Positions 1-64,000 of a stretch of DNA of 64,000 nucleotides are shown here, one piece after another. Source of the stretch: Candidatus Omnitrophota bacterium (GTDB lineage: Bacteria > Omnitrophota > Gorgyraeia > Gygaellales > Profunditerraquicolaceae). The stretch's first letter is position 1. The number at the start of each line of letters is the position of its first letter. The stretch spans positions 96,366-160,365 of the forward strand of contig JBDRAV010000003.1 in the NCBI GenBank assembly GCA_043823435.1, in the 5' to 3' direction. The notes under the pieces are model-generated. The model had not been told where the DNA came from, made no database searches, and saw nothing but the letters and a program-made list of their open reading frames with translations. Made by a program: the position numbers and the translations under genes.

Positions 1-461
1 GTCTTCTCCGCCACCGGTTCTGCAGCCGGCAATGGCTTTTCTTCTACTACATGCCTTTTCTCTGGCTTCTTGTGTACTGCTCTGACCTCTTGCGCAGGGT
101 GATGAGGCATCCTGGCTGTATGCGCCCTGGCTTCCTCGACCGCGACAGGAGTGGGGTGGGGGTGCAACGGCTTATGCTCTACATGAGGCGTTTCTTCTTT
201 TTTGACAGCCTTCCTGTGCGTGGCTGCCCTCTTCCTGACAATACCTTGCGGCATAACCTCAGCCGCCGGAATATGCTGCGCCGGCGCATAGTGCGTCGAC
301 GCAGTATGCGCTCTTGCTTTAGGTGCTTTTACGGATTTGCGCGCGGATACTGCAGTCGACTTCTTAGGCGCCATAGCTTTCGTAACCTTGCCCACTAACT
401 TCTTTTTATCTTCTTTTGCCTTCTTTGCTACGGTAACTTTTTTTTCTTTTATCTTTACCAT
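1..461 (-). CDS. infB: translation initiation factor IF-2, N-terminal part (partial, continues past window start)
   Basis: Manual translation of the minus strand from ATG at 461-459 gives MVKIKEKKVTVAKKAKEDKKKLVGKVTKAMAPKK... This is a Lys/Ala/Pro/His-rich low-complexity stretch that stays open to the window edge. It starts 9 nt downstream of nusA, as in the conserved rimP-nusA-infB order. It is absent from the ORF track because no stop lies inside the window. Confidence 0.6.
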   Translation of the reverse strand, partial: MVKIKEKKVTVAKKAKEDKKKLVGKVTKAMAPKKSTAVSARKSVKAPKARAHTASTHYAPAQHIPAAEVMPQGIVRKRAATHRKAVKKEETPHVEHKPLHPHPTPVAVEEARAHTARMPHHPAQEVRAVHKKPEKRHVVEEKPLPAAEPVAEK

Positions 462-470
462 AATCTCTTC

Positions 471-1676
471 TTATTTTTTAGCTCTTTTTGCCTGCTCAAT
501 AATCTTCTCTGCCTTCTTCTCTCCTATGCCTTTCACCTTCGTCAATCCGTCAATACCGGCCTGCAGGATATCTTCTATGCTCTTAAACCCGGCATCATGA
601 AGACCCTCGATGGTCTTCTCTCCCACTCCGGATAATCCTTCCAGCGAGACAGATTTCTTTCTTACCTTGGCCTTCTTCTCTACCTTCTCTACCTTAACCT
701 CTTTTTCTTCCTCTTGGGCCTTCTTTGCCTCGGAAGAGGTGGCCTTTGTGCGTATATCCAATTCCCAACCTATAAGGCGGGATGCAAGCCTGACATTCTG
801 GCCGTGCTTACCGATAGATAAGGAAAGCTGATCATCGTCTACAATGACCTCCGCCTTAAGGTTCTCCTTATCCAGTTTTATTTCCGATACCTTAGCCGGA
901 GAAAGAGCTGCTTTTATATACTCCCTAATATCGTCGCTATAGCGCACGATATCTATCTTCTCGCCCTGTAATTCATTCACTATATTCCTGATACGGTTAC
1001 CCCGCATGCCTACGCAGGCGCCCACAGAATCAACTTTTTCATTCTTGGACCAGACAGCTATCTTGCTGCGCGCTCCCGGCTCGCGTGAAATAGATCTTAT
1101 CTCAACTATACCCTCGTAAATCTCGGGAACCTCCAGCTCAAATAATCTCTTAAGGAGGTGCGGGTGCGTACGCGAGAGGATTATCTGGGGCCCTCGCGTA
1201 TCCCTCTTGACGTCAACGACATAAGCGCAGATACGCTGCCCCTGCCTGAACTCTTCTTTAGAGGACTGCTCGCGCTTGAGGATAACACCTTCTGTTTTTC
1301 CTAAAAGGTCGACTATAAGGTTGCCTTTGTCAAACCTGTACACTGTGCCGCTTACGATTTCTCCGACCTTCCCCTGGAACTCGTTAAAGACAACATCCTT
1401 TTCTGCCTCGCGTATCTTCTGTATGATCACCTGTCTGGCCGTAGAAGCGGCAATGCGCCCGAAGTCCATGGAGGTAACCTCTTTATTATTCCTGAAAGCC
1501 TTGATCTTCCCGCTATTACGGTCAAGTTCTACCCTTAATTCTTCCTCGGGGCTTATATTAAGTACGCGGCGTGCAGCGCTTACCAGGGCGCTCTCAACCG
1601 CCTCAATAAGGATATCCTTCTTTATCCCTTTTTCTCTTTCCATCTGGTCTAATATAGCCAATAGTTCCTGACTCAT
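471..1676 (-). CDS. nusA: transcription termination/antitermination factor NusA
   Basis: 401 aa. NusA N-terminal region, S1 and KH regions, and a C-terminal helix-hairpin-helix ([21 protein letters not shown]). Located between rimP and infB. Confidence 0.95.
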
Positions 1677-1701
1677 CTTGATCTCCGATCCTTAAATAGC
1701 G

Positions 1702-2166
1702 TTACTCTATCACCTGCTTTGCCTTGTTGATCTTTACCAAAGGTATCCTTATAACCTTATCGCCTTTATCAATATATACAGAATCATCCTCTGCCTTATT
1801 TATCGATCCTTCAAGCTCAATCTTATCATTCACCGGCTCATTAAGGAACAACCTTACTCTCCTGCCGATGCAACGCAGGAAATCGCTCTTTTCCTTAAGG
1901 GGACGATCGAGCCCGGGCGAGGATATCTCGAGGGTATATCTACCCTCCTCTAATAATCCTCTTTCATCAAGCAGGTTACTTATGCTGATATTAAGACGGC
2001 TGCATTCATCAACGGTTATTCCTCCCTCAGGCCTGTCAGCCAGTACCCGCAGGATAAAGCCATTACCTTCATGCCGCAGGATAAGGTCTACCAGGTCCAA
2101 TCCCTGAACCTTAAGGTATTCCACGATCATATCGCGTAACTGCGATATGGTTTCCTGTTTATCCAT
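1702..2166 (-). CDS. rimP: ribosome maturation factor RimP
   Basis: 154 aa with a RimP-like sequence (LEISSPGLDRPL). Immediately upstream of nusA. Confidence 0.9.
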   Translation of the reverse strand: MDKQETISQLRDMIVEYLKVQGLDLVDLILRHEGNGFILRVLADRPEGGITVDECSRLNISISNLLDERGLLEEGRYTLEISSPGLDRPLKEKSDFLRCIGRRVRLFLNEPVNDKIELEGSINKAEDDSVYIDKGDKVIRIPLVKINKAKQVIE

Positions 2167-3409
2167 TCATAAACCCCTTTATCTCTTCCAGTATTTCGGC
2201 TTTCGGTTTAACGGTCTTCTTCTGATTGCGGCGTATTTTTAATTCCAGCGTATTATTTTTAAGGGACTCCCGGCCGATGATGACCTGAAGCGATATCCCC
2301 AGAAGGTCGGCATCCTTGAATTTCACTCCGGCGCGTTCGTCGCGGTCATCAAGGAGCACCTGGAGACCGCCTTGCCTTAATTCCTTATAAAGCTCTTCTG
2401 CCCTGCCCATGATATCCCCTTCGGTAGTATCCAATGGCAGGATGATCACATGGTAAGGACTTATTTCTTTGGGCCAGACGATACCGTCTTTATCATTATT
2501 CTGCGCAATTATCGCCGACACCAGCCGCGATACGCCTATGCCGTAACAACCCATGATCAAGGGTTTCTGTTCTCCCTTGGCGTCTATAAAGTTAGCCTCT
2601 AACGCCGAACTGTATCTGGTGCCTAATTTGAAGATGTGCCCCAATTCAATGGTATTAGCCTTTTCTAAATCTGATTTACACGCCGGGCATTTTCCCCTTT
2701 CCATTTCTTTGGAACTCCTGGCAAACCTGCATTTCGGGCAGAATAAAACCATATCTTCGCCGTCGGGAGCAGGGGCCATAAACTCATGCGACACCTTACC
2801 GCCCATCACCCCCGGGTCTGCCTCAGTAGTCAGGATATCCAACCCGCACCTCTTGAATATCCTGTTATAGGCATTGTGCATCTCTCTATAATTCCTCTCC
2901 AATCCGGCTTCATCCAGATCAAAGCTGTAAGCGTCTTTCATGATAAATTCACACGCCCTGATCAGGCCGAAACGCGGACGGATCTCATCGCGGAATTTAG
3001 TCTGTATCTGATAGAGCAGCAAAGGCAATTGTTTGTAAGATACGACGTGGCTCTTTACCAGCTCCGTGATTACCTCTTCGTGCGTCGGCCCAAGGCAAAC
3101 ATTCCTTTTTTTGCGGTCGGTGAACCTGAGCATTACCTCCGCGATATCCTTGTCGCGTCCGGACTTCAACCATAATTCCAGCGGCTGTAAGGCCGGAAGG
3201 AGCAATTCGCTGGCTCCGGATGCGTTCATCTCCTGGCGGATTATACCCTGTATATTATTCAACACCCTCAACCCCAATGGTAGATATGAATACACTCCTG
3301 CCATAAGCATACGTACAAGCCCGGCGCGCAACATCAGCTGCTGGCTAACCGATTCGGCTTCCTGGGGTGTTTCCTTCAGAGTAGGGATAAAATCCTTTGA
3401 CCAGAGCAT
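2159..3409 (-). CDS. proS: prolyl-tRNA synthetase, short form lacking the INS editing domain
   Basis: 416 aa. Bacterial-type ProRS N-terminus (FIPTLKETPQEAESVSQQLMLRAGL), class II motifs (FRDEIRPRFGLIRACEF, GCYGIGVSRL) and a C-terminal anticodon-binding domain. A roughly 35-aa CPKC...CPAC segment sits where INS normally lies. Confidence 0.9.
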   Translation of the reverse strand: MLWSKDFIPTLKETPQEAESVSQQLMLRAGLVRMLMAGVYSYLPLGLRVLNNIQGIIRQEMNASGASELLLPALQPLELWLKSGRDKDIAEVMLRFTDRKKRNVCLGPTHEEVITELVKSHVVSYKQLPLLLYQIQTKFRDEIRPRFGLIRACEFIMKDAYSFDLDEAGLERNYREMHNAYNRIFKRCGLDILTTEADPGVMGGKVSHEFMAPAPDGEDMVLFCPKCRFARSSKEMERGKCPACKSDLEKANTIELGHIFKLGTRYSSALEANFIDAKGEQKPLIMGCYGIGVSRLVSAIIAQNNDKDGIVWPKEISPYHVIILPLDTTEGDIMGRAEELYKELRQGGLQVLLDDRDERAGVKFKDADLLGISLQVIIGRESLKNNTLELKIRRNQKKTVKPKAEILEEIKGFMNG

Positions 3410-3415
3410 ATTTAC

Positions 3416-4507
3416 TTAATAAGCCTCTTTTAATAAAATATCCGCGCACTTATCCGCGGAGACTTTCCTTATCGTCTTACCCTTTTTAAATAAGAGTCCT
3501 TCTTTTCTGCCGAAAGCAACGCCTATATCCGCCTCCCTCGCCTCTCCGGGCCCGTTTACTACACAGCCCATTACGGCTATCTTGAGCGGCTTAGCGGGCA
3601 GCTGATATCTCCTGCCTCTGCGGCAGACAGAGATAGCGGATAGTTTCTTTTCCAGGCTTTTTACCACTCCGACCAGGTCAACTTCACAGCGCCCGCATGT
3701 AGGACAGCTGATAATCTGCGGCCCGTAACAGCGTAACCCCATAGCCTCCAATATGGATTTGGCGGCATTTACTTCGGCTGCGGGCTTATCCGTAAGTGAT
3801 ACCCTTATTGTATCACCAATGCCTTCAAATAGCAAAACACTTAACGCGATTGCTGACTTTATGGCCCCGGAATAAGGAAGGCCACTTGCGGTCACCCCTA
3901 AATGAAAAGGGTAATCGCAAAGCCGGGCCATCCGGCGGTATGCTTCTATGGTATCAAAGATATCCGATGCCTTCAGGGAGATAACGATATCGTAAAACCG
4001 CATCTTTTCAATGATCTTTATGTAGTCCAGGGCGGCCCTGACCATCGCCTGCGGAACTCCTTTTGCCTTAGCTGTCCGGTTTACTGCTATCGGCAGAGAA
4101 CCGGAGTTAAGCCCTACCCTTATAGGAATGCGGTTAAGGCTTGCGGCTTTTACGACCTCGCGTATCTGGCCTTTCTTATGGATATTTCCAGGGTTCAGCC
4201 TTATCTTATCTGCCCCGTTTTCAATGGCCTCTATGGCCAGTCGCCAGTCAAAATGTATATCCGCGACTATGGGAATAGCAGTTAGCGGTTTTATCTTTTT
4301 TAATGCCCTGGCATCATGGCTGTCTTTAACTGCAATCCGCACAATCTCGCAGCCTGCGCTCTCAAGTTCCCGTATCTGACTTATTGTCTTTACGGTATCA
4401 GAGGTCCTGGTCTTGACCATGGACTGTACGGCAACGGGATTCTCCGCTCCGATCCTGACGTTTCCGATATTTATTTCCCGGGTCTTGCGTCTTTTTATAG
4501 GGCTCAT
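3416..4507 (-). CDS. ispG: 4-hydroxy-3-methylbut-2-en-1-yl diphosphate synthase
   Basis: 363 aa. GcpE family with the C-terminal Cys motif (SCPTCGRC ... GCVVNGPGE). Confidence 0.95.
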   Translation of the reverse strand: MSPIKRRKTREINIGNVRIGAENPVAVQSMVKTRTSDTVKTISQIRELESAGCEIVRIAVKDSHDARALKKIKPLTAIPIVADIHFDWRLAIEAIENGADKIRLNPGNIHKKGQIREVVKAASLNRIPIRVGLNSGSLPIAVNRTAKAKGVPQAMVRAALDYIKIIEKMRFYDIVISLKASDIFDTIEAYRRMARLCDYPFHLGVTASGLPYSGAIKSAIALSVLLFEGIGDTIRVSLTDKPAAEVNAAKSILEAMGLRCYGPQIISCPTCGRCEVDLVGVVKSLEKKLSAISVCRRGRRYQLPAKPLKIAVMGCVVNGPGEAREADIGVAFGRKEGLLFKKGKTIRKVSADKCADILLKEAY

Positions 4508-5586
4508 TATTTAACCAGATTGGATATTTTATCCTGGAAGATCTTTAAGATATCATTATATGTAGCGAATAACGCCAATGCTACGATAAGGGAAAAACCT
4601 ATCTGAGTAATAATGCGCTCTGCTTTTATACCCATCTGCCTGCCCCTGATCTTCTCTATGGCCAATAATACGATGTGGCCTCCGTCTAATACAGGCAAAG
4701 GCAGGAGGTTGAATATGCATAAACTCACGCTTAAGACCGCCACCAGATGCAGGAGCGCGATTATCCCGATGCTCGCCGCCTTGGATGTGATATAAAAAAT
4801 ACCCAGGGGGCCGGTTATTGACTCGCTCATGGAGAGCTTACCCGTAACCATCCGCCAGAGCGCCTTGTAAGTCAGGGCTGTTAAACCAAGCGTTTTCTTT
4901 ACGCCCAAATAAAAAGACTTAAAAAAACCGTGCCTTATCTTTACAATCTCTTCTGCCGGCGTTATGCCGATCAGCCCTACATTGCGCTTCGCGCCCAGAG
5001 CGTCATCCAGGCTCCTCTCTTTTATCAGTATATCAAAGTTGTATTCTTTATTATCGCGCAGGACCAAAACCGCTACTTCCCCTGATTTCTTCCTGATTTG
5101 AATGGCCCTCTGAAGATCTTCCCAATATTCTACGCGCTCTCCATCCACGGCCATGATCTCGTCTCCCACTTCTATGCCCGCGTCTTTGGCGCCATAGCCG
5201 TCCAATAACCCGCCTACTTTCGCGGTAAGAGTAGGATAACCTGTAAAGAATATCAGCCAAAAACACAAAAAACCCAGCACATAATTCAATAAGGGGCCAA
5301 AGAATATTATCTGCGCCCGCTCCAACGGCTTCTTGCTCAGGTATTCATCGGGCTTATTACTGAATTCTTCCATGTTATCACCGGCCATTTTCACGTATCC
5401 GCCTAAGGGGATCAAATTTATGCTGTATTCGGTATCCCCCTTCTTCCTGCTCAGCAGGCGCCTGCCGAAACCAAAAGAAAACTTTTCAACCCTCACCCCC
5501 AATCTCTTGGCAGCAATAAAGTGTCCGAACTCATGTACGGTTATCAGCACCCCTAATATCAACAAGAATATAAGCGTAGTAACCAT
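4507..5586 (-). CDS. rseP: RIP site-2 metalloprotease (M50 family) RseP
   Basis: 359 aa. HEFGH zinc motif in TM1, a PDZ-like middle region, and a C-terminal NLLPLPVLDGG motif. Conserved position after dxr. Confidence 0.9.
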   Translation of the reverse strand: MVTTLIFLLILGVLITVHEFGHFIAAKRLGVRVEKFSFGFGRRLLSRKKGDTEYSINLIPLGGYVKMAGDNMEEFSNKPDEYLSKKPLERAQIIFFGPLLNYVLGFLCFWLIFFTGYPTLTAKVGGLLDGYGAKDAGIEVGDEIMAVDGERVEYWEDLQRAIQIRKKSGEVAVLVLRDNKEYNFDILIKERSLDDALGAKRNVGLIGITPAEEIVKIRHGFFKSFYLGVKKTLGLTALTYKALWRMVTGKLSMSESITGPLGIFYITSKAASIGIIALLHLVAVLSVSLCIFNLLPLPVLDGGHIVLLAIEKIRGRQMGIKAERIITQIGFSLIVALALFATYNDILKIFQDKISNLVK

Positions 5587-5590
5587 AACG

Positions 5591-6748
5591 TTATTTCTCC
5601 TTACGGATTAAATTATACGCCTCTCTCCTGGCCCATGCATCTATGTTAATGATATCTCCCATACCGGGCTCGGCAATATTGCGGTGCTTATCCATGACTT
5701 TTTCAATAACCCTGGGTATAGAAACAAAACCCAGCCCGCCTTTTAAGAATTCGTACACGCAGGCTTCATTAGCGGCATTCAGCACCGCGGGAGCAGTGCC
5801 CCGTTCATTAGCGGCCCGATATGCCAACCCCAGGCAGGGAAATTTACCGAAATCCGGTTCATAAAAATCGAATTTTTTTATTTTACAGAAATCTATCTCC
5901 GGGAGCCTTGTAGGCAGCCTTTCAGGATAAGTTAATGCATACTGTATGGGTATACGCATATCCGTAACCGAAAGTTGCGCCATGACTACCCCGTCTTCAA
6001 ACTCGACCATGGAATGTATTATCGCCTGCGGGTGCACAATAACTTTTATCCTCTTCGGCTCGATGTCAAATAGGTACATCGCCTCAAGCACCTCAAGCCC
6101 CTTGTTCATCAGGTTCGCCGAATCCACACTGATCTTAGGCCCCATGCTCCACCTCGGGTGCTTCAAGGCATCGGAAACAGAGATATTTTTAAGGTCTCTT
6201 TTGTGCGTCTTCCGGAAAGGCCCTCCCGAAGCAGTAAGGTAGATATTCTTAATATTACCCCGGCCTTCCCCATTCAGACACTGCCATATAGCAGACTGTT
6301 CGCTATCAACAGGTATTATATTCACTCCCCTGCGGCGCGCTTTCTTCATTATTAACGGGCCAGCCATGATGAATGCCTCTTTGTTAGCCAGGGCAACATC
6401 TTTCCCGGTGTCTATAGATTTTACTAAGGCCGGCAGCGCTGCAGCGCCGCTTACCGCCAGGACGACCTTATCTATGCGTTTATCCAGAAGCATCTTTTCT
6501 AAGGCAGACTCTCCGGAGAAAAGTTTAACACGCCTGCCCTTGAGCCTGGTTCCCAGCCTTGCGGAAGCTTCTTCATCTCGCACGCAGACAAGTTCAGGAT
6601 GAAAATCCTTTATCTGCCGGTATAAAAGGCCAATATTGGAACTTGCGCTTAAGCCAAGGGCGCGGAATTTTCCGGGAAAACTCCGGATCACCTCCAGGGT
6701 ATTGCGGCCTATGGAACCTGTCGAACCTAATATGGCGATACGTTTCAT
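5591..6748 (-). CDS. dxr: 1-deoxy-D-xylulose-5-phosphate reductoisomerase
   Basis: 385 aa. N-terminal GSTGSIG NADPH-binding motif and Dxr family body. Confidence 0.95.
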   Translation of the reverse strand: MKRIAILGSTGSIGRNTLEVIRSFPGKFRALGLSASSNIGLLYRQIKDFHPELVCVRDEEASARLGTRLKGRRVKLFSGESALEKMLLDKRIDKVVLAVSGAAALPALVKSIDTGKDVALANKEAFIMAGPLIMKKARRRGVNIIPVDSEQSAIWQCLNGEGRGNIKNIYLTASGGPFRKTHKRDLKNISVSDALKHPRWSMGPKISVDSANLMNKGLEVLEAMYLFDIEPKRIKVIVHPQAIIHSMVEFEDGVVMAQLSVTDMRIPIQYALTYPERLPTRLPEIDFCKIKKFDFYEPDFGKFPCLGLAYRAANERGTAPAVLNAANEACVYEFLKGGLGFVSIPRVIEKVMDKHRNIAEPGMGDIINIDAWARREAYNLIRKEK

Positions 6749-6751
6749 CGT

Positions 6752-7540
6752 TTAGGACGATATCATGTAAAAGTAGAATACCGGGGCCGTAAAAAGCAGG
6801 CTGTCGATAAAATCCAAAACTCCTCCCATGCCGGGAAGCGCGCGTCCTGAGTCTTTTACCTGGCAGTCGCGTTTCATCAGCGACTCGGATAAGTCTCCCA
6901 ATTGCCCCAGTATACCCAAAGAGACACCCATAAATACAAGGTGTGCATACCCCGCATTTAAGAATGGTTTAGTTATAATGGCTCCCAATACGCTGAATAA
7001 CAGCCCGCCGATAGCCCCCTCTACCGATTTCTTTGGGCTGATGCGGGGTATCAGGGGGGTTTTACCTAAACGCGAACCGATAAAGTAAGCTCCGATATCG
7101 CCTAATTTTGTTATGCATATTACGGCGAGGATCAACCCGGCTCCCCCGTCAAGATACCTGATCTTGATCATAAAACTCAGGAACCATGAAACATAGAGTA
7201 TGCCGAATATAGTCGCCGAGATATCCACGATCACGCCGGAATTATCGCGACGCCTAAACTGCATGATTATCAAAAACAGCAATGCCAGGACTATAAAAAG
7301 GAATTCCCAGTTACGCGTAAGTTCAAAACGGAATAATATCGAAAGGGGTACAATCGTCCCCATCGCGATGCCGAAATATTTATATATGTGTGTGCCCTTG
7401 TTTTCGAGCATGGTAAAAAACTCATAAAGCCCGGCGGCAATAAAAACGGTCACCAGTAATCCAAAGAGCCAGTCAACTGATATGGTCAAGGCCAGGAAAC
7501 AAAAGAGTACCGCCGCGCTAACTATCCTCTTTATCAGCAT
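6752..7540 (-). CDS. cdsA: phosphatidate cytidylyltransferase
   Basis: 262 aa. Polytopic membrane protein with the CdsA C-terminal signature (SxxKRxxxxKDxGxxxPGHGGxxD-like: SLMKRDCQVKDSGRALPGMGGVLD). Confidence 0.9.
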   Translation of the reverse strand: MLIKRIVSAAVLFCFLALTISVDWLFGLLVTVFIAAGLYEFFTMLENKGTHIYKYFGIAMGTIVPLSILFRFELTRNWEFLFIVLALLFLIIMQFRRRDNSGVIVDISATIFGILYVSWFLSFMIKIRYLDGGAGLILAVICITKLGDIGAYFIGSRLGKTPLIPRISPKKSVEGAIGGLLFSVLGAIITKPFLNAGYAHLVFMGVSLGILGQLGDLSESLMKRDCQVKDSGRALPGMGGVLDFIDSLLFTAPVFYFYMISS

Positions 7541-8249
7541 CTATACCTCCGAATCTGCGTTCCCTTTTCTGATAAATATCTATCGCCTTTATTAAATCCT
7601 CTTTGCCGAAATCAGGCCAGCATTTCCTGGAAAAATACAATTCGGCGTAAGAAAGCTGCCAGAGGAGAAAATTGCTTATGCGCATTTCACCACTAGTACG
7701 GATCAAAAGATCCGGATCGGGTAAGCCGGCGGTATAAAGATAGCTACCAAAGGCCTCTTCATCCAGCCCCTTTGAATCAACCTCTCCCCTGATAACCGCA
7801 TTGGCAAATTTATTTGCAGCGTCCACTATCTCCTGCCTGGATCCGTAATTCAGGGCCAGGATAAAAGTGAGGCCGGTATTATCCTTAGTGCGCGCCTGGG
7901 CCTTTCTTATCTTAAGAAGGAGGTGTTGCGGTATAGGCTTATCCCTGCCGATGGCAAGAAACCTGATATTCTCCTTATCCAGCTTGCCTATCTCTCGGTT
8001 AAGGAAATTATCCATGGCGCGCATAAGCAGGTTAACTTCTCTTTTAGGCCTGATCCAGTTCTCGGCAGAAAAAGCGAATAACGTCACTGCCTCAATCCCT
8101 AATTCAGCCGCTGCCCTGATTATCTCCCTTACCCTCTTGATTCCGGCGTGGTGCCCGGCAGTCCGCGGCAGGCCCCTCTCTTTTGCCCAGCGGCCGTTGC
8201 CATCCATGATTATCGCGATATGCCTGGGAATATTATCTCTAGCTAACAT
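7518..8249 (-). CDS. uppS: di-trans,poly-cis-undecaprenyl-diphosphate synthase
   Basis: 243 aa. HIAIIMDGNGRWA and RTSGEMRISNFLLWQ motifs. Confidence 0.95.
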   Translation of the reverse strand: MLARDNIPRHIAIIMDGNGRWAKERGLPRTAGHHAGIKRVREIIRAAAELGIEAVTLFAFSAENWIRPKREVNLLMRAMDNFLNREIGKLDKENIRFLAIGRDKPIPQHLLLKIRKAQARTKDNTGLTFILALNYGSRQEIVDAANKFANAVIRGEVDSKGLDEEAFGSYLYTAGLPDPDLLIRTSGEMRISNFLLWQLSYAELYFSRKCWPDFGKEDLIKAIDIYQKRERRFGGIDADKEDS

Positions 8250-8253
8250 ATTT

Positions 8254-8318
8254 TAGTCCATAGTTCCTTGTTCATAGCTCATAGTAGACAATGAGCTAAA
8301 AATTATGAACTATGAAAA
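8254..8318. repeat. two-armed heptanucleotide-periodic palindrome
   Basis: Left arm: tagtcca tagttcc ttgttca tagctca tagtaga. Right arm: atgagct aaaaatt atgaact atgaaaa. tagctcat/atgagcta and catagttc/gaactatg are perfect 8-bp complements. Confidence 0.75.
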
Positions 8319-8328
8319 AACCGCTATT

Positions 8329-9906
8329 CTACTGATGAACTCTATAATCTATATCCGGGAAGATATTGTCCTTATATTCAATATCGGTAAGCCAGTTTTC
8401 ATCCAGGGAATTCGATTTTATATCTTCGTATATGCGGTTAAACCTCAGAAGGTGCTCTTTGGTCCGGCGCACCGCATAGGAGATATGCGTACCTGTACCC
8501 ATAATAAATGCCCAATCAGAACTCTGTGCAAGGAGCAATTCCCTCAGCGCCTGTTTCAAGGCCCTCTTCAAAAGTCCGTCTGCGCGGGGAAAACTCTTTG
8601 CCAGCTCCGTCATCCGTCCGGATGCGGCGTGCAGATGCCGGTAAATCCAGTCATTCGAGCCCTGCAGCCACATCTCGCAATACCCCTTCCAGCCCCAACT
8701 GGATAAAGAAGGGGTGATAACCTGGTTACGCGGGTTCTCCGAGAGGTATTCGCTAGGGGTAATAAGCCGGATGGTCTTCTGGTCAAAAACTATCTTGCGC
8801 ATCAAAAACTCAAGCCACATCGGGCCCTCGTACCACCAATGGCCGAACAATTCAGCGTCATAGGGAGAAACAATGATCGGCTTCTTATGCATGAAATTGT
8901 AAAGATATTCGATCTGCCTTTCTCGGTTAAACATAAAATTACCGGCATGCTCTCCGGCTTTATCCCTAGACCAATCAGGATTATAGGATTCCTTACTTGC
9001 GCCTCCGCTAATGCGGTAATACTTTATCCCCGTATTTATCCTTACGCCGTCAGGGTGAATATACGGCTTTATGTAATCGTAATCCAGATCAAAACCGATA
9101 TCGCGATAAAACTCCCGGTAAACATAGTCCCCGGGATAACCGTCAACCGATGACCAGACCTGTTTGGATGATTCCAGGTCCCTGGCGAAGCAGGCGACAC
9201 CGGTACCCTTGCAATAAGCCGGAGCAAAGACCCCGTATTTAGGCCTCGGCGAACCGTGCAATACGCCGTGGGAATCGGTAAAGAAATAACGGATACCCGC
9301 TTCCTTCATGATCTCGTCATGCCCCGGATGATATCCTGCTTCAGGCAACCATATACCATTCGGCTTCCTACCAAATACGGATTCATAATGGCTTACCGCT
9401 ACTTTAATCTGTGCCCTTACCGATTCCCGGCAGATATCCATTAAAGGGAAAAACCCGTGGGTGGCGCCACAGGTGATGATCTCAAGCTTACCCGCATCCT
9501 GAAAGTTTTTAAAAGCGGTAACCAGGTTACGGTTAAAGCGTTCAAAGGTTTCGCGCGCCTTATAAAAATTATTCATGTACATTACGGCAAGGCGCTGGAA
9601 TTCCGGCTGCCAGCGCGTCCTCTCTGCTTCCTTGTGCGCCAGCTCAATGAGCCTGTTGATATACCTCAGGTACCTCTCCTGCAGCAGGCCGTCGGTAAGC
9701 ATGGATATCAGTGTAGGGCTCAAAGACATAGTCAGGCGAAAATCCACATTGTCGTTTAATAAACTCTCGAGCCTTAGGATCAACGGTATATAGGTTTCGG
9801 TTATAGCTTCATATAGCCAATCCTCTTCCAGGAAAGCCGGGTGCTCGGGATGGCGCACATAAGGAAGATGGCCGTGCAAGACTAAACATAAATAACCTTT
9901 ATGCAT
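8329..9906 (-). CDS. glycoside hydrolase family 57 protein (alpha-glucan branching-enzyme type)
   Basis: 525 aa. GH57-type N-terminus (LCLVLHGHLPYVRHPE) and a catalytic-region-like WLPEAGY stretch. Assigned by family recognition only. Confidence 0.85.
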   Translation of the reverse strand: MHKGYLCLVLHGHLPYVRHPEHPAFLEEDWLYEAITETYIPLILRLESLLNDNVDFRLTMSLSPTLISMLTDGLLQERYLRYINRLIELAHKEAERTRWQPEFQRLAVMYMNNFYKARETFERFNRNLVTAFKNFQDAGKLEIITCGATHGFFPLMDICRESVRAQIKVAVSHYESVFGRKPNGIWLPEAGYHPGHDEIMKEAGIRYFFTDSHGVLHGSPRPKYGVFAPAYCKGTGVACFARDLESSKQVWSSVDGYPGDYVYREFYRDIGFDLDYDYIKPYIHPDGVRINTGIKYYRISGGASKESYNPDWSRDKAGEHAGNFMFNRERQIEYLYNFMHKKPIIVSPYDAELFGHWWYEGPMWLEFLMRKIVFDQKTIRLITPSEYLSENPRNQVITPSLSSWGWKGYCEMWLQGSNDWIYRHLHAASGRMTELAKSFPRADGLLKRALKQALRELLLAQSSDWAFIMGTGTHISYAVRRTKEHLLRFNRIYEDIKSNSLDENWLTDIEYKDNIFPDIDYRVHQ

Positions 9907-9920
9907 AGAATACCTCGTTA

Positions 9921-9982
9921 GTTGAGCTCTTTGAGTTTATTAAGTTGCTTGGATTCTAGGACAATATAAACTCAACAAACTC
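9921..9982. repeat. imperfect palindrome of the GAGTT family
   Basis: ttgagtttat (9931-9940) and ataaactcaa (9966-9975) form a perfect 10-bp inverted repeat. The 12-mer tttgagtttatt is shared with 20333-20344. Confidence 0.65.
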
Positions 9983-10000
9983 CATGAGCCCTATAACTGC

Positions 10001-10996
10001 TTATCTGGTTTCTTTGGTTACTATCGGAGTAATCGTGCGTTCCTCTTTGTTGTCAGGGGCTACCGCTTTGACGGGAATGACCTGTTTCCCGTCAGGAAGG
10101 GCAAAACGCATCGAAAAAGTCCCATCGCGCCTCAGATTTATCTGCTTGTCCTGGACATAAACCTTTGCATCCGGTTCGGTTGCTCCGTAAACGATCAACT
10201 CGGTGTTTACCGCGAGCCAGAATTCTCTCTCACCCGGCGCTTTCTTGACCGGGCTCGCCACAGATGATACTCCGGAAGTGACCCCGGAAAATAATTCCTT
10301 CTTCACCCTCTCCTGCCAGGCCTTCCCCACCGGAGAGCTCCTGCCTAACCCGAAACCTATCCCATAAAGCCGGGCAAACATATCATCCGGTATCATCCAT
10401 TCCTCGTCGGTAATCCATGAAGGGCCTTCTATGGGGGTTGAGACAGTATTTGAACGCACTATCACTATAAATCGTCCGTCTGGCAACAAGAGGCCTAAAT
10501 CCACGCACCATGATTTACCGGGCCCCGCGGTATCGATATACCAGTTATTGGCGTATTCGTTCACCTGTATATCAAAAAAGCTGTGGGCATTATTTCCGTC
10601 GAAAATAATCTGGCTTATGTCATAGACACGCAGTATGCGCCTGGCGCTGTGAAAATCACCCTTCAACTCTCTCTCGAGTCTTAGGTAAGTATGGGGCCCT
10701 ACCTCCCAGTAGGTATGCAGCCAACGGGGGTCGCGCACCTGCAAGACAATCTTATCCTCTTCGTATCCTCTGGGCAACTCCTGAGGCATCAGCCGTGGCA
10801 TAATCGGAGCTTCTGCCGTATAAAACTTTGTCTTTCCTATCGCAGTCTCCTGCTGACCTATAACTTCTTTTTTATCTGCCGCAGTCCGGGATGTGTCCTT
10901 CTTTATCTTTCCCGGTGAAATCACGGTTTTCTTTACCTTCACACGCTGTCTAATTAATTCTATAAATTTATCTTTTATCCTACATAATATATCCAT
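10001..10996 (-). CDS. DUF4912-like protein
   Basis: About 331 aa. Contains the stretch ELPRGYEEDKIVLQVRDPRWLHTYWEV, which I recognise as DUF4912-like. ATG at 10996 has AGGAGG 5 nt upstream, whereas the ORF-track start at 11002 is a GTG inside that SD. Adjacent to GH57. Confidence 0.6.
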   Translation of the reverse strand: MDILCRIKDKFIELIRQRVKVKKTVISPGKIKKDTSRTAADKKEVIGQQETAIGKTKFYTAEAPIMPRLMPQELPRGYEEDKIVLQVRDPRWLHTYWEVGPHTYLRLERELKGDFHSARRILRVYDISQIIFDGNNAHSFFDIQVNEYANNWYIDTAGPGKSWCVDLGLLLPDGRFIVIVRSNTVSTPIEGPSWITDEEWMIPDDMFARLYGIGFGLGRSSPVGKAWQERVKKELFSGVTSGVSSVASPVKKAPGEREFWLAVNTELIVYGATEPDAKVYVQDKQINLRRDGTFSMRFALPDGKQVIPVKAVAPDNKEERTITPIVTKETR

Positions 10997-11022
10997 GCGC
11001 ACCTCCTTTGATTAACTATCAT

Positions 11023-11052
11023 AAAAAAGGGGACAATCTATCCCCTTTTTTT
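11023..11052 (-). terminator. intrinsic terminator after the coiled-coil gene (bidirectional shape)
   Basis: GGGGA (11029-11033) and TCCCC (11041-11045) form a stem with a 7-nt loop. The stem is flanked by an A-run and a T-run, so the minus-strand RNA ends in a U-run. Confidence 0.7.
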
Positions 11053-11127
11053 GTAAAGGTATCTTTTTCGCGTACCTCCTCTAGTCCATAGTTTGATTTT
11101 TTTATTATACCGGTTAAGAAAACAGTG

Positions 11128-11502
11128 CTATTTGGCTGTTTTGGATTTATTCTTAACCAAAGCCTCTTTTAAGTTCTCTTCTAATTTATTCTTAAGCTCT
11201 GTGATCTTTTCCAGCTCTTCCTTAAGGCTCTTGGTTACCAGCTGCTCCTGCAGTAAGGCTTTTTTAACGGTTTCATTATCGGCCTTCACATCCTCGAATT
11301 CCTTTTCTTTGGCTGCCTTTTCATTCTTGAGTTCAATCATCTTCTGTTGTGAATCCCAGCTCGCTGCCTTCTCATTATCCAGTTCCACCGAAACTGCCTT
11401 GAGCTTGCCCGCTATGCCGCAGGAACGGATCGTCCCGATGAATAATATCATGCTCAAAATCGCCAATATCATAATAACCCTGTTTTTAATACTTTCTTCC
11501 AT
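11128..11502 (-). CDS. small membrane-anchored coiled-coil protein, function unknown
   Basis: 124 aa. One N-terminal TM helix followed by Lys/Glu-rich heptad-like sequence. Followed by an intrinsic terminator. Confidence 0.5.
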   Translation of the reverse strand: MEESIKNRVIMILAILSMILFIGTIRSCGIAGKLKAVSVELDNEKAASWDSQQKMIELKNEKAAKEKEFEDVKADNETVKKALLQEQLVTKSLKEELEKITELKNKLEENLKEALVKNKSKTAK

Positions 11503-11530
11503 AGTCCCCTCGCATTTAATTCAAGAATAT

Positions 11531-12184
11531 TTACTTTAAGTTCTCTGCCGGTTCAATAAGCCCAGGCCCTTTTGTTTTCACCGAATCTTTCATTTTGGCC
11601 AATTGGGGCAAGATAACGATCTCAACACGGCGGTTTAACTGGCGGCCTTGCGCGCTGCCATTGGAAGCAACAGGCGTATATTCACCATAGCCGATTGCGG
11701 ATAAACGCTTAGGAGAAATATTCTTCTGGTCGACCATATAATGCAATACGCTCAGGGCACGGGCACTGGAAAGTTCCCAGTTCGATTTCCAGCCCGAGAA
11801 TTTAATAGGCATATTATCCGTATGCCCTTCTATACCTACATTCAGCTGGGGCACGTTATCTTTCAGCACGGTCGCCACCTTATCCAGTATAGGATAGCTC
11901 TGCGGCCTTATCTTTGCTTTCCCGGAATCAAACAAAACATCTCCTACCACCGTAACAACCAGGCCCTTCTCCATCAGCTCTAATTTTACATCCTTATCTC
12001 TGATCTCTTTACTAAGCGAGCTCTCTAGGATCCTCTTCGCCTGGTTCAATTCATCAAGTTGCTGGGATAATTCTTCAATCTTTTGCGCGTCCGAACGCCT
12101 CCCTTTCTGGAAGATAAAAGTGCATCCTGCCAGAGTAATGCTCAAGAAAAATATCATTACGGTTTTTAACAGTTTCCCTTTCAT
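11531..12184 (-). CDS. OmpA/MotB-family peptidoglycan-binding lipoprotein
   Basis: 217 aa. Lipobox LAGC, a coiled-coil linker, and an OmpA-like C-terminal domain (GHTDN...NRRVEIVIL). AAGGAGG SD. Confidence 0.8.
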   Translation of the reverse strand: MKGKLLKTVMIFFLSITLAGCTFIFQKGRRSDAQKIEELSQQLDELNQAKRILESSLSKEIRDKDVKLELMEKGLVVTVVGDVLFDSGKAKIRPQSYPILDKVATVLKDNVPQLNVGIEGHTDNMPIKFSGWKSNWELSSARALSVLHYMVDQKNISPKRLSAIGYGEYTPVASNGSAQGRQLNRRVEIVILPQLAKMKDSVKTKGPGLIEPAENLK

Positions 12185-12297
12185 TTCTACCTCCTTATGG
12201 GACTGCCGACTAAATGTTATTTTTTAAAATAATTCTTAAAAGCGCGGATTATGATTCTAATAATCCAACTGATTCCTATCTTTAAGGATGGAAGCTA

Positions 12298-12326
12298 ACT
12301 ATAACATAATCAAAGAGTTTAGTCAA
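12298..12326 (-). promoter_or_regulatory. sigma-70-type promoter upstream of the OmpA-like gene
   Basis: Minus strand reads TTGACT (12326-12321), a 17-nt spacer, then TATAGT (12303-12298). It lies about 105 nt upstream of the ATG at 12184. Confidence 0.5.
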
Positions 12327-12412
12327 GGGGTTTTAATAGACAGACAATTTATAGAGTACCATCGACTTAAATTGTAGCCCTTGCTTTTCCGGTTGTCGAA
12401 ACACCTGTAAAC

Positions 12413-13681
12413 TTATATAAAGATGGTCTCTTCGCGGGATGAACCCACCGAAACCATTGATATCCTGGTATCCAGGATATCCTGCAGGAAAGATATATAT
12501 TTTTTTGCGTTCAGGGGCAGATCACGGTAAAGCCTTGCTTTACTTACCGTCCCATCCCATCCGTGCATGCTCTTATATACTGGTTTTACGAATTTAGCGG
12601 CTTCTATATCATCGGGAAACTCTTTAAATATCTTACCTTTATATTTATAGGCGGTGCATATCTTTATATCCTTAAGGCCGTCAAGGACGTCGAGTTTCAT
12701 TATTGCTAATTCGGATATCCCATTCAACATAATTGCTTCCTTTACCATAACGCTGTCAAACCATCCGCATCTACGCGGCCTGCCGGTGGTAGCTCCGAAT
12801 TCATTGCCTTTCTTGCGGATAAACTCTGCGAAAACTGGGGCGAATTCAGCGGGGAAAGGGCCCTCCCCCACTCTTGTGGTATAGGCTTTGGCTATGCCTA
12901 TTACCTTATCAATGTTTACCGCAGATACGCCTGTGCCTACGCATGCCCCTCCTGCGGTCGCCGAAGAAGAAGTGACAAAGGGATAAGACCCGAAATCGAT
13001 ATCCAGAAAAGTCCCCTGCGCGCCCTCGAAAAGAATATCTTTTTTATCCCGGGTCGCCTTATTCAATAGCGCTGCGACATTGCATACGTACTGAGAAAGG
13101 AATCTCCCGTAATTTATATAATCCTTGTAAATCGAATTAAAACTGAATCCGGGGTGCCCGTAGACTTTCTTAAAGATCTCGTTCTTTTCCTTTAAATTAT
13201 CCTTTAATTTATCCCTAAACACTCCGGGGCTTAGAAGATCAACCATCCTTATGCCGCAACGGCTGATCTTATCCGCATAACATGGGCCGATACCCCTGCC
13301 AGTCGTCCCTATCTTATGTGTCCTCTTTGTTTCGCGCAAACGGTCCAGGACCTTATGGTAAGGCAGGATTATATGGACGAGCGAAGATATCTTCAGCCGC
13401 CGGTCGATATTTATGCCGCAGGACAATAATCCATTTATCTCCTTTATCAATGCCTCAGGCTCAACCACTACACCGTTACCGATGCAACAGATCTTGCCTT
13501 TATGCAGGATACCGGAAGGCATAAGATGGAATACATATTCTTTTCCGTTTGCGACAACGGTGTGGCCGGCATTGCTCCCGCCTTGATAACGCACGATATA
13601 ATCTATTTTGCGGGACAATATATCGATTATCTTACCCTTGCCTTCATCCCCCCACTGTGTTCCGACCATTACTGTATTCAT
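12413..13681 (-). CDS. purA: adenylosuccinate synthetase
   Basis: 422 aa. QWGDEGKGK P-loop and GTTGRGIGP motif. Confidence 0.95.
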   Translation of the reverse strand: MNTVMVGTQWGDEGKGKIIDILSRKIDYIVRYQGGSNAGHTVVANGKEYVFHLMPSGILHKGKICCIGNGVVVEPEALIKEINGLLSCGINIDRRLKISSLVHIILPYHKVLDRLRETKRTHKIGTTGRGIGPCYADKISRCGIRMVDLLSPGVFRDKLKDNLKEKNEIFKKVYGHPGFSFNSIYKDYINYGRFLSQYVCNVAALLNKATRDKKDILFEGAQGTFLDIDFGSYPFVTSSSATAGGACVGTGVSAVNIDKVIGIAKAYTTRVGEGPFPAEFAPVFAEFIRKKGNEFGATTGRPRRCGWFDSVMVKEAIMLNGISELAIMKLDVLDGLKDIKICTAYKYKGKIFKEFPDDIEAAKFVKPVYKSMHGWDGTVSKARLYRDLPLNAKKYISFLQDILDTRISMVSVGSSREETIFI

Positions 13682-13730
13682 AGTTCCTTAAATCCCTCAG
13701 GTTATTGATACTAAGTTTGACAAAAAGTGA

Positions 13731-14969
13731 TTACAATGACATGGTGAAGATCTTGCGCGCAATATCCGGATACCTGGCGATAAATCGTAATTCATCATCA
13801 ACAAGGGGTTTCTGATTATGCACATTGGCATGACGCACCAGCTCCAGGATCTCGGTCGCCTCCTTGTCATCATGGAAGACGACCTCCAATTTCTCATAGA
13901 CGTTCCTGAAGCCCTTTATCCCTGAGTATTCACCGGCGGTGATCTTGCGCCCGGTCTCTATTACCTCGGGTTCGCCCCTGCCTAACTCCTCGTAATCATA
14001 TAACTCGTAATTACGCCGGTCCTTCAGGGCACCATCCGCGTGGATACCCGATTCATGGGCAAAGGCATTAGCGCCTATGCCGGGCTGATTTATAGGTATA
14101 GGCACGCCAAAAGCATAAGAGGCGTATTTACAGATCTTCCAGGCGGCCTTCAGGTCTATGCGTTCATCGAGAGAATAATCCTTCATACCGTTTCCATGCT
14201 TTATGGCCAGGACCACTGAAACCAGGTCAGCGTTACCCGCCCGTTCCCCCATACCGTTAACACAGGTATTTATGTAAGCATCCACTCCGCTGTCGCATGC
14301 CGCTTTTGCCCCGGAGATGGAATTAGCCACGACCAACCCAAGGTCATTATGGCAGTGGATTTCAACCGGGATCCTGACTTGATCAGCAAGAAGCTTTATG
14401 CGCTCATAAATCGTAAAAGGCGTATCGTATCCCAGCGTATCGCAATAACGCACCCTGTCGGCGCCTGCCTCTTTGGCTGCCCGGGCGAATTCAATGAGGT
14501 AATCGATTTTGGTGCGCGAGGCATCCTCTGCGTTTACACCTATGGACTGCGCCCCGGACTTACGTGCCTCCTTCACTGCCTCAGTCATCTCTTTTATTAC
14601 CGAGGAATGGTCAAGCTTACCCTTGAATTTATGCACGATCATCTGTTCGGAAGTAGATATAGAAAGGTTCAGATGCTTCAGACCCGGTACAAGCTTGAAA
14701 GCATTTTTTACATCGTCGCAGGTCGCCCTTAACCATCCCCCCAGCCGTATAGGTGTAAGCATCCCTTTATTAACCAATTCCAGGTTAGCATTCAGGTAAC
14801 TTGTCTCGTGGTGCGTCAGGGGGAAACCGAATTCAGATTGGAATACGCCCATATCATTAAGAAATACGTTTATCATTGTCTTTTCAAGCTTAGAGAGGCA
14901 TATCCTGGAAGTCTGGACCCCGTCGCGATTAGTTACGTCAATAATGTATATCTTTGGTTTATGAGCCAT
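13731..14969 (-). CDS. HMGL-like aldolase family (homocitrate / citramalate / 2-isopropylmalate synthase-type)
   Basis: 412 aa. DVTNRDGVQT N-terminal motif and an HxH metal site (EIHCHNDLG). The substrate cannot be resolved from sequence by eye. Confidence 0.75.
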   Translation of the reverse strand: MAHKPKIYIIDVTNRDGVQTSRICLSKLEKTMINVFLNDMGVFQSEFGFPLTHHETSYLNANLELVNKGMLTPIRLGGWLRATCDDVKNAFKLVPGLKHLNLSISTSEQMIVHKFKGKLDHSSVIKEMTEAVKEARKSGAQSIGVNAEDASRTKIDYLIEFARAAKEAGADRVRYCDTLGYDTPFTIYERIKLLADQVRIPVEIHCHNDLGLVVANSISGAKAACDSGVDAYINTCVNGMGERAGNADLVSVVLAIKHGNGMKDYSLDERIDLKAAWKICKYASYAFGVPIPINQPGIGANAFAHESGIHADGALKDRRNYELYDYEELGRGEPEVIETGRKITAGEYSGIKGFRNVYEKLEVVFHDDKEATEILELVRHANVHNQKPLVDDELRFIARYPDIARKIFTMSL

Positions 14970-14973
14970 ATTG

Positions 14974-16737
14974 TCACCTCTTTATTATTTTTTTAAGTTC
15001 TTCCTTCACCGGCACGCCATGCGAACTGAATATCTCCCGGTTATCCAGCAGATACGCCGGCCCCAACATAATTTGCAATTCCTCACTCAGCGCAATATTC
15101 TCCCTTAGAAGCCTATTCCCTTCTTCTCCGCGCGCGCAAATACTTATCTTATCCGTATCTGCTTCACCTAAGCAATCCTGCCACCATGAACTATTAATAG
15201 AATTCACCCGGCAGCTGATATAATTCCAAAACTCCTGAGGGTAATATTTCTGGACACAGACGCTGCGCAGGCATTCCTCTACTTCAAGGTTCCCTCCCTT
15301 TGCCTCAAACTTTCCCCCGGCCTTTTCGACAACTAAGAAATGCACAATAGGGTTGAATTCTCTTATCGTATTCAATAATGCCCGGGCATCCTTATGGTAT
15401 AAACTCATAAATAAATCCAGCCTTCCCTTAACGGGCTTTCTATCCAGATAATAAGCAATGCCGCTAAAACTGGGATTTAACATATAAAAATCACCCTTTG
15501 CCTGCAGGTTATTCTTTAATTTTCCAAACCCACCCCCTTCTTCCGCTTCTTTCCCCAGAAGATAAACCGGCAGGACATCGATACCCAAATCTTTGATTAA
15601 TCTGTCGGCTTCTTTCCCTGGATAATATAGGTAAGATACTGATAATCCAGGAAAGTATGTCTTCAAAAGGCTCTCCTTATCTTTAGTATAACATGTACTG
15701 CAAAGTTTAGAGGTAATGATCGAGAGGGGGACCTTGACTGCTTTAGTGAATACGCACCGTGCCTGCAATATACCGGGGGAGTCACATCTTCCTACCGACC
15801 CCTCCTGTTTGCAATTATTATCGGAGAAACAGCGCGGTAAAATAGACAGTATATCCGGATCATCGGATATCTTATCTGAAAGACGCAACTCTTCTACCCT
15901 GTAATTCGCTACTTTATTATCATTCAAATCCATGGTTAATTTCCCGATGCCGCGTCCCTGCCAGGAAGGCCTTAATATCAAAACGGCGCCTTCTTTGCTA
16001 AAAATATCTTTCTTTGTGCGGCTATGGCCTACAATAAGGATACCTATCCCCTCGACTTCCTTCAATAAACTTAAATCCTCACTCTCGCCCAGATGGCTTA
16101 TGAGTATAATAAGGTCTACTCTATTCTTTTTTAATTCTGATACTGCCTCTTTAACCGCTGTTTTCGGATCAATAAACCGCATGCCGCTTGCTCCGGCCTT
16201 CTGCTCTGCCAGAGAATTAGTCAAGCCGATTATACCTATCTTCCTGCCGGCGGATTCTTTTATAATATATGGCTTGAGCAAAGGAACCCCCGCCCCTTCT
16301 GCACAGATATTAGAAGAAAGAAAAGCTATCCGCGTCTTCCCGACATTATCCTGGAGGAACTCCATGCCGAAGTTAAATTCATCATCTCCGACTGTAGCGG
16401 CATCATACTTCATTAATTCCATTGCCTCAAGATTTACGATGGAGCGTTGCATATCCAGTTCTGTATTCTGGGTATATTCATCCTGAAGCCCGCCGGCAAA
16501 GAATCCGCCTGAATCTAACAATAAGAGGTCAGGGCTATCCTTTCTTAACTCTTTGATCAAGGTAGCGCGCCGCGCTATCCCGCCGTCCGACTGGTAATGG
16601 CAATTGCAAGGATAAAGCATTGCGTGCGTCTCGCCGGTATATAGTATGGTAATCTCCTGGGCGCTTATATCACTAGAGAACAGAAAACAGAAAACAAAGA
16701 GTGCTAGGGAGAATATAGATAAACTTTTTCTTGTCAT
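14974..16737 (-). CDS. secreted 5'-nucleotidase/metallophosphoesterase-like domain fused to Cys-rich and thioredoxin/DsbA-like C-terminal regions
   Basis: 587 aa. Signal peptide, then a UshA-like N-terminal half with altered metal motifs. Next comes a four-Cys cluster, a CSTC (CxxC) motif and a second Trx-like segment. Confidence 0.6.
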   Translation of the reverse strand: MTRKSLSIFSLALFVFCFLFSSDISAQEITILYTGETHAMLYPCNCHYQSDGGIARRATLIKELRKDSPDLLLLDSGGFFAGGLQDEYTQNTELDMQRSIVNLEAMELMKYDAATVGDDEFNFGMEFLQDNVGKTRIAFLSSNICAEGAGVPLLKPYIIKESAGRKIGIIGLTNSLAEQKAGASGMRFIDPKTAVKEAVSELKKNRVDLIILISHLGESEDLSLLKEVEGIGILIVGHSRTKKDIFSKEGAVLILRPSWQGRGIGKLTMDLNDNKVANYRVEELRLSDKISDDPDILSILPRCFSDNNCKQEGSVGRCDSPGILQARCVFTKAVKVPLSIITSKLCSTCYTKDKESLLKTYFPGLSVSYLYYPGKEADRLIKDLGIDVLPVYLLGKEAEEGGGFGKLKNNLQAKGDFYMLNPSFSGIAYYLDRKPVKGRLDLFMSLYHKDARALLNTIREFNPIVHFLVVEKAGGKFEAKGGNLEVEECLRSVCVQKYYPQEFWNYISCRVNSINSSWWQDCLGEADTDKISICARGEEGNRLLRENIALSEELQIMLGPAYLLDNREIFSSHGVPVKEELKKIIKR

Positions 16738-18320
16738 TACAGCCTGATTATTTTTACCGCTAAGATATTATCGGTTTTCTTTATCTTATCCAGGAGTTGC
16801 GCCGATACGGCACTATCCACATTCAGTATGGTAATCGCTTTTCCTCCCGGCTTTTCGCGGCCAAAGGTCATGGCGGCGATATTAATGTCGTGCTCACCAA
16901 GAAGCATCCCCATATTCCCGATAATGCCCGGCTTATCCCAGTTCTGTATCATGATCATTTCTCCCGCCGGGGAAACCTCTACGTAATAACCGCCGATCTT
17001 TACGATACGCGGCTGTTTATTCGCGGATAATGTACCAGATATCACCTTTGATTCCTTATCAGTCTTTATCTCAAGCTGTATCAGGTTCACGAACTCTTCT
17101 TCTTTAGAGGTCTTGGCCTCCCTGATCCTTATGCCCCTTTCCTTCGCCAGGCTTACGGCATTGATAAAATTTACCGTCTCCTTCAGGATAGGCGAAAGCA
17201 TCCCTTTCACGAGAGACATAGTCAAGGGGCTTAGATCATATTGCACGATCTCTCCGCTATAGCTTATGCTGAGTTCCTGGAACCTGCCCTCAACCATCTG
17301 GCCGCAAAAGGCACCCATCTTCTCGGCTAAATTGATATAGGGATCAAGGAATTTGCAAACCTCTGCTTCTATGCATGGGTAATTTGCGGCATTACGTATA
17401 CCTTTACCCAAGAGCGCATCACGTACTATCTGTGCCACTTCGATGGCGACATTGACCTGCGCTTCCTCGGTAGATGCACCCAGGTGCGGAGTTAATATGA
17501 CATTATCTAATTTTAATAACTCACTGTCGGCGGGCAATGGCTCATTTTCAAATACATCCAGCGCCGCTGCCGCTATCTTATCTTCTTTTATAGCGCTTAA
17601 TAATGCTGCCTCATCGATTATGCCCCCGCGGGCGCAATTTATTAAACGCGCCCCTTTCTTCATCGCATCGAATTCTTTGCCTGAGATTATATGTTTTGTT
17701 TCTTCGGTCAGGGGCGTATGTACGGTAATATAATCCGATTTGCCGAGGAGCTCTTTCAATTCAGCTATTTCTATACCCAGGCTCTCCGCGACTTCGCGCG
17801 ATAAAAACGGGTCATACGCCAGCACCTTCATTCCGAAAGATAAAGCACGTTTAGCCACTTCTGTGCCTATCCTGCCCAAACCCACGATACCTAATGTTTT
17901 TCCGTAAAGTTCGATCCCCATAAACTTGGAACGCTTCCATTCCCCTTTCTTCATAGAAACATTGGCCTGGGGTATATTCCTGGAGAGAGACAAGATCATG
18001 CTTATGGTATGCTCCGCGGTAGAAATAGTGTTTCCTCCGGGGGTATTCATTACGATTATCCCTTTTTGCGTGGCTGCCTCTAAATCAACGTTATCTAACC
18101 CTACCCCTGCGCGGCCGATGACTTTTAGCTTTGCGGCAGCTGCGATTATATCTTTGGTCACCTTGGTGGCGCTACGCACGATAAGGGCATCATAATTCCC
18201 GATCTCTTCTTTCAAGGCCTCAGGCTTCAGTCCAGTCTTGACATCTACCTGAAACTCCTTCACCTCTTTTAATATCTTCAGACCCTCTTCCGACAGCGGA
18301 TCACTGACTAATATTCTCAT
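16737..18320 (-). CDS. serA: D-3-phosphoglycerate dehydrogenase (long form with ACT domain)
   Basis: 527 aa. GLGRIG NAD-binding motif, 2-hydroxyacid dehydrogenase catalytic region, and a C-terminal ASB/ACT region. Confidence 0.95.
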   Translation of the reverse strand: MRILVSDPLSEEGLKILKEVKEFQVDVKTGLKPEALKEEIGNYDALIVRSATKVTKDIIAAAAKLKVIGRAGVGLDNVDLEAATQKGIIVMNTPGGNTISTAEHTISMILSLSRNIPQANVSMKKGEWKRSKFMGIELYGKTLGIVGLGRIGTEVAKRALSFGMKVLAYDPFLSREVAESLGIEIAELKELLGKSDYITVHTPLTEETKHIISGKEFDAMKKGARLINCARGGIIDEAALLSAIKEDKIAAAALDVFENEPLPADSELLKLDNVILTPHLGASTEEAQVNVAIEVAQIVRDALLGKGIRNAANYPCIEAEVCKFLDPYINLAEKMGAFCGQMVEGRFQELSISYSGEIVQYDLSPLTMSLVKGMLSPILKETVNFINAVSLAKERGIRIREAKTSKEEEFVNLIQLEIKTDKESKVISGTLSANKQPRIVKIGGYYVEVSPAGEMIMIQNWDKPGIIGNMGMLLGEHDINIAAMTFGREKPGGKAITILNVDSAVSAQLLDKIKKTDNILAVKIIRL

Positions 18321-18352
18321 CGTTCCTCCTAAATATAGTATAATTACATTGC

Positions 18353-18493
18353 AGAGACGTTTACCGAGTTAATCGGGAAGGTGTCCCTAATCCAATCGTT
18401 CTCTAAAATTGGGAAGCTATACCTTGAATTCTTTAAGGAACACCTTCCCGTTCAGACCAAAGACACTTTCCGCTTTGGCTTGGAAAACGTCTC
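18353..18493. repeat. second copy of the GAGACG-family long imperfect palindrome
   Basis: agagacgtttaccgagttaatcgggaaggtgtccc (18353-18387) matches 61396-61430 closely. Outer stem pairs 18354-18362 with 18485-18493. Inner stem pairs 18374-18386 with 18437-18450. Confidence 0.8.
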
Positions 18494-18498
18494 GGATA

Positions 18499-19635
18499 TT
18501 ATTTGAGGAATACTTCTTCAGCTGCTTTAACCCCGATTCCTAACTCAAACTTATACCCCATCTGGTACAATACTTTTTCAAGACAGGAGATACCCGCGAT
18601 AATATCAAACTCTTCTATGAAACCCATATGCGCGATCCTGATCAGCTTGCCTTTTAATTCCCCCTGGCCTCCGGCAATGGTAATGCCGTGGATATCGCGC
18701 ATGGTCTTTACTAATTTTCCTCCTTCGATACCGGCCGGCACCTTCGCCGCGGTGACCACATCAGAGGCTGCCGTAGGCGCAAGTAACTCCAACCCAAGTG
18801 CTTTTACGGCTGCCCTTGTGGCATCCGCCATCTTTTTATGGCGCGAGAAGATCGTATCTAACCCTTCCTCTCTCATTATCTTCAATGCTTCACATAGTGC
18901 GATTATCAGGGTTATCGCCGGAGTAAAAGGAGTATCCGTCACATCCGAAGCCTTCTTTGCCTTCTTCAGGCTGAAATAATACTTCGGGGACTTGGATTCC
19001 TCCACAAGCTTCCATGCCTTTGGGCTTACCGAAATGAAACCGAGGCCCGGTGGAAGCATCAACCCTTTTTGGGAACCCGAGACGACCACATCACAAGACC
19101 AAGCATCAGTCTGCAGGTCAATTGCCCCTAAGCCGCTTATGGCGTCTACTACCAGTACCGCAGGCGTATCTTTCACGACCTTACCGATAGCGGCTATATC
19201 ATTGACTACGCCGGTAGAAGTCTCGCAAAGCGTAGCAAATACCGCTTTTATTTTCGGGTTAGCCCTGAGCATCTTTCCTATCTGCTCCGGATCGACAGCC
19301 TTACCCCATTCTACGTCTATAACCTCGGGGATAATACCGTAAGTTTCACAAAGCTCGGTCCATCTCTCGCCGAATTTACCGCCCTGTATTGTTATGGCCG
19401 TGTCAGCGCAAGACAAAAGGTTAGCAACGGCTGCCTCCATCGCACCGGTGCCCGAAGAAGCAAAAATAAAGAGATCGCCTTTAGTCTGATAAATATATTT
19501 CAGCCCATCCGCTGCTTCTTTAAGTATTGCCTGGAATTGCGGTGTACGGTGATGAATAATGGGACGCGCCATTGCTTCGCAAACCTCTGGGGGCAATGGG
19601 GTAGGTCCCGGGGTCAATAGATACTGTTTTCTCAT
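18499..19635 (-). CDS. class-V aminotransferase (serine-pyruvate / phosphoserine aminotransferase type)
   Basis: 378 aa. AGXT-like sequence with SGSQKGL (PLP lysine). Upstream of serA, which suggests a phosphoserine aminotransferase role. Confidence 0.85.
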   Translation of the reverse strand: MRKQYLLTPGPTPLPPEVCEAMARPIIHHRTPQFQAILKEAADGLKYIYQTKGDLFIFASSGTGAMEAAVANLLSCADTAITIQGGKFGERWTELCETYGIIPEVIDVEWGKAVDPEQIGKMLRANPKIKAVFATLCETSTGVVNDIAAIGKVVKDTPAVLVVDAISGLGAIDLQTDAWSCDVVVSGSQKGLMLPPGLGFISVSPKAWKLVEESKSPKYYFSLKKAKKASDVTDTPFTPAITLIIALCEALKIMREEGLDTIFSRHKKMADATRAAVKALGLELLAPTAASDVVTAAKVPAGIEGGKLVKTMRDIHGITIAGGQGELKGKLIRIAHMGFIEEFDIIAGISCLEKVLYQMGYKFELGIGVKAAEEVFLK

Positions 19636-19694
19636 AAAACCTCCGCTTTAATTTAGAAAGGCTGAACGTTAAAATATGGGCAAAAAAACTAACC

Positions 19695-20300
19695 TTATTT
19701 TTTCTTGGTCTCTATCACCTCATCTACCAGGCCGTATTCTTTGGCTTCCTCGGCAGACATAAAGTAATCGCGGTCGGTATCCTTAAGTATCTTATCTAAC
19801 GGCTGTTTCGTATGGTATGAGAGGATTTCATTTATCTTGTCGCGCAATTTCATGATCTCCTGGGCATGCCTGGAGATATCCTCCGCTGCACCCTGGACTC
19901 CTCCCCAGGGCTGATGGATCATCACCCGCGAATTCGGCAAAGCGAAACGCTTTCCTCTTGTGCCGGCGCACAAAAGGAGTGCGCCCATGCTGGTTGCCTG
20001 GCCCACGCAATAAGTAGCTACATTCGGCTTTACAAACTGCAGGGTATCGTATATCGCTAAGCCCGCGGTCACAGATCCGCCCGGGGAATTAATGTATACG
20101 TTTATATCTTTATTTACATCCTCCATCTGAAGGAATAATAGCTGCGCAATAATCAGGTTCGCCACGATATCGTCGATAGGCGTACCTATAAAAACAATGC
20201 GGTCCTTAAGTAAGCGCGAATAAATATCATAAGCGCGTTCATAACCCCGCGATGTCTGCTCAATAACCATCGGCACTAGAGTCTGGTTTTTTATGCTCAT
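19695..20300 (-). CDS. clpP: ATP-dependent Clp protease proteolytic subunit
   Basis: 201 aa. ClpP family with Ser (GQATSMGA) and His (MIHQP) active-site contexts. Downstream of tig. Confidence 0.95.
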
Positions 20301-20316
20301 ATTCTACCCCCCTTAA

Positions 20317-20381
20317 GTTTTGAGTCTTGAGTTTTGAGTTTATTCTCCAGCTTCTAACTCTTAGCTCATAACTCCTAACTA
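20317..20381. repeat. two-armed heptanucleotide-periodic palindrome (GAGTTNN units)
   Basis: Left arm: gttttga gtcttga gttttga gtttatt (20317-20344). Right arm: ctaactc ttagctc ataactc ctaacta (20354-20381). The right arm overlaps the tig stop codon. Confidence 0.75.
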
Positions 20382-21250
20382 TTTTGCCAGTCCGCTTCTC
20401 TCAATAAAAACTCCATAACCTTACGAGGCATATGGTCGTCTATGGGTATATTTTCCTTCTTGGCAATAGCGGACAGGATCAGATAAACCCTGACCTGTTT
20501 CTTCGCTTCCTGTTCCAGCTGTCCGGTTATCGCTTTCTCCTGCTCTTCTATTTTTTCTCGCGAGACCCCCTTTAAAGCCAGGTCTAATTTAGTCTGCCTG
20601 AGCATATCCTGCAACTGACGGTTGACCAGGCCTTGAGGCAATTTAAAATCCAGACCCTTACTAATATTCTCCACGATCTCCTTCTCTATCTTCTGCCTCT
20701 GCTGGTTCTCTTCGCGTAGGTAAATCTCTTTCTCCACCGCCTTCTCTAATTCAGAAAGCATGGGATAACCTAATGACCTGGAAAAATTATCGTCTACAGT
20801 CTCTATTTTTCTTGTTTCTTTAATGGAATCGATATTGCGCTTTATCATATCCGCGCTAACTTCTATCTTCTTATAATTCACCCTGATACCCTTATAGTTT
20901 TTTATCGGGATCTGTGGGCTTATCTCTACCCTCGCCTTGAATGAAAGACTACCCCTGTCCAGTTTCACTTCGGATACTTCGGGCAGTTCTATAACCTCAA
21001 GGCCCTCCTTATCTATCGCCTGGTTATAAAGCTCGGGGATAAGTTCCTTCATTACCAACTCATGCGCATGAGAGGAATATTTCTTTTCCAGGATATCGCG
21101 TGGGGCATGGCCGGGCCGAAAACCTGGTATCTTGGCCTCTTTCGATATCTGTGCAAAAACATCATTAAATTTATTCTTGACCAGATCGCCGCTTACCTCA
21201 ATACTGATCTCCCTTTTGTTGCTGTCTATCTCTTTGACTTCAGTTTTCAC
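20375..21250 (-). CDS. tig: trigger factor, short form without recognisable PPIase domain
   Basis: 291 aa. N-terminal ribosome-binding signature GFRPGHAP and C-terminal arm-domain-like sequence. GTG start at 21250 preceded by a purine-rich RBS. Confidence 0.85.
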   Translation of the reverse strand: MKTEVKEIDSNKREISIEVSGDLVKNKFNDVFAQISKEAKIPGFRPGHAPRDILEKKYSSHAHELVMKELIPELYNQAIDKEGLEVIELPEVSEVKLDRGSLSFKARVEISPQIPIKNYKGIRVNYKKIEVSADMIKRNIDSIKETRKIETVDDNFSRSLGYPMLSELEKAVEKEIYLREENQQRQKIEKEIVENISKGLDFKLPQGLVNRQLQDMLRQTKLDLALKGVSREKIEEQEKAITGQLEQEAKKQVRVYLILSAIAKKENIPIDDHMPRKVMEFLLREADWQNS

Positions 21251-21303
21251 CCCGCTCTTCCTTTCCTAATTAATACCCCGACCCTTTTGGAAGGACGGGC
21301 CCC
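21247..21303 (-). promoter_or_regulatory. repeated hairpin + RBS + GTG-start leader cassette, copy A (tig)
   Basis: The 20-mer tcaccccgctcttcctttcc (21247-21266) is identical to 24506-24525. Upstream hairpin is CCCGTCCTTCCAAAAGGGTCGGGG (minus-strand sense). Confidence 0.7.
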
Positions 21304-21318
21304 CGTTTAAATGAACGC

Positions 21319-21352
21319 GCAACTTACGAATACGACAGTATGAGTAAGTTGT
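21319..21352. repeat. CAACTTAC / GTAAGTTG inverted repeat
   Basis: gcaacttac (21319-21327) and gtaagttgt (21344-21352), with arm starts 23 nt apart. Located upstream of the tig leader cassette. Confidence 0.7.
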
Positions 21353-21397
21353 ATGCGAGAATTTACATCCTACCTTATTAACAAGTATAAAAGGATG

Positions 21398-22120
21398 CTA
21401 CATCTTAAACTTCTCACCCAGATATATCTCTCTTGCCTTGGAGTTACTAATAAGATCATCGGCCGTGCCTGATATCATGATTCTTCCGTCGGCAATCAAA
21501 TAAGCCCTGTCTGTTATGGAAAGCGTCTCCCGGACGTTGTGATCCGTGAGCAGAATACCCAAGCCCTTATCCTTTAATTCCTTGATGATCTCCTGCGCCT
21601 CATTAACTACTATAGGATCTATGCCTGAAAATGGTTCGTCTAAAAGTATGAAAGAAGGATTTGTGACTAACGCCCGCGTGATCTCAAGACGCCTCCTCTC
21701 GCCGCCCGATAAAGTATAGGCCTTGTTTTTGGCAAGACGGGCGATATTCAATTCCTCAAGCAGGCTTTCTAGCCTGCGCCTCCTCTCCACCTTATTTATG
21801 GGAAGTGTCTCCAGGATAGCCATAATATTCTCTTCAACGGTGAGTTTCCTGAAAATAGACGCTTCCTGTGAGAGGTAACCTATACCGAAACGCGCGCGCG
21901 AATGTATAGGCAGGGAAGTTATATTAAAATTATCGAATACAATGGAGCCCGCATTCGGAGGAATAACCCCGACCACCATATAGAAAGTAGTGGTTTTTCC
22001 GGCGCCGTTAGGCCCAAGTAACCCTACTATCTCGCCGCGCTTAACTGAGAGGTCTACACCTTTCACTACCTGTCTACCGTCGTAAGATTTAGAGAGCCCC
22101 CTAATTTCCAAAAGATGCAT
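21398..22120 (-). CDS. lptB: LPS export ABC transporter ATP-binding protein
   Basis: Walker A GPNGAGKTT, signature LSGGERRR, Walker B ILLDEP. I prefer the start at ATG 22120 (MHLLEIRGL, AGGAGG 7 nt upstream) over the ORF-track start at 22204. Confidence 0.9.
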   Translation of the reverse strand: MHLLEIRGLSKSYDGRQVVKGVDLSVKRGEIVGLLGPNGAGKTTTFYMVVGVIPPNAGSIVFDNFNITSLPIHSRARFGIGYLSQEASIFRKLTVEENIMAILETLPINKVERRRRLESLLEELNIARLAKNKAYTLSGGERRRLEITRALVTNPSFILLDEPFSGIDPIVVNEAQEIIKELKDKGLGILLTDHNVRETLSITDRAYLIADGRIMISGTADDLISNSKAREIYLGEKFKM

Positions 22121-22997
22121 CCAGCCCCTCCTGAGAATATATAACCAATTTAGGCCTGCCCGAAAGGATAATTCTGTTTTGCGCGGCGTCGTATGTCGCC
22201 TCATCGCTATAGGATACGTTCTCTCCCCGAGTAATCTTGACGTTTCCCCGCGCCACGATCTTATCTATCTTACTGCTCATCGCGGAGTCAGCCTTTGGCA
22301 ATGCGGAAGCGTCTTTGCCCGTACCGCCGAAATATACATCCATTATATCACTGTCTATCAGTACATCCTGGGTATTCACCTTGACGTTATTATTAAAGGT
22401 AGCGACGTTCTTATCGTAATCTATCTCGAGCGGACCGTCACAGGTGATCACTATCTTCTTGTTGACATCCCGGACGCTATCTTTATCTGCATTATCCGGA
22501 TTGATATTCACGGTCACGTCTTTTTCCAGACTCACCTTCTTAAGGCTGGGCTCACCGTACGCTCCGCTTGCAGTAGTCACCATATTGCCTCTTTCTATAT
22601 TAACCGCGTCTTTCGTAGTAACAAGCTGCTTCTTCCTGTCCCAATCCAGAGAATCAGTAGTTAATTTGGAGCCGGTAGATGTAGTAATTACCACGTTTTC
22701 CTCGAGGTGGATCTTGCCGTCTGCCTTATCAAAATCACCCTTATCGGCAGTAAGCACGATGTCCTCTTCTTTGCCGTAAAGATTGCCGACTACCTCTTTC
22801 AGTTTTACCACATCCGAAAATATATCCGCGGATTTCCCGGCGAGGTCCCAGGACTTCTTACCTTTATCGCCGAAACTAGCCAGGGAGAAATCCATAATCT
22901 GCTGGTCCGACCCCTGGTCAACCTGCTCCTGGCAGATTGCGCTAAATGCAGGAAAGATAAAAAAGGCCAAAAATGTAAAGAATATCTTAAGGGTCAT
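22101..22997 (-). CDS. LptC-like plus LptA/OstA-like two-module periplasmic LPS transport protein
   Basis: 298 aa. Signal/anchor sequence followed by two OstA-type beta-jellyroll-like halves. Located between kdsC and lptB, where lptC and lptA normally sit. Confidence 0.65.
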   Translation of the reverse strand: MTLKIFFTFLAFFIFPAFSAICQEQVDQGSDQQIMDFSLASFGDKGKKSWDLAGKSADIFSDVVKLKEVVGNLYGKEEDIVLTADKGDFDKADGKIHLEENVVITTSTGSKLTTDSLDWDRKKQLVTTKDAVNIERGNMVTTASGAYGEPSLKKVSLEKDVTVNINPDNADKDSVRDVNKKIVITCDGPLEIDYDKNVATFNNNVKVNTQDVLIDSDIMDVYFGGTGKDASALPKADSAMSSKIDKIVARGNVKITRGENVSYSDEATYDAAQNRIILSGRPKLVIYSQEGLDASFGN

Positions 22998-23526
22998 AAA
23001 ACCCCACTATTTCCTGCCATTTGCCTTGTGCCTTCAGGATCAATTCTACCACTTCGCGTACCGCACCATGCCCACCGTGTTTTAAGGTTATGTAAGAAGC
23101 TGCCTGTTTTATCTGCGGTACGGCATTAAAGACCGCGATAGAAAAGCCCACCCTCTTCATCAAAGATAGGTCCACTAGATCATCACCCACAAAACACACC
23201 TCTTCGGCATTAAGCTTGTATTTCTTTAAAACCTTTTCCAGGACAATCGTCTTAGGAAAGATATTTTCGTATACCCTCTCTACCCGCATATCGCGGGCGC
23301 GGGGCTTAATCGCCTGCGAACCCTTGGCGGTGATCAATACGGTCTTTATGCCTGCCCTGCTTAAACAATATACGCCCAGGCCGTCATGCACGTCGAAAAA
23401 CTTCATGTCCCGCCCGGAAGAATCATATATTATCCTGCCGTCCGTGAGAACGCCGTCCACGTCCAGAAGCAGCATCCTGATCTTTTTTGCCTTATCTATT
23501 ATCTCCTGCCTGATGTTTACTCTCAA
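22987..23526 (-). CDS. kdsC: 3-deoxy-D-manno-octulosonate 8-phosphate phosphatase
   Basis: 179 aa. HAD motif LLLDVDGVLTDG and KdsC-like body. Confidence 0.85.
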   Translation of the reverse strand: MRVNIRQEIIDKAKKIRMLLLDVDGVLTDGRIIYDSSGRDMKFFDVHDGLGVYCLSRAGIKTVLITAKGSQAIKPRARDMRVERVYENIFPKTIVLEKVLKKYKLNAEEVCFVGDDLVDLSLMKRVGFSIAVFNAVPQIKQAASYITLKHGGHGAVREVVELILKAQGKWQEIVGFYDP

Positions 23527-23540
23527 TATTGCACCCGGCG

Positions 23541-24527
23541 TTATGCTAATCCGGCCTTTAATAAATCCTGTACGTCCAAAAGCCCTACGGGCCGGTAATC
23601 TTTATCTACTACCGGCACCTCATCTATCTTTTTTTCCTGGAGCATGCGCATGGCCTCGGCAGCCAATTTGCCCCCGGTAATCACAAGGGGCCTTTTGGTC
23701 ATCACTTCCCTGATCTTCATTTTGGGTAACTCCCTCTTTGTCCCCAGATGCCGTCGTAGATCTCCGTCAGTGAATATCCCGGTTAATCTTCCCTTATTAT
23801 CCACTACCGAGGCGGCTCCGGCGCGCGCCTGGGTAATTTTCAGCAGGACATCTGAAACTGTCCTTTCCTCATTGACCACGGGATTATCCCTGCCCTTACG
23901 CATGATATCCTCTACTTTTAAAAGCAGCTGTTTGCCCAGCATACCTCCCGGATGGTAAAAAGCGAAATCCTTCGCCTTAAACCCTTTCAGTTCCAGAAGG
24001 CATACTGCCAGGGCATCTGCCATGGCTAAAGTAGCGGTAGTAGAAGCGGTAGGGGCGAGCCCCAAAGGACAGGCCTCTTTTCTTACGGAAACGTCCAATA
24101 CTATATCACTGTATTTAGCGAGAACAGATCTAGTCTTTCCGGTCAACGCGATGATCTTTGCCCCTATCTTCTTTAAGAAAGGAAGTAGCTGTTTTATCTC
24201 TTCGGTCGACCCGCTGTTAGAAATAATGATCACTGTATCGTCAGAAGTCACCCTTCCCAGGTCTCCATGGGCGGCTTCGGATAAATGCATGAATAAGCTT
24301 GGCGTACCGGTAGAAGAAAGGGTCGCGGAGAGTTTCTCGGCGATGATACCGGTTTTACCCATACCGCTTACCACTATCCTACCTTTAGTCTTTAATACGG
24401 TAACGACGGCTTCCTTAAAACTGTTACCCAGGCGTGATTTCAGCGCCCTTACCGCCTCTGACTCAATATCCAGGACCTCTTTCGCGCGTCTAAGAATATT
24501 TATTCTCACCCCGCTCTTCCTTTCCAT
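23541..24527 (-). CDS. kdsD: arabinose-5-phosphate isomerase (SIS + tandem CBS)
   Basis: 328 aa. SIS domain (VVSGMGKTG) and C-terminal CBS pair. The start is ambiguous: ATG 24527, or GTG 24509 by analogy with the repeated leader cassette. Confidence 0.9.
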   Translation of the reverse strand: MERKSGVRINILRRAKEVLDIESEAVRALKSRLGNSFKEAVVTVLKTKGRIVVSGMGKTGIIAEKLSATLSSTGTPSLFMHLSEAAHGDLGRVTSDDTVIIISNSGSTEEIKQLLPFLKKIGAKIIALTGKTRSVLAKYSDIVLDVSVRKEACPLGLAPTASTTATLAMADALAVCLLELKGFKAKDFAFYHPGGMLGKQLLLKVEDIMRKGRDNPVVNEERTVSDVLLKITQARAGAASVVDNKGRLTGIFTDGDLRRHLGTKRELPKMKIREVMTKRPLVITGGKLAAEAMRMLQEKKIDEVPVVDKDYRPVGLLDVQDLLKAGLA

Positions 24528-24557
24528 GCATACCCCTGCCCTACAGAAGGGCGGGGC
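24506..24557 (-). promoter_or_regulatory. leader cassette, copy B (kdsA-kdsD junction)
   Basis: Carries the same 20-mer as copy A. The hairpin CCCCGCCCTTCTGTAGGGCAGGGG starts right after the kdsA stop codon. Confidence 0.7.
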
Positions 24558-25370
24558 TCATAATGCCTTCTCTATTTTCTTAACCTGTTTTAAGAGCCTG
24601 CGCAATTCTTTTAGATCGATCATATTCGGACCGTCGCAGGGCGCTTCATCAGGCGCAGAGTGCACTTCTAAAAACAGTCCGTCGCAACCAAAGGCGACAG
24701 CTGCACGTGAGAGGCCAGCCACAAACTCCCGCTGCCCCCCGGATGAAGAGCCTTTCCCTCCCGGCAGCTGGATGCTGTGCGTAGCGTCATAAATCACCGG
24801 GTAGCCGAACTCGCGCATAATAGCGAGGCTACGCAAATCAGAAACAAGGTTATTATAACCAAAAGAAGCCCCCCGCTCGGTGATCAAAATAGACTTATTC
24901 CCTGTTGACTCTATCTTCTTAATTATAGGCAATACATCCCATGGAGCCAGAAACTGCCCCTTCTTGATATTTATCACCTTGCCTGTCCTGGCGACAGCCA
25001 GTACTATATCCGTCTGGCGGCACAAGAATGCCGGGATCTGCATTACGTCCAGGACCCGCGATGCTTCGGGGATATCATTTTTGCAATGTATGTCGCTTAA
25101 TATGGGGACCCTTAGACGATCTTTTACTTTCTGCAGGATCTCTAAGCCTTTCTTCATCCCGGGACCGCGATAAGAATCTATAGAGAGCCTATTTGCCTTA
25201 TCAAAGCTGGACTTGAAAATAAAAGGGATCCCCGATTCTGCGGCAATATCTTTTATCTTCTTTGCCGTATCAAGGCATTGCCTTTCGGACTCGATCACGC
25301 ATGGACCCGCTACCAGGACCAACGGGTTCCTGCCGCCTATTTTTATCTTTCCTACATTAATCTGGCGCAT
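24558..25370 (-). CDS. kdsA: 2-dehydro-3-deoxyphosphooctonate aldolase (KDO8P synthase)
   Basis: 270 aa. KdsA family (GPCVIES, KSSFDKANR). Confidence 0.95.
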   Translation of the reverse strand: MRQINVGKIKIGGRNPLVLVAGPCVIESERQCLDTAKKIKDIAAESGIPFIFKSSFDKANRLSIDSYRGPGMKKGLEILQKVKDRLRVPILSDIHCKNDIPEASRVLDVMQIPAFLCRQTDIVLAVARTGKVINIKKGQFLAPWDVLPIIKKIESTGNKSILITERGASFGYNNLVSDLRSLAIMREFGYPVIYDATHSIQLPGGKGSSSGGQREFVAGLSRAAVAFGCDGLFLEVHSAPDEAPCDGPNMIDLKELRRLLKQVKKIEKAL

Positions 25371-26109
25371 CAGACATTTCTTCCTTAAGCCTGAGTTTTA
25401 CCTTCTCTAAATCCCCTGGCGTATCTACGCCGAGGGTGTCGTATTTTGTCTCTATGACCTTGATACGATAACCGCCTTCCAATACCCTTAACTGCTCCAG
25501 GCGCTCTGTTTTCTCCAGGCTTGAAACCGGAAGGTTCTTATAAGTAAAAAGAAAATCCTTGGTGTAACCGTAAAGCCCGATATGCTTATAATAGACCGGG
25601 GAGGCTACCTCTGACTCTTTAGCGCGGTAAGGTATGGCGCTCCTGGAAAAATACAGGGCAAAATTATTTTTATCCATTACCACTTTGACTACGTTCGGGT
25701 CATCAGCATCACAGGCATTATCTATCTTCCTGGCGATCGTGGCCATGGAGAGATTACCATCATCCAGCAGGGCCTGGGCAACAGCGTCTATCATCATGGG
25801 ATGGATCAGCGGCTCATCGCCCTGGATATTTATTATCTTCTTTACTTCCAGGGGGTTTACCACCTCAATAATCCTGTCCGTGCCCGAGAGATGGCCTTTG
25901 GCGGTCAAGACGACCTTTGCCCCGAAGCCGTTTGCCGCCTCAAATACTCTCTCGTCATCACAGGCGATGACCAGGTCATCAAGAAGTAATGACTGTTTTG
26001 CCATTTCCCAAACATATTGGATCATCGGCTTACCCAGTATATCCGCCAAGACCTTACCCTCGAACCTGGTTGAAGAATACCTGGCAGGTATTATCCCAAT
26101 AACATCCAT
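25357..26109 (-). CDS. kdsB: 3-deoxy-manno-octulosonate cytidylyltransferase
   Basis: 250 aa. IIPARYSSTRFEGK N-terminus and NIQGDEP motif. Confidence 0.95.
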   Translation of the reverse strand: MDVIGIIPARYSSTRFEGKVLADILGKPMIQYVWEMAKQSLLLDDLVIACDDERVFEAANGFGAKVVLTAKGHLSGTDRIIEVVNPLEVKKIINIQGDEPLIHPMMIDAVAQALLDDGNLSMATIARKIDNACDADDPNVVKVVMDKNNFALYFSRSAIPYRAKESEVASPVYYKHIGLYGYTKDFLFTYKNLPVSSLEKTERLEQLRVLEGGYRIKVIETKYDTLGVDTPGDLEKVKLRLKEEMSDAPD

Positions 26110-26113
26110 ATTT

Positions 26114-27127
26114 TTATTTTATCCTTTCTAATAACTCTTTTCTGTCGGTAACTGCCGTGCCTAATTTACCGACCACAATGCCGGCAGAGAAGTTAGCGAT
26201 ATGCGCGGCCTCAAGCTTTGAAGCCCCGCAGCAAAGCGCCAGGGTAAAACTGGATATTACCGTATCACCGGCGCCTGAGACATCAAATACCTCCTGCGCT
26301 ACCGTCGGTATATGCGTCAGACGTCCGCCCTTCTCAAATAAACGCATCCCGTGTTCGCCTAAAGTCACAAGCAGCGATTCCAACCCCAGGTATTTTAAAA
26401 TCTCTCTTGCCGCCGAGTCTATATCCTTATCGGTAAATAATTTATCCGTATTGAACTTAAAAGCGTTAGAAATATCCTTGATGCGCAGATTCCTTATCGC
26501 GTTCTCCAGTTCTCTGCGGTTAGGGGTGATGGAAGTAACGCCCCGGTAATACTGAAAATGCTCCTCCTTGGGGTCTACGGATATTATCTTCCTGCGGGCG
26601 CGCGAAAGCGCGATAATCTCTTCCAATAAATGCATATTTATCACGCCCTTACCGTAATCTTCGATGATAATGGCATCAAAGCCATCGATATTATTTTTTA
26701 CGAACCCGACGATCCGCTTATTAAGTTTTTGCGTAAGGGGATGGGTGTGCTCCCAATCCACCCTGACTACCTGCTGGTGCCCGGCGATAATGCGCGTCTT
26801 AACCGTGGTATGCCGGCGGTTTTCGCTAAATATCCCCGAAGTGTTTATCTTTTTCTTCTTCAGTTCCGATAATAAAAGGGCAGCGTTTTTGTCCTTTCCG
26901 ATAACGCCGGCCAGGCATACGCCTGCCCCGAACGAACGGATATTGCTGGCCACATTAGCCGCGCCCCCAGGGACGAAGGTATGGGTGTCCGCCCATACTA
27001 CCGGTACGGGCGCCTCGGGTGATATCCTGTCTACGCTGCCGCCTATATATTCATCCAGGATTACATCCCCCAGCACGAGTATTTTAGCCTTAGCGAATCT
27101 ATTGATTATCTTCTCAAGGTTCTTCAC
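26114..27127 (-). CDS. hldE: D-glycero-beta-D-manno-heptose-7-phosphate kinase (RfaE/HldE domain I only)
   Basis: 337 aa. PfkB-type sugar kinase with an HldE-like N-terminus (ILVLGDVILDEY) and GAGDT motif. No adenylyltransferase domain. GTG start. Confidence 0.85.
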   Translation of the reverse strand: MKNLEKIINRFAKAKILVLGDVILDEYIGGSVDRISPEAPVPVVWADTHTFVPGGAANVASNIRSFGAGVCLAGVIGKDKNAALLLSELKKKKINTSGIFSENRRHTTVKTRIIAGHQQVVRVDWEHTHPLTQKLNKRIVGFVKNNIDGFDAIIIEDYGKGVINMHLLEEIIALSRARRKIISVDPKEEHFQYYRGVTSITPNRRELENAIRNLRIKDISNAFKFNTDKLFTDKDIDSAAREILKYLGLESLLVTLGEHGMRLFEKGGRLTHIPTVAQEVFDVSGAGDTVISSFTLALCCGASKLEAAHIANFSAGIVVGKLGTAVTDRKELLERIK

Positions 27128-27193
27128 CCCACCCTTCCTCTCCTAATTGTATGCCCCAACCCTTTTGGAAGAGCGGGGTTCACCCCACTCTCC
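27124..27193 (-). promoter_or_regulatory. leader cassette, copy C (hldE), with an extra partial 3'-arm copy
   Basis: tcaccccacccttcctctcc (27124-27143) matches the A/B 20-mer at 17 of 20 positions. ccccgctcttcc (minus-strand sense, 27178-27167) is the exact complement of the A/B RBS segment. A duplicate GGAGAGTGGGGTG lies at 27193-27181. Confidence 0.65.
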
Positions 27194-27208
27194 TTTATTA
27201 TCTTAACT

Positions 27209-27229
27209 CCGGCCCTCAGGAAGGGCCGG
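27209..27229 (-). other. GC-rich hairpin directly after the DHS-like gene stop (terminator-like, no U-run)
   Basis: ccggccc (27209-27215) and gggccgg (27223-27229) form a perfect 7-bp stem with a 7-nt loop. Confidence 0.5.
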
Positions 27230-27231
27230 GT

Positions 27232-28161
27232 TCATATCTTTTCAATTATCGCCTGCGCCAGTAATGGAAGCATTATTTCATGGTGGCCGATGATATAGTG
27301 GCCGCTGCCAGCTCCCTGAACAGGACGTGATACCACGTTCTGCATCGGGCGGTAATGATAGATCATATCAAAGTTTGCGCTAGTAAAATTCTTCACCTTA
27401 TACCCCAGGTTCCTCGACAGGTTCAATGCCTTTAAGAATACCTCCGGCAATATCACTGCTGAGCCGAAATTAAGGACTACCCCGCCGTCATTAAGTCCGC
27501 GGATATTTTCCACGAGTAAATGAAAGTCCCTGAAAGACCCCTCTGCGGCCATGGCAGCGTCGAAAGAAGGATGCTGGTGTATAATATCCGTTCCGATAGC
27601 AACATACACGCAAAGCGGAACTTTATTTTTATAGGCATTATAAAGTAGGCTTAAATTTTTATAACGCAGTCTTGAACCGTTTATCTTTTCTGCCACGGCA
27701 TAACCCAATCCCAGGCCAGAAGATACCCCCTCCTTGACGGCACTGTTGAGGAAATCCGCGGTCTCATGCGCCATCCCGAATTTACCGTCCCTTAACCCCT
27801 CGCCTACGTCTTCGGAAGTTTCACCGTTAAATGCAATCTCAAAATCGTGGATAATGCCAGCGCCGTTTAACGCAACGCAAGTAATGACCTTCTTCTTTAT
27901 CAACTCAATAACTATGGGATTAAGGCCACACTTTATCACATGCGCCCCGGCCATAAAAATAACTGCTCTCTTCTTCCTGCGGGCCCTTACCACCGCGTCA
28001 ACTATGGCGCGTATCTCCTTTACTTTTAATATATTAGGCAAAGAGGCGTAATAAGTAGAAAAGCTCCTTCCTTGAGCCGGTATCTTGGCAAAATCAGCGA
28101 GATTTACCTTGCTTCGCCTTTTCTTTATTGAATATGTCTTTATCTTCTTTATATTTATCAT
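27232..28161 (-). CDS. deoxyhypusine-synthase-like family protein, function unknown
   Basis: 309 aa. AGAHVIKCGLNPIVIELIKKKVITCVALNGAGIIHDFE resembles the DHS-fold core by eye. The assignment is tentative. Confidence 0.5.
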   Translation of the reverse strand: MINIKKIKTYSIKKRRSKVNLADFAKIPAQGRSFSTYYASLPNILKVKEIRAIVDAVVRARRKKRAVIFMAGAHVIKCGLNPIVIELIKKKVITCVALNGAGIIHDFEIAFNGETSEDVGEGLRDGKFGMAHETADFLNSAVKEGVSSGLGLGYAVAEKINGSRLRYKNLSLLYNAYKNKVPLCVYVAIGTDIIHQHPSFDAAMAAEGSFRDFHLLVENIRGLNDGGVVLNFGSAVILPEVFLKALNLSRNLGYKVKNFTSANFDMIYHYRPMQNVVSRPVQGAGSGHYIIGHHEIMLPLLAQAIIEKI

Positions 28162-28172
28162 GCGAGTCTATA

Positions 28173-28200
28173 ATTTTAGCACAAATTCCGAGTAAATCAA
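28173..28200 (-). promoter_or_regulatory. sigma-70-type promoter with extended -10 upstream of the DHS-like gene
   Basis: Minus strand reads TTGATT (28200-28195), a 16-nt spacer ending in TGC, then TAAAAT (28178-28173). There are 11 nt to the ATG at 28161, and no SD. Confidence 0.45.
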
Positions 28201-28220
28201 CTATAATTCAACATTTATAT

Positions 28221-30248
28221 TCAACTATTCAAAATGGCATCCGCGGCAACTATAACATCATCCGTGGTTATCGCTTTAAGACACGCGAACTTCTTGGTGC
28301 AGTTATGCGCCAGACACTCTATACATCCGACCTCTTTATGCAGGACTTTATCTTTTATCCCGATCGGGCCCCAGCGTAGCGGCCCTAAACCCTTCTGGTT
28401 CCTGCCAAAAATAGAGATCACCGGTGTGCCTACGGCCACGGCAATATGCACGGGGCCGGAATCATTAGAGATAAATAAATCACACCTCTTCAAGATGCTG
28501 GCTAACTGGCTGACCGAAGTCTTTCCTGCCAGGTTGACCGCTGGCCGCTGCATATGTTTGACGACGCTCTCAGCCAACGTAATATCCTTAGGACCGCAGA
28601 CCACCAACACCTTGAAGCCATATTTTTCGTTTAACCTGTCAGCTGCTTCAGCGAACCCCTCATACGGCCAGATCTTCGAAGGGCAACTCGCACCCGGATG
28701 TATAGCTAATAATTTATCTGTCTCGCTTATCCCTTCCTGCCTGAACAACTCTTCTACCCAGGCTTCGGATTCTGGTTTCAGTGACATGAATATTTTATTG
28801 TCTTGCGGCTCAATGCCCAGATACCTGACTAAATCCAGGGCATACTCTGACTCATGTTTTTCTCCTGACTGCTTGGTATGCTTTATCCTGTCGGTAAGTA
28901 AAAATCCCAGTTTGCGGTCATAGCCGACCCTGCGGCGTATGCCGGCAAAGAGAGTCACCAGATGCGCGCGGTTGGTAGGATGAAGTATGACCGCTAAAGT
29001 AAACCTCCTCTTCTTAAGTCCCTGCGAGAATCTTAATGAACCCAACCAGCCTTTTTCTTTACCGTCCTTATCGTAAATAATCACTTCATCTAGACACGGA
29101 TTTCCGTCCACGATATCTTTTGTATAAGGAGAGACCATCGCCGCAATATATGCTGAAGGACAGCTATCCCTCAGTGCCTTTATTACCGGAGTCGATAAAA
29201 GCACGTCCCCTATCCTGTCCGTACGCACGATGAGTATGCGTTTATACTCGGTGCTCGGTGCTCGGTGCTCGGTGCTCTGAATTAATATTCTTCTGGCTTG
29301 CCTCAATACGTCTTCTGTTTTGATAAGCTGCATGCATCTTAATGTACCGTGGGCGCACTGCGCTTTTTCGCAAGGACGACAGAAGATATCTTTTTTTACT
29401 ACCGAATATAAGCGTGACCGGGGGCCGTATTTTCTTTCATTGGTCGGTCCGAAAACCGCCACAACCGGCGTATCCAGGTAACTTGCCAGGTGAAGCGTGG
29501 CGCTATCATTGGTAACCACGAGCGCGGATTTTCTCAGTAAAGAGGCAAGCTGCGCAATATTCGTCTTTGCGCTTAGATCCAAAAGGGGATATCGCGTATG
29601 CCCGGCTATGTATTTGTTGACCGGCGCGTCATCATTATCGCCGACCAAAACCACTTTGACTTTAAGCTCTTCTATTAAAGACTCGATTAACTGCGCGAAT
29701 TTATCCTGCTCCCATCTTTTTATATGGCTCCTGGCTCCGGCAGCAATAACGACTATCCTTTCCTGCCCGGTAATATTATTTTCCTTAAGAATATCTATAA
29801 TATATCTTTCATCTTCAGGCTTAACGCATAAAGACACCTGTTTAGTTTTATCATAAAGTCTCAACTTGAGTTTTAGCACCCTGTACAGGTGTCTATCTCT
29901 CATATGCATTATGCATTTTGGAATAACCAGAAGAGGGGAAGTCTTATCTCTGGCAGGTAACAACGCCCCGAAAAGACTGTTACGCATATCCGCGATGATG
30001 TCAAAGCCTTCAACTTTAAGCGCATTAAATAATTTTATCTTCTCCCTTAATGAAGAACGCTTATCGTAAATAATAAGCCTCTTAATATGGGGATTATCCC
30101 GGAATATATCTTTTGTGCGAACCCCGGATACTACCGTGACCTCTGACCCGGAGAAATTATCCACCAGGGTATCCAGGACCGGTAAAGTAAGGATGCAGTC
30201 GCCTATATTGCTTAAAGTAATAAAGAGTACCTTATTAACCATACCCAT
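28221..30248 (-). CDS. tandem glycosyltransferase family 9 (two heptosyltransferase-like modules in one ORF)
   Basis: 675 aa. Two GT9-type N-terminal motifs (VLFITLSNIGDCILTLP and ILIVRTDRIGDVLLSTP) and two C-terminal SNDSGPxH-like motifs. The modules are joined by a heptamer-repeat-encoded linker. Confidence 0.8.
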   Translation of the reverse strand: MGMVNKVLFITLSNIGDCILTLPVLDTLVDNFSGSEVTVVSGVRTKDIFRDNPHIKRLIIYDKRSSLREKIKLFNALKVEGFDIIADMRNSLFGALLPARDKTSPLLVIPKCIMHMRDRHLYRVLKLKLRLYDKTKQVSLCVKPEDERYIIDILKENNITGQERIVVIAAGARSHIKRWEQDKFAQLIESLIEELKVKVVLVGDNDDAPVNKYIAGHTRYPLLDLSAKTNIAQLASLLRKSALVVTNDSATLHLASYLDTPVVAVFGPTNERKYGPRSRLYSVVKKDIFCRPCEKAQCAHGTLRCMQLIKTEDVLRQARRILIQSTEHRAPSTEYKRILIVRTDRIGDVLLSTPVIKALRDSCPSAYIAAMVSPYTKDIVDGNPCLDEVIIYDKDGKEKGWLGSLRFSQGLKKRRFTLAVILHPTNRAHLVTLFAGIRRRVGYDRKLGFLLTDRIKHTKQSGEKHESEYALDLVRYLGIEPQDNKIFMSLKPESEAWVEELFRQEGISETDKLLAIHPGASCPSKIWPYEGFAEAADRLNEKYGFKVLVVCGPKDITLAESVVKHMQRPAVNLAGKTSVSQLASILKRCDLFISNDSGPVHIAVAVGTPVISIFGRNQKGLGPLRWGPIGIKDKVLHKEVGCIECLAHNCTKKFACLKAITTDDVIVAADAILNS
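29247..29274. repeat. (CTCGGTG)x4 tandem heptamer inside the tandem-GT9 ORF
   Basis: Four perfect copies, 29247-29274, followed by a partial ctc. They encode STEHRAPSTE in the inter-module linker. Confidence 0.9.
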
Positions 30249-30254
30249 ATCTTT

Positions 30255-30334
30255 GCACCGTCTGCCAATTCAATCTCGTACCCGGTGCGAGATTAGAAAC
30301 AAAGCAGGTACCCGATTACCTCGGCACCAGGTAC
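30255..30334. repeat. degenerate 23-nt-periodic array, 4 units, related to GCACCWGGTGC
   Basis: Unit starts at 30255, 30278, 30301 and 30324. Cores read gcaccgtctgc / gtacccggtgc / aaagcaggtac / gcaccaggtac. The 12-mer caatctcgtacc is shared with 57554-57565. Confidence 0.6.
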
Positions 30335-30338
30335 TATC

Positions 30339-31367
30339 TTATAGACTCTTAACTTTTTCTAATACCTCATCGGGCGTGATCGCCTTCATACAGCGGTTGT
30401 CTTTGCAATTAACCACGTAGCAAGGTATCTTGCAGCCAACGTCTTTGGATAAAATAGTCGTGTTCTTTAAAGGGTACGGCCCGGTTATTAGCGGGGAAGT
30501 CGGACCGAATAAAGCGATAATCTTTTTGGCGCCTACGGCGTTAGCAATATGTAGTGGCCCAGTATCCGCGGTGATGAATAAATCCAGCCTCTTGCACAGA
30601 GCACCTAACTGCTTAAGGTTAAAGACGCCGCTGGCTATGATGGGCTTTGCCTTCATCATATCTTTTATCTTATGGGCGAGGGAGATATCGGCATAACCTC
30701 CCGTAATGATGACCTTTGCACCTAATTCTGATATCAATCTATCCGCCAATATAGCCCAGTAATCTTGTGGCCAGCGCTTGGGCATCCAGTTTCCTCCGGG
30801 GTTTATCCCCACCAGGAGATCATCCTTAGTCACTGACTTTCTGTTCAAAAAATCATTCACGAAGTTTACGTCCACATCTTCTATGAAGAACTCCAAATAC
30901 CTGTCTTCTGCTTTTAAGCCTGCCTTCTCAATAATATTCAGGTAATAATCTATGCGGTGCAGGGCGTCCCTGTCAACCGGTTTAAGCGAACCGGTGAGAA
31001 GAAAACCGCGCTTTTTGGTGCGGTAACCGATCCTCTCGGTGATACCCGCGAGGCGGCAGATGAGCGCCCGCGTAAGTGAACCGTGTAATAAAAATACGGA
31101 ATCAAACTTCCTCCTCTTGAGGAACCTTATAAACTCAATCTTACTCATGATGCCCCTGTGACGCTCCCTTTCATCAAAGATAATTATCTCGTCTAAATAA
31201 GGACTACCTTTCAGGACAGGGTAGCATCGCCCGGGTAAGGCGCAGGCGATAAAGCTGTCCGGGTAATTACGCCGGATATTCCTGATTACGGCGGTAGAAA
31301 ATAAGACATCCCCCAGCCAGTTGACGTTAAAAATAAGTATCTTCTTCCTGTGCCGCTTCTCTTTCAT
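30339..31367 (-). CDS. glycosyltransferase family 9 (heptosyltransferase-like)
   Basis: 342 aa. ILIFNVNWLGDVLFST and TADTGPLHIA motifs. Confidence 0.85.
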   Translation of the reverse strand: MKEKRHRKKILIFNVNWLGDVLFSTAVIRNIRRNYPDSFIACALPGRCYPVLKGSPYLDEIIIFDERERHRGIMSKIEFIRFLKRRKFDSVFLLHGSLTRALICRLAGITERIGYRTKKRGFLLTGSLKPVDRDALHRIDYYLNIIEKAGLKAEDRYLEFFIEDVDVNFVNDFLNRKSVTKDDLLVGINPGGNWMPKRWPQDYWAILADRLISELGAKVIITGGYADISLAHKIKDMMKAKPIIASGVFNLKQLGALCKRLDLFITADTGPLHIANAVGAKKIIALFGPTSPLITGPYPLKNTTILSKDVGCKIPCYVVNCKDNRCMKAITPDEVLEKVKSL

Positions 31368-32152
31368 TATTTATGGCGGTGCTCCCGCATAAAATTATAA
31401 TACCCGTTCGTCTCCGCCCAGAAGACAAACAGGTTACGCGCATTCGAGGATATCCTCAACCTCTTCAGGGCGAATATGTCGTCATCGGAGAATTCTTTAC
31501 CGGGGTTGGTGGCTACGGCTAACTTGTATCCCGCTTCCATAACCAACTGTTTTATCCTGTCATTAAACCTGCCTTCCGGATAACTGAAGGCATTGATCGG
31601 CCGGCCTAACTTATCTTCCAGTATCCTCTTGGAACCAAAGATCTGTCCCCTTATCTCCTCTTCAGATTTTATATTAACCAACGGTTCCGGCCCGAAGGTA
31701 TGGCTACCAAAGGTAATGATACCCGAATCCCGCATCTCATTGATCTCTTTCCAGCTTAGCCTGTCCGGCCTACCCACTTCGTCAATAATGATAAAGATCG
31801 TTGCGGGAAGGTTATATTTCTTTAGTATGGGAAAGGCATAAATATAATTATCCTTGTACCCGTCGTCAAAGGTTATGCTGACTGTCTTATGGGGGACCCT
31901 CTTTCCTTCTTCGATCAAAGCGGCGATAGGCTCAAGAGAGAGCACATTGTAATTATTATTTTTAAGGAAACGCATCTGGCGCTCAAAGGTCTCAGGAGTC
32001 AGCGCAAGCCTGTTTTGCGGCAGGGCATGCGGGTCAACCGAATGGTACATTGCTATAGGCACGGTATAATTGCCATATATAAAGACCGCCGAGGAACCCA
32101 ATGCAAAAATAAGCAGGGCAAAAAGGACAATTAAGAATCTGCGTTTAAACAT
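31367..32152 (-). CDS. polysaccharide deacetylase (CE4/NodB family)
   Basis: 261 aa. N-terminal TM helix and the TFDDGY motif. Confidence 0.85.
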   Translation of the reverse strand: MFKRRFLIVLFALLIFALGSSAVFIYGNYTVPIAMYHSVDPHALPQNRLALTPETFERQMRFLKNNNYNVLSLEPIAALIEEGKRVPHKTVSITFDDGYKDNYIYAFPILKKYNLPATIFIIIDEVGRPDRLSWKEINEMRDSGIITFGSHTFGPEPLVNIKSEEEIRGQIFGSKRILEDKLGRPINAFSYPEGRFNDRIKQLVMEAGYKLAVATNPGKEFSDDDIFALKRLRISSNARNLFVFWAETNGYYNFMREHRHK

Positions 32153-33222
32153 TCCAGGTACACCTCCTCTGTTTCCCGGGCCATCTTCTCCTGAGAGAAA
32201 TTACCCTTAATGAAAGCGGCGGCGTTTCCTCCGAGCCGCCTTGCCTCCCCGGTATTTTGCAGTAATTCCAATATCGCGCGGGATAATCCCCGGCTGTCAG
32301 CCGCAGCGACCAGTAAACCGTTATCCTTATCCCGGATAAGACTCTTTATACCCCCTGCATCCGAACCGATAACAGCAATCCCGCAAGCCATTGCCTCCAT
32401 TAAAGCAAGGCCCAGGCCCTCTTTTGTAGAAGGAAGCACAAATAAATCCATGGCAGATAATGCCTCCCGCGTATCCATTACCGTCGGAAGAAAAACCACG
32501 CTCTTATCCAGCCCAACATCTCTGGCTAAACCCGCCAATCCCTCCTTCGTCCTGCCCTCTCCGACTATAAATAATTGCACTGCGGGGATCCTGGCGATAA
32601 CCCCCTGCATGGCTTCAATAAGATAGGCATGCCCCTTCTCTTCAGAAAGCCTGGCAACTATACCTACCACCGGGCCATCGCCTAACCCTAATCTTCTTTT
32701 CGCGTTGACTCTGGACTCCAAACTCGTAACTGCGAACTTTTCCACATCTATCCCGTTATGTATAACCGCGATATCATCTTCCCTTACCCAGAGATCCCTG
32801 ATCAGGTGCTCTTTCACGGGCTGGCTTATGGCTATAACCTTTCTCCCCCAAGATGGGAAAATCTTACGTAAAAGCCTCTTTTTAAAGAAACCATGGCAGG
32901 TCGAAATATATGGCCTTCCTAACATGCAGCTTAATACCTGTGTCACGCGCGTATTCGCATGGATGATATCTATCTTCTTATCTTTTAGATATCCGGATAA
33001 TTTAAACCTGCTGAGCAAAATCTTGTAACTCGCCTCTGATTTTGTCCTTATGGGTATAGGCAGGTATTCTATGCCATTTTCAATGAACCTATAGAGGAGA
33101 TCTCCTTTGCTTGAGGCTATATAGACATCGTGGCCCCGCTTCTTCATACCGCAGGCAAGGGTCAGGATATAGCTGGTTATGCCGCCAGTATTAAGATGAT
33201 TGGTCAAATAAAGTATCTTCAT
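32131..33222 (-). CDS. glycosyltransferase family 4
   Basis: 363 aa. GT-B fold type with N-terminal GGITSY and a C-terminal EGLGLALMEAMACG motif. Confidence 0.85.
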   Translation of the reverse strand: MKILYLTNHLNTGGITSYILTLACGMKKRGHDVYIASSKGDLLYRFIENGIEYLPIPIRTKSEASYKILLSRFKLSGYLKDKKIDIIHANTRVTQVLSCMLGRPYISTCHGFFKKRLLRKIFPSWGRKVIAISQPVKEHLIRDLWVREDDIAVIHNGIDVEKFAVTSLESRVNAKRRLGLGDGPVVGIVARLSEEKGHAYLIEAMQGVIARIPAVQLFIVGEGRTKEGLAGLARDVGLDKSVVFLPTVMDTREALSAMDLFVLPSTKEGLGLALMEAMACGIAVIGSDAGGIKSLIRDKDNGLLVAAADSRGLSRAILELLQNTGEARRLGGNAAAFIKGNFSQEKMARETEEVYLECLNADS

Positions 33223-35324
33223 CCCGCTGCCTGTTTACCTAACAGTTTATATATCGCCTCTAATACCTCTTCAGGTTTTATTGATTCCATGCACTCTATA
33301 GTTTTACAGCGTGACCTATAACAGGGGGCACAATCCAGACCCTTCTTGAGCACCACGCATTCTTTCGCCTTCGGTAGGTGCCGCCCGGACTCAGTGGCAC
33401 CGAAGAGGGCAACGAAAGGCACCTTTTGGCTAACCGCCACATGCAGGGGCGCCGAATCGGGAGAAATAAAAACGGAACACCGCTTAATCAGGCATGCCAG
33501 CTGATTCACCGTAGTCTTGCCGCAGGCATTGATTATCTTTATATTCTTGAGCTTGCTGGTCAATGCATTAGCTGCGTTTATATCTTTTTCCGTACCGGTG
33601 ATCAAAACCCTGAATTCCCTACGGGCTAATTCCTCGGATAGCCTTGCGATATGATGCAACGGCCAGTTTTTAGTCGGCCACTTGGAACTTGCGCTTATAT
33701 TGATACCTATGAGCACCTGATTGTCGCTTAACCATTCCGATTTAAGAAAATCATCAACGTATTTTTCGTCCTGCGGGGACGGCCAAAGTTCAAGCATTGC
33801 GTCTTTCTGTTCTATGCCAAGCATCTTTAATATCCTGAACTGATGCTCTACGGGGTTGATAAGGGGGCGTTCGTCTTTTATGCGCCTATTGAGCAGAAAA
33901 CCAAACTTTTTATTATCGTATCCGTAACGCTTTAAGGCCAGGCTTAAAAAAGAAAGTATATGGCTCTTACGGTTATTCTGCAAATCTATGACTATATCAA
34001 AATCATTCTTTCTCAGCGTCGCGGCTAACCTGAGAAGCCCCCGCACGCCTTTATCCCTGTTTTTAAAGTCGCAAACCAGCAGTTCATCTATGTAGGGGCA
34101 ATTTAAAAGCAGGTCCCTTGATTCTTCGCTTACCAAGAAGTTGATCTTATGATTACGGCGGAACTTCTCCATTATCGCCCTAATGGCGGCAGTAGAAAGG
34201 ATAATATCCCCAAGAGAGCTGAATTTAATGATCAGAATCTTGAAATTACTGAGCGCCTCTTTATAAACATCAAGCGTGCTGCGCGCCATAAGCTCTAGAT
34301 TATATTTTTCCTTTACTTTCTTATAGGCGTTCTCCGCCAGCTTGCGGCCTAATTGCGGATCCCTGAATATCTTTATCGCGGCATCCGCAATACTCGCCGG
34401 GTCAGCAGAAGGAACAAGCAGGCCTGTCTTCTGGTCATCTATGATATCGACTACGCCCCCTACACGTGTAGCTACTACCGGAACACCGCATGCCTGTGCC
34501 TCCACGATCACTCTACCGAATGCCTCATGCGTGGTAGTCGCAAGTACCAGAAGATCAAGGTGCGCCAATATCCCGGGGATATCCCTCTGGTTCCCGAGGA
34601 ATTGCGTACAGTGCCACAGACCCAGACGTTTTACCAAAACCTGTACATGCTCTTTGTAGGCCTCTTTGGAGCCAGGGGCATCACCTACTATCCATACTTT
34701 CAGGCGCGGCACGCTCCTTGCGACATAAGCCATCGCCTTTATAAAATGCGGGTGACCTTTGATAGGGGTAATCCTCCCGACTATCCCCACGTTAAATTCA
34801 TCTTTTCTTTTCTCTTCGGGGCTGATATATTTGAATTTCTCAAGGTCAACGCTGCGTGGGATTAACCTGATGCGCTCGTGGGGGACGTCGAAATCTTCTA
34901 TCATATGCCGGACGATCACATTACTTAAAGCAATCACCCTCCTGCCCCATCCCATAACGTAACTGAATGGGTGTTTCTTATAATAACCATGGCAGGTAGT
35001 AATAAATGGTCTGCCCGTTTTACGGCAGGCGAAATATGCGATCCAGGCAGGGACGCGGGAGCGCGCGTGGACAATATCAATCTCTTCTTTCCTGATAATC
35101 GCGGATAATTTCGGTATCATCCTGAGCATGGTAAATATGGATTTCTTGTGCACCGGCAACTGGTAATGAATCGCTCCATAGGACTCAAGTTCCTTTACCA
35201 TGGCCCCGCCGTTCGAGACCACCACAGCCTTATGGCCGTTCTTGACTAAATACCTGGCCAGGTCAATGGTCCCGGTCTCGACTCCGCCTATATTGAGTTG
35301 TGGCAATATCTGTAAGATATTCAT
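33219..35324 (-). CDS. GT4-GT9 fusion glycosyltransferase
   Basis: 701 aa. N-terminal GT4 (GGVETGTIDL ... EAFGRVIVEAQACG), then directly a GT9 module (ILIIKFSSLGDIILST ... SPDSAPLHVA). Confidence 0.8.
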   Translation of the reverse strand: MNILQILPQLNIGGVETGTIDLARYLVKNGHKAVVVSNGGAMVKELESYGAIHYQLPVHKKSIFTMLRMIPKLSAIIRKEEIDIVHARSRVPAWIAYFACRKTGRPFITTCHGYYKKHPFSYVMGWGRRVIALSNVIVRHMIEDFDVPHERIRLIPRSVDLEKFKYISPEEKRKDEFNVGIVGRITPIKGHPHFIKAMAYVARSVPRLKVWIVGDAPGSKEAYKEHVQVLVKRLGLWHCTQFLGNQRDIPGILAHLDLLVLATTTHEAFGRVIVEAQACGVPVVATRVGGVVDIIDDQKTGLLVPSADPASIADAAIKIFRDPQLGRKLAENAYKKVKEKYNLELMARSTLDVYKEALSNFKILIIKFSSLGDIILSTAAIRAIMEKFRRNHKINFLVSEESRDLLLNCPYIDELLVCDFKNRDKGVRGLLRLAATLRKNDFDIVIDLQNNRKSHILSFLSLALKRYGYDNKKFGFLLNRRIKDERPLINPVEHQFRILKMLGIEQKDAMLELWPSPQDEKYVDDFLKSEWLSDNQVLIGINISASSKWPTKNWPLHHIARLSEELARREFRVLITGTEKDINAANALTSKLKNIKIINACGKTTVNQLACLIKRCSVFISPDSAPLHVAVSQKVPFVALFGATESGRHLPKAKECVVLKKGLDCAPCYRSRCKTIECMESIKPEEVLEAIYKLLGKQAAG

Positions 35325-37297
35325 AATACCTTCTTTATCGCTTCTTTAACCAGAAGGTTATCCTTAAGGGTATTTATCACGGGGCGCTCCAGCATTATCC
35401 GGTTGACTTCCGCGGAAAGGTTATCAGCTTGCGTTAAATATATATATCTCTTTTCGGCAAAATACTCAAGGAACCTGCGGTGCTTACTGTTTAGGCCCGG
35501 GGAATCAAAGACCACCACGTATCTTGCGCTGCTTACCGCCTCAGAGATCATGGATATGCTTTCGGCGGAGATAATGACGATATCGCTTAAGGCCAGTATC
35601 CCGGCTACCGCATCCGGGATATTCTTTTCATTGGCAATGATCAGAAGCTTGCATGCGGGATAATCAATGAATTCTTCCTTTAGTAAACTTTCAACCGCAA
35701 CCGGTGTCCTGCGCGAAGTAGTGACCATCAATTCTGCCCCAAACTTCTCTATGCCCATCTTGATCTGCCGCGATACTTCCTTCACCAAACCTGCATTCAA
35801 ATGAAAAGCCTTGGCATCACCGCCCACCAATACGCCCAATACCGGCACTTTACCGGCCTGAACACCCAGCTCTTTAAGGGCCTCTCCGGCCCTTTTCAGG
35901 CGATCTTCATTGATTGAATTTAACGCGCCTTCAATCACCGCGACATTCTTTCTTTCGGGGTGGCGGTGGCTTCGGCTATCGGCAACCAAACCAGGGCCCC
36001 CTGGCAGGTCATGCCGACTCATTACCACTAGGTCAAACCTGTTCGTACTTAATATAGAGGGTCGCATGAGCACTATCGATTTAGCCAGGCTCTCCCTTGA
36101 AATGACATAATTAACAGGTGCGACTGATGTCCCACAGGAGATCACTATGTCCGGTTTAATACTTATCAATTCCTTATAGATTTCTTCTTTCAATAACTTC
36201 TTCAGGCACCCCTGACAGGAGTATTTACCTGATAACACGCAGCTTGCGGCCATGGCAACGCGGGAATATTTACCCCTGAACTTTATCTCTACCGCATTAA
36301 CGCTTGTACTTATGCCTTTCTCGCGCAGGGAATCACTGACTATACCGGCAATCCCCTCAGACTGCCTGAGGTGCCCGGCCTTACCGTCGCTTAAGATCAA
36401 AATATTCCGCTCTCTGCTATATTTCCATATCTTGTACGACCAAAGGTAATCCCGCGGATATTTTACAATATACCTTTCAAATAAGGCCGTCAACGCCTGC
36501 AGATTATCATTTATATCCTTTTCCGGGTCGCCCGTTTTCTTGATTTCAAATGGCGGCTCAACAAAGGCCTTTATGTAGGGTCCTTTTACCCGCGTGTAAA
36601 AGGAAGGGATAATGCAGGCGTCATATTTCAGGGCGAGCCTCACCGCGCCCGAGGGCATAGAAGCGTATTTACCGAAAAATTTTACCTGCGTGCCCGACTT
36701 ACCGCCCTGGTCCGCGGTCATCCCTATCGCCTCATTATTCTTAAGCGCCTTTATCAACTCACGGGTCTGATCCTCCTTCTGGATCAACCTGCAGCCCTTC
36801 TGGTTGCGGTATGAATTAAGGAGGCCATTTAAACGCGGGAACTTCTGGACGCGGATAAAGAGGTTAAAAGGAAAACCCAGGTTCGCGCAGATAATGCTCG
36901 AGAGTTCCCAGCTGCCAGCGTGCACGGTGACAAGGATCACTCCCTTGCCTCTCTTGAAACCTTCATCTATATTCTCTTTACCGTAGATAACCGCATATTT
37001 ACTTATGTATGCCGCGTCCATCAGGGGGATCAGCAGTATCTCGACGAGGCTCTGCCCGAATGCCCGGTAAAATTCTTTTGTCAGGCGGTTTAATTCCCGG
37101 GGCGATAACCCCGCGCCGATTGCGGTTTTTATATTCACGTAAGCTATTGCCCTGTGTTTGCGGTCAAGGTAATAAAAAACTTCTCCCATCCTCGCGCCCA
37201 GGAAGATGCTCGCGCTAACAGGCAGACTCCTTATAAGCGGGCCGATGAGCTTAATGAGAAAATAACCCAAGTAATCTACTACGGAATCCTTCTTCAT
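35321..37297 (-). CDS. LpxL/HtrB-type lipid A acyltransferase fused to an ELM1/DUF1022-like domain
   Basis: 658 aa. The N-terminal ~290 aa carry the HAGSWE (Hx4E) acyltransferase motif. The C-terminal half begins ILILSDGKAGHLRQSEGIA, which is typical of DUF1022. Confidence 0.7.
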   Translation of the reverse strand: MKKDSVVDYLGYFLIKLIGPLIRSLPVSASIFLGARMGEVFYYLDRKHRAIAYVNIKTAIGAGLSPRELNRLTKEFYRAFGQSLVEILLIPLMDAAYISKYAVIYGKENIDEGFKRGKGVILVTVHAGSWELSSIICANLGFPFNLFIRVQKFPRLNGLLNSYRNQKGCRLIQKEDQTRELIKALKNNEAIGMTADQGGKSGTQVKFFGKYASMPSGAVRLALKYDACIIPSFYTRVKGPYIKAFVEPPFEIKKTGDPEKDINDNLQALTALFERYIVKYPRDYLWSYKIWKYSRERNILILSDGKAGHLRQSEGIAGIVSDSLREKGISTSVNAVEIKFRGKYSRVAMAASCVLSGKYSCQGCLKKLLKEEIYKELISIKPDIVISCGTSVAPVNYVISRESLAKSIVLMRPSILSTNRFDLVVMSRHDLPGGPGLVADSRSHRHPERKNVAVIEGALNSINEDRLKRAGEALKELGVQAGKVPVLGVLVGGDAKAFHLNAGLVKEVSRQIKMGIEKFGAELMVTTSRRTPVAVESLLKEEFIDYPACKLLIIANEKNIPDAVAGILALSDIVIISAESISMISEAVSSARYVVVFDSPGLNSKHRRFLEYFAEKRYIYLTQADNLSAEVNRIMLERPVINTLKDNLLVKEAIKKVL

Positions 37298-38351
37298 TTT
37301 TTATGATCTTCAATTCTATGCGCAGGAACCATACCGGCAACTTATAGCCGGTAACCGGAAGCTGGTAAAGCCTGGATGCGTCTTTCTCGGTAGTGACCAG
37401 CACGCTTATTCCCGTATCTGTGGATTTGCTAATAATCTCATCCATATCTTTCTGGGTATAATTATAATGGTCGCGGAACCTGAAAGAAGTGCCGATATTC
37501 ACCCCCTGTTTGCTGACCAGCAGCTCAAAAGAAGCGGGGTCCGCTATGGCAGAGAATAAACCCGCGCTCTTACCCGCCAGCATATCCGCCCCCATCAGTT
37601 CACGCGGTTTATCCAGCCTGCAAAATCCCAAAGGGGCATGCGCGGACTCTACCTGAAAGGCCCCCGGATTGATACGCCTCAAATAACCCTTGACCTCATC
37701 TTGTGCCGGGCTAATATTGGCCTTGGTCAGTATAAAGATGTCGGCGCGTTTAAGCGATGAAAGCGGCTCGCGCAATATCCCGCGGGGGATAAGATTACGG
37801 TTCCCGAAAGGGAAGGTACTGTCAACGGCAACTATCTCAAGGTCCTTTTTTATGCGCCACTGCTGCATCCCGTCATCCAAGATCACCGTATCCGCTCCGT
37901 AATCGCGTATTGCCGAATTTCCCGCGCGTATCCTATCATGATCTACTATCACGGGTATATCTTTCAAGTTCATCTGCAGCATATAAGGCTCATCGCCCAT
38001 TGCCTCGGCGTTCGGTGTTCGGTGTTCGGTGTTCGGCCGAGAACCGAGAACCGAGAACCGAGAACCCATTCTTTTATATCCTCTGCTAAGTATCGCTACT
38101 TTATGCCCATGCTCCTTTAAATAGCGCGCAATATACAATACGAGGGATGTCTTCCCTGTCCCGCCCAAAGTAATATTTCCCACGCTGATAACTTTACATC
38201 CCAGCCGGTAAGGTTTAATGCGATAAATAAAGAGTAATATCCTGACAACTAGTCCATAGATAAGAGAGATAAGGTAGAGAAAAGAATTGAGCGTCCCCGC
38301 TACGGGCCCTCTATGTTTATCTGTGGCCAGTTCGTAAATATAACGTAACAT
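37251..38351 (-). CDS. lpxK: tetraacyldisaccharide 4'-kinase
   Basis: P-loop GNITLGGTGKT, SRGY and GDEP motifs. I prefer the start at ATG 38351 (MLRYIYE), which overlaps the stop of the upstream gene (TGATG). The ORF-track start at 38507 lies inside that gene. Confidence 0.85.
   Translation of the reverse strand: MLRYIYELATDKHRGPVAGTLNSFLYLISLIYGLVVRILLFIYRIKPYRLGCKVISVGNITLGGTGKTSLVLYIARYLKEHGHKVAILSRGYKRMGSRFSVLGSRPNTEHRTPNAEAMGDEPYMLQMNLKDIPVIVDHDRIRAGNSAIRDYGADTVILDDGMQQWRIKKDLEIVAVDSTFPFGNRNLIPRGILREPLSSLKRADIFILTKANISPAQDEVKGYLRRINPGAFQVESAHAPLGFCRLDKPRELMGADMLAGKSAGLFSAIADPASFELLVSKQGVNIGTSFRFRDHYNYTQKDMDEIISKSTDTGISVLVTTEKDASRLYQLPVTGYKLPVWFLRIELKIIKNEEGFRSRLLGLFSH
38004..38064. repeat. 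two-armed heptamer palindrome inside lpxK
   Basis: ctcggcg (ttcggtg)x3 ttcgg, then (ccgagaa)x4. The central tcggccga is a perfect 8-nt palindrome. The element encodes GSRFSVLGSRPNTEHRTPNAE. Confidence 0.9.
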
Positions 38352-38623
38352 CAGATCCTTCCCAATAACATCAGTATGCCCATTACGATAAATAATGACG
38401 CCCCGGCATACCTGATAAGCTCGGGCTTTAAATATTTTGCCAGGACAGCTCCCAGAATAACCGATAAAATAGTAACAGCGGCGTAGGCCAAAACAGAGCC
38501 TGCCCATACGGACAAGGGCCTGCCGGATTTCGCAGACATGCTTATCCCCACCAGTTGCGTCTTATCCGCAAGCTCCGCGAAGAACACTGCCGTGAATGTA
38601 GCCATAAATATTTTCCACTCCAT
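38351..38623 (-). CDS. UPF0016 (GDT1/TMEM165) family membrane protein, single-repeat form
   Basis: 90 aa. Three TM helices, an ELADKT (E-x-G-D-K-T-like) motif and an AAAGAGGAG SD. Confidence 0.75.
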   Translation of the reverse strand: MEWKIFMATFTAVFFAELADKTQLVGISMSAKSGRPLSVWAGSVLAYAAVTILSVILGAVLAKYLKPELIRYAGASLFIVMGILMLLGRI

Positions 38624-38691
38624 AATCCGCTCCTCTTTAAAGTGTATCCGTTATGCGTTAATCGGTATCGCAGTTTAAACCGTCAAACGTA

Positions 38692-38718
38692 TTGCGTAAG
38701 TTGTTTCGGGTTACGCAA
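38692..38718. repeat. TTGCGTAA / TTACGCAA inverted repeat containing CGTAAGTTGT
   Basis: Perfect 8-bp arms at 38692-38699 and 38711-38718. The 10-mer cgtaagttgt lies at 38695-38704. Located upstream of the UPF0016-lpxK genes. Confidence 0.7.
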
Positions 38719-38741
38719 ACCGTTAATCTTTTTTGAACCGC

Positions 38742-39722
38742 TTACGTTTTTCTTTGAGACGCCCCTTGCCTATTCTTCAACCCCTTGTCCAGAACCCTTC
38801 TATTCACCATGAAATTACTCCCGGGAAGGCCTTTGAGATATTTTTTCAGTTCTGCAGTAGTATCCATCAGTTCAAAAAGATTCAGGGTCTGGCCCAAAGG
38901 GTTATTCACTATGGCAACGGATAAACTCATCAGCGGCATATCCATGACCTTACCGCTCCTGTCGCTGCTCCTGATAAAACCGCTCTTGCGGTCCTCTTCT
39001 GAATAGCGACCGGGGGCCATAGCGTCAAACTCCCTGATGACATCTTTGGCAATGGGCTCGGCTTTATCGGGAGTGGTGATGAGCACAAAATCATCCCCTC
39101 CTATATGGCCGACAAAATCCTGTTTGTTGCCTATACTCTTGGCGTTCCTGGATATAATCCTGGATGTCTCTAAAATCACTTCATCACCCCGAAGATACCC
39201 GTATTTATCATTATAGGTTTTGAAGTTGTCTATATCCATGTAATGGAATGAAAAATGATCTCCGGAATCAATCCTCTCAATAAGCTCCCTCTGGATAAGT
39301 TTATTCCCGGGCAGGCGCGTCAGGGCGTTTGCGTTAAAGTGGTGCGCGGCGCTGCGTAAGGCCAGTACTATCCTTATCTCCAGGTCTATCGGGTCCGGCG
39401 GTTTGATCAGGTAATCATCCACTCCCTGCTCTATGCTGAGAAGATCCCGCCTTAATTGCCTCTTATCTATCAGGACGATGGTAGGTATATAGGATGTAAG
39501 AAAATCGTTCTTTATCTCCCTGCATATCCGCAGCCCGTTCTTACCCTCGATAGCCGCGTCTATGATAATCAGGCTGGGATTTTCCTTCTTTAATAATTCT
39601 ATTACGTCCTGGCCCTCTTCCAGCACCAGCACCTGGTACTCCCAGGCCTTTAAAAGATAAAGGAGTATCTCGCGTAACTTCGGATCCGGTACTGCCAGGA
39701 CTATTTTGATCTCCTGCGCCAT
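38742..39722 (-). CDS. response-regulator receiver + GGDEF-like domain protein (motif GGDDF)
   Basis: 326 aa. REC domain (IIIDAAIEG, phospho-Asp context) and a GGDEF-type fold (DIDNFKTYND ... HIGGDDFVL). Confidence 0.85.
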   Translation of the reverse strand: MAQEIKIVLAVPDPKLREILLYLLKAWEYQVLVLEEGQDVIELLKKENPSLIIIDAAIEGKNGLRICREIKNDFLTSYIPTIVLIDKRQLRRDLLSIEQGVDDYLIKPPDPIDLEIRIVLALRSAAHHFNANALTRLPGNKLIQRELIERIDSGDHFSFHYMDIDNFKTYNDKYGYLRGDEVILETSRIISRNAKSIGNKQDFVGHIGGDDFVLITTPDKAEPIAKDVIREFDAMAPGRYSEEDRKSGFIRSSDRSGKVMDMPLMSLSVAIVNNPLGQTLNLFELMDTTAELKKYLKGLPGSNFMVNRRVLDKGLKNRQGASQRKT

Positions 39723-40102
39723 CAGATTACTTTCATGTTAATTACGGGGTTCATCTTCAGGGTATTGTGTATCGGGCAGTTTTTAAGAAATTCAAGGAGA
39801 GGGGCCTTGCGGTGCTCATCAATCCCTGCCCCTTTCAAATCTATTGAAACGGATATCTCCTTAAAACCGACTGGTTTCTCTTTTCCGAATTCCGCTTCCG
39901 CGGTAATGCTGAAATCCTTCAAAACAAGTCCTGACCCCCGGAAATATTTCTGGATATACACTCCCAGGCACCCTGCGAGACTGGCTAATAACGCATCCGG
40001 CGGAATAATGCCTTTTCCATTTATGTCCATAACAAACTCGTGTCCTGCGGATTTTACTTTAAATGACGCATCCGGATTGCATGTAACTTCGGCGCGATAC
40101 AT
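39722..40102 (-). CDS. OsmC/Ohr family protein
   Basis: 126 aa. OsmC-like size and two conserved Cys contexts (LAGCLG, KNCPIH). Confidence 0.8.
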   Translation of the reverse strand: MYRAEVTCNPDASFKVKSAGHEFVMDINGKGIIPPDALLASLAGCLGVYIQKYFRGSGLVLKDFSITAEAEFGKEKPVGFKEISVSIDLKGAGIDEHRKAPLLEFLKNCPIHNTLKMNPVINMKVI

Positions 40103-40121
40103 ATATGCCTCCTTTATAAAC

Positions 40122-41006
40122 TTATTGCCTTATCTCTACCCTGAACTCCGTATACACGCCACTCTTCATATCAACCTTGCCGAGGCTATCGCGGTATTTC
40201 AGGCGACGCCTGAAGTTTCCGCCCGTAGAAAGGGAGGCCCGGATATACTTGTTAAAATTATATTTTATGCCGGCGCCTAAATATGACTCACTGTACCTTA
40301 AGACCACATTCTTAGACTCGTTATGTTTTACCTCAAACTCTTTGTTGATGGCCACATTGCCTTCGGCGAACAGGCTTACTTTATCGTTAAGCGCATACGT
40401 AATATTGGGCCGGCGGGGAGCAAGATAAAAGGTGAGCCTGTCGTTGGGTTTATAAATAACCCCCGGTACCGGCAAGACCACATTCGTAAAGTCCGGGAAT
40501 ACGGATACCCCGCACAAGAAGGTCCATTTGGGATCAGGCTGGTAAATGGCAATATAGTAGCTGGGGATACGGAAACTGGATGTGGGGAAATCCCAGCTGT
40601 CGGCATAATAAGACGGCTCAACACCGATCCGTAAATATGTCTTATTGACATTAAAAAAAGGCAGCGTAGTCTGAATCCCAACAGACAAACCTACCAAGCG
40701 CGCAGGCAACTCTACGCTGGATACCGTATTATCTATGCCTATATATCCGGTATTTAAAGATAGGTCTACGGGCAACTTTCCGAATGCCTTGAATCCGTAT
40801 TCATAGGCGAAGTCGGATTTGACTATCCCTACTTTACCGGGGACTGTCCTTACCGTGCGCCTGGGCTCATATCTTACGGTAGAGTCCACTTCGCAATATG
40901 GGTAGCCGTCTGTGTCTTTTTCGTTTTCGGCATTTAAAAAAAGAGGAAACGCCAAAAAGGTAGTTACGATCAACAAAATTAAATAACTCTTTTTCGCGAG
41001 ATTCAT
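40122..41006 (-). CDS. putative outer-membrane beta-barrel protein
   Basis: 294 aa. Signal peptide followed by alternating-hydrophobic, aromatic-rich strands. No family recognised. Confidence 0.5.
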   Translation of the reverse strand: MNLAKKSYLILLIVTTFLAFPLFLNAENEKDTDGYPYCEVDSTVRYEPRRTVRTVPGKVGIVKSDFAYEYGFKAFGKLPVDLSLNTGYIGIDNTVSSVELPARLVGLSVGIQTTLPFFNVNKTYLRIGVEPSYYADSWDFPTSSFRIPSYYIAIYQPDPKWTFLCGVSVFPDFTNVVLPVPGVIYKPNDRLTFYLAPRRPNITYALNDKVSLFAEGNVAINKEFEVKHNESKNVVLRYSESYLGAGIKYNFNKYIRASLSTGGNFRRRLKYRDSLGKVDMKSGVYTEFRVEIRQ

Positions 41007-41031
41007 TGTTATCTAGGTCCTTCCCTTTTAT

Positions 41032-42303
41032 TTAACGCAGATAATCTCTGATATATCCCAGGTTCCTGGCAGTTGCGCCTTTATTTTCTGAAATTACTAA
41101 CTTGGCGCGCTGGCTTAAACGGCCGGCTATATCAGGGTTATTCAATAAATTTCTCATATTTTTAAGAAGCCCCTCCCGGTTATGCGTAACTATGCAGGCT
41201 TCATTATCCAAAAATAATCCAACGATATCGCGGAAATTAAAGGTGTGCGGACCGATGAGCACGGGCTTACCAACGCTTGCCGGCTCAAGGATATTATGCC
41301 CGCCCTTTTTCACCAGGCTCCCCCCCACAAAAACCATATCAGCGATACCGTAAAAATAAATGAGCTCCCCGATCATATCCAAAACGAATACCGGCCTGGC
41401 TACGCAGGCGCAAGGCTTAAGCGCAAGCCCGGAAAACAATCCCGCGCGAAAGCCAAAACGCGATAATATATTTTCTAACTCTGCTGATCTCTCGGGGTGG
41501 CGAGGCGCAATCAGAAGCTTTAACTTAGGCGATTCTTTAATCAGCTCTTTATAAACCTCCAGGATAACCTCTTCTTCCCCGGGATGGGTGCTGCCGCAAA
41601 CCCATAGTTTCTCATCTGCTTTTAAATCCAGGAGTGCCCTGTACTTATCGGCGGTTCCTTCAATATTTTTATCCGCGCAAGCCGCATTATCAAATTTCAT
41701 ATTCCCGGTGACGCGCATCTTATCTCCAGAGACTCCCAGGTAACGCAGCCTCCTGGCATCATCCTCCGTCTGCACACAGAAGAGACTGATCTTATCTAAA
41801 ACCGGTTTAAGTAAAGGTTTTACCGCCAGGTAACCCTTAAATGAACGGTCGGATATCCTGCCGTTTACCAGAATAACGGGCACGCCCTCCTGGTAAAGAG
41901 CGGTGATCAGGTTCGGCCAGATCTCTGTTTCCGCGATGATAAAGAGGGATGGCAGGACCCTCCTTACTACGCTCCTTACGATAAAACTGAAATCCAAAGG
42001 AAGATAGCCGACGAAATCAGCGTCTTTTGCTATGCCCCTTGCGATCTTATTCCCCGTGGAAGTAACCGTGGTGATCAAAAAATTTTTATCCGTTGAGGCC
42101 CTTAACTGCGTAAGGAAGTTCTTTATTGCCATTACCTCCCCCACGCTTACGGCGTGTATCCAGATAGGTTTATCCAGTTTCATCCCGCGGGGGAATATCC
42201 CAAGGCGCATCCAAAACCCCGGATGAAACTTCCTTTTGAAGAGGTATAAAGGCAGATGTGCCAGCGCGACGATTAAGAATATAAGGTCGTAAAATATCCG
42301 CAT
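41032..42303 (-). CDS. waaA: 3-deoxy-D-manno-octulosonic acid transferase
   Basis: 423 aa. KdtA family (IWIHAVSVGE, GGSLVKKGGHNILEP). Confidence 0.9.
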   Translation of the reverse strand: MRIFYDLIFLIVALAHLPLYLFKRKFHPGFWMRLGIFPRGMKLDKPIWIHAVSVGEVMAIKNFLTQLRASTDKNFLITTVTSTGNKIARGIAKDADFVGYLPLDFSFIVRSVVRRVLPSLFIIAETEIWPNLITALYQEGVPVILVNGRISDRSFKGYLAVKPLLKPVLDKISLFCVQTEDDARRLRYLGVSGDKMRVTGNMKFDNAACADKNIEGTADKYRALLDLKADEKLWVCGSTHPGEEEVILEVYKELIKESPKLKLLIAPRHPERSAELENILSRFGFRAGLFSGLALKPCACVARPVFVLDMIGELIYFYGIADMVFVGGSLVKKGGHNILEPASVGKPVLIGPHTFNFRDIVGLFLDNEACIVTHNREGLLKNMRNLLNNPDIAGRLSQRAKLVISENKGATARNLGYIRDYLR

Positions 42304-42312
42304 TTTTATAGG

Positions 42313-43215
42313 CTAAGCCCTGGGGTGCGCTTTATCATACACGCTCTTCAGTCTTTCAGTCGTAAGGTGAGTGTATATCTGGGTAGTGGAGAGATTCACG
42401 TGCCCCAGGAGCTCCTGGACGCTCCTTAAGTCCGCTCCGCGGTTTAAAAGGTGCGTGGCAAAGGAATGCCTTAATGTGTGGGGCGAAACGCCATGCTTGA
42501 GGCTGGCCAGACGGATATATTTACTAACCACACCCCTTATCCCCCTGTCGGTGATGCGTTTTCCGTTCTTATTCAGGAAGAGCGCCTCGGGCTCCTTTTC
42601 TCTCTTCCTTTTATCCAGGTAAGACCTTATCGATGAAAGCGCCATCTCCCCTACCGGCACGATACGCTCCTTCTTGCCCTTACCCAAAACCTTGATTATC
42701 CCGGAGATGAAATCTATATCGGCGATATTCAACCCCACCAACTCGCTCACACGGATACCGGTAGAATAAAATGTCTCTATGACCGCCTTATCCCTATAGT
42801 CCCTCTCACTGACAAGTTTAACCGCTACGATCAATTTTCCGACCTCATCCTCCGTGAGAAATACAGGCAAATGCTTATCCTGTTTTGGGCTGGAGAGGAC
42901 GGTGATAGGATTTGTTTTCAGGTGCCCTTCACGCACGAGGAATTTGAAGAAAGACCTCATAGCAGATAGCCGGCGGCCGACTGACCTGCTGCTTAAGGTT
43001 TTTCCCTTCAGTATTGCCAGGTATTTTCTTAAAAGGAGGTAATCAACCTTATCTAATGCCGTATCTCCCAGGAACTTCTTAAAATCATTCAGGTCCAGCT
43101 TATAGTTACTTATCGTGTGCCGGGAATAATTCTTCTCTATCTCTAAATACCTGATGAACTTCTCAATATATCTATCCATTGTCATTGCCGTTATCGGGCT
43201 CTTTGTCCTCTTCAT
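42313..43215 (-). CDS. xerC: tyrosine recombinase XerC/XerD family
   Basis: 300 aa. Phage-integrase SAM-like N-terminal domain and catalytic R...HxLRH...Y (HTLRHSFATHLL, TQIYTH). The true start may be M11 or M13 (43185 or 43179), which would avoid the overlap with topA. Confidence 0.9.
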   Translation of the reverse strand: MKRTKSPITAMTMDRYIEKFIRYLEIEKNYSRHTISNYKLDLNDFKKFLGDTALDKVDYLLLRKYLAILKGKTLSSRSVGRRLSAMRSFFKFLVREGHLKTNPITVLSSPKQDKHLPVFLTEDEVGKLIVAVKLVSERDYRDKAVIETFYSTGIRVSELVGLNIADIDFISGIIKVLGKGKKERIVPVGEMALSSIRSYLDKRKREKEPEALFLNKNGKRITDRGIRGVVSKYIRLASLKHGVSPHTLRHSFATHLLNRGADLRSVQELLGHVNLSTTQIYTHLTTERLKSVYDKAHPRA

Positions 43216-45181
43216 CCTGAATTTCCTGCGGGAGATTATTTGCAGTGTAGGTGCATTTGGGGAAATTCGAGCAACCGAAGAAGAAACCCCTTCGCGAGCG
43301 CCGCTCGATAAGCTCTCCGCCGCAGTCAGGTTGCGGGCATTTTACGCCGCTGGTGATCGATTTTGAGCTCTTACATTTGGGGTATGCAGAACAACTCAGG
43401 AACTTTCCGCGCCTTCCCCACTTTATGATCATCGGCTCCCCGCACTGGCCGCAGACCTCATCTGTTTTTATGACCTCCTTCTTGATATTCTTCTGGGCAA
43501 AATCAAGGTTCGCCTTAAAGGGGGTATAGAAATCTTCCAGGACCTTCTCTTTCTTGAGCCTGCCCTCCTCGATCTCATCAAGCTCATCTTCCATAAATGC
43601 GGTAAATTTGACGTCCATGATCTTCGGGAAATATTCAACCAGCATCTCGCAAACCTTAAATCCGAGCTCTGTCGGATGAAAATACCCTTTGATCCTGCGC
43701 GCGTAATCGCGCACCACCAGGGTATGGATTATCGGCGCGTATGTAGAGGGCCTGCCGATACCATCCTCTTCCAGCGCCTTTACCAGGGAACTGTCCGAGA
43801 AGCGCGCCGGCGGCTTGGTAAAATGCTGTGAAGGAAGTAATTTTACTAAATCCAGCATCTCGCCTTCTTCCAGTTTAGGAAGAACCTTCTTTTCCTTATC
43901 ATCCTGGTTATCGTTATTATAAAGCACCATAAACCCTTCAAAAATAGTAGTGGTCCCTGATGAGGTAAAGAGGTATTTATCCGCTCCGATCTCAGCTGTA
44001 GTCACAAGGTATCTTGCCGGAGTCATCTGGCTGGCGAGAAAACGGCGATAGATCAGTTCATATAATTTATACTGGTCAGGGGTAAGGAATTTCTGCATGC
44101 TCTCGGGAGCATGCGATATCAAACTCGGACGTATCGCCTCGTGCGCTGCCTGGGCATGCTTCTTTAATTTGTAGGTATTGGGTTCATCAGGAAGATAATC
44201 CTTGCCGAACTTCTTTGAGATGACGCTACGCACTTCTTTGAGCGCCTCAGGGGCGACGTGCGTAGAATCGGTACGCATATAAGTAATCAGGCCGGTGGGG
44301 ACATCCTCTCCGATATCAACGCCTTCATAAAGCTGCTGGGCTATCATCATGGTCTTTCCGGCATTAAACCTGAGTTTATTAAATGCCTCCTGCTGCATGG
44401 TGCTGGTAATGAAAGGCGGGTAAGGATTACGCTTCCTCTCTGTTTTCTTTATGCCTGAGACCGTAAAGGGCTCATCATTCAGCTGGGCGGTTATATTATC
44501 CGCCTGCGCCTTATCATTTATTTTTGCCTCCTCTCCCGATATCCTGGATAATTTAGCTAAAAATGGTTCGCCTGCGACTTTCTTCTTAAGCTCTGCCTCT
44601 ATCTCCCAATACTCCTGCGGCAGGAAACTATTTATCTCCTTCTCCCTTTCTATGATTAGCCTTAAGGCCACGGACTGTACTCTTCCTGCGCTTAATCCAC
44701 GCACAATCTTCTTCCAAAGCAGGGGGCTTAAGAAATAACCCACTATCCTGTCTAATATCCTGCGGCTTGCCTGCGCCTCGACCATATTCATGTCAAAATC
44801 GCGCGGGCTGTTAAATGCCTCTTTTATCGCCGCGGGGGTTATCTCATGAAAAACCACGCGCATGACCTTCCTCTTCTTTAAGAATTTATTTTTGATATGC
44901 CAGCCTATGGCCTCACCTTCGCGGTCAGGGTCTGTGGCCACGTATATATCACTCTTATCCTTGGATTCCTTTTTTAAGGCAGAGACCACCTTATCCCTCT
45001 TTTCCGTCAGTACATAAGAAGGCGCGAAGCCGTTTTCAATATCCACGCCCAGCTCCTTTTGCGGCAGGTCAATAAGATGGCCGTAAGATGGGATCACGCA
45101 GAACTTATCGCCCATGATCCTGCTGATAGTTTTTGCCTTGGTAGGCGATTCCACGATGATTAAGGCATCATTTTTCTTCAT
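43172..45181 (-). CDS. topA: DNA topoisomerase I
   Basis: 669 aa. TOPRIM N-terminus (LIIVESPTKAKT), the active-site Tyr region, and two C-terminal Cys4 zinc ribbons. Confidence 0.95.
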   Translation of the reverse strand: MKKNDALIIVESPTKAKTISRIMGDKFCVIPSYGHLIDLPQKELGVDIENGFAPSYVLTEKRDKVVSALKKESKDKSDIYVATDPDREGEAIGWHIKNKFLKKRKVMRVVFHEITPAAIKEAFNSPRDFDMNMVEAQASRRILDRIVGYFLSPLLWKKIVRGLSAGRVQSVALRLIIEREKEINSFLPQEYWEIEAELKKKVAGEPFLAKLSRISGEEAKINDKAQADNITAQLNDEPFTVSGIKKTERKRNPYPPFITSTMQQEAFNKLRFNAGKTMMIAQQLYEGVDIGEDVPTGLITYMRTDSTHVAPEALKEVRSVISKKFGKDYLPDEPNTYKLKKHAQAAHEAIRPSLISHAPESMQKFLTPDQYKLYELIYRRFLASQMTPARYLVTTAEIGADKYLFTSSGTTTIFEGFMVLYNNDNQDDKEKKVLPKLEEGEMLDLVKLLPSQHFTKPPARFSDSSLVKALEEDGIGRPSTYAPIIHTLVVRDYARRIKGYFHPTELGFKVCEMLVEYFPKIMDVKFTAFMEDELDEIEEGRLKKEKVLEDFYTPFKANLDFAQKNIKKEVIKTDEVCGQCGEPMIIKWGRRGKFLSCSAYPKCKSSKSITSGVKCPQPDCGGELIERRSRRGFFFGCSNFPKCTYTANNLPQEIQDEEDKEPDNGNDNG

Positions 45182-45185
45182 ATTA

Positions 45186-46295
45186 TTATGCGCTCATCCT
45201 TATAAATTGTTTTCCCGGCATCTCCCTGACTAGCCGGCGCAGCTGTAGGTTCAGAATTATCCCCGATATCCTGGCAATATCCAGACCGGACCTCTCGGCG
45301 ATATCATCCATAAGAATAGGTTCGTCCTGAATTAAATTATATAAAAGAGACTCTTTATCGGATAAAACAACCTTACCGTTCGGATCGGCCGGTTCTTTTA
45401 TCTTCTGCTCAGCCGTGGTTAAGGCAGGCGGCAGGTTGAACTCCTCTATAATATCATCGGCGCAGGAGACGAGCTTTGCCCCCTGCTTGATCATCTCATT
45501 TGTGCCAAAAGAATTCCCCGAATCTATCTTGCCGGGCAATGCAAAAACATCCCTGCCCTGCTCAAGCGCGCAATCCACCGTGATCAGGGCGCCGCTATTC
45601 CTGGCTGCCTCGACTACGAGAACGCCCAGGGATAAACCGCTGATTATACGGTTACGCCTGGGAAAATTCTGCGCCAATGGCCTTGTATTTATAGAAAACT
45701 CCGATACTACTGCCCCGGATCGTGAAATCTCTTCCATCAACCCTTTATTCTCGGGCGGATAGATATAATGAAAACCACTTCCTATCACAGCGATAGTGCG
45801 ACCTTTTTCTTTTAGCGCGCCCTTATGGCTTGCCGTATCTATACCGCGCGCTAAGCCCGAGACAACTGTAAAACCGCGGTTTACTAAATCGCCTGCTAAC
45901 CTCTCTGCAGAGCTAAGCCCGTAAAATGATGCCCGGCGCGAACCTACTATTGCGATACTTAATCTATCCTCTTGCTTTAACTCGCCTTTTACATAAAGTA
46001 CAAGCGGCGGATCAGGAATATGTTTCAGGTTTTCGGGATAAATATCATCGCCTATGGCGATGATATTTAGGTTATATTTTTCCGCTAACTTTAATTCCGC
46101 ATCTATATCTTCTTCCTTAAGGGATGCGATCTTTGCGGCGATATTCCCGCCTATGCCAAAGACTAACGTTAATTCATCTTCCCGGGCTTTGAGGATATTC
46201 TCGGGGGTACCAAAGATATCTATCAGCTTCTTTAAGCGCGCGCTGCCGATACCGCAGAACATATTCAGGCCAACGAGTGCCTTAAATCGTGTCAT
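45186..46295 (-). CDS. dprA: DNA-processing protein DprA/Smf
   Basis: 369 aa. DprA Rossmann-like core (VVSGLARGIDTASH). The dprA-topA order matches that seen in many genomes. Confidence 0.9.
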   Translation of the reverse strand: MTRFKALVGLNMFCGIGSARLKKLIDIFGTPENILKAREDELTLVFGIGGNIAAKIASLKEEDIDAELKLAEKYNLNIIAIGDDIYPENLKHIPDPPLVLYVKGELKQEDRLSIAIVGSRRASFYGLSSAERLAGDLVNRGFTVVSGLARGIDTASHKGALKEKGRTIAVIGSGFHYIYPPENKGLMEEISRSGAVVSEFSINTRPLAQNFPRRNRIISGLSLGVLVVEAARNSGALITVDCALEQGRDVFALPGKIDSGNSFGTNEMIKQGAKLVSCADDIIEEFNLPPALTTAEQKIKEPADPNGKVVLSDKESLLYNLIQDEPILMDDIAERSGLDIARISGIILNLQLRRLVREMPGKQFIRMSA

Positions 46296-46315
46296 ATCTC
46301 GGGAGAAACTCTTTT

Positions 46316-46374
46316 TAGGGACAGCGACTATTTTTTATTCTTACTGGCTTTGCAAAAAGTAGTCGCTGTCCCTA
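46316..46374. repeat. 15-bp perfect-stem hairpin at the aroK-dprA junction
   Basis: tagggacagcgacta (46316-46330) pairs with tagtcgctgtcccta (46360-46374) around a 29-nt loop. The right arm contains the aroK stop codon. Confidence 0.8.
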
Positions 46375-46866
46375 CTTTAGCTTTGCGATCTTCTCTACCA
46401 CTTCTTTTATCGAAAGCTTGGAAGTATCAATGGTTTTATCTGTCTTTGCGTAGTAAGGCGCGCGTAATTTCAAAAGATGCTCTATCTGTTTCTTTGGGTC
46501 CTTTACGTTCAGCAAGGGACGGTGAGCGCAACTACTCGTCCTTTTCAGGATAACCGCGGGTGTAGCAGTAAGGCAGATGAGGGTTCCTGTCTTCTTCATC
46601 ACCTCTATATTCTCTTCATCAATAACTATACCCCCTCCGCAGGCAACCACGAATTTCTTTTGAGCGGCCACCTCCTTTAAAATCCGCTTCTCTACCTTGC
46701 GAAAATAAGGTTCGCCGGATCTGGCAAAGATATCCGGAATAATCCTCTTCTCCTTAAGCTCAATCAGGCCATCCAGGTCAACAAATTGCAGCTTCTTCTT
46801 CTTCGCAAGCTCTCTGCCTACGGCGGTTTTGCCTGTTCCCATAAACCCAACTAAATAAATATTCAT
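46372..46866 (-). CDS. aroK: shikimate kinase
   Basis: 164 aa. GFMGTGKT P-loop. Confidence 0.9.
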   Translation of the reverse strand: MNIYLVGFMGTGKTAVGRELAKKKKLQFVDLDGLIELKEKRIIPDIFARSGEPYFRKVEKRILKEVAAQKKFVVACGGGIVIDEENIEVMKKTGTLICLTATPAVILKRTSSCAHRPLLNVKDPKKQIEHLLKLRAPYYAKTDKTIDTSKLSIKEVVEKIAKLK

Positions 46867-46873
46867 ATCCGCA

Positions 46874-46902
46874 ATTCTATCATATACTTAAAGCGCTGTC
46901 AA
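46874..46902 (-). promoter_or_regulatory. sigma-70-type promoter of aroK, predicting a leaderless or near-leaderless mRNA
   Basis: Minus strand reads TTGACA (46902-46897), a 17-nt spacer, then TAGAAT (46879-46874). Only 7 nt (tgcggat) separate the -10 from the aroK ATG at 46866, and there is no SD. Confidence 0.55.
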
Positions 46903-46906
46903 ACTA

Positions 46907-46944
46907 TAAAAGCCCGCTATTTGCCTAAAAAATAGCGGGCTTTT
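46907..46944 (-). terminator. intrinsic terminator after spoVG (bidirectional shape)
   Basis: A 12-bp stem, AGCCCGCTATTT (46911-46922) with AAATAGCGGGCT (46930-46941), flanked by A and T runs. It lies immediately upstream of the aroK promoter. Confidence 0.7.
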
Positions 46945-46952
46945 ACCCAAAC

Positions 46953-47216
46953 CTACTCCTGATAAGCTGCCAGGACCGCTTCGGTTAAATTCTGGCGCGC
47001 CTCTTTTGTTGTAGGATAGAAGGCATTATACCATTTGCCATCCTTAGCCTTCTCCTGAGGCAGGCCTACAAAGAGTCCCTTCTGCCCTTTTAGTACGCGA
47101 AAGCCCTTGATAATAAAATCACCGATGCTGACATCTACAAAGGCCTTCAGCTTGGTATCGCCGTCAATCCTGTAAATGCGGCTTACCTGAATCGCGTTAT
47201 CCTCCATCTCTATCAC
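46953..47216 (-). CDS. spoVG: SpoVG family protein
   Basis: 87 aa. SpoVG-like (KAFVDVSIGDFIIKGFRVL...GLFVGLP). The alternative ATG at 47207 has better RBS spacing. Confidence 0.9.
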   Translation of the reverse strand: MIEMEDNAIQVSRIYRIDGDTKLKAFVDVSIGDFIIKGFRVLKGQKGLFVGLPQEKAKDGKWYNAFYPTTKEARQNLTEAVLAAYQE

Positions 47217-47253
47217 CCCCTTCTATATTAAGAGACGAGGGAAGAGATATTTT

Positions 47254-48294
47254 CTAACGCGTTTTTTTCAGATAATTTTTGTAATTATCCTTTATATCAG
47301 ATAGTGAGTCGCTGCCGAACTTCTCAAGGAGGGCATCTGCCAGTACATAAGCAAGGGCGGACTCGGCGATTACGCCTGCTGCCTCTACCACGCAGATATC
47401 CGAACGCTCAACAGACGCCTTGGCAGGCTTCCTGCTGACAATATTCACGGAATTAAGGGGTTTAAGCAGAGTCGCGATCGGCTTCATGGCGGCGCGGATA
47501 ATAATATCCTCGCCGTTAGATATGCCACCTTCAATGCCTCCGGCATTATTCGTCTTATGGAAATAACCCCTTGCCTTATTGTAGTAGATAGCGTCATGGC
47601 ACTCAGAGCCGAATTTGTGCGCATATCCAAAACCCAGGCCTATTGCTACTGCTTTTACTCCGGGTATAGACATTATGCCTTGCGCTATGCGGCCATCAAG
47701 CCGCCTGTCAGGTTGAACATAGCTTCCCAAACCACAAGGCACGCCTTGGGCTATAACTTCAAATGCGCCTCCTATAGTATCCTTATTATCCTTAGCCAGC
47801 TTTATTTTTTTAACCATCGATTCAATTCCCGGCTCTCCTCCGATAGAAAGAACCAGGCTGGCTATATCTATGCCAAACTCCCCTAAAAGTACCTTGCATA
47901 CCGCGCCTATCCCTACGCGGATAGCGGTCTCTCTGGCAGATGCGCGCTCAAGGACATTGCGCGCGTCTTTAAACCCATATTTTAAAATACCAGCCAGATC
48001 CGCATGCCCGGGGCGCGGACAGAACACAGAAGGAAGCTTCTCAATAGTAAAATCCTTATTCTTGATACAGAGCGTAATCGGGCTCCCCAGAGTCACGCCT
48101 TTCTTAAGACCTGAGACTATCCTGGCTTTGTCATTCTCTATCTGCATGCGCGCACCTCGGCCAAAACCCTGCTGCCTGCGCTTTAATTCCGCATTTATCA
48201 TCACCTCGCTAAGTTTAAGTCCTGCGGGGATATTCTCTAAAATAGCCACTAGCGCCTCACCGTGCGATTCACCTGCAGTCAAATATCTCAACAT
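47254..48294 (-). CDS. aroC: chorismate synthase
   Basis: LRYLTAGESHG N-terminus. ATG at 48294 has GGAGGT 6 nt upstream, whereas the ORF-track start at 48306 is a TTG inside the RBS. Confidence 0.95.
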   Translation of the reverse strand: MLRYLTAGESHGEALVAILENIPAGLKLSEVMINAELKRRQQGFGRGARMQIENDKARIVSGLKKGVTLGSPITLCIKNKDFTIEKLPSVFCPRPGHADLAGILKYGFKDARNVLERASARETAIRVGIGAVCKVLLGEFGIDIASLVLSIGGEPGIESMVKKIKLAKDNKDTIGGAFEVIAQGVPCGLGSYVQPDRRLDGRIAQGIMSIPGVKAVAIGLGFGYAHKFGSECHDAIYYNKARGYFHKTNNAGGIEGGISNGEDIIIRAAMKPIATLLKPLNSVNIVSRKPAKASVERSDICVVEAAGVIAESALAYVLADALLEKFGSDSLSDIKDNYKNYLKKTR

Positions 48295-48310
48295 ATCTAC
48301 CTCCAATTTT

Positions 48311-48367
48311 GCACCTGGTGCCAGATTAACTTTGCACCAGGTGCAAAGTTAAGATTGTACCTGTCCC
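48311..48367. repeat. 23-nt-periodic array, 3 units, core GCACCWGGTGC
   Basis: Unit starts at 48311, 48334 and 48357. Cores read gcacctggtgc / gcaccaggtgc / gtacctgtccc. Unit 2 is the centre of a 25-nt perfect palindrome at 48327-48351. Confidence 0.85.
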
Positions 48368-48369
48368 CT

Positions 48370-48933
48370 TTATCTCCAAAGCCCTCTTTTATTCTCCCGT
48401 GCCTCACGGTATAGCTTTAAAAATAAATCCGCGTATTTTACGTTAGGCGGAAAAGTCATCACCGACGCATACCCCTGCCTGATGATCTCCGCGTTCACGA
48501 AAGTATTATCCTTCTTTAAATATACGTAAGCCAAAAGCCGCTTATATTGGTCGTACTTCTCCACGTCAAATTCTAAACTTGCATGCTGGCCTTCTGCCAA
48601 ATTTCTCGTAAATTCATAAGCGCGCCTGCCTAACTCCTGAATAGCGCTAATTCTGCGTCCTGTCCTCTGACTATCCCGGTATAATTTATCTGACTCATGC
48701 ATCTCAGGCGTATCTATGCCGATAAGCCGCACCCTCTCCCCGGACTCAAGTTCTATGGTATCTCCGTCGATCACGCGCCTGATGAGGATATCAGTATAGT
48801 TATAGGTCTTACCGAAGGGTAATTTAAATTTCCAATCTTCGGTATTATAGATCACAACCGGCTCATCTGCTATAACCCGGCAAGCAAACCCTAAAGAGAG
48901 CGCTATAAGCAATAAGATAATGCGCTTTTTCAT
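48370..48933 (-). CDS. secreted thermonuclease (staphylococcal nuclease, SNase fold)
   Basis: 187 aa. Signal peptide and SNase-like motifs (VIDGDTIEL...VRLIGIDTPE). Confidence 0.8.
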   Translation of the reverse strand: MKKRIILLLIALSLGFACRVIADEPVVIYNTEDWKFKLPFGKTYNYTDILIRRVIDGDTIELESGERVRLIGIDTPEMHESDKLYRDSQRTGRRISAIQELGRRAYEFTRNLAEGQHASLEFDVEKYDQYKRLLAYVYLKKDNTFVNAEIIRQGYASVMTFPPNVKYADLFLKLYREARENKRGLWR

Positions 48934-48939
48934 CCTTGA

Positions 48940-49491
48940 TTACAGTGAAGCAGCAACAAAACCCGCCAACACTACTATATCCTCGGTGCAGAGTATATGG
49001 CTGATACTTTTATCAAAGAGTATGTTCGCCTCAGGCCCGAACTCATCATCCCCGCGCCAGAGGGTCACTATCACAGGCACACCCTCAAATGCCTCTACAA
49101 CAATCCCTATATCCCCCTGGTCAACCCTTTTTCCCGGAAGCCTGTCTAATGCTGCCAGGACAGCTTCGGGGTGAGAGCCGTATTTACGTATTATCGGCTC
49201 AATAGAACGTTTTCTGAAAGCAGCAGCATAACCCTCTACGCCGGAGAGCTCCTTAAAGCTCATCCACTCATTGCTTAAAAGCGGGAGCCCCTTTATCTTC
49301 TGCGCCAGATAGTGCAGGATGATGATCGCCGTGAAATCCTTTGCCGGCGCATTGCACGATAGAGAAAGAACCTTTTCTGCCTCAACATCTACTGTATATT
49401 CATCTGCTAAGAACTTGACGCTCAAACTCTTAGCGGGATTTAACGCCTTTAAGTCATCCCATCCCTTACGCAGGGCGACTTCGTAGCTCAT
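48940..49491 (-). CDS. DUF3786-like protein
   Basis: 183 aa. The overall resemblance to DUF3786 is by recollection only. Its start overlaps the stop of the upstream gene by 4 nt. Confidence 0.45.
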   Translation of the reverse strand: MSYEVALRKGWDDLKALNPAKSLSVKFLADEYTVDVEAEKVLSLSCNAPAKDFTAIIILHYLAQKIKGLPLLSNEWMSFKELSGVEGYAAAFRKRSIEPIIRKYGSHPEAVLAALDRLPGKRVDQGDIGIVVEAFEGVPVIVTLWRGDDEFGPEANILFDKSISHILCTEDIVVLAGFVAASL

Positions 49492-49991
49492 TTCGGCTCT
49501 AAGCCTTCTTGTTTCTTCTTGACCTGCTCGTTCTTTATTTTCATCAGGTCCGCTAAACCCTCTTTTGAAAAGATATATCTTAAGAAATCCTTGAAGGAAA
49601 CAAGGAAATCATAAATTTTCACTAAACTTCTTTCCCGTAGTAGCCGCACCTCTCCGCCGTCAAGCCATATACCATGCCCCTTAAGGCATATGTCTACGGT
49701 TATATTTTTCTCGCCTTTATATACGACCTTGGTCATAACTTCTGCACAGCACGGACAATTTCCTACTGCCTGGTCTATATCCGCAAGGAGCCCTTTTAAC
49801 TCCTCTAATTCCTTCCCATCGAACTCATCCCTGCCCAATTGGTCAAATTTGAAGTCCTTCGAGTCCTTCCTGAGTATGCTTTCCAGCTCACCGGCATCAA
49901 ACCAGATACCTTCGCATACAAAACAGGAATCAACTTCTGTATTTTCGATCGTTTTCTTCTTTAATTTACCCAGACATTTTGGGCAATCCAT
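49488..49991 (-). CDS. double TFIIB-type zinc-ribbon (zf-TFIIB) protein
   Basis: 167 aa. Two CPxC...C-x2-C-x-G-x-W-(F/L)D units (CPKC...CFVCEGIWFD and CPCC...CLKGHGIWLD). AAGGGGG SD. Confidence 0.6.
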   Translation of the reverse strand: MDCPKCLGKLKKKTIENTEVDSCFVCEGIWFDAGELESILRKDSKDFKFDQLGRDEFDGKELEELKGLLADIDQAVGNCPCCAEVMTKVVYKGEKNITVDICLKGHGIWLDGGEVRLLRERSLVKIYDFLVSFKDFLRYIFSKEGLADLMKIKNEQVKKKQEGLEPK

Positions 49992-50023
49992 GGTAACCCC
50001 CTTTTGGTATCTATTCTTCGCTT

Positions 50024-50052
50024 ATTTTACTCTTTTTAATTGGATAAATCAA
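50024..50052 (-). promoter_or_regulatory. sigma-70-type promoter for the zf-TFIIB / DUF3786 / nuclease operon
   Basis: Minus strand reads TTGATT (50052-50047), a 17-nt spacer, then TAAAAT (50029-50024). It lies back to back with the plus-strand promoter. Confidence 0.5.
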
Positions 50053-50069
50053 TAAATTTAGATTATAAT
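50040..50069 (+). promoter_or_regulatory. sigma-70-type promoter for the helicase transcript
   Basis: Plus strand reads TTGGAT (50040-50045), an 18-nt spacer, then TATAAT (50064-50069). This implies a leader of about 210 nt. Confidence 0.5.
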
Positions 50070-50229
50070 AAGTGAGGATATAAGTTACGGGGTAGCTATT
50101 AACTGGCTAAACGAAATAACTTATAAGTCCGAACTTATATTTGAGAAATAACGAATAACTAAGGATCTCCCTCGCATCTTAAATGAATATAGGGGTGCTC
50201 GGGATAAATTCGCAGACGCCCTACGGGCT

Positions 50230-50276
50230 ACAACTTACGTCATTACCATAAGTAAGTTAGCCGCTCCGTAAGTTGC
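50230..50276. repeat. ACAACTTACG plus two GTAAGTT(A/G) partners
   Basis: acaacttacg at 50230-50239, gtaagtta at 50252-50259 and cgtaagttg at 50267-50275. The element ends 12 nt before the helicase ATG. Confidence 0.7.
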
Positions 50277-50287
50277 CTGCTCATGTT

Positions 50288-52165
50288 ATGATTTATGACC
50301 GTTTCCAGAAGGAAGCGATTGATTACATCAACCAGGGGCACTCCGTTATTGTCTCCGCTCCCACCGGCGCGGGTAAGACCGCGATAGCCGAACATATTCT
50401 GGATACCTCAATCGAGAATAACAGGGGCGTAGTTTATACCGCTCCCATAAAGGCCCTCTCTAATCAGAAGTTCCGCGATTTCCATGGACAATTCGGGGAT
50501 AATATCGGGATATTGACCGGTGATGTATCGATAAACCCCGAAGCGCCTGTGCTGATTATGACTACCGAAATATTCCGTAATAAAATCCTGGATGAGCCGG
50601 GGAGTTTAGAGAAATACTCCTGGGTCATCTTTGACGAAGTCCATTATATTGATAACCCCGAGCGCGGAACGGTGTGGGAGGAATCACTCATATTCCTTCC
50701 AAAACACATGAACGTACTCGCCCTCTCTGCAACCATACCTAATATCAATAAATTAGCGGAGTGGATTCAGTCTATACATAATAAGCCGGTAAAGACGGTG
50801 ATCGAGGATAAGAGGCCTGTACCTTTACACTTCTTCTACCAATGCCAGAACGAGATCGTGGATAATATAAACAGCTTAAAGAGGCTGGGCCCGGGGAGGC
50901 AAAACCGGATGAACTCCCTAATTAACTATATCCGCCAGAAAGAGGGGCTCCCCTGTATCTATTTTGTTTTCGGAAGAAGGCGCGCCGAAGATTTAGCCCT
51001 GGAACTACACAGCTATAATTTCCTGAGCGCAGATGAGCGTAAAAATATATTATCCCTGTATGACTCCCTCTGCGAGCGCTTTGACTTAAAACATGAAAGG
51101 TCTGCGCAGACATTGTATTCTCTTATCCAGAACGGTATCGCCTATCACCACGCCGGGATGCTCCCCACCTTAAAGGAAGTTATTGAAAGGTTGTTCACCA
51201 GCCGCCTCTTAAAGGTTATTTTTACTACCGAGACCTTTGCCCTCGGGATAAATATGCCCAGTCGCACGGTTATCTTTGATAATTTAAGGAAATATTACGG
51301 CCGGTATATCAGGACATTAAAGACGCGCGATTTCTACCAGATGGCAGGACGCGCAGGCAGGCGCGGGATAGATAAGGAGGGTTTTGTCTATTGCCGGATA
51401 AACCCCGCGCGAATAAACCTGGATGATGTAAAACGCATCATCTACGGAAGGCCCGAAGAGGTTAGGAGTCAGCTGAATTCATCTTACGCCACTATCCTTA
51501 ACCTCTATGAAAAGCATAAAGAAGAAATCTACAAAATATATCCTCTCTCCCTGCATTATTTCCAGTCCAAAAAACATGAGCAAAGAGAGGCATTAAGGTT
51601 AATTGAAGCGAAATTAAAGCTCCTTCGAGATTTGAATTATCTTTCAGGGGATACGCTGACCAAAAAGGGTCAGTTCGCAAAGACCGTCTATGGCTACGAA
51701 CTTATCTTGTCTGAACTTTACGATGAGAATATTTTAGAACAGCTGGATGAATTTGACCTGGGGATCCTGACGGCGGCAACAGTATTTGAACCCCGTAAGA
51801 ATCAAAAGATGCTCGGGATATCAAAACCTGCGCGCAGGATAAAGAGGGCTTGCGAGGAGATATACGACAGGATAAAGGCAAAAGAGATGAAGTGCAGGAT
51901 CTATCCCTCTAGCAAGATACCGTACTTTCACCTGAGTAATTGCATGGAGGCGTGGCTGCGGGGGACAACCTTTGATAAGATACTACGATTTACGGATACA
52001 GATGAAGGCGAGATCGTGCGCTATTTCAGGATGAGCGTGCAGATCTTACGCGAAATCAACGACGCCAAGGTCGCCTCTTGTATCTTAAAAGATCGAATTA
52101 AAGAAACTATCCGCGTCATCAACCGCGACATCATCGACGCCGAAAAACAATTAAGAGAAGGTTAA
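50288..52165 (+). CDS. Ski2-like DEAD/DEAH-box helicase with DSHCT-like C-terminus
   Basis: Helicase motifs APTGAGKT, DEVH, SAT and QMAGRAGRRG, with a C-terminal DEGEIVRYFR. I prefer ATG 50288 (MIYDRF) over the ORF-track TTG at 50273. This is the only plus-strand gene. Confidence 0.85.
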   Translation: MIYDRFQKEAIDYINQGHSVIVSAPTGAGKTAIAEHILDTSIENNRGVVYTAPIKALSNQKFRDFHGQFGDNIGILTGDVSINPEAPVLIMTTEIFRNKILDEPGSLEKYSWVIFDEVHYIDNPERGTVWEESLIFLPKHMNVLALSATIPNINKLAEWIQSIHNKPVKTVIEDKRPVPLHFFYQCQNEIVDNINSLKRLGPGRQNRMNSLINYIRQKEGLPCIYFVFGRRRAEDLALELHSYNFLSADERKNILSLYDSLCERFDLKHERSAQTLYSLIQNGIAYHHAGMLPTLKEVIERLFTSRLLKVIFTTETFALGINMPSRTVIFDNLRKYYGRYIRTLKTRDFYQMAGRAGRRGIDKEGFVYCRINPARINLDDVKRIIYGRPEEVRSQLNSSYATILNLYEKHKEEIYKIYPLSLHYFQSKKHEQREALRLIEAKLKLLRDLNYLSGDTLTKKGQFAKTVYGYELILSELYDENILEQLDEFDLGILTAATVFEPRKNQKMLGISKPARRIKRACEEIYDRIKAKEMKCRIYPSSKIPYFHLSNCMEAWLRGTTFDKILRFTDTDEGEIVRYFRMSVQILREINDAKVASCILKDRIKETIRVINRDIIDAEKQLREG

Positions 52166-52247
52166 TTGACATGGTCTGGCCATTCTGTATTTGTAGGAGA
52201 TGACCAGTATCTATCACTATTTTTATTTCCTTATTTTTGGAAGTAAG

Positions 52248-52673
52248 TTAAAAGCTGGCTGTATCCCCTATTTTAATCTGGTGTTTTCTGATAAATCCTG
52301 CGTTGACTTCTAAGATAAACTTCGCGTTAGCTTGCGAATATATGCTCTTACATATATCTTTACAGGGCAGGGCGGATTCGTAGATACCGGCTATTATATG
52401 GTTACGGTCAATCCAGATTATATCTAAAGGAAACCTCATATTCTTCATCCAGAATCCGTGCCTGCCTTCCTCTTCATACACAAAAATCATACCCTGATTT
52501 ACCGCTAAGCTCTTCCTGAACATCAGGCCTTTCTGCCTCTTATCAACCGAATCAGCTACCTCTGCCATAACGCAGGAATTATTAATGCAGACTCTCTTGG
52601 TAATTGCATTTTTCCCGCAGCCTGAAAGCGTGATAATAAATAATAGTATAGGAATAAAAATGCGGAATTTCAA
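52248..52673 (-). CDS. DUF192 family protein (lipoprotein-like)
   Basis: 141 aa. LSGC lipobox and DUF192-like GLMFR...[14 protein letters not shown]. Confidence 0.7.
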
Positions 52674-53617
52674 AATGGATTATTTCCTTCTTTATGTTTA
52701 AGGTAATCCGAAAGGATTTTTTTGTGGTCAAAGGCGAAGGTAAGACTCGGGATCTCCTCTAATTTTACTACTTTCAGGCCCTTGGCATCGTCGCCGGCTT
52801 TGGGTTCTCCTTTGCCTTTGGCGGTGAAGACGGTTGCGATAGTATGAAACCTGGGGTCGCGGCCGGGTTCGGAGTAGGTGTGAAACTGCTTTAAGTCCTC
52901 TAATTCCAGGTCTGTCTCCTCCTTCATCTCCCTCTTCACCGCATCCTCTAGGCTTTCGTTGTAATCTACAAAACCGCCGGGGAGGGCATAGCCAAAAGGA
53001 GGGTTACTCCTTTCGATCAGGACAATACCGCCTTCAATCTCTATAATTGCATCAACAGTAGTGAAGGGTCCGTTTTGCAGTTTATGGATAATATATTCCA
53101 GATAGCTGATGACGCCTTTATTAAAAACATCGAATGCCTCCTTAGCGTAAAGGCAGAAGATGATCTCCTTTAATTGCGAGCCATCCTCTTTGATGTGACG
53201 GAAGGCCTCCTGCGACATAATCTTGGCAGAGGCCAAAAGCGGAAAGCCTCCTGTGCCGCAGCCTAAGGCAGGAAAGGCTATAGATTTTACCTTTAATTCT
53301 TCGGCTATTCTCAGGGCGCTTTTACAGGACTCCCTGATCTTGGTTTCATCGGTCTCAAAGTCCATTCCCATAGTCGCGGCGTGGATAACGTATTTTGCGG
53401 CTAAGGAGCCGGCTTTGGTTGAAACCGATTCCCCTATTTTTACAGGGCCCTTTTTGACTGCTTCGTCTTCTATTGCCTTGCCGCCCTTCTTCTTTATGGC
53501 TCCAGCAACCCCGCCTCCCATTACTAACTTGTTATTGGCGGCGTTAACAATGGCATCAACTTTGAGTTCCGTGATATCAGCTTTTATGATTTTTATCTCT
53601 GTATCGTTAATAAACAT
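52670..53617 (-). CDS. Macro domain - NUDIX hydrolase fusion
   Basis: 315 aa. N-terminal macro domain ([21 protein letters not shown]). C-terminal Nudix box ([24 protein letters not shown]). Confidence 0.8.
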
Positions 53618-53993
53618 TATCCGCTCCTTTTGCTTTTCTGAACTTAAGTGTAATAAAGAAGATGATGATGCCTAGAGTATCAAACGCAAGGTCGCGGGAA
53701 CTGCAGGACCTGCCGAAGACGTAAAGCTGATGGATCTCATCCGAAACTGCATAGAGGAAAGAGGCAGTAAAAGAGATGGCGAACAGATAAAATGGGGTTA
53801 GTTTACTAAATGTATCTTTTAAGGCGCGGTATAAGAGGGCGACAAGGACAAAATATTCGCTGATATGGGCGAGCTTCCTCAGGATAAGGTCATAGACCCC
53901 CCATCCTGTGCTTAATTGTTCAATACTCGACATAAAGTAGACTAATCCTGCCCAGATAAAGACCGGAAGCCATAATTTAGTCAATTTCATCAT
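53607..53993 (-). CDS. VanZ-like membrane protein
   Basis: 128 aa. Four TM helices and an SDEIHQ motif. Confidence 0.6.
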
Positions 53994-54640
53994 TAGCGCG
54001 ACCTCCTTACGCCTGCTCTCTTACAGATAGTATTTACATAACACCTGCTGCAAAAGGGTGAAACCGGTAAACATAAATTCTGGCCGAAGGAAACCAGCAC
54101 TGTATTTAACCTTATCCAGTAATTCTTCGGGATAATCTTTCCAAGCGCCTCTTCGGTAGTGTGCGGATCCTTGGCCTTTACCCATCCGAGGCGGTTTGAT
54201 ATCCTGTGCACGTGGGTATCTACACAGATAGCCGGGATATTATAACCCAATCCTAAAACCAGGTTTGCGGTCTTTCTGCCCACGCCCTTAAGACTGAGTA
54301 AATCCTCTATATTATCGGGGACGCGGCCCTTAAAATCATCTAAAATCTTTTTACTTATACCCAGGATAGCTTTTGCTTTATTGCGGTAAAAGCCTACGGG
54401 ATAAATCAGTTTTTGGATACGCAGAGCGGATAACTTAAGCATCTTTAAAGGGGTGGCTGCTACCTTAAATAACCTATTGCTTGCTTCGGCTGTGGTCTTG
54501 TCCTTTGTCCTTAAGCTCAAGATGCAGGATATTAAAACGCGGAAGGGATCCTTCTTCTTTGATTCTATAGTGACCCACGGGATATCAAAACTCTTTACCT
54601 GTTTTTCTATCAGATTTACGACCTTTATGATTTTATTCAC
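53993..54640 (-). CDS. nth: endonuclease III
   Basis: 215 aa. HhH-GPD (LKGVGRKTANLVL) and a C-terminal 4Fe-4S Cys cluster. Confidence 0.9.
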   Translation of the reverse strand: MNKIIKVVNLIEKQVKSFDIPWVTIESKKKDPFRVLISCILSLRTKDKTTAEASNRLFKVAATPLKMLKLSALRIQKLIYPVGFYRNKAKAILGISKKILDDFKGRVPDNIEDLLSLKGVGRKTANLVLGLGYNIPAICVDTHVHRISNRLGWVKAKDPHTTEEALGKIIPKNYWIRLNTVLVSFGQNLCLPVSPFCSRCYVNTICKRAGVRRSR

Positions 54641-55133
54641 TAATCTCTAAATTCTTCAAGGACTTGCGGCAGCCTTCAGTGATCTCTTCCTCAGGATACC
54701 CCAGGGTAACAACTGCCATCACCTCCAGGTCCTTATCCAATTTCAGGTATTTAGCGACCCCCTCCTTATTATTCAATATCTCGCCGAGCCAGCAGGTACC
54801 TAAGCCCAATGCGTATGCCTCTAAACAGATATTCTGAATGGAAGCACCTATAGCCATCAGGTCCTTATCGCGGTTGTAGGAATCGGCAATATCCATACAG
54901 ACCGCGATCACTATGGGTGCGCCTTTAATTACTTTAGCGTATTTTGTAAATGCGGCCAGGCCCTCCTTCTTCGCCTTATCCTTGACTACTAAAAACCTCC
55001 AGGGCTGGTTGTTCAGGCCAGAAGGGGCCCATCTGGCTGCCTCAAGGATCTTTTCAATATCCGTATCCTTTGGCATATCATTCTTATATTCTCTTATAGA
55101 GCGTCTCTGACGGATAATATCTAATGTGTCCAT
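54633..55133 (-). CDS. nitroreductase family protein
   Basis: 166 aa. RRSIREY N-terminal motif and the APSGLNNQPW motif. Confidence 0.8.
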   Translation of the reverse strand: MDTLDIIRQRRSIREYKNDMPKDTDIEKILEAARWAPSGLNNQPWRFLVVKDKAKKEGLAAFTKYAKVIKGAPIVIAVCMDIADSYNRDKDLMAIGASIQNICLEAYALGLGTCWLGEILNNKEGVAKYLKLDKDLEVMAVVTLGYPEEEITEGCRKSLKNLEISE

Positions 55134-55136
55134 CTG

Positions 55137-56585
55137 TTATTTAATAAATTTTGCGGCTACTTTCAGGGCTTCCTGCTTTGTTTTGATCTTACCGATCGCC
55201 TGCAGCTCTTCTACCTCACGCAATATCTTCCCGATTAAAGGTGACGGTTCCAATTTGAATTTCTTGATGATATCGTCCCCGTTTATCAGGCGCGCGGGTT
55301 TCTTATCCTTCTGTTTCTTGAAATATTTTTTAATAAGCCCCTGGCATACCCGTTCATGCTGCACGCGCGATTTATTAGTAGTCAGACGGCCTTTGGTGGC
55401 GCGCTGATCAGCAAGAGATATTATCAGTGTGCTAACAGTTTCTTTATTGGCGTCGCGGAAGTACCTGAATATGGCGCGGGGAGTGGGCTCCTCGCTATCT
55501 CCAAGGTATCCGGGACGAAGGTGCCATAAGACCATCTTGCCCAAAGAATCCAATTCGTCATTGGAGAGTTTCAGGCGCTCTACTATATATTTAGTGATAT
55601 TCAACCCTACCCTCTCGTGGCCGTGGAATATCAGTTTTCTCCCCTCGCGGCGTAATGCCTTGGGCTTACCGATATCATGCAGGAGTGCCCCTAATTTCAT
55701 TAATGCGCGGCGGGTGCGGGTAGGGGAGATCACCTCATCCAGATAGATATTCACTTCGCGGTTATTCTTCATCTCTTTGAAGATTATCTCCAGTTGCCTT
55801 AAGCTCTCTAATGTGTGGCGCCAGATATCCAAATGGTGATAGGGGCCCTGGTTCATCCCGCGCATCGGCTCTATCTCAGGGATGATTATCTTTAATATCT
55901 TGAGTTTATCTAACTCCTGGAGGTATTTGAAGGAGCCGGGCATCTGCATGATCTTGAATAGTTCATCGCGGATGCGCTCGAAGGATACCGTGGATAGTTT
56001 TTTTGCCTTGGATTTTACTGCCTTGAGGGTATCTTTATCTATTTTGAATCCGAAGGTGATCGCCAAACTGAAAGCGCGCAGTATCCGAAGCGGATCCTCG
56101 TCAAACGCCTTATTATTGACCATACTGACGAGCTTCTTCTTTAAGTCGCGCCTCCCGCCGTAGGGGTCAATAATATTATCTTCTATATCTTTGGTTAAAA
56201 ATATCTTGTCTGCTTCTATGGCGATGGCGTTGATGGTGAAATCGCGGTGCAGGAGGTCGTCTTCAAGGGTTTTCCCGCGGAAATCTGTAAAATCAAGGGT
56301 ATACATCTTATCGCCGAGCTTTTTTACCACGCGGCTGCATCCATGCTCCCTGTCCAGGACTACGAAACCACACTTTAACTTTCTCGCAACCTCTCTTCCG
56401 AAGCTTATCGCGCTTTTTTGTAGTGAGAAATCTATATCGGGGTTATCCTTTTCACGGCCCAAGAGGATATCGCGCAGATACCCTCCCACAAGATAGAGTT
56501 TTATCTTCTTCCTTTTGGCGACCTTAAGGGCTGCCTCGATAAGGTTCCTGTCGTTTAACTTTACGGCGGGTTTACGGGGTTTCAT
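55137..56585 (-). CDS. cca: CCA-adding tRNA nucleotidyltransferase / poly(A) polymerase family with HD domain
   Basis: 482 aa. GGYLRD...DIDF nucleotidyltransferase motif, RDFTINA, and an HD region (LLHDIGK). Confidence 0.85.
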   Translation of the reverse strand: MKPRKPAVKLNDRNLIEAALKVAKRKKIKLYLVGGYLRDILLGREKDNPDIDFSLQKSAISFGREVARKLKCGFVVLDREHGCSRVVKKLGDKMYTLDFTDFRGKTLEDDLLHRDFTINAIAIEADKIFLTKDIEDNIIDPYGGRRDLKKKLVSMVNNKAFDEDPLRILRAFSLAITFGFKIDKDTLKAVKSKAKKLSTVSFERIRDELFKIMQMPGSFKYLQELDKLKILKIIIPEIEPMRGMNQGPYHHLDIWRHTLESLRQLEIIFKEMKNNREVNIYLDEVISPTRTRRALMKLGALLHDIGKPKALRREGRKLIFHGHERVGLNITKYIVERLKLSNDELDSLGKMVLWHLRPGYLGDSEEPTPRAIFRYFRDANKETVSTLIISLADQRATKGRLTTNKSRVQHERVCQGLIKKYFKKQKDKKPARLINGDDIIKKFKLEPSPLIGKILREVEELQAIGKIKTKQEALKVAAKFIK

Positions 56586-56601
56586 AATGGCGGGAGGACG
56601 C

Positions 56602-57018
56602 CTATTCTATTGGTTTCTTGTTAAAGACTTCCGACTCTTTTACTACTTCGTCTTCCACAAAGATGGGCGCGTGCGCCCTGACTGCCAGGGCGATACTGTC
56701 CGAAGGCCTGGCATCAATTATCTTGGTATCGCCGGAACTCCTCTTTAAGACGATCTTGGCGTGAAAGGTACTCTCTTCTAATTTATCGATAATAACTTTA
56801 TCTATGCTCGCTTCTAAATTCTCAATGGTAGACTGCAGCAGGTCATGGGTCAGTGGCCGCGGGGGTTGGAATCCGCTAATCTTCAGTTTTATGGCAGAGG
56901 CCTCGGGGAGCCCGATGACTATAGGAAGGACTCTCTCTCCGCCTTTTTCTTTAAGGACGATCAACTGGTCATGCCTTTTCTCGTCTATAACTATCTTGTT
57001 TAATTCCATTTCTACCAT
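56602..57018 (-). CDS. bifunctional nuclease (DUF151/BFN) family protein
   Basis: 138 aa. LPIVIGLPEASAI...RPLTHDL motif. Confidence 0.75.
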   Translation of the reverse strand: MVEMELNKIVIDEKRHDQLIVLKEKGGERVLPIVIGLPEASAIKLKISGFQPPRPLTHDLLQSTIENLEASIDKVIIDKLEESTFHAKIVLKRSSGDTKIIDARPSDSIALAVRAHAPIFVEDEVVKESEVFNKKPIE

Positions 57019-57044
57019 TGGATAATCTCCTCGTGGTTAATGAT

Positions 57045-57524
57045 TTATCTTGTGCTTTTACGCTGCGGTTTCTCCTTATTTAATATATCCTTTAATTCCA
57101 CCATGAACTGGCCGACATCCTTGAACTGCCTGTACACCGAGGCGAACCTCACATAAGCAACGTCATCCAGCACCTTTAACTTCTCCATCACCAACTCCCC
57201 GATGCGGGAGGCCTGGACCTCACGGTCGGATTTCTTCTGGATGGCGCGCTCTATCTGCACAAGCATATCCTCCATCTTCTCCATGCTGATCGGCCTCTTT
57301 TCGCAGGCCCGGATAATACCGGAGAGTATCTTCTTGCGGTCAAATGGCTCGCGCCGATTATCCTTCTTTATCACCAGGAGGGATACCTCCTCTATATATT
57401 CATACGTGGTAAAGCGCTTGCCGCACTTTAAGCATTCGCGCCTCCTCCTGATCGCCGATTCCTCGGCGGTCCCGCGCGAATCCACTACCTTATCCTCTTT
57501 ATAACCGCAGTAAGGGCACTTCAT
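57045..57524 (-). CDS. nrdR: transcriptional repressor NrdR
   Basis: MKCPYCG zinc ribbon plus ATP-cone. ATG 57524 is preferred. The ORF-track extension to 57587 runs through the repeat array. Confidence 0.9.
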
Positions 57525-57537
57525 CAGTTTTAATATT

Positions 57538-57617
57538 GCACCTGGTGCGAAACCAATCTCGTACCTGTCCTGTTTTTGTGCTGGCACCTGGTGCGCGATT
57601 GCATTTGCACCTGGTGC
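57538..57617. repeat. 23-nt-periodic array, 4 units, core GCACCTGGTGC
   Basis: Unit starts at 57538, 57561, 57584 and 57607. Cores read gcacctggtgc / gtacctgtcct / gcacctggtgc / gcacctggtgc. Confidence 0.85.
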
Positions 57618-58081
57618 TATTTTATTCTTCTTACCTTTATCTTCGCTTCCTTTAAGAATTCCTGCGCTAATTTATCCGGATAGTATCCTACGGTGACTAT
57701 CTCTTTAACGCCGCCGTTAATGAGCATCTTGGCGCAGATAATACAGGGCTGATTGGTAATGTAAAGAACGCTCTCTTTCGTGCTTACCCCGTGGAGCGCC
57801 GCCTGAAGCAATACATTCTGCTCCGCGTGCAGGCCGCGGCAGAGCTCATGGCGCTCTCCGGAGGGAATCTTCATCTTTTCTCTCAGGCAGCCGATATCAA
57901 TGCAGTGCCTGATACCCGAAGGCGCTCCGTTATAACCTGTAGCTAATATCTTCTTCTCCTTTACCAGGACAGCGCCTACCTTGCGCCGAAGGCAGGTCGC
58001 CCTCTTAGAGACTAAAAAAGCTACCTCTAAGAAATATTCATCCCAGCTTGGGCGTTTATAAGCATTCTGCTTCTTTTTCAT
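57617..58081 (-). CDS. comEB: dCMP deaminase (ComEB-type)
   Basis: 154 aa. HAEQN and PCIICAK zinc motifs. Confidence 0.9.
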
Positions 58082-59331
58082 CTTTCTTTTAAAAGTTCGG
58101 GATACAGCGCAAACCTTCTGGTTAAAGTCAAGACTTTACCCTTTATCTCCTTTAATTTCTTCGGGTCATCGCTTCCTTCAAGAGCTTCATCTATAAATTG
58201 CGCGATCTGGCGCATATGGAACTCTTTCATCCCTCGCGTAGTGACTGCCGCTGTCCCCAGCCGTATGCCGCTGGTAATAGCAGGACCCTTCCTGTCAAAT
58301 GGGATAAGGTTCTTATTCACGGTAACCCCTACCTTCTCCAGGACTGCCGAGGCGTCAGCTCCGGTAAGGCCTTTTTGAGTCAGATCCACTAGCATCAGGT
58401 GTGTGTCCGTGCCTCCGGAAACAATACGGAAACCCTTATGCGATAATGCCCGGGCAAGTTCGCGCGAATTCTTTACCACCTGCCTCTCGTATTTCCTGAA
58501 TTTCACGCTCATTGCCTCGCGGAAGGCAATGGCTTTGGCAGCGATAGTATGCATTAAAGGCCCACCCTGTATACCGGGGAATATTTCGGCATCAATCTTC
58601 CTGGCGAATTGCTTCTTACAGATAACAAATCCTCCGCGCGGCCCTCGCAGGGTCTTATGGGTAGTAGAGCTGACGAAGTGGGCATAAGGAACAGGCGAAG
58701 GATGCACCCCTGCCGCTACTAATCCAGCGATATGCGCCATATCCACAAAAAGATAAGCGCCCACCTTATCGCAGATCTTGCGGAACTCTTTAAAATCTAT
58801 CTTTCTCGAATAAGCAGAAGCACCTGCCAGAATCATCTTTGGCTTGTGCTTCTTTGCCAGGCGTAAAATATCGGCGTAATCAAGCATTTCGCTTTTCTTA
58901 TCTAGCCCGTAAGTTACTATATTAAAGAACATGCCGGAAAAATTATGGGGGTGGCCGTGGGTTAGGTGGCCGCCGCAGGCAAGGTCCATGGCCAGGACCG
59001 TATCCTTTGGTTTTAATGCCGAAAAATATACCGCCATATTTGCCTGTGAGCCCGAGTGCGCCTGGACGTTTACGTGTTCAGCCCCGAACAGTTCCTTCGC
59101 GCGTTCAACAGCTAACCTCTCGGCTTCATCAACGTATTCGCATCCGCCGTACCAGCGCGCGTCAGGATAACCCTCAGCGTATTTATTAGTCATTACAGAC
59201 CCCTGCGCCTCTAATACTGCCAGGGAAGTAAAATTCTCGGAAGCAATCAATTCAAGGTTCTCTTTCTGCCTTTTGATCTCATTCATTATAGCGGCATAGA
59301 TTTGGGGATCAATATTCTTTACGTGCTTCAT
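58078..59331 (-). CDS. glyA: serine hydroxymethyltransferase
   Basis: 417 aa. SHMT family with [12 protein letters not shown] (PLP lysine). Confidence 0.97.
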
Positions 59332-59789
59332 ATCTTCCTGCTCCTTAGATTTCTTTCGAGTTTCTTTAAGAATTTAAGGCGCCTCTGGTGCCTGCCACCC
59401 TGAAATTTAGCGCTCAACCAGGTATTTAATATCCTTTTGGCTAAACCCTTATTCACAAAAAGAGAGCCCAAGACTAAAATATTACTGTTATTATGTTCGC
59501 GGGAGAGCCTGGCTGCCTTTAGGTTATAACATGGTGCCGCGCGTACTCCGGGTAACCGGTTTGCCACAATGGTATTGCCTATACCGCTCTTACAGATAAG
59601 TATCCCTTGCCTGTAGCGTCCGGAGGCGACTTCTCTGGCGAGATTATAAGCGATCAGGGGATAATCACAGCTATCAACAGAGTAAGTCCCCATATCCTTT
59701 ATATTAAAACCCTTCTTTTCCAAAAAGCGCTTTAATTCCTCTTTTAAGGCGAAGCCTCCGTGATCAGAGCCGATAACTATCCTTTTCAT
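59328..59789 (-). CDS. rpiB: ribose-5-phosphate isomerase B
   Basis: 153 aa. RpiB/LacAB family (GSDHGG, CKSGIG). Confidence 0.9.
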
Positions 59790-60874
59790 ATCAAGTTGCT
59801 TATCCTTTCTACTGCTTCTTTTATTATACCCATTGTTTCGGCGTAAAAATCAAACGGTCTGCCAATAGGATCAGCGATACCCAAATCATTATCATTCATT
59901 TTAGCAAATTCTTTCAATAAAAACAGCCTATTTTTTGCCTCCGGCACCATCTCCACGATCCTCTTCTCATGCAGCCTCTCCATGACCAGTATAATATCAG
60001 ACCTCTTCAACATCTCCCTGGTCACCATTTGCGAGCGATGCGCTGATGAATCTATCCCTTCATTCGCCAGGAGCCCCTTCACTTCTTCGGACGCCTTAAG
60101 ACCCTTCAGCATCATTATGCCCGCTGAAAGGACTTCTACATCATTGCGATTTTTATCCTCCAGCGCCTTTTCCAAAAGGAATTTTGCCATCACCGAACGG
60201 CAGGAATTGCCTGTGCATATAAAAATAACCGTCTTCTTTTTGAGTGCCGCTTCGATATCTTCTTTTTTTATGGCGCCTTCCCTTAATACGCGCACCGGCT
60301 CAACAGCGAGGTCTACTATCGTTGACTCCGCCCCCAGCGTGGTCCTGCCGGCGTCTATGGCAAAGTCAACCAGCCCGTCTAAATCTTTTATGGCATCTTG
60401 AAAATCCGCGGGAGCGGGCTTACCGGACAGATTCGCGGAAGGGCAGACTACCGGGACTGCGGATAGGGCGATTACCTTTAAGGCGAAATTATTGTCGGGT
60501 ATGCGCATGCCGATAGTGTCTGTATTGTTACCCCCGGTATCGACATTATGCCTAGATTTAAATATCAGCGTCAAGGGTCCGGGCCAGAATTTATTCATGA
60601 GTTTATATGCTAAGACAGGGATACCCCAGGCATAGCATTCTACCTTCTCTTTCTCGTATATATGCAGGGAGAAGGATTTATTCTTTGGCCGCTCCTTGAT
60701 CCTGGATAACCTCTCCATTGCCCTGGCATTCTGTGCGTTAGCGGCTATGCCGTAGACTGTTTCGGTAGGTATGATCACCAGCCCGCCTTTGGCTAAAATG
60801 TCCGCTGCTTCCTTCAAGTAGCTTTCCTTCTTATGGGTCGAAGAATCTATCTTTACTATCTTGGTAGAAATCAT
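59786..60874 (-). CDS. tsaC: L-threonylcarbamoyladenylate synthase (YrdC/TsaC domain) fused to low-molecular-weight phosphotyrosine phosphatase
   Basis: 362 aa. YrdC domain (IIPTETVYGIAANA), then an LMW-PTP P-loop (CTGNSCRS) from about aa 215. Confidence 0.85.
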   Translation of the reverse strand: MISTKIVKIDSSTHKKESYLKEAADILAKGGLVIIPTETVYGIAANAQNARAMERLSRIKERPKNKSFSLHIYEKEKVECYAWGIPVLAYKLMNKFWPGPLTLIFKSRHNVDTGGNNTDTIGMRIPDNNFALKVIALSAVPVVCPSANLSGKPAPADFQDAIKDLDGLVDFAIDAGRTTLGAESTIVDLAVEPVRVLREGAIKKEDIEAALKKKTVIFICTGNSCRSVMAKFLLEKALEDKNRNDVEVLSAGIMMLKGLKASEEVKGLLANEGIDSSAHRSQMVTREMLKRSDIILVMERLHEKRIVEMVPEAKNRLFLLKEFAKMNDNDLGIADPIGRPFDFYAETMGIIKEAVERISNLI

Positions 60875-61356
60875 ATTTTAATCTTTGTCTTGCTGATTTT
60901 AATACGCATCCTGTTCCTGTATGCAGCGAGCATTGAATTTATCTTCTTATTGTTTGTCCCCAGGATCTCCAGGGCGAAGAGCGCGGCATTCTTTGCCCCT
61001 GCCTTGCCTATGCTCATTGAAGCAACAGGTATACCTGCGGGCATCTGGACGGTGGATAATAATGAGTCCATCCCTTTGAGGCTCTTTGTCTCAATGGGGA
61101 TGCCGATAACCGGAAGTGTCGTATGCGATGCGATAACCCCTGCAAGCGCTGCAGCTCCGCCGGCAGCAGCTATAAAAACTTTTATCCCTTTTTTAGGCGC
61201 CTCTTCCAGGTACTTTGCCAATTCCTTGGGGCTGCGGTGCGCGGATAAAACCTTTACGTCAAAACCGACTCTAAATTCCTTTAGTATTCCTATCGCTTCC
61301 TTGAGTGTATCTAAATCCGACTGGCTCCCCATAATAATACTTATAACCTTCCCCAT
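60871..61356 (-). CDS. purE: N5-carboxyaminoimidazole ribonucleotide mutase
   Basis: 161 aa. PurE family (IMGSQSD, SAHRSP). AAGGAGG SD. Confidence 0.95.
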   Translation of the reverse strand: MGKVISIIMGSQSDLDTLKEAIGILKEFRVGFDVKVLSAHRSPKELAKYLEEAPKKGIKVFIAAAGGAAALAGVIASHTTLPVIGIPIETKSLKGMDSLLSTVQMPAGIPVASMSIGKAGAKNAALFALEILGTNNKKINSMLAAYRNRMRIKISKTKIKI

Positions 61357-61372
61357 AACCCCCTCCTTAATT

Positions 61373-61517
61373 AGAGACGTTTTCCAACCTAATCCAGAGA
61401 CGTTTTCCGAGCTAATCGGGAACCTGTCCCCTATAAGGAACGGGTTCCGCTTTGGACCAGAAGACGTCTCCGCTTTGAGCTGGTAGACGTCTTTGCTTTG
61501 GGGCGGAAAGCGTCTCT
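61373..61517. repeat. two-armed 23-nt-periodic GAGACG/CGTCTC array (about 145 nt)
   Basis: Left-arm units at 61373 and 61396 (agagacgttttcc...). Central GGAACC/GGTTCC hairpin at 61419-61448. Right-arm CGTCT units at 61465, 61488 and 61511. Confidence 0.85.
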
Positions 61518-61527
61518 GTTTTATTGT

Positions 61528-62808
61528 TTATTGCGCGGCTTTGCGGCCGATATCCTTGCGGTAATGCATGCCGTCAAAATGGATCTTCTCTACCGCATTA
61601 TAAGTATTGTTAATCGCCTCTTTTATTGTATTGCCCAGGCCGGTAACGCCTAATACACGCCCGCCGCTGGTAAAATATTTCCCGTCCTCTTTTCTGGTCC
61701 CTGCATGAAAGACTATTATATCGGCTAATTTCCGGGCTTCATCAAGCCCGGAAATTAATTTTCCTTTTTCGTAACTACCTGGATAACCTCCGGATGCGCA
61801 AACCACGCTTACGCATGCGCGTGTATCCCACCTTAAGCAACCCGCCTTTACAACCTTGCTCAGATTATCGCCGCCTGCGGCCAACATCGTTTCTAATAAA
61901 TCTGATTTTAAGCGCGGCAATATTGCCTGTGTTTCAGGGTCTCCGAAACGGACATTGAATTCCAAAACCTTCGGCCCCTCTTTGGTAACCATGATCCCGG
62001 CGTATAATACACCGTTATATTTAATCCCCTCTTTCGCCAGGCCGTCTATGGTCCGGTATATAACTTTATCCAGGATATCTTTGAATAATCCGTCTGTCAC
62101 TACCGGTGCCGGAGAATAAGCCCCCATCCCGCCTGTGTTCGGACCGGCATCATTATCAAATATCCGCTTATGGTCCTGGCTTGATGCCAAAGGTATGACC
62201 TCGCGGGAATCCGCAAGCACGATGATGGATGCTTCCTCACCTATTAGGCAATCCTCAACAATAACTTTCCTGCCGGCATCGCCAAAGAGATTATCCTGCA
62301 TTATCGATACAACTGCCTGCTTCGCTTCATCAGTTGTCTTTGCGACAATCACTCCTTTACCCTGTGCCAGACCATCTGCCTTAACTACGCAAGGGGCACC
62401 ATTTTTCTCGATATATTTTTTTGCCTCATCCGCATTATCAAAGATCTTAAAGTCAGCGGTAGGGACATTGTATTTTGCCATCAATTCCTTGGCAAAGACC
62501 TTGCTTGCCTCTAACCGCGCTGCTTTTTTATCGGGCCCGAATATATTTAATTTATGATTGCGGAATTCATCAACGATTCCTCCTGCCAGGGAGACCTCAG
62601 GGCCTACAACGGTCAGGTCTATCTTTTCTTTCCTGGCGAACTCCAATAACCCGGGGATATCATCAGCTTTTATATCAATGCACTCTGCCTGATCCGATAT
62701 GCCGCCGTTGCCGGGAGCGCAGAAGAGCTTGCCCGCTAATTTTGATTGTGCGAGTTTCCACGTTAAGGCGTGCTCACGGCCGCCGGAACCGATAACTAAT
62801 ATTTTCAT
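61528..62808 (-). CDS. purD: phosphoribosylamine-glycine ligase
   Basis: 426 aa. ILVIGSGGREHAL N-terminus and ATP-grasp body. Confidence 0.95.
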   Translation of the reverse strand: MKILVIGSGGREHALTWKLAQSKLAGKLFCAPGNGGISDQAECIDIKADDIPGLLEFARKEKIDLTVVGPEVSLAGGIVDEFRNHKLNIFGPDKKAARLEASKVFAKELMAKYNVPTADFKIFDNADEAKKYIEKNGAPCVVKADGLAQGKGVIVAKTTDEAKQAVVSIMQDNLFGDAGRKVIVEDCLIGEEASIIVLADSREVIPLASSQDHKRIFDNDAGPNTGGMGAYSPAPVVTDGLFKDILDKVIYRTIDGLAKEGIKYNGVLYAGIMVTKEGPKVLEFNVRFGDPETQAILPRLKSDLLETMLAAGGDNLSKVVKAGCLRWDTRACVSVVCASGGYPGSYEKGKLISGLDEARKLADIIVFHAGTRKEDGKYFTSGGRVLGVTGLGNTIKEAINNTYNAVEKIHFDGMHYRKDIGRKAAQ

Positions 62809-62838
62809 AACCTTTTTATGGATAACAATTCTTAATAT

Positions 62839-63711
62839 TTATTTTTCTTTCTTCTCTTCTCTCTTTAAAGGCAATACGCCTGCCATCTCGCCTATAACAT
62901 TGACTAACTCGGTATTAGAAGGGACTACTATCTTGGCATTACTCTGCAACGCTTTCTCTACCGCCTCTAATTTTCTCAAAACTTGGGCATTGCCGATAAA
63001 ATATTTTTCCGCAGCCTCGTTTACTAATTTTATTGCCTCGGCCTCCCCTGCTGCCGCTAAGATCCTCGCTTGCTTGATGCCTTCAGCTTTCTTGATTTCA
63101 GCCCTCTTCTGGCCATCGGCAGCGGTTTCAGTGGCAGTGGCGTAATCTATCGCAGAGATCTTCTCATTCTCCGCTTTAACGACCTTATTCATCGTCTCCT
63201 GCACATCTTTGGGGGGATCAATCTCCTTTAATTCCGTACGTACGATCTCAATACCCCAGTGCGCTGTTTCACTCATCAGCGTCTTATGCAGCTCATCGTT
63301 GATCTTGCCGCGTTCGCTGTTGGCAGATTTCAAGGTGAGGGTACCGATAATGTTCCTTAAGGTCGTGCGCGCCAGGTTCACTATTTGCCACTGATAATTA
63401 TTCACGTTGTATTGGCAACTCTTAACGCTCTCTTCGTCAATCTTTACCTTAAAATATACCTGGGCGTCGACTTTGGCGTTAAGATTATCGAAAGTGATGA
63501 TCTCCTGCGGCTCGGCATCCACCATCTGTTCGGTTGTATTCACCTGATACATATTCTCAATAATAGGAACAATCCAACTGAATCCGGGGTTGGCAAAACG
63601 GTTATATTTACCCAGCCGTTCGATCAAGCCCCTATGCGTAGGCCTGACGATCCTGATCCCCATAAAAAACACGATAATAGCCAACACGATAAAGAAATAT
63701 AATGCGCCCAT
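62839..63711 (-). CDS. SPFH/band-7 (stomatin/prohibitin-like) membrane protein
   Basis: N-terminal TM helix, SPFH domain and an Ala/Glu-rich coiled coil. ATG 63711 has AAGGAGG 7 nt upstream. The ORF-track start at 63738 is a GTG inside an inverted repeat. Confidence 0.85.
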   Translation of the reverse strand: MGALYFFIVLAIIVFFMGIRIVRPTHRGLIERLGKYNRFANPGFSWIVPIIENMYQVNTTEQMVDAEPQEIITFDNLNAKVDAQVYFKVKIDEESVKSCQYNVNNYQWQIVNLARTTLRNIIGTLTLKSANSERGKINDELHKTLMSETAHWGIEIVRTELKEIDPPKDVQETMNKVVKAENEKISAIDYATATETAADGQKRAEIKKAEGIKQARILAAAGEAEAIKLVNEAAEKYFIGNAQVLRKLEAVEKALQSNAKIVVPSNTELVNVIGEMAGVLPLKREEKKEK

Positions 63712-63736
63712 TTTACCCTCCTTTTTAAATGAGCCC

Positions 63737-63792
63737 ACAACTTACGTCCCGCCCGCTATCACATAGAACAGAGGGAAGTGAACGTAAGTTGT
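63737..63792. repeat. ACAACTTACGT / ACGTAAGTTGT inverted repeat
   Basis: Perfect 11-bp arms at 63737-63747 and 63782-63792 with a 34-nt loop. Located upstream of the SPFH gene. Confidence 0.8.
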
Positions 63793-64000
63793 TTAGGCTA
63801 GATTCTTCGCTTTGCTCAAAACCGTCCACGATTCCTGAACAAAGAAAGGACGATTTACACACCACCTCATTAATAACTACAAAAGGGTAATAGGATTAAT
63901 CCAGCGCCGAATAATTACGGCTGCCGCTTGCAAGGCCTCTCTGAAATGCCGCCTTTTGTTTCTATTGTAAAAATATTCTTCCCTGTAACGCCGCATTCAG

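What the first reader, a model, noticed from the sequence alone, without database searches (positions are those of the whole stretch)
18353..18493. Second GAGACG-family long palindrome between the class-V aminotransferase and serA
Positions 18353-18387 (agagacgtttaccgagttaatcgggaaggtgtccc) match 61396-61430 almost base for base. The element closes with aaacgtctc (18485-18493), which pairs with gagacgttt (18354-18362). An inner stem pairs 18374-18386 with 18437-18450.

Like the purD-purE copy, it sits between two functionally linked, co-directional genes and ends about 25 nt before the downstream AGGAGG RBS. Two copies in the same kind of context (intra-operon, just upstream of an RBS) suggest selection for position, or insertion-site preference.
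Basis: seen in the sequence. Interest (0 to 1): 0.55.

Follow-up and report, generated by a model that had tools for sequence, protein, structure and literature searches.

The report
Modular palindromic repeat inside an operon
The 140-base palindrome before serA is one copy of an undescribed family of hairpin-forming repeats, built from 23-base modules, that has been inserted between genes in some Candidatus Omnitrophota genomes; it resembles the REP/REPIN "junk-or-useful" repeats of better-known bacteria and is not a serA-specific switch.

Summary
Window 18354-18493 is a 140-nt imperfect palindrome lying between a class-V aminotransferase gene and serA, both on the minus strand. It is homologous to the purD-purE element at 61374-61516.

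A covariance model built without the serA copy finds it at 55 bits (E about 2e-10). Across 11 copies the stems keep pairing through compensatory changes.

It is not a gene-specific regulator:
- The same family sits next to unrelated genes (recA, a MiaB-like gene, H+-PPase, rplU) in other Candidatus Omnitrophota MAGs and metagenomes.
- Its orientation relative to neighbouring genes is mixed.
- It is absent from the same junction in the closest relative found.
- In other relatives both junctions are 4-nt gene overlaps.

The family is modular. Exact 23-nt units (a 10-12-nt box plus an 11-13-nt linker) form direct runs that invert once, giving hairpins of 55 to more than 400 nt.

No Rfam family, paper, plasmid, phage or viral contig matches it.

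Best reading: a REPIN/BIME-like dispersed palindromic repeat, a new variant of a known kind. It is transcribed within the operon, where the hairpin probably uncouples the two cistrons. How it spreads and whether it has a function remain inferred.

The parts
18354..18493 (-). Complete element of the finding (140 nt, about six 23-nt modules), read in gene sense on the minus strand
   Evidence: CM R1 hit at 55.1 bits, E 1.9e-10. Folds. Sequence.
18482..18493 (-). Outer box, 5' arm: GAGACGTTTTCC
   Evidence: Pairs with 18354-18365.
18449..18481 (-). 5' linker AAGCCAAAGCG plus one extra module GAAAGTGTCTTTGGTCTGAACG. CCAAAG and CTTTGG pair locally.
   Evidence: This module is absent from the short form in L105.
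18437..18448 (-). Inner box, 5' arm: GGAAGGTGTTCC
   Evidence: 13-bp inner stem. It covaries with the purE copy, CC/GG swapped for GG/CC.
18388..18436 (-). Variable centre (49 nt) holding a further CCAAT...ATTGG inverted pair. It is absent from short forms.
18376..18387 (-). Inner box, 3' arm: GGGACACCTTCC
18354..18375 (-). 3' linker CGATTAACTCGG plus outer box TAAACGTCTC, the most conserved module of the family
   Evidence: (D20)
18499..19635 (-). Upstream gene: class-V aminotransferase (378 aa). Its stop codon is 8 nt before the element.
16737..18320 (-). Downstream gene: serA, D-3-phosphoglycerate dehydrogenase (527 aa). AGGAGG lies 23 nt after the element.
61374..61516 (-). Second copy, between purD and purE (143 nt). 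It has three 23-nt modules, a central hairpin, then two modules.
   Evidence: D3, D20; period 23; inner 61397-61470 at 84 bits, used in training
48307..48369 (-). Sister array with the same 23-nt period and the shared module GGGGACAGGTAC, but with box GCACCWGGTGC. It lies between the SNase-like gene and aroC.
   Evidence: (D1, D2)
57527..57630 (-). Sister array (GCACCAGGTGC boxes at 23 or 46-nt spacing) between the deaminase gene and nrdR. These two genes overlap in L108.
30249..30338 (-). Sister array (GTACCTGGTGC / GCACCGGGTAC boxes, 23-nt spacing) between two heptosyltransferase genes
   Evidence: (D1)

Best explanation
**What it is.** The element is one copy of an undescribed family of dispersed, modular, palindromic extragenic repeats of Candidatus Omnitrophota.

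**Anatomy (shown)**
- It is built from 23-nt modules, each a 10-12-nt box followed by an 11-13-nt linker.
- Modules run head to tail, invert once, and run back. One strand can therefore fold into a long hairpin.
- The minimal 73-nt form has four parts:
  - a 12-bp outer stem, GAGACGYTTTCC paired with GGWAAACGTCTC;
  - an imperfect linker helix, CAAAGCG opposite CGATTRG, with recurrent purine-purine mismatches that give the element a polarity;
  - an inner stem of about 12 bp whose sequence varies but covaries;
  - a short loop.
- The serA copy is this form plus one extra module and a 49-nt centre.

**History (shown)**
- It is an insertion into a gene junction that is short or overlapping in relatives.
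- Copies differ by whole modules.

**Spread (inferred).** It probably spreads as a non-autonomous element through a single-stranded hairpin intermediate, as REPINs do with a RAYT-type transposase. Arrays would grow by unit slippage or unequal exchange.

**Effect (inferred).** It is co-transcribed with the aminotransferase-serA operon. The RNA would form a hairpin of about -55 kcal/mol. The hairpin starts 8 nt after the stop codon and ends 23 nt before the Shine-Dalgarno sequence. This would break translational coupling. It could also act as a 3'-exonuclease barrier or an RNase III site, so that the two cistrons accumulate differently.
For: **Family membership and structure**
- CM hit E 1.9e-10 for the serA copy, with further copies in many loci.
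- Covariation: 88.1% of cells paired against 27-51% when partners are slid; 9 pairs and 17 cells with double changes; 0 of 500 shuffles reach this.

**Modularity**
- Tandem-repeat period 23.
- 32 of 36 neighbour-box distances are exact multiples of 23.
- Arrays of about 20 phased units occur in L053 and L099.

**Dispersal to unrelated loci and genomes**
- Two Omnitrophota MAGs, upstream of recA and of a MiaB-like gene.
- About 25 metagenome loci beside glycosyltransferase, PilZ, MFS, RNase G/rplU and H+-PPase genes.
- Three copies in consecutive spacers of L051.

**Presence/absence polymorphism**
- Aminotransferase-serA junction: L104 has none, L105 has the 73-nt short form at the same junction, L106 and L107 have other inserts, L110 and L111 have a different hairpin, and L112 is a 4-nt overlap.
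- purD-purE junction: L108 holds a same-architecture hairpin with both outer boxes changed, and L113 and L114 are 4-nt overlaps.
- The family is absent from 106 kb of six related loci.

**Not a known RNA or a signal**
- No Rfam match.
- No sense-strand promoter or terminator.

**Analogy.** REPINs are roughly 71-110-bp hairpins of inverted REPs with frequent compensatory changes (PMC3116915).
Against: - No transposase of any kind was seen in the 64-kb window or in the 32 kb of the second carrier genome.
- No target-site duplication is visible.
- The whole genome could not be retrieved, so copy number is extrapolated from 2 (+3 sister) arrays in 64 kb.
- Both junctions are occupied in two different genomes. 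Also, 14 of 21 window spacers of at least 49 nt fold with z of -3 or lower. Both facts would also fit selection for intercistronic hairpins.
- The same 23-nt period in two box families suggests a constraint, such as a bound protein, that a purely selfish model does not explain.
- Direct-only arrays (L016, L087, L101) cannot form the hairpin.
- Fold energies do not favour the gene-sense strand.
Confidence: 0.62

Rival explanations
1. A selected intercistronic RNA structure. The hairpin was recruited, or arose in place, to set the relative stability, processing or translation of the two cistrons. The clade uses such hairpins generally between genes of an operon.
For: - Hairpins are the rule in spacers of this genome and its relatives, made from different unit families of 7, 8 and 23 nt.
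- Both junctions are occupied in two genomes.
- Stems are kept by compensatory changes.
- The L108 purE hairpin has both outer boxes changed together.
- The element starts within 0-11 nt of stop codons in the window.
Against: - The element is absent from the same junctions in close relatives, which keep a short spacer or 4-nt overlaps.
- The same sequence family lies in promoter regions, in convergent spacers and in antisense orientation.
- The sense strand does not fold better than the antisense strand.
- Direct-only arrays have no hairpin.
Confidence: 0.22
2. An array of binding sites in double-stranded DNA for an abundant sequence-specific protein, such as a nucleoid-associated protein or a global regulator. 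Each 23-bp module would be one site.
For: - The 23-nt phasing is exact across two unrelated box families.
- Boxes of the sister family are perfect palindromes, GCACCWGGTGC.
- The linker core GATTRG/CTTTGG is conserved while the boxes vary.
- Some metagenome copies abut sigma-70-like promoters.
Against: - The window copies lie inside operons with no sense promoter.
- Boxes of the two arms covary to stay complementary. This is not required for tandem duplex sites.
- No candidate protein was identified.
- 23 bp is off helical phase.
Confidence: 0.1
3. A gene-specific riboswitch or leader sensing serine, purine or one-carbon status and controlling serA and purE.
For: Two copies precede genes of linked metabolism.
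Against: - No Rfam match even at E of 10 or below.
- Absent before serA and purE in relatives.
- Present before recA, a MiaB-like gene, H+-PPase, rplU and others.
- The structure is a plain long hairpin without a conserved multi-helix core.
Confidence: 0.02
4. A chance palindrome or an assembly artefact.
For: None beyond the fact that the source is a MAG.
Against: - Homologous copies occur in independent assemblies from NCBI, JGI, ENA and Logan.
- L108 and L109 give the same hairpin from two different data sets.
- E about 2e-10.
Confidence: 0.01

Closest known systems
REPINs / REP sequences with RAYT transposases (Pseudomonas, E. coli; Bertels and Rainey 2011, PMC3116915)
   Same: - Short extragenic repeats arranged as inverted pairs that form hairpins of about 70-110 nt in ssDNA or mRNA.
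- Conserved ends, a less conserved middle, and frequent compensatory changes.
- Many loci per genome, often between co-transcribed genes.
- Higher-order clusters exist.
- Patchy distribution among relatives.
   Different: - The terminal box here is not itself a small palindrome.
- There is no conserved GTAG-type 5' tetranucleotide.
- No RAYT gene was seen in the DNA available.
- Arrays are direct runs of exact 23-nt modules with one inversion, rather than tandem copies of whole doublets.
BIMEs (bacterial interspersed mosaic elements) of enterobacteria
   Same: A mosaic of a few repeat motifs joined by a small set of conserved linker motifs. Extragenic and intra-operon location. From my own knowledge, the proposed roles are mRNA 3' protection and protein binding.
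   Different: BIMEs alternate REP orientation at every unit. Here the orientation changes once per element. The unit length (23 nt), the sequences and the phylum all differ.
MITEs such as Correia/NEMIS (Neisseria) and ERIC/IRU (own knowledge)
   Same: Non-coding elements with terminal inverted repeats, inserted in intergenic DNA, co-transcribed, and able to form RNase III-sensitive hairpins.
   Different: No target-site duplication, no parent insertion sequence, an internally periodic structure, and length that varies by whole modules.
Cyanobacterial STRR heptamer repeats and small dispersed repeats (Elhai et al. 2008; own knowledge, mentioned in PMC3116915)
   Same: Very small units (7-27 nt) that build tandem and nested arrays in intergenic DNA. 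Relatives of this genome show inverted heptamer arrays in the same spacers.
   Different: Different phylum and sequences. Here the units form one large palindrome with conserved polarity.

Membership tests
REP/REPIN-RAYT system | Extragenic repeats organised as inverted doublets that can fold into a hairpin | tested here: met
   The short form is a 73-nt hairpin. All copies examined lie between ORFs.
REP/REPIN-RAYT system | High copy number within one genome (tens to hundreds) | tested here: inconclusive
   - There are 2 GAGACG-type and 3 sister arrays in 64 kb.
- There are 3 copies in 6 kb of L051 and 2-3 in L038.
- The complete genome could not be fetched.
REP/REPIN-RAYT system | A cognate RAYT (Y1 transposase, PF01797) gene, usually flanked by the repeats | tested here: inconclusive
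   None was found among window proteins (plus synteny annotation) or among neighbours of arrays. Only about 100 kb of the carrier genomes was seen.
REP/REPIN-RAYT system | Each REP is a short imperfect palindrome preceded by a conserved tetranucleotide (GTAG/CTAC) | tested here: not met
   Terminal modules GAGACGYTTTCC and CGATTRGNTNGGWAAACGTCTC carry no such head and are not self-complementary.
BIME | Mosaic of repeat units and a small set of linker motifs | tested here: met
   Boxes are GACAGCTTCC, GACACTTTCC and GACGTYTCC. Linkers are CGATTGG.., GCTTTGG.. and TGTGTGG...
BIME | Units alternate in orientation along the cluster | tested here: not met
   Runs of up to 9 same-strand units with one inversion point.
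MITE | Terminal inverted repeats | tested here: met
   GAGACGTTT ... AAACGTCTC
MITE | Target-site duplication flanking the element, and a related autonomous insertion sequence | tested here: not met
   Flanks of seven copies share no direct repeat. No transposase was seen.
Riboswitch or other curated cis-regulatory RNA | Match to a curated covariance model, and conserved association with the regulated gene | tested here: not met
   Rfam gave 0 hits at gathering thresholds and only microRNA-type noise at E of 10 or below. The element is absent before serA and purE in relatives.
Intrinsic terminator | GC-rich hairpin followed by a U tract on the transcribed strand | tested here: not met
   No terminator-like site on the minus strand at either locus.
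CRISPR array | Identical repeats separated by unique spacers of similar length | tested here: not met
   Modules abut each other and no unique spacers are present. No cas domains were seen among the proteins scanned.

The most novel reading that the evidence does not exclude
The 23-nt module may be the recognition unit of an unknown sequence- and structure-specific machine peculiar to Omnitrophota. That machine could be a new, non-RAYT way of copying hairpin DNA module by module. Alternatively, it could be an abundant protein that binds each module in RNA or DNA and organises intercistronic mRNA processing, somewhat as helical-repeat proteins do in organelles. This would explain three things: box families with different sequences share the exact 23-nt period; the linker core (GATTRG/CTTTGG) stays constant while boxes covary; and junctions that are 4-nt overlaps elsewhere are repeatedly filled.
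Probability: 0.15. Interest if true: 0.75.

Novelty: new variant of a known kind. Interest (0 to 1): 0.45.

Why it matters
Omnitrophota are uncultivated bacteria, often ultra-small, with compact genomes. Finding that their tightest gene junctions are repeatedly opened by a modular hairpin repeat has several consequences:

- It gives a marker for strain-level genome dynamics.
- It probably explains some assembly breaks in their MAGs.
- It provides a natural experiment on what a -55 kcal/mol hairpin does to operon expression.

The family also extends REP/REPIN-type elements to a new phylum with an unusual building rule: exact 23-nt modules, constant linkers and covarying boxes. That rule is a concrete handle for finding the enzyme or binding protein behind it.

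If the element turns out to be only selfish DNA, it is an ordinary though undescribed repeat family.

Tried and rejected
- **Rfam.** Searched the whole window at gathering thresholds and both spacers at E of 10 or below. Only microRNA-precursor noise came back.
- **Source contig.** I tried to retrieve it through exact SerA and PurE look-ups. Neither is on record, although PurE is 100% identical to a protein on a 165,882-nt NCBI Omnitrophota contig.
- **Metagenome pattern scan.** It returned 100 loci. About two thirds are an unrelated repeat (GATTGGCTGGGAAAACGTCTCcgaaatgacc...) from what look like animal-associated metagenomes. I discarded these as chance matches to the 21-mer. One genome hit (L001, Nocardioides dnaX coding sequence) is also chance.
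- **Literature.** Searching the box sequences and "Omnitrophota + repeat + intergenic" found only primers and nothing relevant.
- **Mobile-element collections.** Plasmid, phage and viral-contig searches found no match.
- **RNA-level strand signature.** I compared sense and antisense fold energies and G-U counts. There was no consistent bias toward the gene strand.
- **Orientation rule.** The first four copies all pointed toward the downstream gene. With about 16 co-directional cases the split is roughly 10 to 6.
- **Ideas considered and dropped.**
  - Promoter or terminator.
  - CsrA-type GGA sponge (GGA motifs follow from the box sequence on both strands).
  - Integron attC (no integron integrase; housekeeping genes).
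  - Plasmid iterons (chromosomal, inside operons).
  - IHF site in the linker (no consensus match).

Full report
**Observation**

The window is 46.7% G+C, and almost every gene is on the minus strand with very short spacers. The finding lies in the 178-nt spacer 18321-18498. Upstream is a class-V aminotransferase gene (18499-19635, minus). Downstream is a full-length D-3-phosphoglycerate dehydrogenase gene, serA (16737-18320, minus).

- 18352-18387 matches 61395-61430 at 89% over 36 nt (D20).
- GAGACGTTT occurs exactly at 18354 (+) and 18485 (-).
- The inner 13-bp stem appears in the minimum-energy folds of both strands. The energies are -55.2 and -54.9 kcal/mol, z is -4.2 and -5.0, and no shuffle of 200 folds as well.

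The purD-purE spacer (61357-61527) folds even more strongly, at -65.6 and -72.6 kcal/mol. The similarity between the copies extends to the other arm (D3).

**Anatomy**

Read in gene sense, both copies resolve into 23-nt modules.

The purE copy reads:
- GAGACGCTTTCCGCCCCAAAGCA
- AAGACGTCTACCAGCTCAAAGCG
- GAGACGTCTTCTGGTCCAAAGCG
- a central hairpin (GGAACCCGTTCC..GGGGACAGGTTCC)
- CGATTAGCTCGGAAAACGTCTC
- TGGATTAGGTTGGAAAACGTCTC

Tandem Repeats Finder reports period 23 for this copy.

The serA copy is 140 nt, which is 6 x 23 + 2. In order it contains:
- the outer box GAGACGTTTTCC;
- the linker AAGCCAAAGCG;
- one extra module;
- the inner box GGAAGGTGTTCC;
- a 49-nt centre;
- the inner box GGGACACCTTCC;
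- the linker CGATTAACTCGG;
- the outer box TAAACGTCTC.

Between the two copies the inner stem has swapped CC/GG for GG/CC, so pairing is kept while the sequence changes.

**The family outside the window**

An exact-pattern scan of one genome per species found the right-arm module in two Candidatus Omnitrophota MAGs:
- a 74-nt hairpin upstream of recA (L002);
- a half element directly before the ATG of a MiaB/RimO-like gene, between divergent genes (L003).

The scan also returned one chance coding match.

SerA and PurE homologues confirm that the window is from Omnitrophota.

A looser 21-mer scan of metagenomes returned 100 loci. About 25 are true relatives. The rest are an unrelated repeat that shares the 21-mer by chance.

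The true relatives show the building rule clearly:
- Arrays are made of exact 23-nt units.
- Each unit has a 10-12-nt box: GACAGCTTCC, GACACTTTCC, GACGTCTCC or GACGTTTTCC.
- Each unit also has an 11-13-nt linker: CGATTGGGTTGG, GCTTTGGGCCCC, TGTGTGGCGCGG or TATTCAGCTTCC.
- Arrays reach about 20 units, for example L053 250-720 and L099 1-420.
- Most arrays run in one direction, invert once and run back. A few are direct only.
- Of 36 distances between neighbouring same-strand boxes, 32 are exact multiples of 23.

Three further spacers of the window (30249-30338, 48307-48369, 57527-57630) carry arrays with the same 23-nt period. They also share a module (GGGGACAGGTAC) and GATTRG-type linkers, but their box is GCACCWGGTGC.

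**Homology and covariation**

I built a covariance model from six short forms, leaving out the serA copy. It finds window 18354-18493(-) at 55.1 bits, E 1.9e-10. It also finds new full copies in L051 (three, in consecutive spacers of co-directional genes), L021, L038, L026, L013, L007 and L040.

One strand always scores about 30 bits above the other. On the better-scoring strand the 5' linker reads CAAAGCG and the 3' linker reads CGATTRG. The palindrome therefore has a conserved polarity.

I made an ungapped alignment of the outer 36 nt of each arm from 11 copies and counted a 26-pair structure on it:
- 88.1% of cells are paired, against 27-51% when partners are slid by 1-3 columns.
- Nine pairs and 17 cells change on both sides.
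- None of 500 shuffles reaches any of four measures.

Two caveats apply. Most metagenome copies were retrieved through the right-arm 21-mer, so conservation of that arm is partly ascertainment. Covariation in a DNA palindrome can also arise from templated repair between the arms, not only from selection on RNA.

**Is it tied to serA or purE? No.**

All loci in the table below keep the tig-clpP-aminotransferase-serA gene order, so the junction is orthologous.

| Locus | SerA identity to window | State of the aminotransferase-serA junction |
|---|---|---|
| L104 | 91% | 25-nt spacer, no element |
| L105 | 89% | 73-nt short form, same place and orientation |
| L106 and L107 | 88% | two different unrelated inserts |
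| L110 and L111 | 85-86% | a different hairpin made of (AAGGCT)n/(AGCCTTA)n |
| L112 | 82% | the two genes overlap by 4 nt |

An alignment of the junction shows coding flanks aligning across a clean insertion.

| Locus | PurE identity to window | State of the purD-purE junction |
|---|---|---|
| L108 and L109 (L108 is the same genome as L105) | 81% | 73-nt hairpin of identical architecture and linkers, with both outer boxes changed together (GGGACGGTTCTC / GAACCGTCCC) |
| L113 | 84% | 4-nt overlap |
| L114 | 80% | 4-nt overlap |

The deaminase-nrdR junction carries a roughly 100-nt array in the window but is an overlap in L108.

The model finds nothing, even at E of 10 or below, in 106 kb from L104, L106, L107 and L110-L112.

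Neighbours of arrays elsewhere are unrelated housekeeping genes: glycosyltransferases, PilZ, MFS, RNase G/rplU, a hydrolase and H+-PPase.

Orientation relative to co-directional neighbours is mixed, roughly 10 sense to 6 antisense, from crude ORF calls.

**What it is not**
- No Rfam family matches.
- There is no sense-strand promoter or terminator.
- The modules abut, so there are no CRISPR-like spacers.
- I saw no target-site duplication.
- No transposase appears in the window or in 32 kb of the second carrier genome. The only recombinase is a XerC-like gene next to topA.
- There is no match in plasmids, phages or viral contigs, and none in the literature by sequence or topic.

**Interpretation**

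The best-supported reading is an undescribed REPIN/BIME-like family. It consists of dispersed extragenic repeats that form hairpins. It has conserved ends and covarying stems, and it gains and loses whole modules. Its distribution among close relatives is patchy, and it sits in junctions that are otherwise overlaps.

REPINs are described in just these terms: inverted REP doublets, hairpins of about 71-110 bp, common compensatory changes and higher-order clusters (PMC3116915).

What separates this family:
- It has no GTAG-type head.
- Its terminal boxes are not self-complementary.
- No RAYT has been found so far.
- It follows a strict 23-nt module rule, with constant linkers and variable boxes.

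For these reasons I file it as a new variant of a known kind, not as a member of the REP-RAYT system.

**How it works**

The steps that are shown:
- It is an insertion.
- It is modular and palindromic with polarity.
- It lies inside a co-directional gene string with no sense promoter or terminator, so it should be co-transcribed.

The steps that are inferred:
- It spreads through a single-strand hairpin intermediate.
- Arrays grow by slippage or unequal exchange.
- In the mRNA, a hairpin of about -55 kcal/mol starts 8 nt after the stop codon and ends 23 nt before AGGAGG.
- That hairpin replaces translational coupling (seen as 4-nt overlaps in relatives) with independent initiation.
- It may also protect the upstream cistron from 3' exonucleases or offer an RNase III site.

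Fold energies do not favour the gene-sense strand. This argues against strong RNA-level selection on these two copies.

**Open point**

Hairpins are the norm in this clade's spacers. In the window, 14 of 21 spacers of at least 49 nt fold with z of -3 or lower. Relatives fill the same junctions with hairpins made from quite different 7-8-nt units.

Either a mutational process here readily builds inverted tandem arrays, or intercistronic hairpins are useful to these organisms. The shared exact 23-nt period of two box families hints at a ruler (an enzyme or a binding protein) that I could not identify.

**Scores**
- Interest: 0.45.
- Probability of the more novel reading (a module-recognising machine specific to the phylum): about 0.15.

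Noticed in passing
window 30249-30338, 48307-48369, 57527-57630: A second box family, with the perfect palindrome GCACCWGGTGC, is arrayed at exactly 23 or 46-nt spacing in three other intra-operon spacers. It shares the module GGGGACAGGTAC and GATTRG-type linkers with the GAGACG family. The deaminase-nrdR junction that carries one of these arrays is a gene overlap in L108.
   Followed up: partly
window 24528-24557, 27128-27231, 21251-21310; also L110 526-618, L111 200-257, L112 4108-4155 and 7245-7313: A third hairpin family bridges gene junctions. The upstream stop codon sits in TGAACCCCGC(C/A)C... and the downstream GTG start sits in ...G(C/A)GCGGGGTG, so the stop and start codons lie in the two arms of one stem. 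Three window genes share the start context GGAAAGGAAGAGCGGGGTG (D16).
   Followed up: no
window 38005-38066 (inside lpxK, 37251-38507) and 29247-29277 (inside the 675-aa heptosyltransferase gene): Heptamer tandem repeats lie inside coding sequence. In lpxK, (GGTTCTC)x4 is followed by the inverted (CGAACAC)x3-4. This gives an in-frame insert of about 21 codons (..GSRFSVLGSRPNTEHRTPNAEA..) that can fold as a hairpin, reminiscent of Rickettsia palindromic elements inserted in genes.
   Followed up: partly
L110 8694-8785, 14702-14789, 18627-18711, 20290-20393; L112 17177-17282, 18864-18991; L111 7611-7696: In related Omnitrophota genomes, the spacers of the same conserved gene string hold hairpins whose arms are tandem runs of 7-8-nt units (GTTATAG, GTAACTC, AAAATCA and others) with the complementary units in the other arm. 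The families differ from genome to genome.
   Followed up: no
L108 16100-16164: A small member-like element overlaps a stop codon. It has two direct 23-nt units, GGGACACCCTTT + (TTGCCAATCGA / CTGCCAAAGCT), followed by one inverted box, AAGGGTGTCCC. The single inverted box could pair with either direct unit, giving two alternative hairpins.
   Followed up: no
L003 2075-2081: The MiaB/RimO-like gene starts 3 nt after the element (..AAACGTCTCTATATGAAAGTT) with no Shine-Dalgarno sequence in between. The start may be leaderless or otherwise unusual.
   Followed up: no
(PurE homologue list): Most contigs carrying close PurE homologues are only 1-3 kb long. One possibility is that assemblies break at repeats next to purE. 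This was not tested.
   Followed up: no
window, whole: GC skew of the plus strand is -0.13 throughout, and almost all genes are on the minus strand. The window therefore lies on one replichore, with the gene strand as the G-rich strand. Both window copies have their higher-scoring strand on that strand.
   Followed up: partly

Follow-up and report, generated by a model that had tools for sequence, protein, structure and literature searches.

The tig, kdsD and hldE starts

In the window, that is, the whole 64-kb stretch of Omnitrophota DNA analysed here, the genes tig, kdsD and hldE each start at the right end of a short module read on the minus strand. The original prediction described three copies of this module. 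They are real, and a profile search of the window gave a total of four; the copy that had been missed, copy D, lies in tandem directly upstream of copy C. The 20-mer GGAAAGGAAGAGCGGGGTGA is identical in copies A (21266 to 21247) and B (24525 to 24506) on the minus strand, and the corresponding segment of copy C (27143 to 27124), GGAGAGGAAGGGTGGGGTGA, matches it at 17 of 20 positions. The recurrence of the module in the window is far above chance: a 17-mer with at most three mismatches gave five matches versus 0.25 expected, and an asymmetric pattern of the whole module gave four versus 0.00 expected. The features, with TIR-L and TIR-R denoting the left and right terminal inverted repeats and SD the Shine-Dalgarno sequence, are as follows.

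21250..21300, minus strand: copy A, at the tig start; TIR-L 21289-21300 (GCCCGTCCTTCC), near arm 21276-21284 (GGGTCGGGG), SD-bearing spacer 21262-21275, TIR-R 21250-21261 (GGAAGAGCGGGG)
21246..21249, minus strand: right TGAA repeat of copy A, forming with the element's last G the GTG-A of the tig start
24509..24556, minus strand: copy B, in the kdsA/kdsD interval; TIR-L 24545-24556, near arm 24533-24541 (GGGCAGGGG), TIR-R 24509-24520
24557..24560, minus strand: left TGAG repeat of copy B, whose TGA (24558-24560) is the kdsA stop codon
24505..24508, minus strand: right TGAG repeat of copy B (GTG-AG, kdsD start)
27127..27178, minus strand: copy C, hldE-proximal; TIR-L 27167-27178 (CCCCGCTCTTCC), TIR-R 27127-27138 (GGAAGGGTGGGG)
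27123..27126, minus strand: right TGAA repeat of copy C (GTG-AA, hldE start)
27183..27230, minus strand: copy D, head-to-tail with copy C and directly upstream of it
27231..27234, minus strand: left TGAA repeat of copy D
27179..27182, minus strand: TGAA common to copies D and C
27124..27183, minus strand: relic mini-ORF of 19 codons, from the GTG made by copy D through copy C to a TGA overlapping the hldE GTG

The tig GTG opens with the last G of copy A (21250), and the GTG codons of kdsD (24507-24509) and hldE (27125-27127) lie likewise at the right ends of copies B and C. The start codons are genuine, as had been proposed: the tig product fits Pfam Trigger_N from residue 1, and the N-termini align with those of orthologues beginning with ATGAA. 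An alternative kdsD start, an in-frame ATG at 24527, falls within copy B. The trailing TGA of the original description is present, and turned out to belong to 4-nt direct repeats, TGAA or TGAG, that bound the module. Copies B, C and D have such flanking duplications; copy A lacks the left one, its left flank being ACGGGGG, and so does its orthologue in L141. The A preceding the left TGAG of copy B completes the relic ATG of the ancestral ATGA overlap. Copy D combines a perfect local hairpin (CCGGCCC/GGGCCGG) with a degenerate TIR-R (AGGAGAGTGGGG), and the stop of the relic mini-ORF overlaps the hldE GTG as GTGA, with -4 spacing. A terminator or promoter reading of the hairpin was discarded, as none of the copies coincides with a terminator or promoter call and the hairpin is not followed by a T-run. 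No Rfam family was matched in a permissive search of 20-28.5 kb or at the gathering threshold on the whole window, and a tRNA scan found nothing.

A dispersed family and its target site

The element is abundant in Omnitrophota-like genomes. A pattern scan of metagenomes yielded at least 120 contigs and at least 132-139 distinct copies, and viral contigs scanned with the element pattern gave no match. The scan pattern held no flank bases, and the copies were oriented by their purine-rich interior, since an expression for the TIRs alone fits either strand. The elements of the window measure 48-52 nt; those of the family range from 44 to 59 nt with a mode of 49, plus a single outlier of 71 nt. 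TIR-L (CCCCGCCCTTCC) and TIR-R (GGAAGRGCGGGG) are 12 nt each. TIR-L is followed by a loop of 3-4 nt, a G-rich near arm of the form GGGnnGGGG that is complementary to TIR-L, an A/G-rich spacer and TIR-R, with an SD-like AAAGGAAG or GGAGGAAG about 6 nt upstream of the GTG made by the element. Among the matches listed, TIR-L is identical in 120 of 139 copies, and 11 of the 12 positions are complementary between TIR-L and TIR-R in at least 96% of 135 distinct copies, position 7 being a C.A mismatch in 99 of the 135.

Identical tetranucleotides flank 112 of the 132 oriented distinct copies among the matches listed (TGAA in 99, TGAG in nine, TAAA in three and TGGA in one); the repeat is preceded by A in 104 copies, by G in 21, by T in six and by C in one, and the polarity is the same in all 132, with no inverted copy. 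The flanks vary with the site, as in the target-site duplications of MITEs. The kdsA/kdsD junction is empty in L001, L004 and L163 (...GCG(A/C)TATGAA...), and the junction upstream of hldE is empty in L001 and L120/L155 (GA(A/G)AAGATATGAA...). In alignments, taking the element and one TGAR out of the window sequence gives exactly these empty junctions, which show the predicted ancestral ATGA stop/start overlap. At the position of the right repeat of copy A, tig orthologues read ATGAAAAC. Occupancy is patchy among syntenic relatives of about 70% identity, with empty sites in L001, L004, L163, L120 and L088; L163 has a filled tig site and an empty kdsD site, and L088 a filled kdsD site and an empty tig site. 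At the level of sequence, these comparisons show that NTGAR is the insertion target of the element and TGAR the part of it that is duplicated.

An ORF of at least 80 codons opens exactly at the element's G plus TG in 104 of 122 copies among the matches listed, with 0 and 2 in the other two frames, a bias that is partly an effect of ascertainment or retention, since conserved TIRs were demanded in the collection, and the near arm also in the seeding scan, so that decayed or neutral copies are under-sampled. The remaining copies are upstream members of tandem arrays or precede short genes, for example that of the 37-aa L36. The left TGA closes an upstream ORF of 80 codons or more in 39 of 96 copies (again among the matches listed). 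On the sequence evidence, the surviving copies are shown to be almost confined to an NTG that is a gene start codon, often within an ATGA stop/start overlap, and to lie always in gene orientation. Upon insertion, the left TGA remains the upstream stop or becomes part of a relic ATG, and the last G of the element with the right TGA forms a new GTG start. With the left TGA kept and a new GTG created, both flanking proteins are therefore unaltered, and the downstream gene gains a portable translation-initiation region.

The unit is thus short, non-coding and bounded by terminal inverted repeats, with many dispersed copies (at least 120 contigs) and both filled and empty orthologous sites, as in MITEs; its insertion at start codons and operon junctions, its gene orientation and its NTGA (-4) geometry are those of MIRUs. 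We conclude that this repeat of roughly 50 bp in Omnitrophota is very probably a miniature non-autonomous mobile element of the MITE/MIRU type, which inserts at gene starts and brings its own SD and GTG. A repeat element supplying an RBS had been the fallback of the original prediction, and the 4-bp duplications, the precise empty sites, the at least 130 copies elsewhere and the tandem arrays all speak for it.

RNA pairings and possible translational coupling

The alternative pairings of the element derive from its inverted repeats plus the internal G-rich arm. A hand check of the proposed pairing between the 5' arm and the RBS/start segment agreed with the earlier counts: nine Watson-Crick pairs, one wobble and one mismatch of 11 positions in copy A, 10 of 11 paired in copy B, and 12 of 12 including two wobbles in copy C. 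The mutually exclusive structures that had been proposed are real and, by prediction, near-isoenergetic across the family, with median energies of -15.5 kcal/mol for the local hairpin and -17.6 kcal/mol for the TIR-TIR helix (139 copies among the matches listed), which leaves room for a structure-dependent effect on translation. The predicted fold is mixed in copy A, the local hairpin in copy B and the sequestering helix in copy C. The SD-occluding helix is predicted to dominate at equilibrium in 94 of 128 copies among the matches listed; such dominance would be surprising at housekeeping genes in the absence of coupling or kinetic trapping.

Pairing of TIR-L with TIR-R would occlude the SD core and the first G of the GTG, and pairing of TIR-L with the near arm would leave both the SD core and the GTG free. 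Since TIR-L directly follows the upstream stop or the relic start, a ribosome completing either the upstream ORF or the relic mini-ORF would cover TIR-L and so free the SD. The near arm would serve as a decoy, and the downstream gene would be kept translated and coupled. Judged from these folding models, a coupling role at the RNA level is plausible. Examples of coupling by RNA unfolding are MS2 coat/lysis and E. coli rpmI-rplT (PMC12548453). They share with the element a long-range helix between the end of the upstream ORF and the downstream RBS that a terminating ribosome can open; in the Omnitrophota element, however, the helix would come ready-made from the inverted repeats of a mobile element, and its function is proposed by likeness.

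Compatible with a mobile element, the bistable RNA may further have been selected as a translational-coupling or switch module, which would raise the proposed coupling step to a selected function: the TIR-L:TIR-R helix would close the RBS unless the relic mini-ORF is translated or a ribosome terminates on the upstream stop codon, and the near arm would tune or relieve the closure. We regard such selection as possible, though we would not call it probable. The near-equal energies in the 139 copies are consistent with it, as is a local hairpin stabler than that of shuffled interiors (median z -2.4), and TIR-L lies within the ribosome footprint of the upstream stop. RNA unfolding is an established means of coupling in other operons (PMC12548453). 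At the rplK/rplA junction, copies on three different contigs have the same left repeat shortened by 1 nt, and keep both TIRs and the G-runs despite a diverged spacer. Eight variant copies without the near arm are never gene-proximal among the matches listed, a result affected by the ascertainment bias. The additional copies contain three double changes that preserve the local hairpin (copy D and two CCCA-type copies, among the matches listed); overall, however, covariation is minimal because TIR-L is almost invariant, and double changes between the TIRs are equally explained by end recognition at the DNA level. The C.A mismatch at position 7 also speaks against such selection, and the predicted dominant states vary among copies, even within the window. 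Among the matches listed, the relic mini-ORF reaches a GTGA overlap in 31 copies, about a quarter, and stops inside the spacer in the others (in copy C it runs for 19 codons to the GTGA overlap; in copy B the internal ORF ends at a TAG in the loop), and the element lengths show no more than a weak bias modulo 3 (56, 47 and 29 copies). Coupling via the internal ORF is therefore not a general solution, and an in-frame mini-ORF was rejected as a universal coupling device.

It is likewise doubtful whether the whole family should be seen as a portable, self-insulating initiation/coupling cassette (SD, start-restoring G and three-way RNA), homing to start codons phylum-wide with fixed polarity into NTGAR, moved by a polar mechanism, and retained, perhaps favoured, for its strong SD at the SD-poor operon junctions of Omnitrophota. 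In such a cassette, the decoy arm or the upstream ribosome would keep the RBS open.

Mobilisation and known analogues

Pfam searches of all window ORFs detected no transposase domain in the 64 kb, and a search of about 0.77 Mb of element-bearing DNA gave neither an autonomous element sharing the TIRs nor an orphan-TIR structure pointing to one. Classical TIR/DDE transposition alone does not explain the absence of inverted copies (0 of 132 among the matches listed); strong selection or a polar mechanism is needed. Mobilisation as single-stranded DNA by an HUH/Y1 enzyme (REP/REPIN-RAYT or an IS200/IS605-derived PATE), rather than by a TIR-binding DDE transposase, would insert the element 3' of a TGAA target in a single polarity. 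This would suit the absolute polarity to an asymmetric 4-nt target (among the matches listed), the bulged, imperfect and G+C-rich hairpin at the left end, a size within the REP range and the head-to-tail tandem arrays, but we consider it unlikely. The flanks co-vary among the matches listed (TGAG/TGAG in nine copies versus TGAG/TGAA in one, TAAA/TAAA in three and TGGA/TGGA in one), which fits a true target duplication and not a fixed right end carried by the element, and the ends form a simple 12-bp inverted repeat with no second subterminal hairpin. A RAYT-mobilised REP/REPIN, an extragenic palindrome that makes no target duplication, does not fit the co-varying 4-nt repeats. Nor does an IS200/IS605-derived PATE fit, which has subterminal hairpins at both ends and inserts 3' of a fixed tetranucleotide: the element has a single hairpin, at the left end, and its right flank co-varies with the left, on which ground IS200/IS605-like insertion without duplication was rejected.

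The original prediction preferred an RNA thermometer or translational switch acting on an envelope/chaperone set (tig, kdsD and hldE). In favour of a dedicated riboregulator of this kind, all window copies lie inside one 6-kb LPS/tig region, and one of the alternative pairings masks the SD core together with the initial G of the GTG. However, the 114 element-started ORFs among the matches listed represent 111 Pfam families without a functional theme, including ribosomal L1 and L36, TrpA and PheT; there is therefore no envelope/chaperone regulon, and the thermometer reading is largely refuted by this gene spectrum. Nor did folding the leaders from 5 to 50 °C reveal any common shift: the copies are predicted to occupy three dominant states, B and D always forming the local hairpin, C always the occluding helix, and A opening slightly at low temperature, not at high. 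Close relatives differ in which of tig, kdsD and hldE are occupied, no Rfam family matches, and the flanking duplications and empty sites show the way in which the copies came about. Thermometers of the ROSE, fourU and cspA types do not fit, as release on warming is absent from the predicted folds and the genes form no heat-shock, cold-shock or otherwise coherent regulon; a regulator of this kind is very improbable. An immobile, conserved operon leader that local duplication or gene conversion had multiplied would account for four copies within 6 kb and for the 20-mer common to copies A and B, but is refuted by at least 130 copies at unrelated genes on at least 120 contigs, 4-bp duplications that differ from site to site and precise empty sites in relatives.

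For the mobile element itself, our literature search found no earlier account in Omnitrophota, nor one of MITEs supplying a GTG and an RBS. Bacterial MITEs, such as the Correia elements of Neisseria, enterobacterial RU/ERIC and MITEAba12, are 100-300 nt long. The Omnitrophota element resembles them in being short and non-coding, with TIRs, a short target-site duplication, many dispersed copies, filled and empty sites, co-transcription with neighbouring genes and hairpins in the mRNA. It differs in its length of about 50 nt, in its asymmetric 4-bp target TGAR, absolute polarity and almost exclusive use of start codons, in giving an SD and a start codon instead of promoters or processing sites, and in that no cognate IS was found in the roughly 0.77 Mb of DNA searched. 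Neisseria REP2 and Borrelia IR repeats also lie immediately upstream of ORFs (Delihas 2011, PMC3184786). REP2, however, is without TIRs, carries a promoter and an ATG, is described in PMC3184786 with no target duplication or start-codon insertion, and marks a co-regulated gene set, whereas the genes started by the Omnitrophota element have no theme.

By analogy, the closest known counterpart of the element appears to be the mycobacterial MIRUs, repeats with imperfect TIRs and tetranucleotide direct repeats whose insertion at a start codon gives -4 coupling (Supply et al. 1997, after PMC12548453 and PMC3184786). The likeness extends to a length of 40-100 bp, tens of copies per genome, location within operons, tandem occurrence, start-codon insertion in gene orientation that couples a short ORF of the repeat to the gene with -4 (NTGA) spacing, filled sites that are flanked by tetranucleotide repeats and are empty in relatives, and imperfect TIRs with G+C-rich internal inverted repeats. 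In contrast to MIRUs, the element has an explicit SD, a terminal G that turns the duplicated TGA into GTG, near-perfect 12-bp TIRs with three-way pairing of TIR-L, near arm and TIR-R, and a GTGA-reaching mini-ORF in about a quarter of copies (31 among the matches listed). The hosts belong to unrelated phyla, Omnitrophota versus Actinobacteria, and the two were likened by the published descriptions of MIRUs.

An uncultivated phylum would provide a second, independent case of the MIRU strategy, with clearer anatomy (TIRs, target-site duplication and SD). A selfish element appears to settle in the ATGA overlap, the most tightly constrained site that a compact genome has, without harm to either gene, by carrying its own RBS and regenerating the start codon. 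Its copies would account for many GTG starts and "conserved leaders" that are otherwise mis-annotated in Omnitrophota MAGs, where gene callers may choose the wrong start, for example the in-element ATG for kdsD. Their presence or absence can serve as a marker for strain typing. The element also offers a natural compact design for an insulated RBS, and its bistable RNA is a candidate translational-coupling module.

Element copies in the window and empty sites in relatives

The original prediction placed a repeated leader cassette at the starts of tig, kdsD and hldE (copies A, B and C). The three minus-strand modules have exactly the sequence it described: A and B have the 20-mer GGAAAGGAAGAGCGGGGTGA in common, C agrees with it at 17 of 20 positions, and the hairpin 5' arm is complementary to the RBS/start segment in all three, with the pair counts it gave. 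The similarity among these modules is far beyond chance (five matches to a 17-mer in the window against 0.25 expected; four to the whole-module pattern against 0.00). The cassette extends to a fourth copy, D, and a profile based on more than 100 members of the family detects exactly these four in the window.

27183-27230, minus strand: copy D, head-to-tail upstream of copy C

The gene order, in a window where the minus strand carries nearly all genes, is heptosyltransferase, deoxyhypusine-synthase-like gene, copies D and C, hldE kinase, kdsB, kdsA, copy B, kdsD, kdsC, lptC/A, lptB, a 130-nt spacer, copy A, tig and clpP. The GTG codons are real starts, as predicted: the tig product aligns to Pfam Trigger_N from residue 1, and orthologues begin with ATGAAAAC, ATGAAGAA and similar sequences at the codon where the element makes GTG. 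Copy B also contains an in-frame ATG (24525-24527, minus strand) 18 nt upstream of its GTG, so that the longest kdsD ORF begins inside the element; gene callers may pick this ATG; homology to orthologues from empty sites speaks for the GTG.

The same 4-base repeat stands on both sides of B (TGAG) and of C and D (TGAA), and when each of these elements is removed in silico with one repeat, what remains is an ATGA stop/start overlap that continues in the frame of the downstream gene. Candidatus Omnitrophota MAGs are the closest genomes; they share the gene order, and their KdsA is 73-76% identical. Among contigs of relatives and metagenomes (L-numbers), the predicted empty site is present between kdsA and kdsD in L001, L004 and L163 (...GCG(A/C)TATGAA...) and upstream of hldE in L001 and L120/L155 (GA(A/G)AAGATATGAA...); the tig start of all relatives without the element reads ATGAAAAC or ATGAAGAC. 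Because the junctions of relatives are the predicted empty sites, sequence comparison identifies the window module as an insertion. These junctions show that the element inserts at NTGAR and duplicates 4 bp, preserves both flanking ORFs scarlessly and provides an SD and a GTG. Occupancy is patchy among syntenic contigs about 70% identical.

Table. Occupancy of three junctions
kdsD: filled in the window, L088, L120/L155; empty in L001, L004, L163
hldE: filled in the window (2 copies), L105, L177 (3 copies); empty in L001, L120/L155
tig: filled in the window, L123, L141, L163; empty in L088, L002-L005

In the D-C tandem, the GTG of D opens a 19-codon ORF through C (27124-27183, minus strand) whose stop TGA overlaps the hldE GTG, and an 11-bp hairpin is possible between the TIR-R of D and the TIR-L of C across the shared TGAA.

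Other genes in the window

20375-21250, minus strand: trigger factor, 291 aa, Trigger_N and Trigger_C without PPIase domain; the match to relatives covers the same 289 residues
22101-22997, minus strand: single ORF with LptC and LptA/OstA-like domains
27232-28161, minus strand: deoxyhypusine-synthase-like protein (weak Pfam DS match) between heptosyltransferase and hldE; same position in Omnitrophota relatives, 60-71% identity
33219-35345, minus strand: GT4 and GT9 heptosyltransferase in one ORF, an unusual LPS-enzyme fusion
35321-37300, minus strand: lipid A acyltransferase and ELM1-like domain in one ORF, likewise unusual
14974-16767, minus strand: 597-aa ORF without Pfam match

Translation of lptB probably begins further downstream than listed, because the LptC/LptA ORF overlaps the listed lptB ORF by about 100 nt. 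The junctions of both fusion ORFs are ATGAA stop/start overlaps without the element. Plus-strand ORFs 11057-11539, 31826-32134, 42637-42969 and 49615-50055 have no Pfam match, and the few plus-strand ORFs may not be genes. No tRNA or Rfam family was found in the 64-kb window.

Family layout and translation starts

An asymmetric pattern without any flanking bases, which recovers all four window copies, matched at least 120 metagenome contigs; it had no match in viral contigs or in 1.38 Mb of other genomes, the closest MAG loci included. Almost every copy reads, in element orientation, aTGAA/CCCCGCCCTTCC-TAA-GGGnnGGGG-spacer-AGGAAGRGCGGGG/TGAA (slashes mark the element ends). Among the matches listed, the two 4-nt flanks are identical in 112 of 132 distinct oriented copies and differ from site to site (TGAA 99, TGAG 9, TAAA 3, TGGA 1), none of the 132 has inverse polarity, and the base before the left repeat (A 104, G 21, T 6, C 1) mirrors start-codon usage.

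In the profile consensus, TIR-R with its preceding purines is AAAGGAAG or GGAGGAAG, then AGCGGG, then GTG; an SD-like motif thus lies about 6 nt from the GTG, and the last G of the element with the duplicated TGA forms GTG-A. Exactly at this G plus TG, an ORF of 80 or more codons starts in 104 of 122 copies (0 and 2 copies in the other two frames), and the left TGA is the stop of a long upstream ORF in 39 of 96, among the matches listed; copies without the long ORF downstream either lie upstream in a tandem array or precede short genes such as L36. Many relic NTG sites, the old starts left of the element, are tight operon junctions, and only about a quarter to a third have an SD-like tetramer upstream. 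From the relic start a mini-ORF runs through the element; in 31 copies among the matches listed, including window copy C (19 codons), its stop is in the GTGA overlap, and in the remaining copies it stops within the spacer. Element length modulo 3 is weakly biased (56, 47, 29, among the matches listed).

Restriction to start codons is strong, since the window has 572 TGAA sites and several NTGAR overlaps without the element; it must be partly survival and ascertainment bias, because insertions within genes are lost and the search patterns miss neutral copies that have decayed. One variant-interior copy (L128:389-439; same TIRs, TAAA duplication, no near arm, the G-rich internal segment pairing with TIR-L) falls within a long ORF and may be an intragenic insertion like the Rickettsia RPEs, in frame because 50+4 = 54 nt. 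Upstream members of tandem arrays (L177:761-915, L196:5997, L118:10157, L194:7086, L151:208) share the TIRs and differ in their interiors, which are unrelated and lack the near arm, so the TIR family comprises several interior subtypes. The rplK/rplA junction is filled in three contigs (L121:360-409, L182:3508-3557, L192:678-728, element orientation), where all copies keep TIRs and G-runs, with a diverged spacer; they probably descend from one old, inherited insertion, as all have the same 1-nt-shortened left repeat (TGA/C).

RNA pairing, polarity and related elements

The RNA thermometer on an envelope/chaperone regulon, as originally proposed, is not upheld. Downstream genes span 111 Pfam families among the matches listed (L1, L36, trigger factor and KdsD four times each, also TrpA, PheT and many others) and so have no such theme, and the predicted folds of the window copies differ, with no common change from 5 to 50 C: the local hairpin always forms in B and D, the occluding helix always in C, and A is mixed, opening slightly at low, not high, temperature. 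The fallback of a repeat element that supplies an RBS is correct, as the duplications, the empty sites and the family in at least 120 contigs attest; the element is MIRU/MITE-like and inserts at start codons.

TIR-L has two possible pairing partners, the near arm and TIR-R. Among the matches listed, predicted median energies over 139 copies are -15.5 kcal/mol for the local hairpin, which is not terminator-like, and -17.6 for the TIR-TIR helix, which dominates the predicted equilibrium fold with flanks in 94 of 128. The pair counts hold almost no informative variation: among the matches listed, 120 of 139 copies have the same TIR-L sequence, and 99 of 135 have a C.A mismatch at position 7. Double changes among these matches (TIR-TIR: position 4 A-T, two; position 1 T-A, one; position 12 T-A, three; local hairpin: three) are, for TIR-TIR, equally expected from DNA-level end recognition. 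RNA-level constraint is hinted at because the eight variants without near arm, among the matches listed, are never gene-proximal, and because the rplK/rplA copies keep TIRs and G-runs beside a diverged spacer.

TIR-L begins one base after the stop of the upstream ORF or after the relic start. If a ribosome terminated at that stop, or translated the relic mini-ORF, it would cover TIR-L so that the SD became free, an RNA-unfolding coupling of the type reviewed in PMC12548453, and the near arm would be a decoy that holds TIR-L off the RBS. With the element inverted, the SD and start would be covered directly by the tight hairpin; selection could therefore explain the fixed polarity. Insertion may instead be mechanistically polar, since the few orientable non-start copies show the same polarity.

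The closest described elements are mycobacterial MIRUs, of 40-100 bp, with tetranucleotide direct repeats, imperfect TIRs, G+C-rich internal repeats, start-codon insertion and an internal ORF coupled with -4 spacing (PMC12548453, PMC3184786). An RBS and start codon also occur in Neisseria REP2 and Borrelia IR repeats (PMC3184786). The Omnitrophota element differs from known elements in host phylum, near-perfect 12-bp TIRs, explicit SD, terminal G rebuilding GTG, three-way pairing design and in not relying on an internal ORF in frame; neither Rfam nor the searchable literature yielded a description of it. It would be of more interest if its polarity were mechanistic, or if the bistable RNA were a selected coupling device.

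Follow-up and report, generated by a model that had tools for sequence, protein, structure and literature searches.

Mycobacterial MIRUs appear to be mobile, insert at start codons and carry an internal open reading frame (ORF) coupled at -4 nt (Supply et al. 1997, via PMC12548453), and they reportedly have tetranucleotide direct repeats, imperfect terminal inverted repeats (TIRs) and GC-rich internal repeats (PMC3184786). We analyzed a 64,000-nucleotide stretch of a Candidatus Omnitrophota genome (hereafter, the window), in which the leader of an hldE-type gene very probably consists of two diverged, non-autonomous mobile repeats of about 50 nt, inserted successively in the TGAA of an ancestral ATGA overlap. 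The repeats belong to a large and apparently undescribed Omnitrophota family with MITE-like anatomy and MIRU-like behavior. The likeness to MIRUs includes units of 40-100 bp, placement within operons in the direction of the genes, insertion at start codons, tandem arrays, in part of the copies an internal small ORF with a -4 overlap, tetranucleotide repeats, TIRs and GC-rich internal inverted repeats. However, the Omnitrophota family occurs in a different phylum, has strong 12-nt TIRs, supplies a Shine-Dalgarno sequence (SD), turns the start codon into GTG and contains a full bridge ORF in about one-third of its copies; the two are likened by behavior and not by sequence. Between phyla this remote no homology would be expected, so calling the mycobacterial MIRU the closest known analogue means that the Omnitrophota element appears to work like one, not that it is a member of that family.

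Other repeats share some of these features. The Neisseria REP2 repeats and similar Borrelia upstream repeats are also dispersed and lie directly upstream of many genes, with a ribosome-binding site (RBS), a start codon and internal stem-loops (PMC3184786). REP2, however, reportedly carries a promoter and an ATG and is linked to co-regulated genes (PMC3184786), whereas the Omnitrophota family has no regulon and shows clear 4-nt duplications. MITEs (Correia/NEMIS, Nezha, RUP, and ERIC) are likewise small, with TIRs, target-site duplication, filled and empty sites, and long RNA hairpins co-transcribed with neighboring genes. While MITEs are intergenic, found in both orientations and typically at TA or similar sites, the Omnitrophota elements are nearly confined to start codons, share a single orientation (93:2) and lie at TNAR sites. 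REP/REPIN sequences, as described in PMC3733652, are RAYT-mobilized, with a GTAG or CGTC head, a 20-40-nt palindrome and no target duplication. They were ruled out as a match, as the Omnitrophota copies open with CCCC and close with GGGG, lack a GTAG or CGTC head and are flanked by 4-nt duplications.

Layout of the hldE leader

The hldE product is a D-glycero-beta-D-manno-heptose-7-phosphate kinase according to its TIGR02198 assignment, and the protein is 100% identical to one from an Omnitrophota metagenome-assembled genome (MAG). The gene and its leader are made up as follows.

27233-27235, minus strand: ATG, relic of the ancestral start of hldE (relatives have ATATGAAGAA at the empty site)
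27232-27234, minus strand: TGA stop of the upstream GSU2086-family gene, read from the sequence
27203..27235, minus strand: relic ORF (MNPALPEGRS and a stop) from the ancestral ATG, overlapping the upstream stop (ATGA) and ending within copy A
27231..27234, minus strand: 5' flanking TGAA, which holds the TGA stop of the upstream gene and shares bases with the relic hldE ATG
27183..27230, minus strand: element copy A, 48 nt (nhmmer E = 1.3e-9; metagenome-only profile E = 7.6e-5)
27179..27182, minus strand: TGAA between copies A and B, the same 4-nt spacer as in the tandem arrays of two metagenome loci (L114 and L137)
27124..27183, minus strand: bridge uORF, GTG plus 18 codons plus TGA (VNPALPKGLGHTIRRGRVG and a stop), starting at the copy-A GTG
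27127..27178, minus strand: element copy B, 52 nt (nhmmer E = 7e-9; metagenome-only profile E = 1.6e-6)
27123..27126, minus strand: 3' flanking TGAA (target-site duplication), whose TG with the last G of copy B makes the hldE GTG (27127-27125)
26114..27127, minus strand: hldE-type gene (TIGR02198 match, 370 bits; rfaE domain I only)

Copy A opens with a 5' arm, CCCGGCCCTTCC, which with an internal arm forms the GC hairpin (CCGGCCC/GGGCCGG, 27229-27209) that the first-pass annotation had reported as a perfect 7-bp stem; it is present, and RNAfold lengthens it to 12 pairs. An AT-rich linker follows, then an SD-like AAAGGAGAG (27196-27188) and the 3' arm, and the last G of the copy forms a GTG with the TGAA spacer (27183-27181). 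Copy B has a 5' arm, an internal arm (GGGTTGGGG), an SD (GGAGAGGAAG, 27143-27134) and a 3' arm. The 19-codon bridge uORF extends across the whole of copy B, and its stop codon and the hldE start overlap in the sequence GTGA. Compared with spacer-free relatives, 104 nt of inserted DNA lie between the GSU2086-family gene and hldE, and the hldE N-terminus aligns residue for residue with ATG-started orthologues.

The first-pass annotation had read this leader as three mutually complementary segments in an attenuator-like arrangement. Segment 1 (GGAGAGTGGGGTG, 27193-27181), the two nucleotides after it (AA) and segment 2 (CCCCGCTCTTCC, 27178-27167) lie where it placed them. Segment 3 (GGAAGGGTGGGGTG) exists and covers the SD and the hldE GTG, but at 27138-27125 and not at 27140-27127; because of this 2-nt offset, the loop that precedes it, which does contain AAAAGGGTTGGGG, is 28 nt long instead of 26. 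Seen as parts of the elements, segment 1 is the 3' inverted repeat of copy A, and segments 2 and 3 are the 5' and 3' inverted repeats of copy B. Segment 1 had been taken for a partial duplication of a cassette arm. It does derive from the cassette, but a second copy is present in full (27230-27183), and segment 1 forms its 3' end.

Folding of the leader RNA

As the first-pass annotation had proposed, segment 2 has two possible partners, segments 1 and 3, and pairing with segment 3 buries the SD and GTG of hldE. The two pairings are mutually exclusive. Attenuators and riboswitch platforms have this same topology of three segments with exclusive 1:2 and 2:3 pairings. The hldE leader differs from them in lacking a U-tract, near-isoenergetic folds, orthologous conservation and a sensor domain. 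The leader region folds better than its shuffles (z = -4.6 to -4.8), and none of 200 shuffles was as stable. When the energies of the alternative folds were compared, a check that the annotation had asked for, 2:3 was favored throughout 20 to 55 °C. The 2:3 helix comes to -25.0 kcal/mol, or -27.2 within the leader, and the 1:2 hairpin to -19.7; the respective pair probabilities are 0.986 and 0.014, and the ranking of the folds did not change over this temperature range, where the energy gap was 4-9 kcal/mol. The barrier to refolding out of the 1:2 state is about 7.9 kcal/mol. The TIR helix of copy B has a probability of 1.00, and the SD of copy A (SD-A) is predicted to be unpaired (P = 0.98).

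The attenuator or switch reading does not survive this comparison: one fold was dominant in all conditions tried, which is the very outcome that the first-pass annotation had named as speaking against it. Because 2:3 dominates the ensemble from 20 to 55 °C and the barrier is low, a switch between 1:2 and 2:3 is unsupported. A thermosensor was rejected on the constant ranking, and a kinetic trap in the 1:2 state on a barrier of only about that height. Transcription attenuation was likewise rejected, as the hairpins have no U-tracts. The sequence after the 1:2 hairpin is AAAAGGG, and that after the 2:3 helix is UGAAGAACC; a search 3' of either hairpin on the sense strand yielded no U-tract, and no sense-strand intrinsic terminator was found at the hldE leader. 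Rfam gave no match in the whole window at gathering thresholds and none on 27050-27300 at E <= 1.

Element copies in the window and junctions in relatives

The window holds four copies of the element (A and B at hldE, one at kdsD, and one at tig), 48-52 nt in length, and a profile built from 62 metagenome copies detects all four, with E from 4.5e-9 to 7.6e-5. The kdsD and tig cassettes are present without the extra upstream segment, as the first-pass annotation had noted.

24509-24556 (24505..24560 with flanks), minus strand: kdsD element copy, with TGAG flanks at 24560-24557 and 24508-24505
21250-21299, then TGAA (21246..21299), minus strand: tig element copy, with the start GTG at 21250-21248

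At kdsD, the 5' TGAG contains the kdsA stop, and the new start is the GTG at 24509-24507. In relatives, the kdsA/kdsD junction is empty and reads TTATGAAGATG. The tig copy has a degenerate 5' arm and no 5' duplication, and in one relative (L189) only the 3' arm, SD and GTG are found at tig. These two observations, a copy without its 5' duplication and a 3' half standing alone, count against an insertion model.

The hldE junction is variable. Seven relative contigs (hldE 84-85% identical) have a spacer-free junction with the ATGA overlap ATATGAAGAA; the contigs with empty hldE and kdsD junctions are L001/L189, L002, L003, and L190-L193. Three relatives have a single copy: that of L139 is canonical, and those of L004 and L194 belong to a longer sister element. 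The orthologous junction thus holds zero, one or two copies. The reverse also occurs: in the window, rpiB, the dCMP deaminase gene and glyA each begin with an empty ATGAA, and metagenome orthologues are filled at the same place. Copies A and B at hldE differ from each other in sequence, and the TIR sequence and subfamily are particular to each genome.

A family of repeats in Omnitrophota

The TIR consensus of the element is CCCCGCCCTTCC ... GGAAGAGCGGGG, with 12-nt arms CCCCGC(C/T)CTTCC and GGAAG(A/G)G(C/T)GGGG. Each element has TIRs, an internal third arm able to fold back on the 5' arm as a hairpin, an AT-rich linker, and a purine-rich SD just inside the 3' arm. Lengths range from 44 to 68 nt (mode 49), and there is no transposase gene. 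On the sense strand, the long helix has a conserved C.A mismatch. TATAAT-like boxes lie 3' of the internal hairpin, without a -35.

Our census comprises 121 non-identical copies from a metagenome scan. The copies were picked by a pattern demanding both arms, and some are orthologous insertions, so they are not independent samples; the pattern matched both strands in 70 of the first 83 of 125 elements found. Identical 4-nt flanks (TGAA, TGAG, TAAA, or TTAA) surround 93 of the 121 copies, and matching variants include TGAG (9 copies), TAAA (4), and TTAA (2). The 5' flank is other than TGAA in 41 copies, and a matching 3' flank in 19 of these shows that the two flanks vary together. Position -5 holds A in 94 copies and G in 20. 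A GTG is created in 99 of the 121, and in 88 a long ORF begins exactly at that GTG, compared with 11 of 242 control frames. An upstream long ORF ends at a stop within the 5' flank in 44 copies. Relative to genes, 93 copies are in the sense and 2 in the antisense orientation. A symmetric cut-and-paste transposase that duplicates 4 bp would not be expected to produce so nearly absolute a bias. The 88 downstream proteins fall into 67 similarity groups of diverse housekeeping genes that form no regulon, and the element, which precedes 67 or more gene families without relation to one another, is therefore not particular to hldE. A neighboring copy lies 4 nt away in 5 of the 121, and tandem arrays with the hldE spacer occur elsewhere, with at least three identical copies in L114 and at least four in L137.

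In genome contigs, the strict-pattern scan gave one true copy (in an Omnitrophota MAG, L068). A second match, inside a Chitinophagaceae gene, was attributed to chance. The 62 matches to a short 3'-arm pattern in viral contigs were discarded, as they are close to the chance expectation by our estimate. When an autonomous parent was sought in the fetched loci as arm pairs 0.4-4 kb apart with matching flanks, only neighboring separate copies were recovered. Literature searches returned no description of these repeats in Omnitrophota.

Origin of the leader

Insertion would copy four nucleotides (TGAA), and the terminal G of the element would then join the duplicated TG in a new GTG, with the second codon kept. 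This formation of the start would be the reason that tig, kdsD, and hldE all begin with ...GGAAG(A/G)G(C/T)GGGGTGA. Each copy would supply its own RBS and GTG and land on the former hldE start codon, and the mutual complementarity of the three segments would then be a result of tandem insertion and not of an evolved switch. Membership in the family, the target-site duplications, the empty sites, the position on start codons, the orientation and the energies of the folds are direct results of this analysis. The fetched loci yielded neither a transposase nor an autonomous element with the same ends, so the mobility that we propose is deduced from the duplications and from the filled and empty sites.

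Several other origins can be weighed against tandem insertion. A dedicated cis-regulatory switch of hldE (attenuator, riboswitch, or thermosensor) would have a signal move segment 2 between segment 1, leaving the RBS free, and segment 3, burying it. While the topology is real, with its exclusive pairings, the SD and GTG are covered by the 2:3 helix, and the leader is much more stable than shuffles, 2:3 makes up 98.6% of the ensemble and stays favored at every temperature, the 1:2 barrier sets no kinetic trap, and the hairpins have neither U-tracts nor an Rfam match. The same sequence also precedes at least 67 unrelated gene families, and relatives hold zero, one or two copies at the orthologous junction. 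We regard such a switch as highly improbable. It is scarcely conceivable that the leader is accidental GC-rich, SD-like complementarity or a mis-assembled MAG repeat. The source is indeed a metagenome-assembled genome, but 0 of 200 shuffles fold as well, the differences between copies A and B make a collapse or duplication artefact unlikely, and the same architecture is found in more than 120 metagenome contigs and in another MAG.

A host-selected RNA module at operon junctions, for example, a hairpin for RNase III/E processing or stabilization joined to a strong initiation region, could have spread by gene conversion or recombination and not as mobile DNA. Such a module would fit the sense-only placement on start codons (93:2), the SD and start codon carried by the element, the 3' half kept alone at tig in a relative, the C.A mismatch conserved on the sense strand of the long helix, and the failure to find a transposase. 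However, two signatures of insertion are present: co-variation of the 4-nt flanks (TGAG/TGAG, TAAA/TAAA, TTAA/TTAA) and the survival of the old ATG upstream. There are also many presence/absence polymorphisms among close relatives, tandem arrays, and genome-specific subfamilies, each with its own TIR sequence, and we consider this origin improbable. The orientation bias and the subterminal hairpin might suggest an IS200/IS605- or REP-like (HUH) origin, which is not favored since the 4-nt flanks co-vary on both sides.

Implications

For the question originally posed, the outcome is deflationary. There is no hldE-specific attenuator, and this leader therefore gives no ground for inferring regulation of LPS heptose. 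The element family accounts for identical SD-spacer-GTG starts across several genes of the genome, and it suggests how operon junctions with a 4-nt overlap could take insertions without loss of expression. As a second, phylogenetically remote case of start-codon repeats resembling MIRUs, and one whose TIRs and duplications are clean, it makes two questions testable: by what means such elements reach start codons, and why they insert in a single orientation. For annotation, these elements may be the source of GTG starts, small "leader peptides," and extended N-termini in Omnitrophota MAGs.

Proposed translational coupling at hldE

Known coupling systems use a sequestering hairpin or termination-reinitiation at ATGA/GTGA (PMC12548453, PMC6728339). 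The hldE SD and start are similarly buried, the other strand of the helix lies beneath the terminating or initiating upstream ribosome, and stop and start overlap by 4 nt. In contrast to those systems, the hldE device would arrive ready-made on a mobile element. In the naked RNA, the copy-B helix would hide the hldE SD and GTG; because of this sequestration, translation of hldE probably depends on ribosomes arriving from upstream and on the 19-codon bridge ORF. A ribosome ending at the TGA at 27234, or starting at the relic ATG, would melt the first hairpin. SD-A and the GTG at 27183 are predicted to be accessible for initiation, and translation of the bridge ORF would open the 2:3 helix and stop on the hldE GTGA, allowing re-initiation. 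The element itself would then carry a device for translational coupling.

More speculatively, the family could be a self-contained, portable initiation and coupling module, in which orientation-specific transposition aims at start codons and so lets the element spread through the ATGA junctions of a genome that is 95% coding while no gene is silenced. Tandem copies would then act as a bridge-ORF relay with competing helices, tying hldE output to upstream translation. We hold this broader proposal to be possible but rather unlikely. If it were true, an uncultured phylum would have a general, previously undescribed counterpart of MIRUs, possibly with a new insertion mechanism.

The coupling is purely something that we infer, and a full bridge ORF is limited to 19 of 56 family copies; one is present in L139, as at hldE. 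Adding 4 to the length gives 2 modulo 3 in 29 of the 56, compared with 18.7 expected.

The hldE leader and its alternative folds

Every feature of the hldE leader is on the window's minus strand. The first-pass annotation had described a perfect 7-bp GC hairpin and three mutually complementary segments after the stop codon of the upstream gene, and direct reading of that strand recovers them all. It had also equated segment 3 with the ribosome-binding site and GTG start of hldE; the segment does end in the GTG but lies 2 nt from where it had been placed.

Features of the hldE leader in the window
28161-27232, minus strand: GSU2086-family gene upstream of hldE, with its TGA stop at 27234-27232
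27229-27209, minus strand: perfect 7-bp GC hairpin, extended to 12 pairs by RNAfold
27193-27181, minus strand: segment 1, GGAGAGTGGGGTG, followed by 2 nt and then segment 2
27178-27167, minus strand: segment 2, CCCCGCTCTTCC, followed by a loop with AAAAGGGTTGGGG
27138-27125, minus strand: segment 3, GGAAGGGTGGGGTG, its 3' end being the hldE GTG start

The gene encodes a 337-aa D-glycero-beta-D-manno-heptose-7-phosphate kinase (TIGR02198, 370 bits) that is 100% identical to a protein from a Candidatus Omnitrophota MAG and has relatives numbering in the hundreds. Compared with shuffled versions, its leader is much more stably folded (z about -4.7; none of 200 as stable). Segment 2 had been proposed to switch between segments 1 and 3, and the energies of the two folds were compared. 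Alone, the 1:2 hairpin, 11 bp with a UGAA loop, reaches -19.7 kcal/mol, and the more stable 2:3 helix -25.0 kcal/mol alone and -27.2 in leader context; the 91-nt leader reaches -31.7 with an extension in which part of segment 1 pairs with the beginning of the coding sequence. The central pair has an ensemble probability of 0.986 for 2:3 and 0.014 for 1:2, the ranking is the same at 20, 30, 37, 45 and 55 C, and refolding from 1:2 to the minimum-energy structure has, along the best path, a barrier of only 7.9 kcal/mol to cross. One conformation is thus overwhelmingly favoured, the outcome that the first-pass annotation had itself named as refuting its reading, and a simple 1:2/2:3 switch is unsupported. 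No U-tract lies 3' of either hairpin, and an Rfam search gave no match even at E <= 1. Of the attenuator reading, only the bare three-segment topology finds support.

A tandem pair of mobile repeats at the hldE junction

The hldE leader is built of two MIRU-like mini-transposons in tandem. We compared ten contigs from relatives at the point where the GSU2086-family gene meets hldE. Seven (L001/L189, L002, L003 and L190-L193; hldE 84-85% identical) have no spacer, the two genes overlapping by 4 nt (...GAAAAAATATGAAGAAT...). Two others, L004 and L194, carry a single longer (~100-nt) relative of the element, with ends CCCCGCACCTTC...GAAGGTGCGGGG and TGAA on both sides, and the last, L139, carries one canonical 49-nt copy between TGAA flanks. 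The window junction reads ...GAAAAGATATGAA, 48 nt, TGAA, 52 nt, TGAAGAAC..., so that 104 nt are inserted into the ancestral ATGA overlap as two units of the form CCC(C/G)G...(T/C)GGGG, both with TGAA after them. Likewise, the junction of kdsA and kdsD reads TTATGAAGATG in relatives versus TTATGAG, 48 nt, TGAGAAT in the window. Exactly four copies were found in the window by nhmmer, and a profile built from 62 metagenome copies alone recovers all four (E 4.5e-9 to 7.6e-5).

Element copies in the window (nhmmer)
21299-21250, minus strand: tig copy
24556-24509, minus strand: kdsD copy
27230-27183, minus strand: hldE-A copy (copy A), whose 5' arm and internal arm form the first GC hairpin
27178-27127, minus strand: hldE-B copy (copy B)

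From the two inserted units and the profile matches, all three segments are terminal repeats: the 3' one of copy A (segment 1) and the 5' and 3' ones of copy B (segments 2 and 3, respectively). As noted at first pass, tig (GTG 21250) and kdsD (GTG 24509) are preceded by similar cassettes that do not have the extra upstream segment.

The tig copy has no 5' duplication. In L189, which has neither the hldE nor the kdsD copy, the tig leader (15790-15820, against 21310-21246 in the window) consists of only the 3' arm, Shine-Dalgarno (SD) sequence and GTG (GAAAGGAAGAGCGGGGTGAA); the window leader is longer by 41 nt, which make up the internal hairpin and the 5' arm. The difference points to an old insertion, partly deleted or domesticated, with the useful half retained. 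At kdsD, an in-frame ATG within the element copy (24527-24525), where the mechanical ORF call begins, lies 18 nt upstream of GTG 24509. The kdsD start is ambiguous between the two, and the SD belongs to the element-made GTG.

Distribution and target sites of the family

A genome scan found one copy in another Omnitrophota MAG, before a MKISIIGAGNVG-type (malate/lactate dehydrogenase-like) gene, at the junction AAATGAA, element, TGAAAAT. Metagenomes yielded at least 120 contigs, and the statistics that follow come from 121 non-identical copies among the matches listed. Flanks of 4 nt are identical in 93 of these (TGAA 74, TGAG 9, TAAA 4, TTAA 2). Where the 5' flank is other than TGAA (41 copies), the 3' tetranucleotide still matches in 19. 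The flanks are a genuine 4-bp target-site duplication with consensus TNAR. The base preceding the 5' flank, A in 94 copies and G in 20, is that of the old ATG or GTG. In 99 copies, the last G of the element and the duplicated TG make a new GTG, and a long ORF begins exactly there in 88/121, versus 11/242 in two control frames. A long upstream ORF also ends in the 5' flank in 44 copies, its stop marking a former ATGA overlap.

By similarity, the 88 proteins encoded downstream form 67 groups, with N-termini resembling infA, queC, rpiB, pheT, murI, panC, leuD, ligA, trpS, trpA, argJ, cysS, glyA, kdsD and hldE, among others; the downstream genes form no regulon. Sixteen of the 120 listed contigs have genes in common with the window (up to 87% amino-acid identity), and three genes with the element in those contigs begin at an empty ATGAA in the window. 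Copies are also found in tandem, separated by the same 4 nt, with at least three identical copies before trpS in contig L114 and at least four in contig L137. Features of this kind characterise a small non-autonomous mobile repeat. The arm pairs in the loci examined revealed no parent transposase.

Relative to the non-palindromic duplication, 93 of the listed metagenome copies (L069-L188) are in sense orientation and 2 in antisense. A symmetric DDE mechanism accounts for neither this bias nor the start-codon preference; TGAR sites in the window are about as numerous in non-coding sequence (37) as at start codons (27). In the inverted orientation, predicted SD accessibility falls only a little, from 0.44 to 0.30. 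The long terminal inverted repeat (TIR) helix carries a conserved C.A mismatch on the sense strand in 45 of 56 copies, and the antisense strand has G.U at that position.

Probable consequences for translation

With the element comes a purine-rich SD (GAAAGGAAG or GGAGGAAG), 7-9 nt upstream of the created GTG, and the duplication keeps the second codon of the downstream gene. A terminal-repeat helix covering the start region is predicted to dominate the ensemble in 82% of canonical single copies and likewise in copy B at hldE. Because nothing separates the 5' arm from the upstream stop or old ATG, this helix would be held open by a ribosome that ends or begins translation at that point, and the element would re-create translational coupling rather than abolish it.

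Of 56 TGAR-flanked copies, 29 have a length that, plus 4, equals 2 modulo 3, versus 18.7 expected (z about 2.9 by our own calculation, the copies not being independent). In 19 of those 29, an ORF from the old start reaches a TGA overlapping the new GTG, and such a bridge ORF is present at the L139 hldE junction. In the window, the upstream stop and relic ATG (ATGA) would open a 10-codon ORF ending inside copy A; the SD-like sequence of copy A, predicted to be unpaired (P = 0.98), and GTG 27183 might then start a 19-codon ORF through copy B that would terminate in the hldE GTGA.

Relation to known repeats

By analogy, the closest counterpart of the family is the mycobacterial MIRU, which has tetranucleotide direct repeats, imperfect TIRs, GC-rich internal repeats and filled and empty sites (PMC3184786). 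The Omnitrophota element differs in its phylum, in its strong 12-nt TIRs, in turning the start codon into GTG and in having a bridge ORF in only about a third of copies. Individual membership tests rejected an attenuator, riboswitch or REP/REPIN identity. The literature searched did not describe repeats of this kind from Omnitrophota.

Neisseria REP2 repeats bear a promoter, RBS and ATG (PMC3184786). Most copies here have a TATAAT-like box directly after the internal hairpin (e.g., GGGGTATAGAT or GGGGTTATAAAT), a candidate promoter; those in the window are TACAAT (27149-27154, copy B), GATAAT (27204-27209, copy A) and TATTAAT (21268-21274, tig copy). No -35 element is evident near them.

Other repeats nearby

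The palindrome GCACC(A/T)GGTGC (at most 1 mismatch) occurs 7 times in the window, versus 0.49 expected, at 30255-30341, 48303-48371, 57512-57628 and 39629-39639. Its clusters are phased at 23 nt, one lying directly upstream of a heptosyltransferase gene start (30248, minus strand), and could be protein-binding sites in an array or another family of repeats.

A longer sister family (97-122 nt, ends CCCCGCACCTTCT/AGAAGGTGCGGGG; L004 3904-4000 and 6857-6978, L194 1104-1200) is present in another lineage, likewise at the junctions before hldE and kdsD. At the L004 kdsD its 3' flank, TAAG, yields no GTG, and the gene call begins at an ATG within the sister element, giving an element-derived N-terminal extension. 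The hldE/kdsB spacer is only 4 nt in the window (26113-26110); in relatives it is ~115 nt, rich in inverted repeats and unrelated in sequence to the start-codon element family (L190 2215-2329; L004 5021-5133). It seems that other small repeats have colonised operon junctions of this clade as well. Two further inverted repeats (CCTTGACAT...ATGTCAAGG) lie at the 3' end of kdsA in L004 (6690-6850), where the product has 278 aa versus 270-271 elsewhere; the longer protein may reflect an in-frame repeat insertion.
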